A stretch of DNA of 64,000 bases from the NCBI GenBank assembly GCA_905178155.1, contig CAJINV010000002.1, positions 9,063,412 through 9,127,411 of the forward strand, written 5' to 3'. Shown one piece after another: positions 1 to 64,000 of the stretch. Numbering within the stretch: position 1 is the first letter of the stretch; each line of letters starts with the position of its first letter. Source of the stretch: Amoebophrya sp. A120. Its lineage: Eukaryota; Protista; Dinoflagellata. The notes beneath the pieces were generated by a model that saw only the letters and a list, made by a program, of their open reading frames with translations, did no database searches and had not been told where the DNA came from. Made by a program: the position numbers and the translations under genes.

Positions 1-2
1 TC

Positions 3-413
3 GCGGCGCAGCGGGAGTACCAGATCAAGGTCAAGGCCATCAACGCGTTCGGGCAGAGCGCCTTCACGGCGTACTCCGCCTCCGTGTGGACGCTAACCGA
101 GCCGAGCACGCCCGCGAACTTCCAGAACGTGACGGACAGCAGCAACACGACGAACAAGTTGCAGTTCACGGCGGCGTCGAACACGCAGGAACGGGGCGGG
201 GACGGCAGCAACAACGTGCAGTACATTTTCGAGGGCGACACCACGGACGGAACCTCCGGCACGGTGCTGCACACCATGCAGTGCGCGGGCGGGAACTGCC
301 AATTTCAGCACGAAAACCTGCAGACCTACGCCTTCTGGTACTACCGCATGCGGTCAAAGAACCAGGGCTACTACTCCGCCTACACCGCGATTCTGACCGT
401 GCAGGTTACGTAG
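3..413 (+). CDS. C-terminal end of a fibronectin type III repeat protein (5' part lies outside the window)
   Basis: The frame is open from nt 3: YQIKVKAINAFGQSAFT...WTLTEPSTPANF...YYRMRSKNQGYYSAY. These are two FN3-type Y-x-x-x-V-x-A-x-N-x-x-G strand motifs, with GC3-rich codons. Confidence 0.75.
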   Translation, partial: AAQREYQIKVKAINAFGQSAFTAYSASVWTLTEPSTPANFQNVTDSSNTTNKLQFTAASNTQERGGDGSNNVQYIFEGDTTDGTSGTVLHTMQCAGGNCQFQHENLQTYAFWYYRMRSKNQGYYSAYTAILTVQVT

Positions 414-1682
414 TGATGGGAAAAAGTGGTGCGCCGACGTCGGGAAGGTGCGGTAAAGGAGGCGAAGGAGGAATACGCATACGCCGGCGCATCACAATAA
501 GCAACGGGCGGGAGAACTACAAAGGGACTAGCACCAAGTCAAATTTGTCGTGATACTACAAAAAGAAGCAGTGACCTTGTCGATCGACGACGGGTTGCAA
601 GCGGTCTTGTATGCTCGTACAATACTTTGAAAGTGATAATTTAGTAGCGTTTTTTTGGAATTCGGATGCGAAAATATCAAATTGCCTTAAACTATCAATC
701 AACTATACAAGAAAAATGATACAGCGCGCTGACGCTGTCGCGCAAGTTCTACCTTCTATTTTCAAGCGATACTCTTACTCCAAAAATCAGAAAGATTAGT
801 ATGTGGTCGGAAAAATCGTCCTCCTCCTCCTCAGAAAGATTAGTATGGTCGTTCGGAAAAGCAAGACGCCACATAAACGCAATTTTTGTGCTGTTGACAT
901 CTTGCACTATGCGTGTCCGAAAGTGCGTCAATCGATCCTGATGAATACTTAAAAAGATTTTGCAACGCATTTTGTTTCCTTATTCGTTTCAGATGTTTAC
1001 CAGTTTGCTATCGCTTGCACGCCTTGCGCTAAGTCGCCTAGCGGAAGTACTCAGATTTTGTAGGAATTTGCTTTCACAGTTCCGGGTCGTGAGATGGAGG
1101 CCGGGGCTATCATTTCAGGTATTTATTGGACAGCGTGGAGTGTTACACTTTTGCTTGAAAAAGTAATCGTTTACGTTTCAAAAGTCAAAGACGCAGTATA
1201 GACACCAAGCTTCTTGAAAACGGAAGCCAGTCCGGCAAGAGCCTGTGGCAAAGCCGGCTCGTGTTCTGTCCGTCGATTGTTGAATGAGAGCAGGCATCTT
1301 GTCGGGCACCAGGCATTTTTGTCGTACATGGCTTTGCGATGCCTATCTTCGAGAGCTTCGGAGAGCCGGTTTCCCAGGGAGTGTTTTGCCCTTAGGTTGT
1401 TCGCATTTGGGCCCATTTCGTATGAGAGCAGCTCCCGCTCGTTAGAGATAGAGTCGCATTGCGTCGTGCTCTGTACTCGTCTTTGACCCGTCTCTCATCT
1501 ACTCGCAATAAATGCACATAACCCGCGATGTTGTTGTCTTGTTCTTGAGGTAATGAAGGACGTTGAAGACCTCGTCGCTGCCTGCTTCGGAGTAGATTGG
1601 TGGAAAATTAGATTGTAGAAACAAAATCAGAAATGAATTCGTTGGTCGATGATGGCGTGACGTGAAGATAGCGGATTTCATC

Positions 1683-3037
1683 ATGCGCGAAGTAGGTCGC
1701 CACCGGCGCCGGGGGATTGGTCCGACCGCACTGCTCCTGCTTCTCCGGAATGATGGAGGGGGACACTATCAATTTGTCTCCGGGAGCGCGACAAATCAGG
1801 TAGACATAGGTTCGTCGGGCCTGCTCGCGGGCGGCCAGGAGCAAGAAGCGGAAGAATGGACAAAAAAGCAAGGTATGGATAGTTCTTTCAAACGGTTTTG
1901 CTGCCAAACAAAATATGAAGAACCCAATTCCTCGTTTTCGGCATGGACGCCAGAATCTTCTTCGAGACATGGACTTTATTTCAAACAATTCAGTATCAAT
2001 CTATCGACTGTACCAAATCAGACACCCTTACCGAGCTTCTAGACCGGGAAGGAGGGGAGGAGGCACTGGCGAACTTGGAAAAAACCCTGGACGACATTTT
2101 GAAGCAGGATACTGGTGCTTCCGGCAACGCGGCAGACGGAACCAGCAGCAACGTCCAGGAAACTGCACCCGTTTTGCCTGCTTCAGGAGATGAAACGACA
2201 GCGCCGGCATCTGCAAAAATCGGAGAGCAGCAGACTGCCAGCACCGCAGACAACCGGATCGTGCCGGATGACACAAAAAACCCTGGCGCAGCTCCGGCTG
2301 GGGGAGGTGTGCAGCAAGTGTCCAGAAGTCAAGTCGTAGGTCAACAGCCTGTAGTACTAGATGGCGCAGGAGCTTCGACATCAAGAAGCACAAAGAACGA
2401 TAAGCCCACGACGAACGAACCGCCTTTGATCATCTCCGGCCCGGGGGGCGTGCTGGGGGGCGGCCTAGGGCAGGCGCAGCAAAGCGGGGACGCAGGAGCA
2501 GGTCCGGTGGTGGTACAGGAAGGGATTAATAGTTCAAACGGAAAGAAGTCGTTGGCCACTAACATGGGTGGCAGCGGCAGCTACCCCAGCAGTGCTGCAG
2601 CTGCATCTTCGAGCAGTACTACTGCAGCTGCTTCGGGTGCTGGACCACAGCAACAGGCTGTCCCAGTAGACGCACAGGAGCTACAACTTGCGTCTAGCGC
2701 GGCCAATACTGCAAAGATCTTCGCAGGTGGAGCACAACCTTTGCAGCAGCAACTCCTGGAGAATCAACAGCCACAGTATGTCACCATGGAACAGCTTCAA
2801 CAGGCCTTGCTTCTTCAGCAGCAACAGCAACAACAGCAGACAACTGAAAAATTTTACGAACAAGGCGACGAAGAGCAGTTGTGTCCGGACGCGAAAGACC
2901 AGCAAGGAAGCACCTGCGGCTCTGGCTACACGTACGCAGATGCTGACGTGGAAAACACGGCTTGCGACGTTAACGACGGCTGTGACTTCACGGCAACCTG
3001 CTGTGTGTTGCAGGAGTCACCACAGGTACCGATATGA
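1683..3037 (+). CDS. Low-complexity (A/Q/G-rich) protein, probably secreted, with a C-terminal Cys cluster; may continue into the 4182-6341 exons
   Basis: Exon 1 (1683-1872) has a hydrophobic stretch, ALLLLL. A GT-AG intron at 1873-2021 joins in frame to ORF 1943..3037, which has poly-Q and the motif CPDAK...TCGSG...TACDVNDGCDFTATCC. Confidence 0.55.
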
Positions 3038-4181
3038 ATATCTTGCTACAGAAGATGCTGCTTTTGATAGTAAGTTGTATGTTGTGCCTCTAGAAGTAAC
3101 GACGAATTGTGGTGATCAAATGCCCGCAGAGATCTGCTCACCCACGTATTGCGGAAGTGAAAAACTACACACTCACCAGGTTGCCGGGGCCTTCACGATT
3201 CAAATCGACCCAGTCGGGAAATTACGACACGAAAACTGTTTTAATCCTCGTTTATTTTCGTAGGTAGCTCTAAGTTGCTGCATATGCAGTCAATCATCAA
3301 GTACACATGTTTGCAGAGTGCATGAAGACCAGCTTCATATCAGAGAAGCGACATAGCTCACTTACCCGTAGAGCTACTTGTGGGATTGCAGGTACCGTGA
3401 GTTACTTGTGGGATTGCAGGACTAGGTTTTCGTGTCGATACAGATTCACTAAGTTTCATTCTGCGAACAACTTCACGTCATACGTCAAGAAGTAATTGGA
3501 GTCCAAGCGGGGTTCAAAGGGGATCGATTGTGTGCAGCTGCGAGGGTATGATAATAATTGGCATGAGCACGACGAGGACTTTTGCTGGGTAATATGAAGC
3601 GCCGCGGTGACAAGCTTTCGCAAAAGTCTTTCGTTGTCCATATGTTGCGCCATTCACAAATTGTAATTGCCCCCCGCTTGTTCGACTCCAAATTTTCCTA
3701 GCGATAGGAATGTCGCGACGACGATGGCCCTGACCTTGGGAATCAACGTTGGGAACATTACAATCGACAATGTGGTACGTGAATTCACGACTCTTCTACA
3801 GTTTTCACGAGGATTACGTGTATAGTACTTTAGACACTTACTCGCACACCATAGATAAGATGCGAGCAAACTGCTATTCCTGATGTTGACGACGCAGTAG
3901 TCTGTTATCTACTTTATCTCATGCAGTATACTCAACAAGGTGGATCGGAGTGGCGGGGGCAACGGGACAAAGTATGACATCGCAAAAAAGCTCTTCTGCA
4001 TTTGCGTGCAGTTGTCTGCGGAAATAAAATGAGTAATGCTGAAAAACAAGAAGATGGGCTCACGTAGGCCAGCATGATTTTGGAGCTGCTCTGCCCACGT
4101 AGCTGCATCATGTGATCCTGCTAGGGCGGCCTCCTGTTAAAACGAAACTGCAACGCGCCTGCAATATTTTGAGCTTTTCGC

Positions 4182-6341
4182 TTGCATAAAGCCAGAGGTC
4201 AGAACAGCGGCAGAGGAGGTGGGAACGGCGGGGGTGGGAACGGCGGAGGTGGTTCTCAGAACGCGGGTGGAAACGGGGACGGTGGAAGAAACGGAAACGG
4301 TGGCAGTAACACGGCTGCCTTGCACGAACGTGGTCGCGGACGGCACAGGCGTGGGCATCGGCACAAAAGGCACCGAAGGCAACATGGGGGTCAAGGAAGA
4401 GTCACGATGTCGATGGAAGAGGTACAATCTAATATTAGAGGATCTTCATCAAGTTGCAATTGCAAACTCAAGTGGTTCTTTTACTCCGAGGACGGCAGTG
4501 CCAGATCATACTTCCTGTTGAAAAAGAATTCTGGGACGATAAAACGAGATGCGTTCAGCTACAGGAATGAACAAAAGCTTTATGTAGATTGCAATAACAT
4601 TACGTACAGGTCCAGGTCCTCGACCGGAGCAATGCGAACGCCACTGGAGCTCCCGCCTCTGCTGCACCGGGAACAAACGAAAAAATTCAGCTTCAAAAAC
4701 AAAGCCCCGCGACTCCCGTCGCAGCGAATGGTCTCGACGCCAGCGAAAGTGAAGAACCCCCAAAAAAGCTAGTGCGACGCCACGACACCCTACCTAAAAC
4801 CAGTCCGCAGAGCATGCTGGAGATGCGGCAGAGGACGCGAAGAGAAGAAGAAGGTGTTGAGGTGATCGAGGAGTCAGGGCGGGAGGATTTCTCGGAGCGG
4901 GATGGGAGCGGTTCGCAGTCCAGTGCTTCGGATTCCGACGAGGAGATTGAAAGTGACCGATACGAACACGATCCAGAAGACCGCCGAAGCACCAGAAGAA
5001 GTTTTGTCCCCCGGCATCACCACTCTGCTGCGCCGCACATGCGAACAACTACGAGGAAAAAGGGTAACACCTGGCTGACGAGTTTTGTGGAACAGGTGAA
5101 ACAGCAGTACCACAGTCTCGTCGGCGTGGAAGAGCAGGACCACGGGAGGTGGAGAACATCAAGGCGGCATGATACGCATTCTGATCTTATGGAGAGGACG
5201 AGCAACTATCGGAACACGAGGCGGATGAAAAGCGAAGGAAGGTCCGGGCGTCACAAGAGGAGAGGCGCAGCGTCCAGGGGACAAAAGCGGCACAGGATGA
5301 AGGGAGGACGCCAGCAACATCACCGCCAGCAACATCACCACCGCAGCTCGCATCTCGAGCCAGATTTCGAGGAAGTTTACGAAAATTCTGAGTTTCCCGA
5401 GGATGATGTGTCGTACACAACCTTGCTCGAGGAAGACGACGACGAGTCCGAGTTTTTCGAAGCGGCGGAACGGGGAAATGCGGGCGAGTTGTCAATTGCG
5501 TACAAGATAAAGGTCTCGACGCCCGCGGAAGCCTACGAGGTGGCGGAGCAGTTGGAAGACGAAGAAACGTACAACGATTTTGTGGCGAAATTGGTCCAGG
5601 CGACGCCGGATGTGAGCAATATCACGCTGGTCAGCTTCGAGCAGCCACTGGTCACGGGGACGGACGAGGTACGTCAACAGGTTTTCTGCAAATGATATCA
5701 TGCGTTTTTTTGCTGATGCAAAGATAGAAATCATTACGAGCAGCGCTTGTGCTCGACGCATTTAGTAAGTGAGACTGGGCAAGAAATATTTAGAACTCCG
5801 TGCTGCGCAAACAATTCAAACATTGCCTTTCGAACGCGAACCGAAACAACTTTCACAGGCGTCTGGGAGCGGCGGCAGCAGCGGCGGTTCCAACCTGGCC
5901 ATCATTATCTGCTCGATCGCCGTCGGTGGTATGTTCATGCTGCTCCTTCTCGTCATGTGCTGGGCAGAGCCGAGCGATCCCCACCCGTCGCCGGGCCTCG
6001 GGTACAACGGCAACGAGCAGTGGCGCGCAAGGTCGCCGCACGATGACTGGGACAGGAACGGATACGGCCAGCAGCAGGGCGGTGGCAAGTACGGTGGCAA
6101 GGGCGGGTGGTACGGGGAGGGGGAGGCGATGTCGAAACCGAAGGGCGCGGCCTCCCCCGGCAGTGTCGTGGGCGGCGCTGCCAAAAATAATCCCTTTAGC
6201 AACAGCGGCACGACGGACGGCGCGCAAGGACAAAAGCAGCAGAGTGCCAGCGCCAACAGCAACGCAAAAAGCACGGTGGTGCGTGGGGTACCGGAGCCGC
6301 AGCATGCGGCTTACGACCACGAGGACGACTCCGACATTTAG
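4182..6341 (+). CDS. Multi-exon low-complexity protein (Gly-rich, Arg/His-rich, acidic) with a single TM helix near the C-terminus
   Basis: Overlapping ORFs 4182, 4772 and 5769 are separated by GT..AG-like segments (~4422-4610, ~5669-5858). TM segment LAIIICSIAVGGMFMLLLLVMCW. Exon boundaries are approximate. Confidence 0.5.
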
Positions 6342-7175
6342 CTCGAGGTGAACCTGCCGCCCTCTTGCGTTTGATGAAGCAACTATGTAGTTCTGTGCAA
6401 ATGCAAATCAGAGATTCAGCGAAACTTTCTTGTATGATACACAACGACCTCAGTAAGGATAAGCCAGATTATAATTTGCAGTCGACAGTAATAATTTCTG
6501 ATCCAAGATTATTTGAGTAATGTAGTGTGCCTCCCGAAGCAGCCGCACGTGTATTAAGGCACGAGAACAACAGCTTTCACCTTGAAAAATGAACAAACTG
6601 TAGACCGTAGAAAAAGGCGACTAAACTTTCAATTGATGACTTTTGACGAGACACTACTTGTACCAAATAAAATGACTCCAGGAAACAAAGCGAAATTCGC
6701 AGCTTTCCAAACGTTTCACAAACTAGCCTGGGCTCGGAAAATTAAAAATCGGAATCAATGACCGGATAGAAGAGCGCGCGTCCAGCAGGTGGGAAAGTGC
6801 ATACATAACTAGTTGTGTGTTGCGATTTCGATTGCCAGGTTCAGCGTAGAGTGTGAACTTACGCTGGCGGAATGTGCTGCGCCACGACCGGGGCGCACGT
6901 CTAAGAACACATACCTGGGCGTGGATGGGTTACTTACTAGAAGAGCTGTAGGTAAGGTAGGGTACTATCCACTGCAGCACTTTTCGTCGGTCTTTCTCTT
7001 TAGGTCGTCAGTTGCGTAAACAGCTACAGAGAGAGGCGTCATTTGTGAGTGTTCATATGTCATTTCCCTCTCCAGTCCGTCAAGGAAACATAGAATAGTG
7101 CAAAGCCGTGCGTTAAATGTATGAAAAATCGCACGATAAGTCTAGTGCCATCATCAAAATAAAGAAAGCTTCGTC

Positions 7176-9315
7176 ATGGAGAATAAACCTCGGAGTCCGG
7201 CTGCCGAGCGGAGGGAGATGCTGCAGATGCTCAAGGCAGAAAAGGAGCGGCTGATTGCCGAGCGAAGTTTGTCGGCCTCGCCGGCAAAACAGCAGGAAGC
7301 AAGTGAAGAAATTGCTAAAGACGAGGCACTAGAGCCGCCGACATTGCCGAAGCCGGGAGAAGACGGTAATCACGAGACAACTGAGATGGACAACGCCCAG
7401 ATGGAAGTCGTGGAGGATCATGCGGTAGAAGTGAGTAGCGACGAAGAAAACCCGATCGGAAAGAAGGACTGGTATACCGTCCTGTGTCGCAAGGAGAGCG
7501 AAGTGGAAAAGCTAGAGGCACAGCTGCAGAGGCTGACGGTACTGAACTTTGAGCAGTTCTTAGGTATCGCAAAAAATTGTGGTAAAACACAAACAGGCAC
7601 GATACTGCTCCCGCTAGGTAGTTTTCTTGTCTCCGCTTAAGCGAGATGTTGTCGTGCCGGCTCCGACATACGAGAGCAGGAAGACTGCGAATACAAATGC
7701 AACTCCAATAAAAAATCTGCTAAAAAGTACTACTATGCATTTTCCACCCACTGCAGGCCCGTTTGACCGAGAAGCGAGAGCAGCTGCGCTCGCACAGGAA
7801 GGAGCAGGCGTACTGTGGGCGCGAAATTGAGAAGGCGAAGCAAGAGTCACAGCAGTTAACGGAGAAACTGCAGAAGCAGCGGCTGGAGAAGCAGCAGTTG
7901 CTGAACAAAAAAGATCTGCTCAAGCAACGGAAGCAGCTCCTGCTGAAAACCATCCAGAACAGCCGGGAAAACGTCGGCGAGGCGAAGCTGCTACAGCAAA
8001 TTTTGTCGCACCAGGTGGACCAGTTGCAAGTGGAAAAGAACACGAGCCGGCAGCAAGTCAAAAAACTGCACGAGGAACTCACTAGCCTGGACCAGCTCGC
8101 CGGGGAGCTGCATTCCTTGCTCAGCAAGGAAAACAAACAGCGAAAGGTACAGCACCTTTATTTACTTATCATGCCGTTCATCAATGCGTTCGAGATGAAC
8201 ATCTTCTATTTAGGTCGTTATGTAATATGAGAGGCTGAAACTTTGCATGTCGTCGGACACAATGATGCAAACTTTCTGCTTCACGTCATGGAAATTTCTA
8301 TACCTCAGGCCCTGAAGACGATGATTTCGGAGAAAATAGTGGAACACGACGCGGAGATGGAAGAAATGACGCGACGAATAGAAAAGCGTGAGGGCGTCGC
8401 AGAGGAACGCAGAAAGCTCGTAGAAGCGCAGGCGGAGTTGCACAAGTGGCAAGAGGACCAGCAAAGAATGTACTCTTTGCATGAAGAAATATGGTTTGAT
8501 GTGGATTTTCAATGTCGCACGAGTCGATTATAATTTTTTTTCCATTTGGCTATATGTTGTGTCTCGCGAAAGATCGCCTGGCCCTCCTCTGACATGAGTA
8601 CAGAAAAGAGCATATTTACAAATCGAAACTCGTCCTGAGGTACGTCGAATCGCTGCACCTGGAGACCATCGTGCAAAATCGCGAGGTCGAGACCCAGGAG
8701 CTGCGCCGCCAGCTGAAGGCTTTGTGGGCCGAGCACCAGGAGCTGTTCGTGAAGACGGAGGAGAAGAAGAAGAAGCTTTACGCGCTCGAGGCGAAAAGCC
8801 GCGAGGAGGAGAACAAAAAGCAGTACTTTGGCGGCCTGGGAGGGGATCCTGCAGATCGTCGTGGAAATGCTGTTTCCAGTGGCGCGACAAAATTTTCACC
8901 TAGGACGAGAGGTACTACAGGACAACTTTCTTCTTCGCAAAAGATGGAAATCGAGCAGGACGACGATCGCGACACGTCGGACCACCTGAACGGCACCACC
9001 GCAACACGCTTGATCGAACAGATCACCGCGGAGGGAGGGACCAGTCTGACTCATTCCGCGGTGAAGTCCAAGGAGCACCGGTGGATTGACGCCATGAATC
9101 AGTCCGTGCGCTCGGTGCGGAGCAGCAAGGCGCTGGAGTTAGGGCCCCCCGTTTCTGTGCGAGCAGGACAACACATCAACTCGAGCCAAATCGGGAACGA
9201 CATCTCACCCATCAACATCTCGCCTTTCGCAGGCGGAGGCGGCTCGGGCTCGCGGCGGGGGCAGGATCAAAATTCAAGCTTGCTGGGAGGCAGCAGAAAT
9301 AATAAAGCAGGTTGA
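7176..9315 (+). CDS. Multi-exon coiled-coil protein of unknown function
   Basis: ORFs 7176, 7763, 8243 and 8671 each contain E/K/Q/L heptad-rich segments separated by AT-richer intron-like blocks. Confidence 0.6.
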
Positions 9316-9597
9316 ATGTTGGCAAATTTGAATAGTGAGATTTTGGTTTTCCGCTCAGCGCACGAATCTTCAAGCTTTACCTACACTGAATACTTTGACA
9401 CGGAAACTCTACGCAAGAAAAACAACGAATGCAGCGAGTACAAGCGTGATTATCTGGAAGCGAGGCGTGTTCGCCGTGATCACTGTGCGCTGTGAAGATA
9501 GATACATTTGAGCGCTGCGACTCTGTTTGAAATTTCCACCTCAAAGTACGCGACGTTCGTAGAGAACCAGGCTACAGCACATTATGTGGGCCGAGTG

Positions 9598-12500
9598 ATG
9601 CTTAAGAATGGAATTGCTCCGGCACCCACGGCGCTCGCTCTCCTGTTTGTGGTCGCTCGAGTAGCTGGCCCTTTGGGCTTGTTCGTGCCTACTTCCCAAG
9701 GAATTCTGGGGACGAGCACCAACGGGCGGCAACAATGCGCGGGAGCAGCAATGTGGTTGCGCGGTTTCCACTTCGCAGCTGCAGCGTGGAGCGGTGGGCA
9801 ACTCGGTAGCTATGAGATCTTCGGGGTTCCCGGCGCCGCGGCTGTGTCCGTGAAGACGATCGCAGCGAACAGGAAGAATGCCAAGAATGGAAAGGCTTTT
9901 CGCGTCGGGGTTCTTACCAACGTGAATTTTGTCTGCAGCTGAAAAATTCTAAAATTTTGTTTTTGGGTGTAGCCGCAAAGCAGTCCGGGCTGTCGCAGTC
10001 CCGGTGGCCTCGAAGATTGTAGTGGGATGGAGCAGGAACACCTCCAGCGGAAGGCACCTCGTCCGCGGTAGCTGGCCATTGTCCGCTTCTCGCATTTCTA
10101 CCTTCCTTCTCGGGGAAGCCCGGATCTCCACCCCTCGGCCATTCCAGCTGCTCTGACCTCTCAACACTGAGGATTCGGGCTGGCCACGGTAAGTCGAATG
10201 CACTGTAAAAAATCTAATAAATACAATGCAAATCCATACACTAGATGAAGGTCCGTAGCTAGTTTAACAGAATAGCTATGCTTTGAGTCCGAATTTTCTA
10301 GATAGGCGGGGATAATCGGCGTTGCGGACGGCCTCGACCACTTGCTGCTCTTCCTGCCCGACCTGCGACGCCCAATGCGCATGTTGCACCACCTGGTGCA
10401 TCATTTCATCGTCCCGTAGATGCTGGAAAACACCGGTCCGGTGCGTGCTGTTCAAAGAGGCCTCGACGCTCCGGCTTATGTGATCAACATGCGACTCAAA
10501 ACGCTATATAGTTAAACTAGCTACGGACCTTCATACTTCCATTCGAAAAAATGCATGACAGAATGATAAGACTAATGCAAATAATGAACAAAGTGCCTAG
10601 CTTTCAATATGCGTTTGCGAAAAGAGGGTGAATTGATCGTGATCGGTTGAAATTATATAGAAAAATCGAAGGAGAATCCGCAGCCTCCGGAAACTTACCA
10701 TCATGGAGCCCCTAGCCGTCGTCGCCAGCAAGGACCTCTCGCAGTCAAACTCGGCTTCTGTGACGATGAAGTGCCCTGCTTCAGCAGGGAAAGCCGCAAT
10801 ACCGCAACGCTTCGAACAGCAGCGTCGCCTCCAGCAGCAGATATAAAGGCGGCCGCGCGCCGCCGCAAAAATGAATTTTTGAATTTTTCAGCTGCAGACA
10901 AAATTCCTCTTGGTAGTTCTTCCCGGCGCCGCGGCTGTGTCCGTGAAGACGGTCGCAGCGAACAGGAAGAATGCCAAGAATGGAAAGTCTCTGCTATGGT
11001 GGCGTCAGCGACGCTTTTTTCAAAACTTTGGGCGGATGTCGGGAGGCGCCCTCACTTCCCGAAATGATCTCAGACAATGCGCGCGGGCTAACACGGCGGG
11101 CCTGTTCATGGGCGTCTAGCTTGGCTCCCCCCTCATTGGGCCTGCGCAATCAAGTGCACGGCCCGCTTCTGCAGTTTCATTGCCCGAATGCGCACGGGCG
11201 GAAGGGCGGCGCATTTGCAAAAAATACGCATACAAAAATTCTCAGCATACTTGAAAAAAGCGTCGTTGACCGGGCCATATCCCGGCGCCGCGGCTGTGTC
11301 CGTGAAGACGATCGCAGCGAACAGGAAGAATGCCAAGAATGGAAAGTCTCCGCGCGTCGGCGACCACGGCGCGAGCAGTCATCGGCAGCACCACCGGGCG
11401 GCATCAAGTGGCGAGCGGCACTACCGCAGCGTCGGTCCCCCGAGTGCATCTCCCCCGCCACCTCCTGCTAACTACATAGGTGGCGCCGCACCCGCACGTC
11501 CGCAGGAAAATGCATTGCTGCAGCAAGAGCAAGAGGACGAGGTCGAGGGCGATTCCGAATTGGTGGGCCTAGGTGCTCCTGTGATTGCCAGGGGATCCAG
11601 GGCGCCGCGGAGATCCCCTACGTCTATTTCCACGCTGGCAAGTAGCAGTACCGACACGGAGGATGCATCGCAAGACAATAGTGAAACGCTAGATAATCAT
11701 GCCGGGCCGCTGGAAGATGGTGAGATGGTTGCTTTGGCACGAGTATCCCAGTCCGCCGCTGCCGCCGCGAGTTCGTCGCAGTACGTTTGCGTGTTCGACA
11801 CGGGGGCGCAGAACGACACTTGGTGTGAGCAGCAGCCACCAGACGGCGATATTCTGTGGACCAACGGAACGAATTTTGCGTATCTGGACGTGAACGGCAC
11901 CGCGCTGCCGCAAAGCTGCAAGTGCATCCAGCGCGTGGGCTACGACCTCGCCGCATACTTGTGGACGAAGTACGAATACCTGAAACCGGAGCAGGATGAC
12001 GCGTGGTGCAACGAGCAGCAGATACAGGGAAGCCCAAACTTTTTGTACCAGCCCGCCACGGAGTCGACTCTGCCGTCGCTGCTGAGCGGAATCGACGACG
12101 AACACGGGGCCGCCTGCCTGCTGCGGCTTCCGAAGGCCCTGCCAACCGCGTCGTACGTCTGTGTCTCCTACGCCGCGGGGCAAGACGACGCCTGGTGCGA
12201 GCAGGAAAGCCAAGTGAACGGAACCAACTTTCTCTATACGCAGGGCGAAAATCAGCCCTTCTTTCGCCTTCCGAAGGGTCAGCGGTACACGAACTGCCGC
12301 TGCCTGCAGCAGCTCCCCTACAACATTGACGCCTTCACCTGGAAACCGCACGACTACACGCAGGGGGAAGACAGCGAGTGGTGTAAAACGCAGCAGCAAA
12401 ACGGAAACGGCTACATTTTCACCGACGGGAAGGGGCACGAGGCGTTTCCCTCCAAGCGGAACGCCGTGAGTCCGGCCAACCCCGTTCTTTGCCTGCGCCG

Positions 12501-15500
12501 CGAAGAGCACATGTTTTGGCTCGGGAGCGGCACCGGGCGGTGCCTGGCGAAGGACGGGATTGCGGAAGACGACGCGAAGGAGGTGCGGACCGACGACAGC
12601 ACTGCCACCAAGCGCGACTACGCGGTGTTCGGGTTGGACAAACAGTTGCAGCAATGCCTCAAGGACGCGACCTGTTGTTACGTGAGTTGGTTCGCCACCG
12701 ACGGGTTGGAAAACGCGAACTTCTACCGCCGCAGCGCGGAGGGCCCGGACTTCCAGGACTGCGAAATCCAGCCCTTCAGCGGCGGCGGCCTCACGGTCGC
12801 GCTCGGAATGTCCGGCGCAGAAGAGCCCGCCCGCCTCGCGGAAACCTTTGAAAAGTCGACCTGCAGGGTTCCCATGGGCTCGATCTCCCCCACTTCCGTT
12901 CCGCTTCCGATCACGGCCCCCAGGGGCGTTTCTTGGCGGTATTACGCCACGCACTGCTACATGGAAACGAGTTTCTACCGCATAAGTGACCCGATTCAAG
13001 AGCGGGCGAGCAAGCTGATTTTCAACACGGCCGCGGACGCGGACGGAGTCGCTCCGCTGGGGACTTTTTTCGAGAAGTGCGCCACGCTGTGCGAGACCAG
13101 CTACGCGATGGAGTTGACCCACCTGAAGCAGCGAGACTTCCAGTGCCAGTGCTGGCGCGGGGAGGAAGCCTTTCTGAACCGCGATCGGGAGCTGGTGCTC
13201 GACACCGCCACCAAGACGAATCAGGGAACTGGACTGGATTCGAAAGTGCACGGCTGCGATCCGGACCAGAGTCAAGATGCAGACATGCCCTGGACGTACT
13301 TGCTCATTAACACGGAGCTGACCGGGAGTTTATCAAATGTAAAAGTGTCTGGGTCTGGAAGAATGCAACTCGTGACGCTGCATTTGGATTCCAGAAAAAT
13401 CTGTATTGCATGAGTACCAACAGGAATGCAATTTTTGCTACGCCGAGAGGGCATTTGTCATGCGGAATAGGCACCAAGAAGCTCTCAAAAAATCTGTGAT
13501 GCTAGGGCACGCATCACAAACATCAGGCCTCATGCACAACGTGCATGACAGGCGTCAGAATCTTCCAGACCCAGACATTTTTACAGTTGATAGAGTTGCC
13601 ACACGAACCACGACACCCGCTACACGGGCGGTCGCCCGTCCAACGGCACCACGGCGGACGGCGCGGCTCGCGGCATTCGCACGCTCGTCGGCTGTCAGCA
13701 GTGGTGCGCGGAAAATGCGGACTGTGAAGGATTCAACTTTATCAAGTCCGATCCGAACCGCGACAACTGTTTTCCGCTCGCCGATCTGCAAGCAGGTACA
13801 ACGACGCTGGAACACAGATCGGAGGGATTGTCGGACACAATGGAGGTGCTGGGCAAGTGTCGCGAGGAGGCAAATGGAGGCAGGGAAGCCTCGCGGAGGA
13901 TCGACCAGAAGATCATGGTTGATACAGACGAAGTGGGTCTGATGGAGAAGGAACCCCGGAGAAGACGAGATGGAGCACCACCGGAAGGAGCGGCCATTCG
14001 TTCGAATAAGGTCATGATGAAAGACGAAGAAGACACCACAGCTCGAAGAAGTGAGGAGCATAGTGATGATGAAGCACCACCACCAGGTTCCTTTTCGTCG
14101 TTGCTCGCAACCGGGCGGATCTTCGAGGTTTACAGTGCTCGTCTTTCAGGTGAGTCTGCACTTGTTCCTCATGATGAAGCAGCTCCACGCACAACTGCGA
14201 CCAAGGAACATACCATCGCTGACGCAGCGATGACGCCGCTCCCATCCAGCGCGCAGTCACAAAGCGAGGAAATCGAGGAAGATGTAGTTGACGATAAGAA
14301 CACCGAAGTTGTTGAACAAGAGAGTGACGCAGCTGAACAACCCGACTCGAAACTACTGTATCGCGGGGCAGGGAAAGGAGCCGTTGTGCGTAAAAAGGTC
14401 GCTGAGGACCAGCGCATCAAGGTAGGGCGCGGTGTCGTAGAAATGCTACCGCCGTTCGGCGTTTTGGTTAGCAGCGAGCAAGATCCGCCAAACAGTCGGG
14501 AGGCGCTAACGGACCAAGACGTCGTCGGGACCCTGTTTCAAACCCGGAACGACACCGATCGCTGTATCCAGTGTAAAAATGTCTGGGTCTGGAGGAGTCA
14601 TGCTGTTTCTGCATGACACAGAAGGTCTGGCATGGAAGCTCTAGCATCACAGGTTTCGAGAAGCTGCCGCAATGCCGAATCCGCATGACAAATCCCTGAC
14701 TTTGGTGACAGAAAGTGGGAACTTTTGCTGCCTATGCATGAGAGAATTTTCTGTGTTCTGAAATGCGCATCACAAGTTTGGACTCTTCCAGACCCAGACA
14801 TTTTTACATTTGATACGCTGTCCCTTTGTGCAACTTGATTTGGGGGCCGCTCTCGCCGACGTGGCGGCCGTGCGTCTGGGCATTCCGCTCGCACTCGCCT
14901 ACCTGCGCAGGCTATACTTCGTGACGAACGCCGACTTCACGATGGAAAGCAAGGCCGACGGCTCCCCGGAGGTGACCATGCCGGCGCGGAACGCGGGCCT
15001 GCAGGTGTTTGTCACGAATACCTCGCGCGCGACGACCCCCCTCTGTGCGACCAAACAACTCAAAGCGCACGTTGCAGGACTCAACATCACCGAGGGGACC
15101 TGCGAGCCGGTGGATGGACAGCCGCTTGTGGGCTGCCCGGTGGTTCCCGCCAAGGATCTGTGTAGCACGGTTGCCTATGACCACGCTCATTTTGACTCGG
15201 GCATGGAGCCCATCGGCGTGGCGCCGGAAACAAATGGCGCTCTGCGCCACGACACACGCATTGGCCGTATGCAGATCGACTGTTCGAAGACCGAGCCCGG
15301 GAGGTACGTTGTGCTGCACCTTCCAGGGTCCGCAAGTGGCACGGAACTCCGTAGTCTGGGCCTCACGGAGCTCACCGCCTACGGGACTTTCATTATCACG
15401 ACGACGACCTCGACGACCACCACGACGACAACCACGACAACAACGATAACCACCACTACACACGCGGGCGCGGGCGGTTTTATTGCGCGAAAAAGGCATG

Positions 15501-15514
15501 ATCATTCGGAATGA
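9598..15514 (+). CDS. Large secreted Cys-rich protein with repeated QDDAWC units, PAN/apple-like modules and a Thr-rich tail
   Basis: Removing the TIR introns at 9915, 10995, 13331 and 14565 joins ORFs 9508/10910/11188/13828/14810 in frame. The junction after 13331 gives TGSCHTNHDTRY...GCQQWCAENADCEGFNFIK...NCF (PAN/apple pattern). Four QxDxWC repeats; hydrophobic N-terminus ALALLFVVA. Confidence 0.7.
9915..10915. mobile_element. 1001-bp TIR element acting as an intron, with a nested element
   Basis: TIRs taccaacgtgaattttgtctgcagctgaaaaattc / gaatttttcagctgcagacaaaattcctcttggta. DR gttct at 9910-9914 and 10916-10920. Removal gives in-frame RVGVLPGAAA. Confidence 0.8.
10244..10535. mobile_element. 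~290-bp TIR element nested inside the 9915-10915 element
   Basis: Perfect 24-bp IR atgaaggtccgtagctagtttaac (10245-10268) / gttaaactagctacggaccttcat (10511-10534). No intact TSD. Confidence 0.7.
10995..11279. mobile_element. 285-bp TIR introner
   Basis: TIRs tatggtggcgtcagcgacgcttttttcaa / ttgaaaaaagcgtcgttgaccgggccata. The 5-bp DR is eroded, but removing element + 5 nt keeps the frame. Confidence 0.75.
13331..13592. mobile_element. Introner family A copy 1 (262 bp)
   Basis: TIR tatcaaatgtaaaagtgtctgggtctggaaga / tcttccagacccagacatttttacagttgata; DR gagtt; frame restored. Confidence 0.92.
14565..14815. mobile_element. Introner family A copy 2 (251 bp)
   Basis: Family A TIRs; DR cgctg (14560-14564, 14816-14820). 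The junction reads DTDRCPFVQL. Confidence 0.92.
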
Positions 15515-17226
15515 TGCTGGGCATTGAACCGCGGACCAAGAAAAGAGGTTGAAGGCACACTCCTTGTCACGCGATAAATTATCTACCGTTCGAAGACAAA
15601 GAGCAGCAACGTGAGACACGGTTGAGCATGATGAAAAAGTTCCAGCGTGATAACAAACAAATCTGATAAATGCGGCATTAGCTGTGCCAGTGCCACAAAA
15701 AGTAAGAATAAGGACTTGAGAAGTTGCAAAGTATGCTTTCGTTTTTAGACATTCAGATACTTATTAGAGCGCAAGCTCGTCGCTCGTCTAACTGAGTCGT
15801 TCCCGCGGCCTTTCGCTCTAAAGAGTGAGGCAGGGAGTTTTTGGGTTTTTTTCACATATGCAGAAGGCTTCCACGTTTCGCAATTTTTTTTCAGACGAGT
15901 CAAGCTCGAGATTAGGGACGCTGGGTGTTGCGTCGGGTAGCTATGTTCCATAAAATGAAAACGCCGCCTACACTTATTCAATGTCGAATTCATTTGGGAC
16001 AGTAAAAGAAGAACCCAATGTAAATGGAATGTCGAATTTAAATCATGCTCACGTATGAAACAGAAACGGAATGAGTCTGTTTTTCTCATTTATCTCGATT
16101 CTCCAACAACAGTGCTATAGCCCAAAGAGAATCCTAAGGCTTCGGATGAAAACCTGCCGCCAACTGTGATGGTGAGAAAAGAATTGTAGTGTCGGAGGCT
16201 CCTTGTCCTTGATTTTGATCCAGAGTTGTGAGGGAGGCAGTTTAGGATGATGATACGCAGCATCGCGTGTGAGATTGTGACGGAGTCTGAGAACCGATGA
16301 GGCAGAGCGTGAGCATCTTTCTTAAAAGTCTGTCGTGTCGGTTGTTCTCGTCTTCGATGTCAACGTTGGTCTCGATTTTCGTTCATGAGGCCAAAGAGTA
16401 GAACAATTTCAATGGATCTTCACTTGTGTCATCAGGTCCTCATTTTCATCTTATACTCACAACGATCTTTTACTTTTTTCCAGATAACACAAGAAAAGTT
16501 TAGCAGTCGCCTCTCCCGATCGATGCGAGGACTCTAAGCACACTGTTGATGACAACATACATACATCTCCTGTTATAATAGTTGTAACCGGCAACTGGGG
16601 TCGTGTCAAGCGGCACGCGTAGGTACCACGCGGAAAGAAAACCGCTTTTGCTCCCAAAGTTGGAAGGATGGGAAACGCGTTGCTCCGGCGCGTCGAGGCC
16701 ACGCTGGATCGCAACCGGCTCGAAGACAATCCAACGGCGCCCGCGTTTCGAAAAATATTCCGTTCCTGGAATAGTACTGATCTGTGGACCGGGCTGAGAA
16801 GGTAGATTGGTTACGGTTGTTTTTGTTCTCGTGCTTCCTTTGGATAAGAAAGGAAACATCGAGAATCCAATGAACAGAATTGATTCGGATGCTTGTTTTG
16901 AAGAAGCATAAAAGACAAACAGATGTGACGATTGATTTGTTATCAAATTTAGGTACTGGAATGAGTATCCGAAACGGCCAGAATGGCTTTCCTATGGCGA
17001 TATGCAGCACGTTCTGTGTCTCGATGAAGCAGAGGCGATGTTTCTTTGGGATGCATGCGCAAATCAAGGAATGGAGATGATCCGTATTTTTTGCTTCGTC
17101 GACAGCATTGCTGGTTTTTTGCCACCGTCTTTTCCTAAGAAAGAAGTTTGTTTGTGCTGACGCATCTTCGGCCAGTACGTACTACATGAGATCAGATTTC
17201 TTGTACGTTGACATAAATAAACAAGA

Positions 17227-19153
17227 TTGAAGGAAAGAAAAAATCACCTTCCTATCCTGTTTTCTTCAGATCGCAACGACATGTTTGGGTCCATCGCCCT
17301 TTATTGCGGGTCCAATTGCATGGAAAAAGGCCGGTTTTTCCTCGCGCTCTTCGACACCAACGGGCGGGGCCTGATCAGCATCAACCAGCTCCATCTGTTG
17401 GTGTTCTCCGCCCTGGAACTGCTGGGGAAGCTTGCCGGTTGTACAAACAAGCAGAAGGACGTGAACCGAGAACTGCAAAACCATTTGGATTACCTCATGG
17501 AGCCCTTGTCCACAGTGTACGGGTTCGAAGCGCTGTCCAAAACTTTGTGCGACACGAGGGACACGCTTGCCGAGGACGGCGATTTCATGAACGACCTGAT
17601 TCTCGGACTCATCGAGGTGCAGGAACTGGCGAAATTCGCGGAGGACCTCGTGGACTCGAGTTTTATCGGGAAGCACCACTCCGCCATCGAAAACCCGAAG
17701 CGGAAATCACCCTCGTTGGTCATGACCAACGCGCCCTCCCGAGACTTCGACAAGGAGGCGCTGGCGAAGACAACAAAACTCGCGGAAACGGTTACGAGCG
17801 GGAAGACGGCGACGAGCTCCGGCAGTCACGGGGTCGAAAAGACCAGGCACGGCGTATTCTGAGTAAAATCGTCCTCACCCCATAGTCAAGATGGGGATTT
17901 TGCAACACAAAGAAACCTGGAAGTTTTGTCACTCATGCATCACAAGTTCCAGTCCGTAGTGTAGTGCAAGCAGGTCAGCAAGGGCAAACGCATCAGAAAT
18001 CCATCTGCTTATCCTGGTTACAGCATTACAAATGCCAAAACACGACTAGAAATTCCTCTCATGGAGATGCCCATTACAAATGTTCCTGTCATTGCAAATC
18101 TGCATGACAACTCTGACTGGGGTGGGGACGTTTTTACAAATGACACGGGGGCGGGTACGCGAGCGGCAGTGAGAGCGGCATGGACCCCACGACCTCGGTG
18201 AAAAGCGGGCCAATAGTGGTGCTGGCCGAGGAATGGATTTCGCTGACAGTAGGATACCCGGACGCGAAAGGTCTGTTTGGGCGGAAATCTCTGCTAAGAT
18301 TTTTGATACCAAAAGACAGAATTTCATGTTGTCATGTACGACTATGATCATCAAATTGAAGATGTGAGTCACAATCTGTTCCTGTTCATAGGAAAAAGCA
18401 GAATTGCTAATAAAACACCGCAGGCAGCTTGTTCAACCCAGCGCTGTCGAAGCGATTAAAACGCGAAATCAGCACGGGGCTAGGATGTAGCGACCATCGG
18501 GTGATCATACAGTACGTTGGGCAAGGGGTCGCACACATCGCGCTCGGTGGAAAAAGGTATTTAAGTATGTATCTTTGACGATTGTTCTTTTCTTTCAGTT
18601 TGCGACTGCGCCAGACCCGAAGAGTCACGTGATAGTGCAGGGCTGGCTGCCTTTTGCCATGCATCAAACTAAATTTATACGCTCAGACTTGCCGGCGCGG
18701 GTCAAGATCCCCGTACTGCCGCACAGCTAGCGTATGTCTTCCTTGCCGCGATGCAGACCAGTGCTTCTACCTTGCGGAAGGGACTCCTGAAGGAAGCTTA
18801 CGTCTACGAGGGAGTGAAAATTGCAGAGGCGCAGTGTGCCGATATCGATAGCGACCCAGCGTTGAAGGTACGACAGGGATCTTGCTTGTTCTATCGTTGG
18901 GGCGATTTTTCCGTCTGGGGCTTCAGCTCTGGTGTTTGCTGCTAAAAAGTCTTGGCTGTCACAGGTGCGCCCTGTGCCACCTGTCAAGGAGTATTTGCTT
19001 ATGTTTGGAAATCACAAAAATAATCAGGCGATGCTCCAGCCCCGGGAGGCGGAGCCACAGACTCCCACCAGCCACGCGCACGCAGTCGCCGACGTCGGGA
19101 CACCATCAGACTCGGGGCGATACATCGATCTGCCACTGCAGATTCAAATTTAG
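17227..19153 (+). CDS. EF-hand (calcineurin-B/recoverin-like) protein, multi-exon; ends uncertain
   Basis: EKGRFFLALFDTNGRGLISINQL is an EF-hand loop in calcineurin-B-like context. The frame continues after removing the element at 17855. Downstream exons are tentative. Confidence 0.55.
17855..18145. mobile_element. Degenerate introner family B copy
   Basis: Left end tattctgagtaaaatcgtcc, with an interior similar to 23672-23954. Right end eroded (tttttacaaatgaca). DR cggcg/cgggg. Confidence 0.8.
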
Positions 19154-20453
19154 ATCGAAACTTTATATCTACGTATTCCTACTGCACGCCGGTTGTAACA
19201 AGTAGCTGCGTTTCATTCACTGGACGCTATGCTACTACACCGCGCGCGAAGAAAGGATCCAGTATTTTGCTTGTACAATTGAATTCGGACTTCCCTCCGT
19301 GGTCTGGTCCCTTACAACGGATTCTACTGAACTGTTACTATGCCCTACGCTCATCTTCCATCAATGAAGATGCAAAGCTGTACGATAGGATGGAATTAAA
19401 TGGACGCGCAATTGGTCTTTACAGATGGAACAGCTCGCTTTATGTAGTACCCTACTGTATTTCTTTTGTGCCCAAAAAAAGTTCTTGACCTTGAATCTGA
19501 TTCCGAATAAGTACGGTAAAGGCCCCCAAAAATCACCTTACCAAAATGAAAAAATTAGGGTGTTGTCAGTCGTCGATGGCGTTCGCAGAAACAAACACTA
19601 CAAATCGAAACGACCCAAAGAAAAAGCCTACCCTCCTGTACGCTATCCTGTTCGAAAGAAAAAAATCAAATTTTGCTGGAAAGATAAAACCAAGAAGACA
19701 GCATAGTGCTCTTTGCTCAAACTCTGTTCAACGTTGGCTTTCGTTGGTTGCAGCAACTGGCGAGGGCTATAAAATTAAAACTCACAAAGTACAAGTAGAG
19801 GCAGACCAACAAGATCCGCAACTTTTTTTCACGGTAAATGGACATGGAGGAAGCACTACCGAAGATCCTTTTAGCCAAAACACAACATGATCTAGGTTTC
19901 CAGAAATTACGTGGGTGTATGATGACCCAACGAACTCGAAAAATTGCGATTTTTCAATTTGCGCTCACTTCCAGGGACGTTGTTTTATTAGAGGCGAGAA
20001 AATATTACTTCGAATCTTGAAGGGAAACAACTTCATTTAGGGATTTGGCGAGCTTTGCTCTTCCACCTTGCATGCGGAACCTACGTCTGGTCTAGGATTT
20101 AAATCGCGTAGTGTCAAACACGAATTTCCAGCGCAATAGCAGTGCACAAGAACTCAAGGAACTACAAGCTGTACGAGTCGCACAGCTCCTACATCTCATC
20201 ACGCAGACTGTTTTTGTATGAAATAGTGATTATAGATAGCGACCTCTTCTACTTCTTGATACTTCCCCACATTGCCTAACCCAGCGGAAAGTCTATGACT
20301 AATTCTCCGGCTTCTGGTCGCGATCGGAAGCTGTGTCCCACGATCTGCCCCAGCAGAGGTTCCGCAAGCAGTTGCTCCCCAGCGAAAAAAGCAACTACAT
20401 CCCCGCCAATTCGCGCTTCGCCCAAGCCGCAGAAAGACCACAACGACAGCACC

Positions 20454-21065
20454 ATGGCCGCAGTTGACAGCACGGAAGAGGACCTGCGGGAGAAGCAGGA
20501 GTCGGCCCTGCGCGAGAACATCCGCACCAAGGGCACGAACGCCTACTACTACGCGCACAACCGAAAGTTCGAGGTGCCGGCCGATGCGATCATCCGGTCC
20601 GGGCCGGGTATCATAACGGGGGGTGCACCAGTGCCGCTCGACAAACCCGACTTTGACTGCTCGCTTACTACCGTGGACGGCGGGAGTACTAGACTGCCCA
20701 AGGTCCCCCCAGGCAGTGTGAAGGTGGACAAGTACCTCTTGGTGGACGAGAACGAGAAGATCCAGGTCATCGTCGACTTCAACGAGATCCTGAAGAGCGA
20801 GGCCGCGAGACAAAATTTGTCGCTGGACAGCGTGGAGTTCGAAATGAGCAACGAGAGTTCCTTCACCCTCGTCTGCTTCACCTCGGACAAGCTGGACGAA
20901 ACGGGAAAGCAGACCGCGTACGCACTGACCTGCGACAATTTGAAGCACGACGTGGTGGCGGAAAAGTGCAAACACCGGGTAAACAAGGACAAGAAAAAGG
21001 TCACGGTCAACCTGGTCAAACAAATCGCACAAAAGTGGGGACAGTTGAGCAGCACCGGAAAGTAG
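20454..21065 (+). CDS. CS (p23/SGT1/CacyBP-like) domain protein
   Basis: Intronless ORF with N-terminal ALRENIRTKGTNAYYYAH and a C-terminal beta-sandwich pattern (KYLLVDENEKIQVIV...LKHDVVAEKCKHRVNKDKKKVTVNLVK...W). Confidence 0.65.
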   Translation: MAAVDSTEEDLREKQESALRENIRTKGTNAYYYAHNRKFEVPADAIIRSGPGIITGGAPVPLDKPDFDCSLTTVDGGSTRLPKVPPGSVKVDKYLLVDENEKIQVIVDFNEILKSEAARQNLSLDSVEFEMSNESSFTLVCFTSDKLDETGKQTAYALTCDNLKHDVVAEKCKHRVNKDKKKVTVNLVKQIAQKWGQLSSTGK

Positions 21066-22034
21066 TAGTGTGTGGAGAGCAGGGAAGATGATGGTGTCGT
21101 GGAGGGTTTATTGGTACATAGTTTGTATACTTGTTTCCGGCGCTACGGGAGCAAAATGTGGAATCCTGAAATGTACTTACGCACACCCTCCGATCTTCTC
21201 CGAGAAGTGTGTCGTCGCGCTCGTCGCGCGGCGCATATGTCAGAAGATCGAGATTCTATTACGAGTACGTCTGTGCTAGTAGTAGTTCCACAGGAACATC
21301 TCATTTTGAAATGCAGATGATGTACGTTCTGGCTTTATGGCTCACAAAAACCTTGGCTACTTCGCAAATGCAACTTCTCAACATTTTCCGGCAGAACGAA
21401 ATGCATGCGCGCTTTTCACCCAAAATTTATGATTGAAATTCTTCTCGACAATTTCAATTTGACCAGAATACATGTGTGGCTTGGAGTTCTGCGTCAGCAT
21501 TTTTTTGGTGAAGCAGGGCAGGAGCAGAAAAACTTTTAATGTCTGTTCGACACGTCGTGTTTCTATGTGTTTCTCGTCGCGCTTGGTGGTTTCTCGTTGA
21601 GGCACTCCTATGTCTTATACAGCAATCGGTCGTTTAGCTGTTCCTTTATTTTTGACAAATCGGTCCCCTCGACGAAATTCTCGTACCTTGAGTTTCGGTG
21701 CAACTAGCACCAGCAACGAAACCGCCCATTGTTTTGATAGACAAAGAAAATATAAGTTTTGATAGACAAAACTGCTCTGGAAATTCGTCTGTAATAAACG
21801 CGGTACTGTTTGATAATTCAAGCACTTTTCCTTCTGAACATCAAAAAGAACACAAGCTGTGAAAGATCGCTGCTCTACATTTATGAGTGGAGCCGTAGCT
21901 CCGGAATGGCACAGCTGTATACTTATTTTTAGCGTCATTCCTGTATTGGATCGCACTTTGTTTAAGAGTTCTTGGCCACAACTTCCGTTATAGTTTTGAG
22001 TGCCCCCCGGCACGGTCTCATGACAATTTCCATA

Positions 22035-24520
22035 ATGAGTAACTCGTTGTCACCAGAGAAGAATAAAGCAGACGCCAGTCATGATCTCTCTCGTCTGCCG
22101 AAATGGAAGATCGACATGCACACGCACATTTTGCCGAAGAAGTGGCCGAGCCATTTCCCTGGTGTGGACCTGGAGCTGCAAATTTTCGCGGAAAACGAGG
22201 AAAACCAGTTCGAACCACAGTGCAACTTTGTGCCCTTTGAACGGCCAACCGGATTCGTGGCACAGATGCAGTGGCGGAAGGGATCGGGCCGGGCGAAGGA
22301 GCTCTCTGCTGACGGGGGCACAAAGCCCGTGCTCTTCCGGAAATGCCGCGCAAACCTGTTTGACTGTGAAGAAGTGCTCAAGGACTGCGACGCCTACGGG
22401 ATTATGCTCTGCGAATAAAGCGTTGTGATGTTCGTGTTTTGTCAACCGTCTAAGAGCTCCTCGCGCAAAAAAAGAAAACAGAGTAGACATCTTGTTTTCC
22501 TCGTCCTGACAGTATCTCTCTTAACTAGAATTCCAGATGAAGTTCCAATTTTGTTTTCCAGCCGAGGCAAAAGCAACCGCAAATGCACTTGGGCACTCGC
22601 TCTGCGCATGCGGCACAGTAAAAATATCGAAATCGACGACGTTTTCTCCCTGCATAGACCCGGACCTGCAGGTTTTGTCCACCGTTCCCGTGATGTTCAA
22701 TTACCAACTAGCGCCGACCATCGGCGCGGAGTGGTCGAAATTTCTGAACCAGGACATGGGACGGGTTTGCAAGACCTGTTCCCAGCCAGGCCGCCTTGCG
22801 GGTTTGGGCACACTGCCACTGCAGCACCCGGAGCTGGCCGCGAAGGAGGCCGAGCGCGCGGTGCTGGAGGACGGCCTGAAGGGCTTTCAGATCGGCTCGC
22901 ACGTGAACATGCCCAACGGGGAGAAAAACATGTACCTTTACGATAAGCGGTTAGACTGCGTGTGGCAGACCTTGGAGAGGCTTGGGGCGCCGCTTCTCGT
23001 ACACCCCTGGGATATGGAATACATCGACAGCAAATACTGGCTGCCGTGTATCATGCGGAAAAAATATTATGGGTGTGTTTACTGATGTACTACTTTCTAT
23101 GCCAGAGCTCCAAGATGTGATCGCGAGCTGTTGACAGTATGGAATCAATAAGACTTAGTAGGTGCTGCGGCAACAAAGCAGCGTTTCATCCGCGACAAGA
23201 CGTAAGTTATTTTGATTTATTCATCAATTGCATGATTCCCGAAGACTCGTCCTCATATCACCGAACTGTGCCATTTCGGGCCGCAAACAGCTCGTAGTAC
23301 TCTGGTGTGGAGAGTACACTGGTGACTCACGCAGACAGAAATTTTCCCTTTCATAGCTTGGTTAGTAGGAATGCCAGCGGAGATGTCGCTTAGCATGTGC
23401 CACATCATGCTCTCCGGCGTGATGGACAGGTAAGAGTGGTAAAACCGGAAGTTTTTTTTTGGAATACGTGTTGCTTTAGGTACTATAGTCGCATGTCGTT
23501 TGAAGCAATGGAGCAAATGCAAAGCAAGGCGGCTCAGGTTGGGTGTGCTTTTATTTGAAGTTGCTTTCCACCTGCCATCTCAGATTTCGGAACCTGAAGT
23601 GGATGTTTTCGCACGGCGGTGGTGCGGTTCCGGGTACGCTTGGCCGCATCGAGTGGGGGTACCGGTGTCGCTATCCTGAGTAAAAACGTACCCACACCAG
23701 AGTCAAGATGGGGATTTTGCAACACAAACCTAGGAGTTTTGGGAGTCACGCATGACAAGTTTCAGTCCGTAAGGTTGGTAGTGCAAGTTAGCAAGGAAAG
23801 CCGCATCACAAATCGACCTTCTGATCCTGTTCACAGCATCGCAAATTCCAAAACACGATTGGAAATGGCTCTCATGGGGATGCGCATCACAAATGTCTTT
23901 GTCATTGCAAATCTGCATTACAACTCTGGGGTGGGTACGTTTTTACTCAGGATAGTCGCCCCGACCTGGTGGGCCTGGATTCCGCGAAGACGAATCCCCG
24001 GGAGGCGTTCAAGAGACTCTACCTGGATAGCATTACGCACGACGAAAATATGCTCCAGCACGTGATCCGCAACTTGACCACCGCAGACAAGGTGGCGCTG
24101 GGATCGGACTACCCGTTCCCCTTGGGCGAAGTGCCATCGGTCGCACCGGGCACGGTCGATGCGCTGTCCGGGGCTATTTTGGATACGTACCCGGGCGAGA
24201 TGGTGGAGACCACACCGTTTTTGTCGGATAGTATCCCCCGTGAAAGGTCCTGTATCGCACTCGTATCCGCATGATCTTCATCAAAAGAACTGTAGAAGCA
24301 TGAGGTGAAATTGCATAAAATGGCGCGGCTTCCAATGCAGTACCAAATGTAGCGTCCTTCCCATGTGCACGCGTGCGATGCTTATTTATGCATAGTCGGC
24401 GAGAGGGAGCAGATCCTGTACAAAACCGGACTCGAGTTCCTCAACATGCGAGAGCAGGAGTTGGTAAAACACGACAGAACCAAAGGCTTTCGTTGCACCG
24501 ATCGCTTTACTTACATGTGA
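22035..24520 (+). CDS. ACMSD: 2-amino-3-carboxymuconate-6-semialdehyde decarboxylase (amidohydrolase superfamily)
   Basis: Motifs KIDMHTHILP, QVLSTVPVMFNY, LLVHPWDM, YWLPWLVGMPAE (after splicing), HGGG, GRIEWGYRCRPDL and GSDYPFPLGE. The introns are a mix of canonical and TIR types. Confidence 0.9.
23672..23954. mobile_element. Introner family B copy (283 bp)
   Basis: TIR tatcctgagtaaaaacgtacccacaccagag / ctctggggtgggtacgtttttactcaggata; DR gtcgc. Restores the ACMSD segment GYRCRPDL. Confidence 0.93.
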
Positions 24521-25208
24521 ATGCTAGCCACAGTACTTATTTTTTTCGTCGCTGCCTATCGCCATTTGCATTTTTGCCTGGCTTGCAGCCGCTGCGTTCC
24601 TGGGGAACTGATTACACGGCGAGTGTGTTCCGGTCGTGTAGGGTTGTTGCGTTACGGTCTGCGGCAGCGCATACAACCGGATGAAATTCCGATTCGGTCA
24701 CGGTTGTATAATCGGTATGTGTTTTTGTTATGCTTCATCGAGCAGGTTTCTCTCTCTTAATTCGGTCGTTTCTGTCTGTGAGAGAAGATATCGGTCTTGC
24801 AAATTGCAAACTGGGGTTTTGTTTTCGGTGCGCGCCACTTGATGGGCTTTCCCTTTCGGTTTTTTCATTCTCTGTGACCTTCGGGCAAGGCAAGGTTGCC
24901 ACGTACTGTCAATGTGGCGTTTGGCCATGATTCAATGTAGTACGTATTTGCCAAGAATTTATTCGCCGATAAATTAGACTCCATGTTTCAGCGCTTTCAT
25001 TTAATCTTCATCGAGTTCGAGGCACTGGCACGAAGCGTGATCGCATCTTTCCATCTTCAGGAACCAGGAATACCCGGTCTGTCTTTTCCACTCAAGGTCT
25101 TGACAAGACGCACCTATTTTTCTCATTCGATTCGTTTCAAGTTCTACTTGATTGCGCCTCTCGTGCAAAGACAAAGAGTCTCCTCCAGTACAAGAATCAT
25201 TTACGAAA

Positions 25209-27768
25209 ATGTCGTTGCTTCAAGTGAAGAGTATGTTTTCCAAGCTGGGTCTTGTGGCCGTCGCGCCCCTGCTGCTCGTTGTTGCTGAAGAAGGTCGCGC
25301 GCGGGGGGTAGACCTGTACGACAACGATGCCAGCCTCGTCGCGAGCACAGCGCATGAAGAAGCGTTCAAGCAGGTTGAAGACCACATCAAGGCAGCTACC
25401 GGCGTTGTTGTCGCGGACGAGAGCCACGGCGCAGCCCCCGGCGCAGGCGTGTCTGCGCCCCCGGCCGCCCCACAGGCGGAGACCGATCTTTTCCGCCGGT
25501 TCACGGGGGTCAGCCACTTCTCGCAGCCCGTGCGCACGGTGACGAGCTACGACTACCCCGCGGCCGGGACGCGCGGCGGCTACTACGGCACGGGCGTGGC
25601 GGGGGCCAGAGGTGCGGCCTATAACAACGACGACTCGTCCTCCGGGTTCGGCGTTCTGGCCCACATGGTGCTCGGTTTTTTTCTGTTCATTTTCGCTTTC
25701 CCCCTGCTGTACGGCAACGAGAAGCGGCAAGCGGTCCTGTACGCGCTGTTCCAGCGGGCACTGGAGCTTTTGTGTCCCGACTACACGGCGGAATCTCCGG
25801 CCGGCACACAGCAGCAAAAAAATACGAAGGACGCCGGGCTGTTGGTGCACATGAAGGGCGACACCGTGACCAACGAGGAGCTGACGGACCCGGAGTTCAA
25901 GGTGAGGGTGAAAAACTGCGCCAAACTGCAGAAAACTGTGGAAATGCTGCAGTGGGAGTACACCGAGGTCGACAACAAATCCGCCTCTTCTTCGACTTCT
26001 ACTACAACGCAGCAACTTCCGCCGGGCGAGAACATGAACCGGCCGGTCGAGGTGCGGCGCGAGCTGAAGTGGATGGGGTTTCTGAACGCCGACGACCCGA
26101 AGGACCCCCAGTACCGCTTGACCCCGGCCCAGAAGACCGCCGCGAAGTACTTCTTGAACGACGCCGGGGCGGACGCCAGCATCCAGGGGCGGCCTAAGGA
26201 CGTGTTTGAAGTGGACCATGTGTTCTTCCGCCAGGGCCTCAAGGGCAAAAATTTTGAGGTGCCGGACGGGCTGCGGTCGCAGATGTGCAACCAGAAGCCG
26301 CTGGATCCGAAGACGGACCTGACGGCGTCGGTGCCGAGCCTCGGCGCCGGGTCCGACCGCAAGCGGTCCGTGCGGGTGCAAAATTTGCAGTTTGCGTACG
26401 ACGAGGGGGAGAAGCAGTGGCTCTGCGGGTCGGGAGCGGCCATGGGGGACATCCGGGTGCGGTACACCAAGACCGAGTGCGGCTCCTGCTCCCTCGTGGC
26501 CGTAGTGGATGCGAGCTGCACCTCGTTTCTGCCTCTGCTCCCCGGGTTCCAGGTGGACGAGGTTGCGGTGCCGAAGAAAGTGGACCTGGCCAAGCCGCCC
26601 TACGAGGGCGTCAAGAACGCGAACGCGCTCGCGGAGCCACTGCTCAACGTCAGCCAGCGGTCCCGCCAAGGGAATGCCGGCAACGCGGCGGCCACCCCCT
26701 CCGGAGGTGCCGGGATTCAGCAGGGCGTCACTACCAACGTTGGCGGCAGTCCGGGCTGCTTCAAACTGATCGGAACCGCCTGCTCCGGTATCGACCGGAA
26801 AAACGTGTTCGTTTTAGAGGAAAACCACTATACTGTACGTATGCGAATAAAACTACCAGAAACTATGCACAAAAGAATGAATGTTTCGAACCCACTGCAA
26901 AGATGCATTTGTTGGTCGCGTTGTCACAGCTGTGCAGCCGACGTCCTGCTACTGGGGGCAGTATGCACCACAAGCTAGAACGCAACATCCACTTCGTTTC
27001 CGCGTACATTCACTAAAACGTAGATGGACGAGCCTAGTATGATATAGCGAAAGTTTTTCCGTTCGATACGTGGCATTTCCGCAACGGTCGAGACAGCGGG
27101 CGCCAGTCTGTTTGAGCTCGCCGAGCCCGCGAAATCGGCCTCGGAGATGATGGAGTTCGCGCAGAACCGGCAGAATGCGATTCACACGGCGCTGCATATG
27201 CTGGGGAAATTTTGAATCAGGTCAAGCCTCAGCCTTTTTTCTTGCACTTGCGCGAGGAGACAGAGCATGATGCAGAGACATGAATTGGTAAACTCATCGT
27301 AGCCGATGTGGAAGAGGAAAACCTATTGTAGTGCTTAGTGTGTAGCGTTCCTAGAAAAGCTTGCTTCTGTTCTTGCATGTTGGCAGCCCTGCCCAGGGTG
27401 CTAGCCTGCAAAATTACAGGGCGAATTGACGATTTCTGCGCAAATGTACAAAGAGACCTTTCCTGATTAAGAATTTTGCATGCACACAGCAAGTCGTGGG
27501 TTTCCTGATGCTCTTCTTCGGGTTGCGGTTCATGCTGGAGGTGTTTCCGGCGCTGCTAGGCGTGCTGCCCTTCGTCGGCGGGTTTTTGCACCTGGTCGGA
27601 GGTTTCGTCGTTTCGGTCGTTTCCTTCCTGGTTGCCGGTATCCTGTGGGCGATCATTGTTGCTGGGGCCTGGTTTGCGGTACGGCCAAAGTACGCCATGG
27701 CGCTAGTTGGCGCGGCGGTTGCGGTGGTCGTGCTGGCAAACGTCTTCGGAAAGATGAACAGTGGGTGA
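25209..27768 (+). CDS. TMEM43: TMEM43/LUMA (DUF1625) family membrane protein
   Basis: TM helix followed by NEKR, then GLLVHMKG...LTDPEFKV...KLQKTVEMLQW and GDIRVRY, with C-terminal TM helices in ORF 27496..27768. Confidence 0.8.
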
Positions 27769-29293
27769 GGGCATTGTTTGGCCAATTTACGTAGCAGGTC
27801 AAACGAACAGAAAAAGACTCGTCGGAGGATTATCTACTTTTTCTCTTTGGGACTCAGGGAGGCAAAATTTTGTCGTGTTTCATGGTACAGTCGTACATCG
27901 AATGCGATAACGCTTGTCCGCACGAGGCCTCTACGTGTGTGCAAGAGGCCATATTCTTGTTTGATATCATTAGCATTTCATGAGTTTCAAAAAATTTCAA
28001 ATTCGTGTGTCAGCCATAGCCTTTTTTTTTGAGAAGCAGCAGGCATGCAGATGGACATGGACTATATGCCGTCTCGATCGAGGGAAAGAAGAGAAGTACG
28101 TCTGGCCGCGTGTGTCGCCTCTTGTGCCGCGTCTATGTCGGCTACGATGTTTTTGTTTTTCCTTAGTCGCGCGCCGCAGAAAATGAAAAAGTAAACCTGC
28201 ATAGATACCTGCACGTTATCGCAACGAAATTTGCTGGTACCTGAAACCTGAGTTCAGGTATCGTGTCAACGTGACAAACTTGGCACCTGATTTTTCTATG
28301 TTTCACTCTCTAGGTCTAGTCGAACAAAAGCATGTAGACATAGAAATTAAGGATGGACGAAGACAAAGTTGTTCGACGCATTTCGTCTGCCGATAAGTTT
28401 GTCCTGTCAGGGTGGATGCAGGGTTTCGGTATAGCCCTTTAGCGCTGGTCTCAGTTTTTTCTCGGTGAAGTCTGGTGTTGTGGCAATTATGCCTATCGGT
28501 ACAAGATTTTTGTGCATCGAACCCAGAGCAAAAACATCGGTATCTATTTCTCGTTTGCGTTCTTCTTGCCCCCAGAGTGGGTTTCATATTTGCATGGAAA
28601 AGAAAATACGATGGACATATAGAAAAAAGGGAGCAATGAAGAACGACGTCGTTTTAGTAGACTCTGTTGCGACAACATAAGATGCTAGATTGATACACCG
28701 ATGCGATAACAGGTCCTCCCCCCGCGGTCGTCGTTACCCCACAATTTCCTAGAAGAATGCGCTTCTGGCAGTCATCGACAAGAATAATAAGACTCAGTAA
28801 AGTAGTTCTTCTTCCTCACTTTCTTGCTGGGGCTGGCTACTCTACTTAACCTCTAGGTGGTAGGCTGGACTACACAAAGAAAGACCGGAAAATTCAAAAA
28901 GGCGCGTCGCGCTGTTTCAGCCGACCGCGATTAGATATTCATTTAGCGCGACCTTGATGTGTTGGACTTGGAACCACTGAACTGTGAAAAATCTACAACC
29001 ATGCAGGTGCCTTTTTCCGCATTTGGCTTGTTTCTGTTCCTCCTCCCTTTGCTATGAGATTGCACAACTTCCCCCCTCTTTTGATGGCGGCAATGAACAG
29101 CAACACCTCCTGCAATGGCAGAAATATGATAGTCGTATTACAACTCAACGCACGGACCCTTTGGTTCGGTTTGGTGGTAAACATATACATACGCAACCTG
29201 TCATGCAAAAATCACTCTCAGTTGATGTTGAGTTAGCGTTTGGTATTTTCATTTGGGGACGAGGGGAGTTGTGCACTCTCATAATACCACGAC

Positions 29294-31066
29294 CAGTTCG
29301 CCCACGCCTTCCCGTCGAACAAGCGCCAGGTCCCGAACGGCGACCAGTTTCTCCATCTGGGCCACACGAGTTCCAACCCGAGCTTTTCGGACCTGAAGCA
29401 CAATGCGTTCGGCGCCGCCTTCAATTCGGCCGCGATGCAGTGGACCGCGGCGCTCTGCCAGGCGGATTCGGACGGTGACGGGTTCACCAACGGCGAGGAA
29501 CTCGGGGACCCCAACTGCACGTGGCAGCAGGGTCAGCCCATGCCGGACTGCGGCGGTATTGAAAGGAAAAACTCCCCCTCCCCATATTGAAAAGGCGTGT
29601 TTCCGAAAATCTGTGTTGCTGATTTGAGGTCACAAATCGCATTTGTCTTGCAAGAAGACAAGTGCAGAAGCTTCCGCCCCATAATGGAAGCGATTCGTCA
29701 TGCTGTTGGGCCTAAAGGGGAGCCTTTTGCCATGCCGAACAACTAGGGCCATACGCCCCACCCCATCCCGGGGATCTGGCCGCAGTGCCTTCCTGCAACA
29801 CAAAGCTGATTTGTGTACGCAAATCCAGCATCAGAAACTTCGTTTCGATATGGGGAGGGGGGATTTTTCCTTTTGATAGGCGGATGCCCGAGCCACCCCG
29901 GCGACGCGGAGGACAACTACGTGTGCGGGTCCGGCTATCAAATGTAAAAGTGTCTGGGTTTGGAAGATTGCAACTTGTCATGCTGTTTTTGGACTCTAAA
30001 AAAATTTGTATTGCATGACCAGCAAGAGGGGTATCATCTGTGCTACACGGACAGGGCATTTCTCATGCGGAAGGTGCATCAGGAGGCCCTCTAAAAGTCC
30101 GCGATGGTAAGTCATGCATTACAGGCATCACTGGCCATAAGAAATATGCATGACAAATCTTGCATTCTTCCAGACCCAGACATTTTTGCATTTGATACCG
30201 GCGTGAAGTACTGCGGTTTGCTGGAAAAGGCGGAAGATCGGTACCGCGCGCACGGCGCGCTGATGCTCACGGCGTGGGTGGTACTGGCGCCGCTGCTGAT
30301 CGCCATGGTCTTTGTGCGCAGAAAAATTCAACTGATGGACCACGGGCAAGAAGACGCGACCAATACAGCCGCTTTTGAGATGAAAGGGGGTGGCAATGCC
30401 GACCACAGCAAACTGCTCGGCCGTTTGATGCTCATCCACAAGATCGGGCAGCCGTTGACGCTGATCATCACCACAGTGGCGATCACTCTGCCCTTTCTGG
30501 AGGATCACAGTTCGCACGGGCACCGCCGCCGGCTGTCCGGGGGTCATTCCAGCATGTCCATGCACGGCATCCTCGGATTTCTGGTGCTGTCGCTGGCCTG
30601 GTCACAGCTCTTCTTGTGGCTGGGGAAGAAGTGGTATTTGCAGCAGAACGTCGTAAGCAGCAGCGAGGTGCTGGAAAGCAATAGTACAAAGAATGGCGCT
30701 CCTGTTGTAGTCAACGGGTTGACCAACAACAAAATCACATGCGAGCAGTCGCAAGAAATCGCCCTCAAACCGGTGGTGCAGAAAGATTTCGTGGAAGAAG
30801 CTAGTGGAGGAAACAGGGCGGCAGCGGCCAAACAAGCAGCAGAAAGTAGCAAGTCCTTTTCGGAGAAGTGGCTCTGGGTGCACCGGATCTCGGGCCTTCT
30901 CTGCTTGCTCCTCGGGATGTGGAACTGTGTTTCCGGGGCGTTTAAGTTTGAGGATATGTTTGACGACACCATTTTTCAGCCCGTCGTCTACGCCTGCATC
31001 GTCGTCTCGCTCGTTCTTCTTCTTGCGGCCAGAACGCTCGGTCATAAACTTGTCACGGTTCTGTAA
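29294..31066 (+). CDS. Temptin-like domain fused to a cytochrome b561-type (DOMON-associated) transmembrane domain; 5' exon not located
   Basis: VPNG...GH...NAFGAAF...WTAALCQADSDGDGFTNGEELGDPNCTW...SHPG (temptin signature) joins across two introners to RAHGALMLTAW, IHKIGQ, MHGILG and WLWVHRISG (four heme His). Confidence 0.8.
29557..29878. mobile_element. Introner family C copy 1 (322 bp)
   Basis: TIR tattgaaaggaaaactccccctccccatattgaaa / tttcgatatggggagggggg...cttttgata; DR ggcgg. Confidence 0.9.
29936..30197. mobile_element. Introner family A copy 3 (262 bp)
   Basis: Family A TIRs; DR ccggc. The junction reads VCGSGVKYCG. Confidence 0.92.
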
Positions 31067-32052
31067 ATGTTGATTCATACATACATAGGATGGGGATAGA
31101 AGGACAAGTTTCTTTTTGAACACGTTCACAAGAAAGCATCGAGATTACTGGAAAATATGGTGTCATGATATCGGGTAAACGCAAGATTATAATTGCATGG
31201 ACTAATTCAACCATAATCTCCCGAAACGCAACGCCGCTTAAAGATCATCTTCTTTTGGTTGCTCTAGAAAATTAGAATACGTGTCTGCATGTTCATGTTT
31301 AAGTTTATCCGCTGCTGCTTCTGAAGAGTAAGTCCAAACATGGTGCACTACTGTCGAACGGATTTATTGTGTGTAGGTTCAATCCGTGCGTCAATCAATT
31401 CGTAAAGCCTACTCTGACGTGTGAAGTGTCGTGTCATGAGCTTGCATCGGATAGATTTCTGTACCTGTATCGCACTCGTGATGTAGTCATTGAAGCTTTT
31501 CATAATCGCTCTACTGCTGAATCGCGAAGAACACAAGTGGATGTCGAGATTGTTTTTTGCCACTGTTCGTCTTTTGCTTCTACCTATCCGGAGAATCACC
31601 GAGGTAGAGAGGTGGAGAAGAACAATTTCGTTGAAATAATTCTGCGGCCTGAGATCCATGTTGTTTTCGGGCAGAATGAATGTGACATGCAAGGACGAGG
31701 AAACTTTTTTTGGTTGTTGCAAGTAGTATGAATCTTGTTGTGAGAAACCGGATGACACGAGAGGAGTTAGTCCAGACACTATCTCTTGAGCTTCGCTAGA
31801 AGTTACTTTTGATGCCAAGATGAAACAGGTCCCTGTTGCTGCTCTTGGTAATGATTTGAGACCACTTCTGGATACTGAACGACCCGAAATTTTTTTCGCT
31901 ACCCCATCCTTTACTTTAGATATACATAGGTTCGGGCGTTTGCTCGATAGAGGAGGCATCTTGCACGAGCTGTGTTGTCTTGTGCTTTTGTACTGCAGTA
32001 ATTTGCAATTTTCGTGATAACGCGAAGGCGCGAAAATGAACGCGGCGGCACG

Positions 32053-33179
32053 ATGACTACCACCTCCGCCACGGATATGGACGCGGAAGAAAGTCGGTAC
32101 CGCGCCCATGGCGCGCTGATGCTTACCGCGTGGGGCGCGCTGGCGCCGCTGCTGATCTGCATGGTGTTTTTGCGGCGGAAGATCCTCCTGGAAACGGGCG
32201 GGACGACGCCGGGCGAGGGACCAGAAAAAGAGAAGCAGAAAGAATTCGTGAACAAGTTGATGCTGATGCACAAGCTCGGGCAACCCGTCACCCTCATTCT
32301 CGTCACCGTGGCCATCACGTTGCCCTTCATGGAGAGCCACGCGGCGCACGGACACCTGTTGCGCCGACTCGCTGGCGGCGGCGGCCATTCCTCCATGTCG
32401 CTGCACGGCGTGATCGGCTTCCTCGTGCTGTCCCTCGCCTGGGTCCAGCTGTTTCTCTGGCTCGGCAAGAAGTTTTACCTCAAGCAGCCAATTTTCGCTA
32501 ACGGTGGGGAGCAGCTGGAGAACTTTGCGGGGGTGGTGAACGGAAATTCGAAAGTCGCTTCGAGTTTGGGAGAACAAATACCAGGAGGCGAAAGTACAAC
32601 GGCGAAGGAAGATCTGGAGAAGAATTTGCCATCAGGAACAGCCACCGGTGCGGCGGTAAGCGCAGCGACCAGCGCCGCGGAAAAGCAGTTTTCGGAAAAT
32701 TGGCTCTGGGTGCACCGCGTCAGCGGGTTGCTCTGCCTGCTGCTAGCCTGGTGGAACTTGTGGAGCGGGTCGCACAAAATCAAGGACATGTTCGACGTTG
32801 AGATCTTATTCCACAGAACAGCACTTCAGTACTACACCCATACCAGAAAAACATATGAATTCGTGTCGCGGCTTGTACTGTGATTTCTGCTGTTCGGCAT
32901 GACTGGTACTTTTCTAATCGCTTCGCAGCACCAGCATTCTTACAGAGGTTAATAGGGGATGCTGCGTCACAGGAATGTGCTTCTGTTGTGGTCTCCTTGT
33001 TGCAGAACTTCTCCTGGCGCCGCCACAACACAAATCGACAAACCGGCTGAAAAAGGGTCCTGGTATGGGCGTGCTTTTCTGTAGAATACATCTTTACCCC
33101 GTTGGTCATCGCCTTCATCGCCGTTTCCGTCATCATGCTGGTCTTGTCACGGACAGTCTTGCACAAACTCGTCGTGTGA
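32053..33179 (+). CDS. Cytochrome b561-type protein, tandem paralog of 29294-31066 without the temptin domain
   Basis: RYRAHGALMLTAW, MHKLGQ, SLHGVIG and WLWVHRVSG. The C-terminus EIFTPLVIAFIAVSVIMLVLSRTVLHKLVV* is restored after removing 32807-33093. Confidence 0.8.
32807..33088. mobile_element. TIR introner of a further family (282 bp)
   Basis: TIR tattccacagaacagcac / gtgcttttctgtagaata; DR gatct/catct. Absent from the upstream paralog. Confidence 0.82.
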
Positions 33180-34445
33180 GGAGGAGTATAGTCGTGAAGA
33201 ACCAAATGTACGAGCGCAAAAAAATTGAGACGGATTTTTTTACGCCTGAAGGAAAAAAATTGTATCTTCGTATTTTCAACCTGCTTCTTAATCTAGTAGT
33301 ATACAAGTCGTAAGGGGTGCGTCGAGTTGGTTGCTGGGTCCGCAGGGTCGCTCTCGAATGCGGTGCACATAATGAGCAACTTCAATAGGTGGACGAGTTA
33401 ATTCTGTTTCGAAGATTGATTAACGCAGGTACAGTGTAGTGAAACCAATAACAGCGTCATGATTAGCATTAGTCTCGCCTTTCTTTATTTGATTTTCCTG
33501 GACATATCAAGCCAACGCCGAACGCGTGGGCCGGCAAGTATCTGCGGAATTTGAATATGGATCTGCTATAGGGCCTCGATTACGCAAACGCGAATCGTTG
33601 CAATTGTGTGAAGTTGTAGTGCTCTTATAGTAGTCCGAAAAATTTTTTGTCGCGGGATTCCTCTAGCAAAATTCGTATCAATGCTAGTAACAGTAGTAGC
33701 AGAGAGGTGTAGAGCCCATACGTATTTTTTTTAGGTTTCGAATATTGGAACTAGTGGAACTGATAGACTTTCACTAACCTTGTCACGTCAACGACTGGAA
33801 TATACTTCTCCAGCGAGTGGCTCTTCCTTTTTACATGTGAGGGAATGCTTGGTTCTTGTAAGAGTAAGAATCCGATGTTCAATCATTATTGTGCAGATCC
33901 GCAATGCCACCGGAGCAGGCAGATGCGGATGATCTGGCTGAATAGTCAGAGCGCAGTCTATAAAACAAAAAATTAGTTCTATAGACTCTTATAACTCCGT
34001 AGTTGAGTAAACCTACCTACCTACCTACGATCCTAGTCCTACTCATCTGTGTGGTTTCGCCTACTCCAACGCAGCTGTCGGGATCAATTTTAAGATAATA
34101 CCAAAAGTGGGCGGCTGCGGTGCCGGGACAAAATGCAGCGGAACGGCATAAGCTGCGGCCAATCAACTGCATGTTCATGCAGAGCAGAGGCGGAGTGGGA
34201 GAGGGAGTCTGAGTCACTCAGGAACTTGGAGTTTTCCTTCGAGCAGTTGACGAGAGAAGTAATGTTTTCATTTGTGAGATGTTGGAGGTAGGTGACGTGT
34301 GATAGCGTTTGCTTTTTTTGTTTGGAGTGTCCTGGTGACTTTTTCTTTTTCTTCATTGCGTCTGCTGCGATGGCAGTTTGGCTTCAAGTGCGGATTTGAC
34401 CTGGAGCGAGCTTCATTTTCTAGTGCACGGACCGTACGTTTCTGC

Positions 34446-36111
34446 ATGGACCAAAAAAGCCCTCGGTCCACCAAAATCATGATAAGCCACAGGAGCAGCA
34501 ACAGCTATGAACCGACGGCGGGAAGTTTGGGTCCCAAGCCTCTGTACAATTACAACTCGCAGCCGCTTTTTGCTCGCGACGCCGAGCGCAGATCACAACA
34601 TACAGATCGCGACGGAGATCATTTTTCGTCTCATGCACGTCCACATCATGGACATGGAGGACCACAGTTTGCAGCGGCCTCCGACCAAGTTACAATGGCC
34701 ACCACTGCGGCCAGCGATGGATATGGCACCACTAATTCCCATCTACCCTCTAGCGGGCCGGCCTCGTCTGGTCCAACCTCCACAGCGTCGTCAAAAAAGA
34801 CACGACCTGCGCAGGTTTCCTTTCTGAGCACCACCGCTCAACAGCATCCAGGAGGAACCCATGACGCAGCTGCTTCATTTTCTTCGCGGTGCAACGCGGC
34901 GTCTGTTAGAAGCATGACGATGAATTATGACCATGGGGATCGCTCAAGAGCGTACAGGTCCACACAGGATGATCACTCACTGCCCTTGGGACGAATTGGA
35001 AAGAGTTCTGGGCCAATAAATCAAGAAGTAATGATCCACCAGCACCGCCTTCCACACGAAGACCGCGACTCTTTTGGGCCGGACGAAGAAGAGGAATTGG
35101 ACGATCCGTTCTTGCAAAAGGAGCAGAATCTGCAAGACTTGAAACTAGATTTGCAATCGCTGTTCCGCGTGTCGAAACAGCAGAACGAGGCTCAGAAAAT
35201 CAGCATCCAGGGACTTCAGGTGGAGTTGAATCACGCGAACAACTTGAAAATGCAGTTGGAGCAGGACAACGAGAAGCTGAAGAAGGGCAACGATCTGCTG
35301 ATCCAACGGTGTAACGCCCTCGTGTCGGAGATGGCGACGTTGAAAATATCAAATGTAAAAATGTCTGGGTCTGGAAGATTCTGAGACTTGTCATGCACGT
35401 TTTGCATGGGCCATGATATCTGTGATGCATGCCCTAGCATCACAGACTTTTTGAGGGCTCTGTGATGCCTATTCCGCATGGCAAATGCCCTCTCCGCGTA
35501 GCCAAAATTGCATTCCCTTTGCTGCTTATGCAATACAGATTTTTTTGGAATCCAAATGCAGCATCACAAGTTCGGATTCTTCCAGACCCAGACATTTTTA
35601 CATTTGATAGAAAACCAACGTGAGCAAAACAAAACAGGAGCGCGACAAGCTGGAGATATCAAATGTAAAAATGTCTGGGTCTGGAAGAATGCGCGATTTG
35701 TCATGCAGCTTTTCCATGACCCATGAGGTCTGGAATGCAGGACCTAGCATGACAGATTCTGTGCGATCTCTCTCATGCCTCTCCTGCATGAGAAACTCCC
35801 TTCCGACTTGGTCAAAACTGGACGACTTTTGGTAATCATGCAACACAGATTTTTGCATGTTTCAGATCTAGCATGACAAGTTACATTCTTCCAGACCCAG
35901 ACATTTTTACATTTGATAGGAGAAGCTCTTTTTCGATTTGAAGCAGAAGAGCGAGGAAAAGAAGCACTTCCTGAAAAAGGGGCTGGAAGAAATGAAGCAA
36001 AAACTGACGATCGAACGAAGAAGAAACAAACACCTCGCGTCCGCGTTGCGGTCCCTACAGCGCGACTTTTTCGTTGAAAAAATGCGCCGAAATTTGGCAG
36101 AAGAAAGTTGA
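34446..36111 (+). CDS. Protein with a disordered N-terminus and C-terminal coiled coil
   Basis: ORF 34299..35384 joins across two family A elements: EMATLKTNVSKTKQERDKLEKLFFDLKQKSEEKK... Confidence 0.65.
35347..35609. mobile_element. Introner family A copy 4 (263 bp; reverse orientation relative to copy 1)
   Basis: Family A TIRs; DR gaaaa. The interior is a diverged reverse complement of 13331-13592. Confidence 0.92.
35657..35918. mobile_element. Introner family A copy 5 (262 bp)
   Basis: Family A TIRs; DR ggaga. Confidence 0.92.
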
Positions 36112-36915
36112 AGAGGGACTCGTTTCTGTTTCATGTGTTGCAAACTCGATAAGCACTGTTTCACTTCTGAATTTGCAAATAAGAACGAAGTAATTACATA
36201 GATCACTTTTGTTTTTGTTGTACGCGAACACGTTTCAAGTTTAGGAGCAGGCGGTGGAAGAGAAATTGACTCTCAACTACATGAGGAAAGCGAAAGCTAT
36301 GCGTAATCGAATATTCGATGTGTTCTTCGAACTATACAAGCAAGAGGATCGTAAAAAAAAGGACGGCTCTTGTGCATCGGTTTGCTGTTATTTTTTTTTC
36401 CTTCTCTTGCTGCATGACAAGAAGACCAAGAGGAAGAGGCTCAAGTTCAACTCCAGAGGGTCTTCGAATCGCATGGCATGCAGGAAAAATGTGCAACATA
36501 CGAGCGAAAAATTGATTTCCCGGACGAGAGACGAGGCCACGATAGTAAATAACTCATCTGGGCCCGGTTTTTTTTTGCCGAGGTGCTTTTACGGTCCCGC
36601 TGAAAAAATCAATACAGAGGATTGAATATCATGTGCACTGCTCAAGTTCATTCTCAAGACCGCTATCTTCAACAAACAGGTTCGCGGTAGGTGTAGTAAG
36701 CATAGATTGATAGTATTTCGCTCCCCTGCTCCCCAAGGACTTTGGTCTCGTGAGGGTACAACGGACACGGAACCTACTGTAGGCCTCCAAACTATTGTGA
36801 CTGTTGATTCCGATGCCGCTTGAACATTTAAAAGTTGCTCGTTTGATTGACGCGTGAGAACTACCCTGTTTGTTCTTGTTTATCTGCTTCTCCTCCTCGC
36901 AAGAATTCCATAACC

Positions 36916-38344
36916 ATGTCGGCGACCAGTATGGTTCTCTCGTCCACGACCCCTTCCCTCTCGTCCGCCGCGTCGCGGATGGTCGGTCTCGTGAGTAGCG
37001 CTGGGTGCAGAGCCGAGGCCCGGCACTTCTCCGCAGCTGGAAGACGGCACGGGAATAGGTCGTCTCCCCTCTACGTAAATTCCCCAGCGGATAGCTCTAC
37101 CACGACAACGACCCGGTTAGTTCTCGGCGGAGTCGGGGCTTCTACAAGTTCCGTCGCGTATCCCCACCCAGGTCGTGGAACCAGTTTTCCTTCCTCGTCC
37201 TCCACTGCACCATATCTTTCAACCTATAGCAGCAACACACCCTCGTCCTCCTCCACCAGAAGTTCGCCTTTCCACCACACCTCTCAGCGTCGCTGCATCG
37301 CGGTGATTGCTGAGCCTACCCCGAACCCCGAGTCCATCATGTTTTACCCGCAAGCGCAGGACGTGCTGGGCAAAGCCGCGAAGACAAAGACCTTTCAAGA
37401 CAAGGCCACTGCCCGCTCGAGCCTGTTGGCCACCGCGCTCTTCAAGGTGCACGGTGTCGCGCAGGTCATGCTTGCAGCGAGACACGTGACGATTACGAAA
37501 CAGCCAGATATCGACTGGGATTTCGTCCGCCCCAATATCGAGCTGGTACTCTCTAGAATGTTTCCATGCGGCCGAATAAGTTGAATTTCTAGCTATAGCA
37601 AGGTTTGGTCCTATCTTCGACCCAAGAAGGGTCTGACTAAAGTCGCGTCTGGCGACTTTATTCAGAACTCGAACAGAAAAGACAGAAATGTAAAAACTTC
37701 TTCTCTGCATTTGGAGGTTTTGCTTTTGGACAGTGAAAACCAATCAACAGGTGATGTCTCAATTTTTCGCTGCTGGCCTCGAGGTAATCGATCCTCAAGA
37801 AATCGATTACTACCAAGATGGGCAATCGCGCATGCCGAACCCCGTTGCGGATGGCGTAGATGTTCCAGAAAAGGTACTAAGCATCATTTACAGCCTGGGT
37901 TTATTGCTTGGGCGCGGCATCAAATGATTGCTTTCGAATTCGATTCATTATCTTAGCATATTCGCGTAGTGCTGGGCCACTTGCACGGAAGATGCTTCGT
38001 CCTAGTTTCATGTAGTTAGGTCATTTGAAAAGTAGTCACCTATTTTTACAACCACAAAACCCCAGCCCGACGGCAGTTCGGAGAACTTTGAGCAGGAGCT
38101 TTTGCAGCTGCTGGAGGAGCGGGTGCAGCCGTTCGTGCAGCAGGACGGGGGCGACGTGGAATACGTCAAAACGGAGAACGACGTCGTCTACCTGCGGATG
38201 ATGGGTGCGTGTTCCGGCTGCCCGAAGAGCGGCATTACGCTCAACATCCAAATCAAGCAGCTGATCCAGCACTATTTTCCCCATATCCAGGATGTCGCCG
38301 AGTACGTGGACCCGGAGGAAGAAGTGATCCCGAGGGGGCACTAG
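36916..38344 (+). CDS. NFU1: Mitochondrial Fe-S cluster scaffold NFU1
   Basis: S/R-rich presequence, Nfu_N domain (PTPNPESIMFYP...SLLATALFKVHGVAQVML) and NifU-C domain (QLLEERVQPFVQQDGGDVEY...MGACSGCPKS). GT-AG introns. Confidence 0.92.
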
Positions 38345-38925
38345 GGTGGCGCAGCTACAGATACAGTTTGCTGTGCGGATTGCGTATTTGAAGTTTCCTC
38401 GAAATAAATTGAACAAATGAATCCCATCGAAAAAATTTCGTCGAATCAAAGTGCCACACTATTGCGGAGAGCAGGCTTTGCCTTCAGCGAAGCGATTTCC
38501 CTTGGAAGCACATGGCGAGAACGAGAAGCAATTTCTATGACGTTCCCTTTACTTTTATGCATTTCGTTCGTGGATGCGCGATTCGCGCACCGTTGCGCGA
38601 CTCGCGCACGAACAACAGGTGATGCTGTGTTCGACGAGATTTTAGAGACGACATAAACACCTACTTACAACCGTGTGAAACGCTTTCGCCAACTTTCTTA
38701 TTTTCTTGACAGATGTTGTCGAGGGTGGATCTGGATACTATAAAACGTGAGTACTATGTTGAGCGGAGGGCACCAATGAGTAGAGAACACACGACATTGA
38801 CTAATTTTGATTCTCTACCACACCGATGTATCTCAACATCAACTTTTGCAGTGTTGAAACGGCAGCCTGAAGCCTGACCTGGCACTAGTGGCAGGTTTTG
38901 TCGAAGCGGGTAGCCAACATTAAGG

Positions 38926-40867
38926 ATGAGGCACGAGAAATGGAAGGACAAAGGACCGAGTTCATCCAGTAGAAGAGCTCGCGGAGCATCGTCACAGTTT
39001 CTTGTTCCATCGCCATCGCCGTCAACGACTCTGCGTGCTGTTTTCCTTTTGCTTGCTACAGGAGAACGATGCGCAGCGACGAGTACAACGTCAGAAGAGG
39101 TCGGTAGCCCAGCATTTACGCAACTCTACTCCCATGTTGATGAATATGGAAGCGTCAGGTTTGAAATCGTCAAAGTTGAAATAGAAATAGTTTGTCACGC
39201 ATAAAATGCAGCCCACAAAGTGCCTGTCTTGCAGGGTAGGCAAGTGACGCAGATTGTAAGCCTGTTGAGGGGTAGACACTGAGCTGCTAAAGTAGCATGA
39301 CAAAAGGCGTCTTCCTTACCCAAACAGCATGACAAACTGGATTTCGGCTCTACCCAAATTTGTCATGCGCCACTTCGAAACTGGGTCACCACGTTCATCC
39401 ATTTTATGCATTACAAGTTACTTTCAACTCTGACGATTTCAATCCTGACGATTTCAATCCTGACGTTTGCATAATGAAGAAAACGGATCCCAGGATGACA
39501 ATTTTCAGCGAAAACTTCTGGTGTGTAATGCCGTCGACCCAGGAGCGACTCCTCATTACGCAGGAGCAACGCCCGACAGTTCGGTAGGGAAAAAGCACCA
39601 GGAGGACGGGGATTCTGGCGAGCTTTTTCTGGAGAAGAACCATAAGCGCACGAAATCCAACCAGCCACTGCAGTTCCGCGAGTGCCGCTTTATTAGCGGA
39701 AAAATCAAGCCGAAAGATGAGATCGGGTTCACGTGGTGGAGAACGGCGCCAGTCGACACCGGGGGAGAAAAGATAACTGATGTTGTTGTACCAGCGCGCG
39801 GCAGAACCACTGATCCGGGGAGGAGTTCTTTTCGTGAAATATACACAACAACAAATAACGATCATGATCGTACAACTGGTACCTCCTCATTCGGCACCTT
39901 CGAGATTAGCGAGCAGCTTCCGCAGCAAGATTCGGTATTGCTGCTGATCGTCCAGAAGAGCGTCGTCAGTGGCGTTTTGGACTTCCAATCCTTCGCTTTT
40001 GGGTCTACCGACGAGTACACGAAGGAAGCCCAAGTCGCGTTTCTGAACGCGGCGGGGGATCGTGGTCTGCTTTCGACCGAATTGCGGAACGAAGTAGACG
40101 ACGACGAACGAAGTGGACGCCCGGACGGCACACCTCGTACTAGCCTCCACGGGCCCGACGGTGCACCAGGTGCCAGAGTATCAAATCAGATCTTGCTCTC
40201 AGACTTAAAAACGAAAGGGAAGCTGACCCGGCAGGAATCCGTGTCGTTCAACAAGGTGTATGCCGTCCACCCGGGCGATTACGAGCTGCAATTGAAGGAG
40301 CCGCGGTTTGGAAGTGGTGGAGGAGCAGCAAGATCGGCTTCCAGGAGTGCTGGTAGCAACGTCGGAGATGTTGAAAGTAGAAGAGCACCCGGACGATCTT
40401 CTGATCCTCGTGATACAGCACGACACTCTTCGCATTCAACTCCAACGACGAAGTTACGCCTTTCCGCCGGGAAGGATTATGTCGTATTCAAGACGGGATA
40501 TGGCGAAACCGCGCGGCTCACTGTTTTCCCAGATGAGTACAAGCTGGATCTTCTCTCGACTGGTTTCCTGTTTGGCAAATCAACCGACGGGAGCGGAAAG
40601 AACACGGCCCCTCCCTTTCTGCAACTCCTCATCGCGATTGCGTACTGCGGGCCGATTTGTGCGCTCCTGTATTGGATGGTTGACAGAACACAGTTGTGGT
40701 GGCAACTGCGCAGTCTGAGAGAAAAGCGCAAAAAAGACGAGGGGATGGATGTGGGGATCGAGAAGTTTCACGACAAGCTGCACAATGAACCCTTGCGTGC
40801 GGGGGAACAAATAAATGTTGCCGTTGCTGGCTTGACTCATACGAAGAAACCGATCGATGAGGTGTGA
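38926..40867 (+). CDS. Signal-peptide plus C-terminal TM protein of unknown function (LLVCNA-type family)
   Basis: ORF 38926 (LRAVFLLLA) joins ORF 39467 across the element at 39145: HVDEENGSQ. TM FLQLLIAIAYCGPICALLYW. The family assignment is from memory of dinoflagellate hypothetical proteins and is unverified. Confidence 0.6.
39145..39473. mobile_element. Introner family D (329 bp)
   Basis: TIR tatggaagcgtcaggtttgaaatcgtca / tgacgatttcaatcctgacgtttgcata, with a 15-bp tandem duplication in the right arm; DR atgaa. Confidence 0.88.
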
Positions 40868-42704
40868 GCTGTTGCACCACCGCTGTGCGCCGGGAGATTG
40901 TAAGCTTGCAAAATGAATACGAATAGGAATATGAAATAAGTTTCAAAAAGAGAAGCTGCGGAATGGTTTGAATAGAGTCGTCGTTGTTTCAAGAAACAGA
41001 AACAAAAGCGCAGCATTTTTGAGTAGGTTCAGCTTAGATATAACAGTTTCAGTAGTTTCAGCAGTATCACTCTTTCTGGGACAGGCTACAAGGAAGTGTT
41101 GTACAAAATGGGCTTCTACTGCAGCCTCCATTGCTGTTTAGTCGATCCTTCTTCCCGGTGTTGGCCATGGTTCCTGCTTGTAGCCGCGCTACTGCGGACG
41201 TTGTTTCGAAGCGATGCTGTCTATCGTGTGACCACTTTTTTCCTGAACTGACGAAGATTCCTCATGTGGAACAACGCGTAAGTAGTGGCTTATTATTTGT
41301 GATTGTAAGTACAAGTGCACATGCGCGGTGAATTTTATCGCGCTGATGTCCACTGCATGTTGCTTCTAGTTCTAGTGTTTCTGCGACAAGAAGACTTTTT
41401 ACTTTTTCACTCGTGTTCCCGACGCAGATAGAGACAAAAAGTGAAAATCAAAAGACGCTCATGAACGCGTACGGAGCGATGCTGCACTCGATCAACCAAA
41501 CAGCCTAACGAGATAAAGAAAGTTCCACAATACAGCCTAACGAGGTCCGGGATCAGGATCAGACCACGATCAGAAATCACGCATTTGGGCGTCCAGTCAA
41601 GGCATTCGGCTTTTCAGTGAGCAATAAATCGCATTTTCAAGTACATGTTGATCCGTCGTCATATTAATTCGGGTCTTCTTCTTGTCAGTGGCAGAAGAAA
41701 AGAACGTAGCCCATAAATAAGATCATCGGTCGTGATCGGTCGTGATGTGCCTCATCGATATCGTTTTTACCTTTTTTTAAACTCGAGGCTGCAGCGCCAA
41801 GCATGATCGCCAGCGAAGATCAAAAAATGGACTGACGTGACAAGTCTGGACTTGGATCAGCATCAATGGTCGACCAAATCACGTCGACCACGCTCCTCGG
41901 TGTGTTGATGATCAACATAGAAGAAGTACTTTGCTAGAAGATCGCTTGCCCGTGAAGACGACGGTGGCTACTGGAATTCAAAGAAGGAGCAAAGCATCGT
42001 TGCCATTCATATCGTCGCAATCCTCCCCGCAGATTATTTCAGGTTTTTGAAATCGTACAACTACAATTATCGGGCGAAGTCCAAAGTATTTTCTCAAGCC
42101 TCGGTGAAAATCAGTATTCGAACAAGCAGCTAGCTTTCTTTTACTTCTTACTTCTTGTCAGAGACGCCTCAAATCGGTTCGAAATGACGTTGATCGGAAT
42201 CCTAATCCCCTAAAGACTACGAAGGCAAAGCCAATACGTTCGGAATCAAATGAGCGGAAATAGCTCGGTCTACACGTTCAGAATGACCATCCTGAGGGAC
42301 TTGACTCGGAGCAAGATCGCGCAGTAAACCTAGAGCACTGACATACGTACTAACCTGCGGGCTTACCACTTGACTCAGAGCCCGATAGGCTCACATCAAG
42401 AACCAATCTGCAACAACCTTGAATGCTTATCCTCACCCACAGGATAACTAGCGATAGCCATCATCATCCTCCGCGTCTAACCTCGAGCCCCCTTGGGTCT
42501 AGCTTGTGTTTATAGGCTACGCCGCGAGCAGGAGCACTTCTAAACAAAGTTATTTTTATTTTTCTCCAAATCCGAAGTACAAAACGCGACTCAAATTTGA
42601 GTCCTCAAGTCAGTCTCTGTAGGATTTTGCTTGAAGTAATCTATCTTGCCAACTCGGGAAGGAGTTTTTTCGTTTTCTCATATTTATTCAAATAACCCCA
42701 AAAA

Positions 42705-45700
42705 ATGCCTACATTGACAAACGGAAGATCCGTGATGGATAGGATGATGTGTCGCATGCCCAATTGCAGCAGCATGCTGCGTCGTCTTCCAGTCACGCTG
42801 CTTTGTTGTTTCTCCCTTCTGCAGAGCCAGTTAGACGCGGTGGGGGCGGTGCAGCTCCAGCTCGGCGCGACGGGAACGAGTGCAGCCGCAGCTTCCTCGT
42901 CTTCCCCGCTGCTGACCGGCCGCGTGCCAAAGCTCGCCAAGGAGATCTTCACACTGCTCCAGCAGGACGAATGGACGATGACGTCGGTGACAGGGTCCCA
43001 CCACAAGTTTCTGAAGGGGAGTTGGAGCCTGATTGTGGCCGTGCACGGCGCGGGCGAAGTGAGCCCGCTGCTGCGGCAGCTTATCCAGCAGCAGCTAATT
43101 TTGGCGGACAACTACAACTACGATTGGGGCGCTTACCTGAAAGCGCGCCAGAGTGGAAACGTGTACATGCGCACAACACGAGGCCGGACCAGCGCTGCTA
43201 CCGGTACTTCTCTCCCCGCGGGAGCTTCCACCGGCGTTCCGTCCGCGCCGGCGGCGCGAGGGGGTCAACCTGTCATGGAGCAGGGCGGTCAATTGCTGTT
43301 GCCCCACTCCGCCGGCGAACGTGCGTCTGCGCAAGAAAGCGCCCGTGAGCGGCAGGAGAGGAGGCAGGCTGTGTTGCAAGAGCAGTTGGATTTCGCGTGG
43401 TATCTCCTCTCGCAACAAGAGTACCGGCTCGCGAACTACTTGCTGGTCACGTACCTGCAAAAGCCAGACTCCTCCAATATCAACTGCAAATATGTCTGCT
43501 GTGTCCGGCAATGAGAATTTGTATACGCTATGCGGTACAAAATAAATGTATGACCGGGCAGCCGTGGTCTTGCGAGCCTGTGAGTCAAGGCCGACCGCTG
43601 GTCGGTCGATATTTTATGGGCGTGGCCAACGCGTCCATTCTATTACGGTATCCAAAGCCTGAGAAGCTTGACATGAAGATAATCGGGGGGCGCCATTTCG
43701 CGCTTTTCTCCCCTGTTTTGTCTGTGTCTCGCTGGGTTTTCAGGGTCTTGCGCCCCTGCCGATGGTAGCTGTGAGTTATTCTGAGTCTTATGAGTTTTCT
43801 GAGTCCCCGGTGAGACAGGCCGACACGAGGTCGGCCTGGTTGGGTTGCGATTTTCCTATCCTAGTGAGACAGGCTGGCACGAGGTCCGCCTGGCTAGGTT
43901 TTGCGCGCGATTTCCCGGTGAGACAGGCGGGCGAGAGGTCCGTCTGGCCGGAAGCTTTATTTCTTTTCCCTAGCGATGAGCGCTAGTAAGTCGGGTGATA
44001 TTCCCCTGTTGCGGTATCTCGTTATATTTCCCACCTTGATTTTTCGGCGGCGGAGTGGAGTTTTCTGGCTACGCTGGTCGCGGTTTCTCCATCTCGGACT
44101 TTCTCGGCCTTGTGGCACTGGCGGTTTGAACCCGTTAAACCTAAAGGAGGGAGGGGGCGAGATGGAAGGGCTGGGCATCTTCGGGCGGCTTATTGGGGAG
44201 ATTTTTCGTTGGCCGCTCTTTGGCTTTGTTGTCGGTGTCCAGCGCCATGGGCCGAGATCTTTCTGTGATGGAGGAACCACGATCAGCGTGGGCAAATTCC
44301 CTCTCGCTCTCTTGATCTTCGACGCCATGAGAATGTGGCAAGCTCTGAGAGAATTTTCGCTCTGATCTTGGAAATCCGCGCTCTTTATTCCGATGTCTTA
44401 TCCTTGACGAAAATCTCCGATCCTCACCACGGGTTCTTGCAAGTTCCTACCAATGTTTCTGGTACGAGGGCCGGATCAAAATGATTTCGCTTGGTCGAGG
44501 AATAGTAGGATGCTTTACGCCTGGGGGATCCCTCGCTGTCGCTTTCCGTTTTCCATTCTTCCAGGGACACATAGGGCCGTCTGTGGTCTTTGTATATATT
44601 GAGCTTCTTCGATAGCATTTTTCTATCTGCTTGCTACCTTTCTTTCCAAAATGTATGGCCGGCGAGGAAGAGATTATTGAGCAGCCGGCTGCCCAGGTGG
44701 GGCAGGGTGGGAACCAGGGCGCTGCTCTTTTGGCTAGCTTTGGGGACCTCCTGCAGAAGACGATCAAGACTGCTGCAGACGAGGAGCAAGTCGTCGAGGC
44801 AGTTGTGAAGCAGAAGGGTCTCGCGTCGCTGGTAGTGGCGACAGTGGTTGTCTTTGCGAAGTATATGCGGGTGCTGAAGAATCGCGAGGCTGAGACCCTC
44901 ACCTTCAAAAGCTTGAGAGAAGTTGTGCAGTTTGCTGCCGCGTGCTTAGTCGTGTCCGGGAAGCAGGTTGAGCATGCCAACCGCTGGGGCCTCAATCTTT
45001 TCGTGAAGTACTGCGCGGACCCGTTTGCGGTTTCGGATATCAATGAGATTTTTGGGGACATGAAGGACCTGATGGGTGAAGATGAGTATGAAGATGTTGC
45101 CCCTGCGCAGGTTGGGGAGGCGCAAAACGCCCCCAAGCTGGAAACTTTGCCGGAGTATGCCTACAAGGTGTGGACCTTTATGAACTCGCTGCTTTTTGTC
45201 CAGTTGGATGCGGTTCGCCGCGCCCGCGCGGCGGGCAAGAAGAACAAGGGCGGCGAAGATGATGGGCCCGCAGCGAAGCGTGCCCGCGGGTCGGGCTCCC
45301 CTGGGGTCTGCGCGAAGTTTTTGAAGGACGGGCATTGTAAGTTCGGCAGCGGTTGCCGTTTCAGCCACGACGCCCCGGAGTCCGAAGATTTTACTCGCCA
45401 AACCGTCGAGCGCATGGGATGGACGGGGTTCGATGTGGCGGAGTCTTGGAAAATCCACGAAGCAAAGGCCAAGAAGTGAGCGGGCCGGCTTTGGCTCAGT
45501 TTTTCCCGTTCCGCTGTCGGGGTGGTCTTGTCTTCTTCTGGGCGCCTGTCTGGGGGTCTTCGGTTTGCTTTGTGCCTTGAGCTTAGATCGTATTTTACTT
45601 CTATGTGGACCATGAGTAGCTCTAGAATTGCAATGCGTGTTTTTGCTATCGAAGTCGCGATGTAGGTATTTTTCTCCGGGGGTCTCTTGACTGCCCGGCC

Positions 45701-47572
45701 ATCCAGTGCGGTCTGCTTTTATGACCGGAAGTGTTCTGAACCAACATCGGTCGTGCTTTCTTTCTCTTGGTGCTTCATTTTATGCCCCTCTTCTCGTCGG
45801 TGTCGCCACTCCGCTCTCGCTTTGGGGCGCTGGTGGTTCCCCAAATTCATCTCCAGTACTGCGTCTGTAGGGTTCTTCGGGGTTGCTTCGGTGCGTTGCG
45901 TCTCCGCCGGTGGGGGTTGGCTCTCCATGCGTTAGCGGGCGCCTTTACCTCCTGTTCTCCGGAGGAGAAATCTCCAATGACGATCATCCCATAGGGTGAT
46001 CCGTCCGTGCAGTTTGGGAATGTGCATAAAATGTATGACCGGGCAGCCGTGGTCTTGCGAGCCTGTGAGTCAAGGCCGACCGCTGGTCGGTCGATATTTT
46101 ATGGGCGTGGCCAACGCGTCCATTCTATTACGGTATCCAAAGCCTGAGAAGCTTGACATGAAGATAATCGGGGGGCGCCATTTCGCGCTTTTCCCACCCA
46201 CCCGCCCCGGGGCACTTTTTCTTTTTTGCAACGGAAGGATCGCGAGGTCTCGCGCCACTCTGACTCTGATTTCAGGGTGTGACAGAGACCCACACTACGT
46301 CTTCTGGATCGGGGGGTTGGCTCTCCATGCGTTAGCGGGCGCCTTTACCTCCTGTTCTCCGGAGGAGAAATCTCCAATGACGATCATCCCATAGGGTGAT
46401 CCGTCCGTGCAGTTTGGGAATGTGCATAAAATTGCAATAATGTTCCACAACCAACATGCATGAGAAAAAATTACTATTTGAGCGGTTACGTTTGTGGCAT
46501 GCCGAGTTGCAAACTGCGCCGTTGCAACATGACGAGCTTGAACGCGGCCTTTTCGTGGCCACGCACGACATTTTTGCAATGCATATCCAAGGCAAGGAAG
46601 CAAAACGCGTTTCTGGAACCTGTGCCAAAGCTGCTGGAAGTCAAACAGCCACGGCCCCAAGAACAAGGTAAACTTTTGTTCGCTTATGTTGCGGTGCTAG
46701 CCGCAGAGGTTCGACGGACCGAGGAAGCGGTCGACGCCGAGGACTCCGGCGCGGCTGAATGGCGGAACCCGCTCCGCCAATTGCACCTCCCACTGCTGAG
46801 CGACGCGCAGCTGGCGGTGAAGGATTCGTACCTCATCGAGTCTCTGCGAGGCCAGGTTTTGCTGTACGGCTATTGGATCCTGAATCCCCTGCAGTTTGCA
46901 GAGGAATATGACCGGAAAGAAGACGGATCCTATGGTCGGAAAGAAGACGGGTCCTATTCTTGTTCCTTTCGCGCGAAAGTGGCGGAAACCACGCAGACAG
47001 ACATGGAGGAACGCCTGCATTTCCTGTGGACCGAGATGCAAGAAATTGCTAACGCTCCCACGACGGCACCGGTTCCTGGTCGGCAGTTGCAGGTCGGCCC
47101 CCCATCTGCCCTCACGTCTGCAGCAGCCGCACCCTCGGGAAAGAAAGGACGCAGAAGTCGGTCCGGCAGCTCACGAAGGTCGTTGGCCTCCAGGAGTAGT
47201 ACCTCCCCGGATGGAAAGCTGATAGCAGATCACGCGACGATTTCCGGGGTTGCTGCTGGCTTTCAGGGAGGCTCTGCTCGGAGCCAATCATCGGGCAGTG
47301 ACGTCAGCGAAGGAGCGCGTAGTGGGAAGACCACAAGTGGTAGACGGAGTAGCTCAAGGAGGAGTAGGTCAAGTGGTAGGAGTAGGAGTAGCTCAAGTAG
47401 GCGTCGCTCAAGAAGGAGGAGCAGCTCTCTACCTTCGCGACTTCCCAGCCAGAAGATGACGAGAGGCGAAGGAAAGAGAGGCCGTGACAGCCTAGGCCGA
47501 CATCACGATTCAGCGGAACAGAGCAATATCGCACAGAGCCACACCGAATCCCTGTTCCCTTGCTTTGTATAG
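42705..47572 (+). CDS. Predicted secreted protein with an N-terminal HicA-like toxin domain and an RS-rich basic C-terminus (exons 42705-43477, 46591-47572; ~584 aa)
   Basis: Signal-like segment MLRRLPVTLLCCFSLLQSQLDAVGA-VQLQ. HicA-like KLAKEIFTLLQQDEWTMTSVTGSHHKFLKGSWSLIVAVHGAGEVSPLLRQLIQQQL at 42930-43097. In-frame junction KPDSSKARKQNAF. Confidence 0.72.
43806..43951 (+). repeat. Three 54-nt-period hairpin repeats
   Basis: Invariant gtgagacaggc at 43810, 43864 and 43918, each followed by a 9-bp stem-loop. Confidence 0.85.
44655..45479 (+). CDS. Putative gag-like ORF with a CCCH zinc finger (274 aa) inside the SDR element
   Basis: Intronless ORF. CAKFLKDGHCKFGSGCRFSH = C-x8-C-x5-C-x3-H, preceded by the basic motif PAAKRARG. 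Confidence 0.7.
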   Translation: MAGEEEIIEQPAAQVGQGGNQGAALLASFGDLLQKTIKTAADEEQVVEAVVKQKGLASLVVATVVVFAKYMRVLKNREAETLTFKSLREVVQFAAACLVVSGKQVEHANRWGLNLFVKYCADPFAVSDINEIFGDMKDLMGEDEYEDVAPAQVGEAQNAPKLETLPEYAYKVWTFMNSLLFVQLDAVRRARAAGKKNKGGEDDGPAAKRARGSGSPGVCAKFLKDGHCKFGSGCRFSHDAPESEDFTRQTVERMGWTGFDVAESWKIHEAKAKK

Positions 47573-49070
47573 CTACTTGTGTGCCCAACGCAAAACGAAC
47601 ACGCACACGAACCGATTTGATTACCAACGCGGTCATCTTGTTAGTTGTAATGTTCTGTGGTCGCATCGAAGAAGATGCTGCCCTTTTTTGTATTTTGTTG
47701 TGCTGGTTCTTAGGTTTTCGTTTTTAATTTTATTCCTTCATCTATCACCATCAGGAGAAGAACAAGTAGGAGTGTTGGCGCATTTTGGCGGAATGCAATT
47801 GCAAGCTCGCAGGGATATGGAAGGTTTTCCCCCGGATTAGTGTCCGACAAGGTGTTGAGAGCATTGGGTTGGAGGATGGAGAAGCGGTCTCTGTCTTGGA
47901 TATCAAACTGAAAAGCATTGTCCCGTCGTCGGAACAGACTAGGCGAGAGACAAGATGTAGCACGTGGCTGCTAGTATTATCTCCAGTGGAAAGATTCACA
48001 ATGTTGCACATGTTGGCCATGCGAATTTTCCGAGGCGATTCGTATATAATTTTTCTGTATTGTAACGCCACCAACGATAGTTGGTCAGTTGTACCTGTGA
48101 TCATGTAAAGGCTGCAGTCTCCTGTCCCTACATTCTAGAGCAAAAAAGCAACAGTTTTTCCATGTGTGTCTGTTGTATGTAGTGAGGTCACCGAACGGTT
48201 CTAACCAGGGAGTTTTTTTGACATATACCCTGAAAAACGACCGGCAGTTTTCAAGCGGTCGGAAGCGTTTTTTGACATAAAAAATTTTCAATTATCAAGC
48301 AGGCGGGGCTTTGCCATCAAACAAGCCCGGTCGAAAACTATCGATTCGCACTTGATAAAACGACGCAGGGGAGCCGGCAAAAGGGGCGCCCTTCTGAGGC
48401 GCCCAGCGCACCTATTTCCGCCGCTTTGGGGCTCCCAAAAAGGGGCGCGCAAAAAACGCGCCCAAAATCAGAACAGCGAAACAGCATGGCACGGCCGCGG
48501 TTTCGGAGCATTTTGGGCGGCCGCGAAAGCGGCCGCCTTTTCGCCGGTTTCAGAGCCTGGAGAGCTTTGCAAAAAGCGCCGGCGTGAAAAATAAAAACGC
48601 GAAAAAGAAAAAGCGCCCCAGACGCGCAAAGCCAATCCGCATGCTATGGGCCCGATTTTTCTTCGCTTTTTGGGCGCCCCCCGTGGCACCCGGATCGGCT
48701 CCATAGCATGGGGGCTGGCTTTCGGAAAGGAATTCCGGAGATTTGCCAAAATTTGCGATGTTTATCGAGCGGCCGCCATACCGTGCGGCCTATCGTTATT
48801 CACGGCGGTATGGCGAGCCCAGAAAAAGCAAAGCCGCGGCCAAGGCGACGGCCGGCAAGAAAACGCCCACGACCTCACTACCCCCGCCCCGGCGGCTATA
48901 TTTGGTAGTGTAAAAAAAGTGCTCCTTTCCATCTGCAAGGGTCATGTTGCGTGGACCTTCACTAAGCAGCCCTGATTTTGGTAGCGCGGTCTAGTGTCCT
49001 CTTTGATTAGTTGAGGCTTCAGTCACTGCAAATATCATGTATTGCGTGTGATAAAATAATTTAGAAGTTC

Positions 49071-52000
49071 ATGGCCTGCGCCTCAAGGTCTGGGGGTGGG
49101 CGTGGGGCACTTTTTGATTTGATATTCGAACCAGAAGAGAAGAAATTCTTGTTGGCAAGCAGCTTACGAACCAGCGAACTAGCAAGGAAGTGGTTTGGTC
49201 GACTGGTCGAGTTTCTGTCGGTGCTCGAAACAAAACGCGCTGGAGAGTCGGAGGAAGACGCTAAGAACCGTCAACGAGCGAGCGTCCTGAAGAAAGTGGT
49301 CGCCTTGTTTCCTCCAGGTGTCCAGGGCTGGGTAGAGCAAAATTCTGAAGAGAAGGACGACTGCGGGAAATCGTTCCGGTCCACCCCCAATTTCGAGGTG
49401 TTACTGGGCGTGTTGAGTAGGAGCCTTTGGCAGGACGTCGAGAGTTGTAGTCTTGAAAGGATACTGCAGCTGGTCAAGATTCTCACCGCAGTTTGGCTTT
49501 CGACGGAGGATGGACAGAACGTGATGGCGGCTTTCGAGCAGAGCTTGCAGGCCTTGCTGGCACAGCTCGCAAAGAGGCACGTCGAAGCGTCAAAAGGATC
49601 CATGTCCCTTCTAGGAGCTCCTCTTACCGATGCAAGAAGTGCTGGCGCAGTGGCGCCAGGACCGGGCCGAGCCGCAGGTACTTCATACATAGAACTGCCA
49701 CAACTACAAACGAACCATTGATAGTGATCACTCCTGTGTCGCACCAGCAACTGGCATCTCGTGAAATTGGTTTCGCAACTATCACTTTAGTGAAAAGTCC
49801 TACAACTTAATAAGTATATCTTGTTCTGAACTCACTTACATCTTGATCTTACAGAAATATACACCTGCTCCTGTTTCCGGGTGGTGAATCGATGGTGAGG
49901 CCTTGCTTGGCATTGCGCACTGGACTACTGAAATGTTGCATCCCATTAGCTAAGAGGGCTTAGACTCGAGAAATATTTTGTAGTGGCGGACGCGGATAAA
50001 ACCTCGGCCATAAGTGTAAAAAAAATCGAGGACATAGGCACAAGAAGATCGTTGTGTCAACAAAGGCAACGAATTTCGCTACAGGTCCTGCCAGCGACGG
50101 CGACGTACTACCAGGGCTAGTGCTCTATCGCAAATCGCGCATTCGCAACGTGCTCGAATACTCCCTGCTCTCGGCACTGCGGGCTTCGTTGGGGATGCTG
50201 GTTCTCGCTACATTTTCGGTTGAAAGTATGACAGGTTTTGACAAGCTCTTCGACACCCGGCGTGCAGTCGAGTCGGTTTTCTCTCAGCGCCTTAAGTTTT
50301 TGATCGAGTTGTGTGCGCCGGGCGCCGGCGTGGGTTCTTCCGAACAGAAGGGTGCAGGAGCAGCCGCAGGGGTGAAGATCAGCTCCGTGATCAAAGCCAG
50401 TGCTCTGTTGCCGAGGGATTGGCTAAAAGAGACAGGGTTTCTGCACAGCGTCCCGCATTATGAGTGGCAGGCCGCTTTCGCCAACAGTGTTGCGGATTAC
50501 TTACAGCAAGTTCCGGGTGCATTCGCGCTACGGAAAAAGCACTGGGACGCCGTGCTTCGGCCAGCCTTCGACAAAATTGCGCTGTACAAGCAATTTCAGC
50601 AGTACGTCCTGCAAAGTGAGCCGCTGGCTGGATTGCTGCCAGCATGGAGGGCGGGCGTGTTGGGGGAGCAGAATAAGCAAGCGTGGAGCAGGCGCATGGA
50701 TCCAGCACTCGCGTCAGTGTTCTCCGGCAACCGACCTGGTTCCTTCTTCCTAACTTTCGGAGACAAGTTGGAGTCGTTCTACGAGCTCGAGAAGAAACTC
50801 GTCATGCACAAAGGGGATCAATTGGATTCTATTGAGAGGAAAAATCCCCCCTCCCCATATTGAAAAGGTATGTTTCCAAAAATTTGTGTTGCGGATTTGA
50901 GGTCGCAAATCACATCTGTCTTGCAAGAAGACAAGGGGAGAAGCTTCCGCCCCGTTATGGAAGCGATTTGTCATGCTGTTGGGCCTAAAGGAAAGCCGTT
51001 TGCCATGCTGAACTACTAGACCCATACGCCCCAGCCCCAGCCTGGGGATCTGGCCGCAGTGCCTCTCTGCAGTACAAAGATGATTTGTGGCCACAAATCA
51101 GCATCACAAATTTCCGTTTTGATATGGGGAGGGGGGATTTTTCATTTTGATAGATTCGGAAGAAGTTTCCCCCGAAGACCTCAAGAAGGCTTGGACGGAG
51201 GGTGGGACAGGGATGCACCCTGCTCTTACCTTCGTTGTGAAGTCGGCGTTTCCCAACAAAAGCATGCCCGGCGACGACAGCACGCTGCTCTATCCGCAAG
51301 TTTTACGGACAAACCGACGGTTTGGTGGACTGATTCTTGGGCCCGTCATGCGGAACCTCGTGGGGTTCGAGACGGAGAACCTGGCTGCGTGCGGGGAAAG
51401 GTGTATATCGGATCTATTTATCAAGTGTAAACTAGTTGTAGCACGCGTCAGTCTGAAGAAGGTCCACAGGAAAATAGCAATAGTCGGTAGCTCTGAGCAC
51501 CACATGACAGTCTTTCTTCATTTATGATTTTTGATTAAGACAGAAATTCAAATCCCACTAGCTTCAAGAAGCGGGGTTGGAGGAAAATGAGCATCTTTCT
51601 TGCGCCAAGTTGTTTGTCCCGCTATGAATCGCGAGGCGAAGATCGAAAAAACTCCTTCGATCACGACCGGAATGAAAACTCCGAGTTTTCATTCCGGTCG
51701 TGATTGATGGAGGATTTTTTGTTGAAGAAACTAGAGTAACAGAAACAGTGATGAATTTTTCATTTTTTTCCTGTGGATGATCTTTCTGATCGCGATTTGC
51801 AATGCATACGCCACTTCGTGCAGCTATTTCTACATAACATGGTCAGTCTGTACGCTGGTGGCAGAGACGTTTGGAACCACGACGGCGGAGTGTCTGCCGA
51901 TAAGCGCGAGATCCTGCTCAACCCTGCAATGACCATGTTGTTTTCCTACGGAGGTAGTTTTTCGATGCGCAACGGTGAGCTACGACTTAACAAATTGACC

Positions 52001-54993
52001 GAATGGCGTCGCAAACCAGAGTTTCAAGGGCGACCTGTCGATCCACTTTCTTGGCAGCAGGAATATGAAGCCCGCACTGCCAATCCGGACCGGGAATTAC
52101 TAGGAAACCTGCTTTCAGTCCACGTGCTGGCGAATCTAGAAGCGGGGCTGCTGTATGACGAGTTCTACAGCAAGCTTCTGCTGACCACCATGCCGGTGCG
52201 CCGAGGGTCGAGGGACATAAGCTTTGGTTCGCTTCTATCAAATGCAAAAATGTCTGGGTCCTCTGGAAGGTTGAAACTTGTGATGCGCATTTCAGAACAC
52301 AGAAAAATCTCTCATGCATAGGCAGCAAAAGTTGCCCATTTTCTGTCACCAAAGTCAGAGATTTGTCATGCGGATTCTGCATTGCGAACGCTTCTCGAGA
52401 CCTGTGATGCTAGAGCTTCCATGCCAGACCTTCTGTGTCATGCAAAAGCAGCATGATTCTTCCAGACCCAGACATTTTTGCATTTGATAGCTTCCCCTGT
52501 GGCAGGGGTCCATGATCGGAGGATCGTTGGACAAGCCTGCGGGACGGGAAGCTTGGCTTGAGGTCACAATGTTCAAATTTGTGCTGCACCAGTTCGAAGC
52601 CGCTTTCTGGGCGCGGAAGTTGCTGTATCCAGTGCAGGAGAGCAAAGTAGAGACGGAACTCCTGCGTAGAAGCGGCCTCGCGGCAGTGCTCGCGAGCGTC
52701 GTGCAACTGCGGCAAGCGCTCCTGGTCGCGCCGATCTTTGTTGGCAATAGCGCGAATGGCCTCGCGGGTCTGACGGAGTGGAATTTTGCCTACATGCAGC
52801 AGGCTTACGTCGAAATGCGGTTCTCGCCAGTGCAAGCAAACTTGCTTCTGTCCGACCCTCAGGCACGGGAGGTGCTTGCGGACCTGCGCGCTTCTGTTTT
52901 TTTGCTCCTGCTGCTACAAAATTTTCAGGAGCAAGCTCAGCTTTCGAACTCGGAAGTCGAGCGAATGAAGCGGAAATTCAACGAAGAGGAAACGATGCAA
53001 AGGCCGCATGATAGGGCGAAACTCCTAAGCGGTGCAGAAGCCCGGGACATGATGGAGGGGAGCGCGCGGAGTTGGCAATCAGTTTCTGTTTGGATCGACT
53101 CGAAGCCGTGGACGATGTTCAAGACGGTGCTAAAAAAGCTCCATTGTGAGAAAGTGCTGCAGATTCTGGCGAGGATTGTGGAGCGTATGACGACGCTACT
53201 AGTACCGGAAGACCTGCACAAGGGTGGGAGCGGGGTAGTCGGCGTAGAACAAGATCCACAAAGGAGTAGTCGCCTGTTGAGTTCCAACATAACGCCGCTG
53301 CAGCTGCGGGGCGCTGTCGAGGCGATGTTGCGCGAGCCTTGGCATGAAGATGACTTCGACTCGACCAAGTTCGTGCTTGAAGAACTGAGGACCCTTGCGG
53401 ACTTCTTCGTGGAAAACACGGAGGACAAAAAAGGGGTGCGCTTTAAGCACCAGAATACCTCGAAGGGCGGATTCGAGCTGCTCAAAAGTTTCTGGATCCG
53501 CGGTCCGGGGCCACAAGGTTTGGAGAGTCTGGGCAATACACTGTCCGCCTGGCTGTTTCCGTACAAAATGGCGTTCACTACTGCTTTGGCGGACGTCGAC
53601 AGGAAGCCTGCGTCTCCACGAGCTCGTGCAGGTGCTTTGCCTGTGGGTCACGTCGGGGTGACTCCTGGTAGTACAATTGGAGAGGTCGTCTTTGCGCGGG
53701 AACAGCAACAGACGCAGCTTGTGCGCGATGCACTGCAACCTGGCGCCGAACAAACTGGTCTTGGACACACACTGCTCGACTGGCTGTATGGCCCCGAGCT
53801 GGACAACGTTCTTGCGATTCTCACGGCGGAGGCGAAGGCCGCAATGAAGTCGGTGCCCCGCGAGGAGCAGCGAGGCATGCTGGCGCGGATGACGGACTTT
53901 ACAGCGCGCGTGAAGGCCAAGCAAGCCGCTCCCCCGGAACAAGCGTTGGAAATGCCCGCAGCAGTGATTCTGTTTCTGAATGTGGTCACCCGCGTCAGGG
54001 CTTCGAAGGCGGCCCCCGGCAAAGCAAGCAACGAACGAACGAAGAGAGCGTATAATTTTGTCACCAGCGATCCAGAATGCGGGAAGCTGCTAGAAGAAAT
54101 CACACAAAGGCTGCTGCCGAGGTTGACAACTGCTGCTGACGGGCTTCTGGGTCATTTATTCAGGGGGCAAGCTCCACTACCCCCGCGGGAATACAACGCG
54201 GCTGAACTACTGGGCGCGGCCGGCGCTTCCGCTGGCGTTGACACCCGAGAACAAACTCGCCACCAGTCCGATCTTTTTGTCAAGCACGAGGCGCAACTCT
54301 ACGACATTGCGAAGGACGCAAGCGATCTGCGTAAACACGTACTCAAGCTGCTGTTGCACTTCGATGCGAATGTGATGGCCACGTATGTGAATCCGGGGAA
54401 GATGAAGGGGAAGGCCAACGCCCACCACATTGAACGACTTTGGCCTGACATTTGCGAAAAGCAGACCATCGGGGACAAGAACATAAACTGGGAGAACATA
54501 GTATCCAGCAGACATGAATAAACAGCCCCCGATCATCTTCTCTAGCCCTTTGAGCTACTCGATCTTGTGACGTGCATTTACTTATTGAAGATCACCAGCG
54601 CGGCATGAATAGGAACTGGCGCCGTCGACTCGTCCCTTTGTCATGCTATGCAAGATGATGTTAGTTGGTTTTGGTTACGGTTGCACGAGATTGACGGCAA
54701 AGCGGATGGTTCATTATCACTTGCATATTGAAGAGTGTATTTGACGCAGAAGATCGGTGCTGTTATTCGTGTTTTTTCTTTCATCCGCTCCAGTGAAGAC
54801 TCTTTCGGCCGAGGACGTGGAGGGGCACAACTTTCCCTACGCCGGCTACGGAGAAGTGGTCCCTGCTCTCGAGAAAACCGTTCTTCCGTGGCTGAAGGCG
54901 GGCTTTCCGAAAGCATTCGAGGAGAGCAAAAAAGCGCTCGAGGAAGCTCGCGTGATGCCGGGGTCAGCGGCGTCGAGTGCGCCGGTCAAGTAG
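49071..54993 (+). CDS. Large multi-exon helical protein of unknown function
   Basis: ORFs 49071, 50054, 51147, 51773, 52512 and 54757. In-frame joins across the elements at 50830 (QLDSEEVSP) and 52236 (SLPLWQGSMIG). No family recognised. Confidence 0.65.
50830..51152. mobile_element. Introner family C copy 2 (323 bp)
   Basis: Colinear and similar to 29557-29878; DR gattc. Confidence 0.9.
51660..51704. repeat. Perfect 22-bp-arm palindrome (intronic)
   Basis: atcacgaccggaatgaaaactc-c-gagttttcattccggtcgtgat. Confidence 0.9.
52236..52489. mobile_element. Introner family A copy 6 (254 bp; reverse orientation relative to copy 2)
   Basis: Family A TIRs; DR gcttc. The interior is a diverged reverse complement of 14565-14815. 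Confidence 0.92.
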
Positions 54994-57971
54994 CAGCGAT
55001 GTGTATGCGTAGAGGCAAAAAATAACGCTACGTCACGATGTAGAAGTGTCGACACCGATCGACGTTCCATTCCAAATGAAAAAGATGATGCGTTGTTTGC
55101 AGTCAGACGAGCCGAGTAAAATCATAGCCCATCCTGCACAATTTAAGTGCAATATAGTGGCTCATTATGACAGTCCGACGCCTCGCGCTCCTCCCACTAT
55201 AAACGGTGGGGGGGACGTGGGCGTCAGATTTAATCGAAATTTATCTTTTGTCGCCGACACGAATGGAATTATTATTATTATCTTACTGTGCCGGAGCCGG
55301 CGGAGGGAGTGAAGCCGAGCCCAGCGCGGTACTCTTATCACTTTACTGCGCGGCGGGGTAGTACCTTAACCAATATATCGACTTTGCAAAGAACAAGAAC
55401 GCAAAGTCGTTATTTGTTGAAGACGAAAATAAACTTTTACTTTGACCACCGCCCAGCCCATTACCTAAAATGAGAACCCCCTTGGGCAAAACCAAAAAAG
55501 CATCAATTAAAACTAACGCTGCGCATCGCATCGAAGAAAGTGAAGGGGTGCAAACTTGTAGAGAACGCCGCTAAGCAGTTACAGTAGTAGTATGAGCCAG
55601 CGAACATGAACAAAAAGAGCTTAAAGTAGTATGTAGCATGTCATTATCCTTATCTATCACAAAGGTTGTCGTTTTTTGTATAATTGTGATGGTGAAGCAA
55701 AGCGGCCGTTCCCTGTTGCTGTTCTGTATGATTTCACTGACATCAGATTAGCATGCGCGACTTCTGCTCTAGAGTTCACCGTCGGTTGTGAGATCGAAGG
55801 TCGACGCCGCTTGAAGTGCACTCGCACGCGATCGAGGGGCGCGGTACTTCAGGAGAAAACTTGTAGGGTACGTAGTAGTTCTAGAACGCGCAAAAATGAA
55901 GCTGATCCCTTCTTCACCCATGATGGGACGCACTTCTGTTTTAATCATTCCTCAAGCCTGGAACTTTTGTGAGCTTGCTGATGGAACTTCTTTATGTAAG
56001 AAATCAAAATTATTAGTTTTTCTCTTTTCTCTGAATGCCAGCGGCAAGAGGTGACGCCAACGGCAAACTCCTCCCTGGTGGCCGGGCACTTCTAAAGCGG
56101 GCGGTGAAACGTCACTGGGGGTGTAGAAGCGGTTCCACCACTACTGCAGAAAGATTTACCTTCTGAGACTTACATTACAGTATGTGGAAATGCGGCCGGG
56201 TAGACGACAGCCCCGCGCACTTCCTCGAATGCTATAGGATAGGCAACCTCCAAACGCTCTCATGCCCGGAGCGTCTCGCTGAGGTCTTCGCTTACGTGGC
56301 ACACGTGCCGCCAGATGACTCAAGCACCGACGAGGAACTGTGACCCCCCGCGGGGGCACCAAAATTTTGTATGAAGACGCACCTGATAGGCATGCGTCAG
56401 CATCTGCTAGAGGGCGAGATGCGAGATGTTTGGCGCAGTCAGCTCGCAGCTGAAGCTCCTACACACATCTAAAAACCGTGGCAAAATCGATCGAAATGAC
56501 GCTTGTAGCGAAAACCACATTGATGCAGCCATCAGGAACAAGGAATAGAGATTGCCGGAGCGCACACAGACGCCCGCCCCCCTAGGGGAAGCACAGGCTC
56601 CTCCTGGCTCCGATGTTCACCTCTCGAGATGATCACAAGGTCTTGCCAGACCAGACAAGTTCACAGAGGGTCGCTTCACACTCTTGCTCGTCCGTATAAA
56701 TCGTTTGAGTGGATCGCTTTCCTGGTGTCAGGATCAAAAATCGAGCGTCGCGTACCCCAGACAGGGACCTTAGGTGGCGCCGCTTGTGGTTGTCACGAGG
56801 TGGCTCGCACCTCCCCGGAGTGAGAGAAGGTTCGTTACCAGGCTTCGGCACCTTTTGTCTGGCTTGGGCTCCTGGTGCTGCGTTCACCGTTAGGAGTATA
56901 ATAACATAAGAGCATAAGCCTGGCTGCATTGGCGGCCGACCTTACGCGCACCATCAGAAGTGCGGAACTGGCCGGCCTTTGTGGTGTCTCACCGTCAGAA
57001 GTGCGAACTACGAGGGCCGGGGCGTGCCACCTCATCATCATCATCAAAGCGAATCGCGTATGTATGTATTACAGTATGTGGGAAGCTATACCGCTCACCT
57101 TGAGAAGGGTAGTTTGCGGACCGAAAGCGGGGCCCTGAACATATCCTGACGACACGCCTCGGATATAGTACAAGGATTAGCGTAATAATTACAACAAGGA
57201 AGCTAAACTCCTCGACAAGATCAAACTGATGAGTCCAGGGCCCCCCGGTGTAAAGAAGCGAAAGCATGCTGCTGAAAGAAACTAGCGTCAGGACTGGAGT
57301 CGCCGGAACAAACTTTCTGGGATACCTAGGGACGAGGACCAGTCGTGTTCATTACTAAATCTTCAGTGGTGTAGGTCTCCCGAGATTATGGTGACTACCT
57401 AGTGACACGTTGCCTTGTCGTGCATTCTTGACTGTGCGAAAATAAAACACTAAAGCCTATTTTGATCGAGAGATTTTTTTTTACGAGTGTTTTTACTTAC
57501 TCTGTCGAAATGGCAGTGGGTTCAAGCAAGGGTCTGCTCGTTCGTTTTTCGAGGTGGCCACCGCATTAAAAGCTGGAGTGTGGTTTTGTTTTCTTTGTTG
57601 GAGTTTAAGTGCGTTTTTTTTTGTAAAGTTTTGTTTTTGATGACTTCGGGGTAAAACGTCATCGGTCGTGCTCGGGCTTTCTTCATTTCGGTCAGCTATC
57701 CTTGTTGTGTTGTTTTTCTTGCAAACAGAGGAACTGCTGCTGCTCAAGGAGGATACGATATTCCGATTTCCTCACAGCATAAAGTACCTACTATCGACTC
57801 GATATTTAGTGCTCTGAATCCACAACTTGGTCCGTTGGATATATGGAGTTTTTTTCAACAACGTGCATCCATCTAGTTGAACTGTGACCGGTACAGCACT
57901 GCCGATGCCGAAAGCGGTGGAACGCAGCTGAAGAAGGTCGGTTTCTTCTTTGGGTTCCGTGATTTCTGCCC

Positions 57972-60900
57972 GTGCTATACTTCTGCCCGTTCCTCACGCC
58001 GGAAGTAGAGCGAAAATACACACAGCCCTTCGTCATGGCGACCGCGACACTGCAGGAGGCCGTGCAGCAAGCCGCGGAGGAAGCAGCTTCCAACACGGAC
58101 AATTCAGAGGAGGAAAGTTCTTCGTCATCTTCCTCTAGAAAGGATGAAATTGAAAACGAGAGGGAGGAATCCCGAAAACCACCGGCTGACGAAGTGGATG
58201 AGGAAGCGAGGGAAGCTAGGAAATCGAAAGACCCCCCTGCTCTTGACGCCCCCACAGCAAAAACGAAATTTCTTCTCATGCTGGATTAGCAGTTGTGTAC
58301 TCATTAGTATTACACTAATTGAATTTATTTCCATCGTTGATCTTGTATTGAGGGACTGAATTCAGATCCAAATGCTCTGGGCGGGGATCATGTTCAGGCG
58401 TCTGCCATTTGGCAGGACAGACGCCGTCACTTGAGGCCCAAGCCTACAACGTTCGAAATAATCACCCGGGTGATTATACGGCGGAGACCTCTCTGCGATT
58501 GTCCCTTAGCAAGACAGGGGCGACGGATGAGAACAGCCAAGGAGTTAAGAACGCACAGTCGGTCAGTGTAAGGAAGAGGGGGGCTGTCTTTTTCCCACGA
58601 TAGAGGCACGGCTGGTGGAGGAGGCCAACCGACAAGCCGAGCAGGCGCGACGGAACTCGCTGCAGCAGAAACAGCCGGAGAAGACTGTGGCGCGGGGGAA
58701 AGGGAGGTTTGGGAGTGGGAACTCGCCGGGCACAGCAAGTGGGCAGCTGGAGAAGACGTTCGGCAAAGCGCCGGTGAATGCCGCGAACACCGTGGTCAAG
58801 TCTTCGTCGCTGGAGTCCGGAACTTCGCTCGCCAGTGGCGGGCGGGGAAACATTCTTGCACGGTCCTCGATGGAGGACAACGTGCAGAACCACTACAAAA
58901 TCATGTTCTTTCTGCAGTCCTTCTCCATCTTCTACGCGGTCCCCACCCTGGTCTTTGTGCTCGTGCGAAATCTAGTGCACTGCGATCATGATTACGTGGA
59001 CGGCGCGGTACAAATACATAGAAGTGCTTTTACGCGGTTTTGTTTTCTGCAAAAAGAGAGAATTTTCGCGTAAAGTCGACTACAAAGTAGATTTAGGCTT
59101 GGAGCGCCGCTTCTTGATCTGCTAGTGTATTAATCTATGGATAATGTGTAGTGCGAAGCTCTTCGCGAACGGTATATTGCAGGCGTCTTAATAGCATTTT
59201 CTCTGGATGAGGATGTGAAATAGATAACTGTCCGCAAATGAGCAGAGCGTAAACCTGCGAGCGAGGAACACGAAAAATACCTCCCACATGAAACAATTAC
59301 ACCAGATTCCGAAGTTCTTCTGGCATGCCATCGTGGAATACGGTTTTTTCTGTATCCTGAGTAAAAACGTCCCCACCCCAGAGTTGTGATGCAGATCTGC
59401 AAGCACAAGAGCGTTTGTGATGCGCGATCCCATGAGGGGCATTATCAATCGTGTTTTGGAACTTGTAATGCTGTAAACAGCATAAGGAGATTGATTTGTT
59501 ATGCGGCTTCCCTTGCTAAACTGCACTACACTACAGCCTGCAATTTGTCATGCGTGACCCCCAAAAGTTCTAGGTTTGTGTTGCAAAATCCCCATCTTGT
59601 TTCTGGTGTGGGGATGTTTTTACTCAGGATATTCTGGTGGTACGCGCCGGTGATGGCGGTGCAGGGGTTGGTCATCGCGTTTTATCCCCCGGAGATGCTG
59701 ACCTCCAGGCAGTATCCTGAGTAAAAACGTCCCCACACCAGAGTTGTAATGCAGATTTGCAAAGACAGGAAGACTTGTAATGCGCATCCCCATGAGGGCC
59801 ATTTTCAATCGTGCTTTGGAATTTGTGATGCTGTGAACAGGATGAGCAGATGGATTTCTGATGCAGCTGTCCTTGCGAACCTGCACTACACTACGGACTG
59901 CAACTTGTGGTGCGTGACCCCCAAAAGTTCTAGGTTTGTGTTGCAAAATCCCCATCCTGACCCTGGTGTGGGGATGTTTTTACTCAGGATAGGCAGCAGC
60001 GCGTCATTATTGGGTCTACAGTGTTCCTAGTAATCGTCTTCGGCACCTACGCGGTGCTGCACCGAACGACCAACTCCGATCCGTCGAACAAGATCACGAT
60101 GGTACGTGTGCTGGCCGGGCTCGCCGTCGTTGTGGGCCAGTACCTCGGCATGTGGCACCAGTTGCGACGAACGCTCGCGCGCGAAAACGCCACCGAATAC
60201 ACCCCGCGACAAAAGAGCCTGCTGTGGTGGAGCTTGAAATTCGGATTAGTCTTCTTCGCCGGGTTTTACGGGGCCCTGATCTTCGCCGACCGGCTTTTTC
60301 CGACGGCGGTGCTCATCATGAGAGAAAAAACTGAGGGCAAGGGCACCGGGGGGTTGGTGATGCAAAGTACTGTTCTCTTCGGCGTGTAGGAATAGTTTTT
60401 CGTTCTTTATTAAAGAATTGTCTTTCTCAACACTCACGGTTTTTTTTTTGCGGTTCTTAGAATAAATGGCAACCAAGCTCACGGTCGTAGCAAGCAGTGT
60501 GGTTAAGTACCAATATCGTCCGCCGGGCGCGACATGCAAACATAGCATTTATTTTGCACAACTTACCACGCCACTCCAGGTGCCTTTGAGATGTTTCTCG
60601 CGACGTTCTTTTTTTCCCTCTTCCTCCCTTTCTGGAGCAAGCGTGTGAGTCGGGTTGCGTCGGACATCTTGTCCCTGTACCACGAGGGCGGGGAGCGCAA
60701 CACCGTGATATACGAGCGCATGCAGTTCACGATCAACTTTTTGCTGGACATCACCAGGTTTGTGTACGGGCGCGGCGTGCTCTTTTCCGTCTCCCGGATC
60801 GAGGTCTTTTTCCTGCTGATCACCAAAGACATCGTCTACCAGTTCTGGCACTTCGGATTCAAGTAATTACGCAACTTTGATATAATATGAATATCTTGTT

Positions 60901-63098
60901 TAACGCTGCTGGTCGGAAGAACTTCTCGAACAGCAACTGAACACCATTTTTCGATGCAGCACAGCGCGCAACGAGCATCTACATCGTTGAATACCACAGG
61001 TACAGTATCCTGAGGAAAAACGTACCCACATCAGAGTCAGGATGGGGATTTTGTAACACAAACCTAGGAGTTTTAGGAGTCACGCATGACAAGTTTCAGT
61101 CCGTAAGGTAGTGCAAGTTAGCAAGGAAAGCCGCATCACAAATCGACGTTCTGATCCTGTTCACAGCATCACAAATTCCAAAACACGATTGGAGATGGCT
61201 CTCATGGGGATGCGCGTTACAAGTCTTCCTGTCTTTGCAAATCTGCATTACAACTCTGGCGTGGGTACGTTTTTACTCAGGATATACAGCGAGCTCTACA
61301 TGGTTTTCGTTTTGAAGCTGTCCGACCCCAACGCGGTGCAGGGGCTCCCCCCAGCTTACCAGGTGATCGCGCGGTACTACAAGACCTACAACCGCGTGGC
61401 CAAGATGACGGAGGACTTTGTGCGGTTTATGGGGATCCCCAAGTCTCTCGCCGTTTGTTGGGAGGAAACGGTTGATTACAACGACCACCTGGGCGTCGGC
61501 GAACGCCCGGAAACCACGCCCATGAAGATTCGGGTGGTGTTTAACAACTACGGCATCACGGTGGTAAACCTGCCCGCAAAGCTCAAAAACCTCTTCAAAT
61601 CGGCAGCGGAAAAGAGAAAGGAAAAAGACGCACAAAGTATTTTCAATTTTGGTGAAGCAATGTTGCAACTTGTGCGTCCCGCAGTAGATACCATGTCACA
61701 ATGAATAAGAAGCTTGCCGCTTTATTAATTTTTTTTCACACGGCAGGTTGCGGCGCTGGCGAGGGCATGTTTTCGCGGTTTGCGAGCCGCATTGGCAACT
61801 TGTTTCACAAGGAAGCGGACGACGAGGCGGCGACGGGCAGTATGCAGCTGGGGAGTCAGGGGCTGCGCGGCGGGCGCGGCGGCAACCATTACGAGAGCAG
61901 TAGCGGCCAAGTGCAGCAGCTCCCCGCCGGTCTCCCCGGCCTGGGCGGCGGCGCCGCAGGACCGTCCTCGTCCAGTGGCGCGCAGCCACCCGCGAAGCCC
62001 GCCGGGCGCGCGAGGCGAGCAAGTCTGTCCGTGGACCTAGGAGACATGGACGACGACTGGAAAAAGCCAAAGCCGCAGCTGACCAACACGTCGAGTGACA
62101 GTGGCAATTCCCACAGCAACAATACCGCGGCGGGCACAATAGTGCAACCCAGTTCCACCTCCACCTCCCCGACAGCAAACAACAATCGGCGAAACAGCCA
62201 GTCCCGCCGTGGGTCGGAGCGGCGGACGTCGCTCGGCCACGAGTTGGAGCTGAACGAGGAGGACTTGGATGAGAGCGCCAAAAACCCAGCAGTGAAGGAG
62301 CGACAAGCGAACTCGCTCGGTTTGAACGCGGCGCAGCACCAGTTGCTCCTGCAAAAGGGGTACGCGGTGTTCCGGGACGTGATTCCCATCTCCAAGGAGG
62401 AGCAGGAACTGCTCGCCTCCGTGGTCGGCGCCTACCAGTGGTACGTGTTTCTCCGCTACCAGTCCCGCGCGGGGTGCAAGTTTTTCACCTCCTTCCTCTT
62501 CCTGTTCGCGCCCCTGCTGGCCACCGCCGTCCCGACGGACGGCGACAAGCTGCCGGGCTTCAAGGGCCTGGACGACTACCGCTACTTCGTCGCCGGGCTC
62601 ACCTTTCTGATCGTCGACATCCTGGAGTGGTTGTTCGTCACTTTTTTGTTCCAGTTTCCAAATACAAAAGACATCCACAGCAAGGTGGACTACTACCGGC
62701 AGCTACTCTCCAAGGACCGCATGACGCTCTTTTTGCTGTTCACCTTCTCCTGGGTGGCGGGGGTGTTTATGTTCAACGTCTCCTGGAACCCGTTTAACGC
62801 GAAGAAGCTGGCGAAGAAGCTCTACGACATCGGGATGGGTAACCAGGCGGTGGTGCCTGTGCAGAGCAGCTACAGCGCCGCGGAGTGGGCCAATTTGAAA
62901 CTCTGCACGGGGATGTACGAGGACAGTGTGGGGTCCGTCGACTCCAGCATGTGGCGCGCCGAAAACGAGGCCAATTTCATCATCACCCCGCCCGGCGTGG
63001 TGGACCAGTACTGTGCCGGGGCGTTTCTCTACCCAAGGGAAGACACGCAGAAACTCGGAACCTTCTTCTACGGCTTCGTGTTTGACCACTGCAACTAG
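57972..63098 (+). CDS. Large multi-exon, multi-pass membrane protein of unknown function (possibly more than one gene)
   Basis: Hydrophobic exons in ORFs 57972, 58615, 60021, 60591, 61111 and 61701. Joins across the family B elements read YGFFWWYAPV...TSRQQRVIIGSTVFLVIV. Confidence 0.6.
59353..59631. mobile_element. Introner family B copy (279 bp, reverse orientation)
   Basis: tatcctgagtaaaaac...gtttttactcaggata; DR ttctg. Confidence 0.93.
59713..59991. mobile_element. Introner family B copy (279 bp, reverse orientation)
   Basis: Same TIRs; DR ggcag. Confidence 0.93.
61006..61284. mobile_element. Introner family B copy (279 bp)
   Basis: Same TIRs, highly similar to 23672-23954; DR tacag. 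Confidence 0.93.
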
Positions 63099-64000
63099 AG
63101 AGACCATTGTGTAAGTGGTGATGTGCGTGATGGAAAGGAAGCGCTGCGCACATCAGTGGTCCGTGTGCTTGTGCAGCGTACATTTTATTCTCCTAGCAGA
63201 TTTCTTTTTTGAAGTTTCAAAACAAATATGTGCTGCAGCTTCGGGTAGCACCAGCAGGTTTAGATCGTTGCCAGTTTTTGAACCTTGTAGGATTGTTGAG
63301 GAAAAAGTAAAAGCCCGGAAAAGTAATGAACGTGTAAAAAATTATCAGAGATTGAGAATGAGATAGTGAAAAATAAAACCTGTTTCATGAAGTGAAGTGA
63401 TTCATAGAGGGCGGGTAAGCCTCCTACCATAGCTGCATGGGGTACGATACGGTTTCTCTTTTTCCGGTTTCAGTTTCTGCAGTGCTTGAAAAATTATTTG
63501 CTTTTACATACTTACGCACAATCTGGCGCGCTATCGCTACTGAAAGGCATCGGAGGAAAACCGATGGAATTATAGCTGGCTCTACAATCTTGATCTTCAG
63601 TCGTGCAAGTGAGGACTTGACAGGTTTCCGAACTTTGATTTATTTTGGGGGCAGCATTAGCAGACTGCCAGGCTTGTCTTTGTCAGTTGTTGAAAAAGTA
63701 TGTTGGAGAGGAAAAAAACAGCAGGCATGGAGGTGAGCGAAGACATGGTTTATCTGAGTAGCACCGGTATCAAATACCACTTCTAGGACCGAATTTTTTT
63801 ACTAAGTAGCACCGAATTTTTTTACTAAGTAAAAAATGACAATCCCAAACCCACAGAGAGAACCATCGGTGTGTTGTAAGTGTTTTTTTCATCAACCAGT
63901 AGGTACGAGTGTGAAATAGATTTTAAGACAGGAGAGCATAGCACCACCGAGTGCTCACTTCTTTTGTGGAAGTTGCATCATTGACTATTCGCAGGGTCCT

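Follow-up and report, generated by a model that had tools for sequence, protein, structure and literature searches.

In type II HicAB toxin-antitoxin systems, the HicA toxin is a small, single-domain protein of 50-100 aa that is encoded in an operon. The HicA family has been treated as bacterial and archaeal, both in the available part of a preprint that distinguishes 14 prokaryotic contexts (bioRxiv 10.1101/2023.12.08.570793) and in that of a review (PMC11594946). Our literature searches, which covered titles only, found none on a eukaryotic HicA. As far as the available part of the preprint goes, classes 11-14 are fused and prokaryotic: they comprise HicAB and HicBA fusions and SMC-HicA, so that the partner of HicA is HicB or SMC (HicA is C-terminal in class 14). 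Fused classes, including SMC-HicA, were proposed to act in phage defence.

We found a HicA-fold domain in a 1,983-aa protein encoded by nine exons in Amoebophrya sp. A120. Like the fused classes 11-14, so far as these are described in the text available, it has HicA in a larger protein and no separate antitoxin gene. In contrast to them, it carries HicA at the N-terminus, and no family match was found for its body. The sequence-only reading of this DNA had taken its source to be a eukaryotic intracellular parasite, and it is one: A120 belongs to the Syndiniales, develops in the host nucleus and, according to the part of PMC7793755 that was available, digests it within 24 h.

The locus is the annotated A120 gene GSA120T00010342001. 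Positions below are those of the window (the whole 64,000-nt stretch of DNA that was analysed), and all features are on its forward (+) strand. All eight introns, including a proposed 3.1-kb intron, are absent from RNA-like contigs. The 8 splice joints in these contigs reproduce the annotated protein exactly, and single RNA-like contigs of 7.5 kb carry the gene. That is, GSA120T00010342001 is an expressed, spliced nine-exon gene. Raw-read runs X7-X9 had 88, 3 and 0 reads on the gene, nearly all partial, and neither the gene identifier nor "HicA" was found in the 10, 5 and 2 supplementary files searched. Two RNA-like contigs start at 42441, at a genomic AG and with 2 and 4 unaligned letters, and this position is probably a spliced-leader acceptor. 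The 5' UTR (42441..42704) contains no ATG, so Met1 (42705) is the first AUG.

Annotation and RNA-like contigs agree on coding exon 1 (42705..43472; aa 1-256), coding exon 2 (46586..47525; aa 257-570) and the remainder of the gene (exons 3-9 with introns 3-8, 47843..54993; exons at 47843-47898, 49128-49674, 50082-50824, 51153-51417, 51813-52230, 52490-54500 and 54790-54993). The contigs also define intron 1 (43473..46585; 3,113 nt, non-canonical) and intron 2 (47526..47842; 317 nt). The shorter gene proposed earlier, ending at a stop codon at 47572, has to be abandoned, because that stop falls within the spliced-out intron 2. Nor had the giant intron hidden the gene from predictors: the public A120 annotation already includes both gene and intron.

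The splice junction proposed for intron 1 (43477/46591) was correct. In the RNA-like contigs the joint is 43472->46586, and the proposed junction is a register of it: the joint can slide by 5 nt on the direct repeat TCCAA that borders the intron. It was present in 4 runs from 2 samples. None of the 6 registers gives GT/GC..AG, in agreement with the non-canonical intron that had been described. Introners of A120 are non-canonical and have 3-5-nt direct repeats and terminal inverted repeats TAT...As (PMC7789003), and intron 1 shares these properties. Its outer shell (224 nt; 43473-43543 plus 46433-46585) is an ordinary ~224-nt A120 introner. The terminal inverted repeats of the shell (12/14) match those of intron 7, and its 21-nt end shares 90% identity with four further introner ends in the window. 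Unlike those introners, intron 1 contains a nested element that has expanded it from ~224 to 3,113 nt; splicing is still exact.

The nested element (43544..46432; 2,889 nt) has split direct repeats in the order A1-[ORF]-B1-A2-B2. A1 (170 nt; 43544..43713) is 99% identical to A2 (46029-46198), and B1 (121 nt; 45912..46032) is 100% identical to B2 (46312-46432). An ORF of 274 aa with a CCCH zinc finger (44655..45479; finger ~45306-45371) occupies the gag position; it had no coverage in X1-X4, a gap that carries no weight as evidence. In the available parts of PMC8547959 and PMC6681497, this repeat layout is that of Ngaro/VIPER/PAT retrotransposons. The zinc-finger ORF in the gag position is a further feature in common with them. 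In contrast to those, the nested element is only 2.9 kb, and its six-frame ORFs of at least 85 aa had no match to Pfam families for reverse transcriptase (RT), RNase H or tyrosine recombinase, so it is at most a non-autonomous derivative. Judged on repeat layout and ORF content, it is likely a non-autonomous Ngaro/VIPER/PAT-like retroelement. The 3.1-kb intron would then be an introner invaded by a retroelement and would be incidental to the function of the protein. It also shows that non-canonical splicing in A120 stays precise when an element of 2.9 kb separates the terminal inverted repeats.

The HicA-fold domain spans aa 75-131 (42927..43097), as defined by Pfam, PDB sequence matches and a fold search. 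Residues 76-131 (42930-43097) read as had been reported, with G97-S98-H99 at 42993-43001. The domain matched PF07927 (E=1.9e-5; profile positions 2-55 of 58) with 25.1 bits alone and 18.2 bits in the whole protein, missing the curated cut-off of 27, and it matched PHROG 353 (E=0.0026). A PDB sequence search at E<=10 returned only 2 matches, both HicA. The alpha-beta-beta-beta-alpha, dsRBD-like layout that had been claimed is seen in the predicted model (H8-17, E21-26, E29-34, E37-42, H51-66; mean pLDDT 66). The four best fold matches were HicA-family structures (Z/rmsd/aligned 7.5/3.7/64, 7.3/2.1/59, 6.8/2.0/56 and 6.6/2.4/58; the next row had Z 4.8), a result that is partly circular because the alignment behind the model included HicA relatives. 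A structure-atlas search also found HicA clusters, at a score of 0.80 (a lead only). Together, these results establish the HicA homology and fold of aa 75-131.

The A120 domain shares with type II HicA toxins (PF07927; PDB 6G26, 4C26, 5YRZ, 4P78, 6HPB, 1WHZ) the ~57-aa alpha-beta-beta-beta-alpha domain, with G-S-H in the beta1-beta2 turn, a His after beta3 and a Leu/Trp/Phe core. It differs in being part of a 1,983-aa, intron-bearing eukaryotic protein, in having V-A-V-H (the second His is H114) where the toxins have V-P-x-H, in the loss of the basic surface and in a possible signal peptide. The His at the catalytic position has been kept: G97 and H99 correspond in the alignment to Gly22 and His24 in the HicA of Burkholderia, both needed for toxicity according to the available part of PMC3969222. 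In the same part of that paper the changes G14C, S23A and P41A had no effect, so the A120 changes at the equivalent E89 and A112 (aligned by eye) need not matter.

The charge of the domain is unusual. It has 4 K/R and a net charge of 0, whereas 72 prokaryotic HicA domains have a mean of 9.8 K/R (minimum 5) and a mean net charge of +5.3, with 6 of the 72 at or below 0. The K/R count in A120 is the lowest of 75 domains compared. The residue before VTGSH is Ser in A120 and Arg in 71/72 prokaryotic domains (a set partly chosen on this motif). From these residue counts, which are not an electrostatic map, we infer that the domain lacks the strongly positive HicA surface. Such a loss would count against a full-strength toxin of the bacterial type.

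Two proteins are laid out like the A120 protein: a HicA domain bearing V-A-V-H stands at the N-terminus, and a linker leads from it to a long body. One is a transcript-derived protein of Pyramimonas sp. CCMP2087, a free-living alga (EP00242_P017254; P0003), and the other is a 935-aa protein from ENA metagenomes (P0012/P0014). Their HicA domains are 53% and 39% identical to that of A120, with PF07927 scores of 51.7 and 38.6-39.3 bits. When 1.84 billion representatives were searched, the protein from Pyramimonas (E=3.8e-6) came ahead of every bacterial HicA (best 2.9e-4). Among 85 distinct domains, V-A-V-H occurs only in A120 and these two relatives (3/85), and in each of two trees a branch sets the three apart (support 95/94 in the first, 91/86 under the mixture model). 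The A120 branch (1.13) is longer than those of the relatives (0.22 and 0.48), yet Gly97 and His99 are kept. Unlike A120, the relatives retain the basic surface (8 and 11 K/R). Neither has a signal peptide: they begin at the HicA domain itself or after a short leader, with no hydrophobic segment. Neither was described in the literature searched.

Other searches for relatives gave less. One candidate (P0002; E=4.6e-9) is a repeat protein whose score was summed over six stretches and which has no HicA match, and another (P0011) had been clustered with P0005 by mistake and is an unrelated coupling protein. Scans with a three-sequence alignment (2 metagenome, 25 viral and 80 kept of 116 genome loci) yielded short HicA genes and no long HicA protein; three reading frames were longer, apparently as a result of read-through or a frameshift. 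The metagenome protein P0014 had no match in viral contigs, phages or plasmids, and a structure-atlas search with its body gave nothing usable. Two relatives with an N-terminal HicA domain and no signal peptide point to a small eukaryote-type subfamily, from which, on domain comparisons, the A120 domain was likely inherited. This subfamily can apparently exist without export.

N-terminal to its HicA domain, the A120 protein has a 74-aa extension. As had been noted, this contains a signal-peptide-like segment (M24-A48; 42774..42848), with a basic n-region, an h-region (L28-L39), V46-x-A48 and a predicted cut at A48|V49. By a home-made rule (not SignalP), the A120 N-terminus passed and neither relative nor any of 32 internal windows did; the rule is ad hoc, its threshold was chosen after the sequence was known, and 122/2000 shuffles pass. 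The h-region begins 27 aa downstream of Met1, and the remainder of the protein contains three 11-aa windows that are more hydrophobic. A candidate signal peptide at the A120 N-terminus is plausible.

The proposed RS-rich tail is not a tail. The RS tract (aa 505-540; 47330..47437), identified by composition, is internal, and ~1,440 aa follow it; even the unspliced frame adds 47 residues. Its 36 aa include 13 K/R, 17 S and no D/E, and it lies within basic sequence of low complexity (aa 425-570). Tracts of this kind are a common mark of nuclear proteins that process RNA. The ~1,410 aa encoded by exons 3-9 matched no family profile. The whole proteins had no match in NCBIfam or PADLOC, Rfam gave one weak match far under its cut-off, and the exon 8 product is predicted to be helical at low confidence (single-sequence fold, pLDDT 38). 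Among 7,986 candidates of 1,090-3,471 aa that were scored, which is weak evidence, we found no full-length homologue other than the protein itself and no A25 or AT5 orthologue. The bodies of the A120 protein and its two relatives have no detectable similarity; a TPR-like likeness to P0014 seen by eye was equalled by shuffles (225/300 and 58/60).

No HicB-like gene was found near the HicA domain or fused to it. None of the 95 six-frame ORFs of at least 85 aa between 38.5 and 58.5 kb matched a HicB family, nor did the whole protein, which sets the locus apart from type II HicAB systems. The sequence-only reading had noted this absence and suggested that secretion stands in for the antitoxin. The first part holds; the second is weakened by the two closest relatives, which have no signal peptide.

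Our main reading, to which we give a probability of about 0.35, is that the A120 protein carries a HicA domain from a eukaryote-type subfamily, is possibly exported and is a candidate His99-dependent RNase acting on host RNA. The domain would have had a single bacterial origin and then been fused to long bodies in eukaryotes. The A120 copy, with a putative N-terminal signal peptide that is absent from both relatives, would enter the secretory pathway. With its positive surface lost, the HicA domain alone would bind RNA weakly; affinity for RNA, or retention in the host nucleus, would come from the basic RS stretch that lies 370 aa further downstream. Weak intrinsic activity and export together would keep the parasite's own RNA safe with no need for an antitoxin. 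Possible targets are RNA of the host nucleus or nucleolus and RNA taken up into food vacuoles. Against export as an RNase, 97% of the protein is left without explanation. The fuller version, in which domestication of bacterial HicA domains produced an undescribed marine-eukaryote family of long proteins with N-terminal HicA, and its A120 member gained both signal peptide and RS segment and degrades host nuclear and nucleolar RNA after export, is unlikely.

It is also possible, if somewhat unlikely, that the protein stays in the parasite as a regulated RNase. The body might hold HicA off until a trigger such as virus or stress, or the RS tract might direct the protein to the parasite's own nuclear RNA-processing machinery, as the usual company of such tracts would suggest. 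The lack of a hydrophobic N-terminal segment in both closest relatives, one of them from a free-living alga, fits this explanation; the 74-aa extension of A120 with its signal-peptide anatomy, not seen in the relatives, does not, and the body has no match to a sensor, HicB or PADLOC family. A HicA domain held off by its body would resemble what the available part of the preprint proposes for fused prokaryotic HicA proteins, classes that are known and linked there to phage defence (bioRxiv 10.1101/2023.12.08.570793).

An unlikely alternative is that, in a large secreted or structural protein that works through its 1,800-aa body, the domain has decayed to a pseudo-enzyme or serves as a module that binds RNA weakly. 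The lowest K/R count, the sub-threshold Pfam score, the longest terminal branch of the mixture-model tree (1.75) and a body unlike those of the relatives are all consistent with decay, but G97, S98, H99, H114 and the core residues L85, W90 and F102 have been retained despite fast divergence. A separate acquisition of the A120 domain from bacteria, with the subfamily reflecting convergence in a 60-aa domain or contaminants, is improbable given the closer match to Pyramimonas than to any bacterial HicA, the restricted V-A-V-H and the shared branch, even though an AU test did not reject grouping A120 with bacterial P0004/P0005 (p=0.131), support drops to 91/86 under the mixture model, and the relatives come from one transcriptome and from metagenomes with no source organism assigned; it concerns origin only and can be combined with any functional reading.

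According to the available part of PMC9478091, infected hosts have a shrinking nucleolus, and no nuclease of the parasite could be identified in that study. If the exported-RNase reading is true, then the product of GSA120T00010342001 is among the parasite's nucleases, which earlier work sought without identifying any. The gene is a concrete candidate for how Amoebophrya shuts down and digests the host nucleus. More broadly, an expressed, intron-rich eukaryotic gene with a HicA domain and two similarly arranged relatives extend the HicA family to eukaryotes. Syndiniales help end dinoflagellate blooms, and because of this role a first molecular effector would matter.

We found that the gene encoding the HicA-type domain extends well beyond the short gene proposed in the sequence-only reading. 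Its first ORF matched one database protein, CAD7935555.1 (GSA120T00010342001; Amoebophrya sp. A120, 1,983 aa), at 100% identity, and mapping this protein back onto the window gave nine exons, from 42705 to 54993. All eight introns were skipped by contigs of sequencing run X4, which we guess to be RNA. Each of runs X1-X3, made from another sample of the same study and likewise RNA by guess only, had one contig of 7,491-7,536 nt that started at 42441-42476, reached into exon 4 and contained the joints 43472->46586 and 47525->47843. The interior of intron 1 was mostly without cover in these RNA-like runs. Run X5 had cover in 30/30 bins and no joint of the 43472->46586 type. Joined as observed, the exons (5,952 nt) translated exactly to the annotated protein. 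That is, the intron junction predicted earlier (43477/46591) matches a joint in the RNA-like contigs, but the predicted C-terminus in an RS-rich tail was wrong because the observed joints yield the 1,983-aa protein: the stop at 47572 falls inside intron 2, with the RS tract placed internally at residues 505-540. Nor was the gene hidden from predictors, as had been supposed; it was already annotated, though unnamed. No ATG is present in the 5' stretch before the coding start (42441-42704). The genomic AG at 42441-42442, the shared start of two RNA-like contigs (2-4 letters unaligned), is probably a spliced-leader acceptor.

The proposed homology to HicA held up by profile and by fold. PF07927 matched residues 79-129 (profile positions 2-55 of 58) and was the sole family match in the whole protein; the domain alone gave E=1.9e-5, though its 25.1 bits are under the cut-off of 27. 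A PDB sequence search at E<=10 returned only 2 matches, both HicA. A structure model from a 9-sequence alignment (pLDDT 66) had the alpha-beta-beta-beta-alpha order, and in a fold comparison with 48,161 chains the best four matches were HicA-family structures (Z 6.6-7.5; next row Z 4.8). Foldseek ranked HicA entries first, none at E<=0.001. HicB was not matched in any of 95 nearby ORFs, as the earlier reading had also noted.

We favor, at a probability of about 0.35, a reading in which the protein would be exported and work as a HicA-type RNase on RNA of the host, either in the nucleus or inside food vacuoles. (This value and our gradings of two alternatives are judgements, not computed values.) For this, the signal peptide and the active site would both have to work. 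Residues 24-48 begin with basic residues and continue into an uncharged hydrophobic segment (L28-L39; KD11 2.19); at -3 and -1, ahead of V49, the residues are small. A home-made signal-peptide rule, weak because it was tuned after the sequence had been seen, passed the A120 N-terminus, 0/32 internal windows, 122/2000 shuffles and 1/7 other N-termini in the window. We rate a working signal peptide at slightly better than even odds. By the same rule, neither of two relatives of the domain (P0003 and P0014, below) has a hydrophobic leader, and a regulated RNase staying inside the parasite is only slightly less probable than the exported one. The RS tract lies within a basic stretch (residues 425-570; 32 K/R, 8 D/E, 41 S) with the clusters KKGR and KRGR. 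The remaining ~1,400 aa matched no family in Pfam, NCBIfam or PADLOC, and a model of exon 8 was all-helical and unusable.

Gly97 and His99 are the equivalents of Gly22 and His24 of Burkholderia HicA, which are required for toxicity; G14C, S23A and P41A had no effect (PMC3969222). A review lists the same catalytic-position His in four other HicAs (PMC11594946). A highly positive surface is described in PMC3969222. By residue count, the A120 domain has 4 K/R and a net charge of 0; 72 prokaryotic HicA domains (10 of the 85 rows were excluded as truncated or frameshifted) averaged 9.8 K/R (minimum 5) and +5.3 net, with 6/72 at 0 or below. The low K/R count and zero net charge would argue against full activity. 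We rate a working active site, too, at slightly better than even odds. A decayed HicA module, with this charge on one side and Gly97 and His99 on the other, is only a little less probable than the exported RNase.

Searching 1.84 billion representatives gave 5 matches at E<=0.001: the A120 protein itself, a 179-aa transcriptome protein from Pyramimonas sp. CCMP2087 (P0003; 53% identity, E=3.8e-6), two short bacterial-type HicAs, and a repeat protein that was spurious. A two-sequence profile then reached P0014, a 600/935-aa ENA metagenome protein of unassigned source. In P0003 and P0014, long proteins not described in the literature searched, the HicA domain is N-terminal, reaches the Pfam cut-off and retains a basic surface. 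One Atlas structure row for P0014, with a TM of just 0.17-0.25, was a cluster of phage proteins of 544 aa that bear HicA. V-A-V-H was found in the A120 domain, P0003 and P0014 and in no other among 85 distinct domains. In two trees a single branch, with support of 95/94 and 91/86, set the three apart from all other rows, using only 64 alignment columns and prokaryotic rows gathered with patterns from these three domains. The trees had 34 and 33 rows, after 9 truncated rows were dropped and the remainder thinned at 75% identity; the second also lacked one long branch. An AU test did not reject an alternative in which two bacterial HicAs are the neighbors of the A120 domain (p=0.131). The bodies of the A120 protein and its relatives had no detectable relation. 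The three domains likely form a small eukaryote-type HicA subfamily, for which P0014 and P0003 would be better candidates for an active member than the A120 copy. HicA, introners and Ngaro-like elements were all known previously. The eukaryotic N-terminal-HicA layout was not found in the literature searched (mostly outside subscription journals) or in the accessible portions of two HicA surveys (bioRxiv 10.1101/2023.12.08.570793 and PMC11594946). The supplementary files examined had nothing on it; other supplements may contain more.

Intron 1 (3,113 nt) follows the A120 introner design of PMC7789003, where such repeats make up 68% of A120 non-canonical introns. Its borders carry a 5-nt direct repeat (TCCAA), its inverted repeats match at 12/14, and 21 nt of its left end share 90% identity with introner ends at 13572-13592 and 30177-30197 and with each end of intron 7. 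Introners with long terminal inverted repeats form a family that occurs in both orientations at 13331-13592, 14565-14816, 29936-30197, 35347-35610, 35657-35919 and 52236-52490; its intron 7 copy gave a long hairpin on folding (z=-6.8). The outer shell of intron 1 belongs to this family as a diverged copy. A second family of ~280-nt repeats, with terminal inverted repeats and two tandem copies, is at 17855-18141, 23671-23955, 59352-59631, 59712-59991 and 61006-61284, and a third repeat pair is at 29557-29825 and 50830-51099 (intron 5).

Nested in intron 1 is a 2,889-nt element, without which the intron would be 224 nt. Its split direct repeats are A1 (43544-43713) and A2 (46029-46198), and B1 (45912-46032) and B2 (46312-46432), each pair 99-100% identical. 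A Pfam search of its ORFs found a CCCH finger and no RT or recombinase. An A1-ORFs-B1A2B2 order is the defining feature of Ngaro and VIPER-type retrotransposons (PMC8547959, PMC6681497), which the element resembles in its repeats. Because neither enzyme was found, it would be at most non-autonomous. A120 introners have many transposon origins (PMC12130899), and the available part of that account describes no nested element of this type. Just inside A1, at 43810-43954, a 37-nt unit with internal palindromes occurs three times at 54-nt spacing. A1 was also matched by RNA-like contigs of a related element elsewhere. Intron 3 (47899-49127, 1,229 nt) is enlarged too and contains repeated, GC-rich sequence; an X4 contig skipped 48402-48634 within it, which suggests a second nested insert.

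Elsewhere in the window, a NifU/NFU1-like gene at 36847-38344 (PF01106, E=1.2e-22) has a long leader, rich in Ser and Arg, that resembles a mitochondrial presequence. Tandem paralogous genes at 30095-31066 and 32002-32883 encode membrane proteins with His-rich helices, which by eye may be cytochrome-b561-like. Nearly all long protein-like ORFs across 1-64000 are on the + strand, which agrees with a published account of Amoebophrya genes lying in co-oriented blocks (PMC7789003).

The nucleus of the host is where A120 develops, and within 24 h the parasite has consumed it; parasite RNases have been invoked (PMC7793755). Shrinkage of the host nucleolus is seen at a stage when an intact membrane still surrounds the young trophont, and no parasite nuclease was identified (PMC9478091). 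Both the shrinkage of the nucleolus and the consumption of the nucleus would fit an exported HicA-type RNase.
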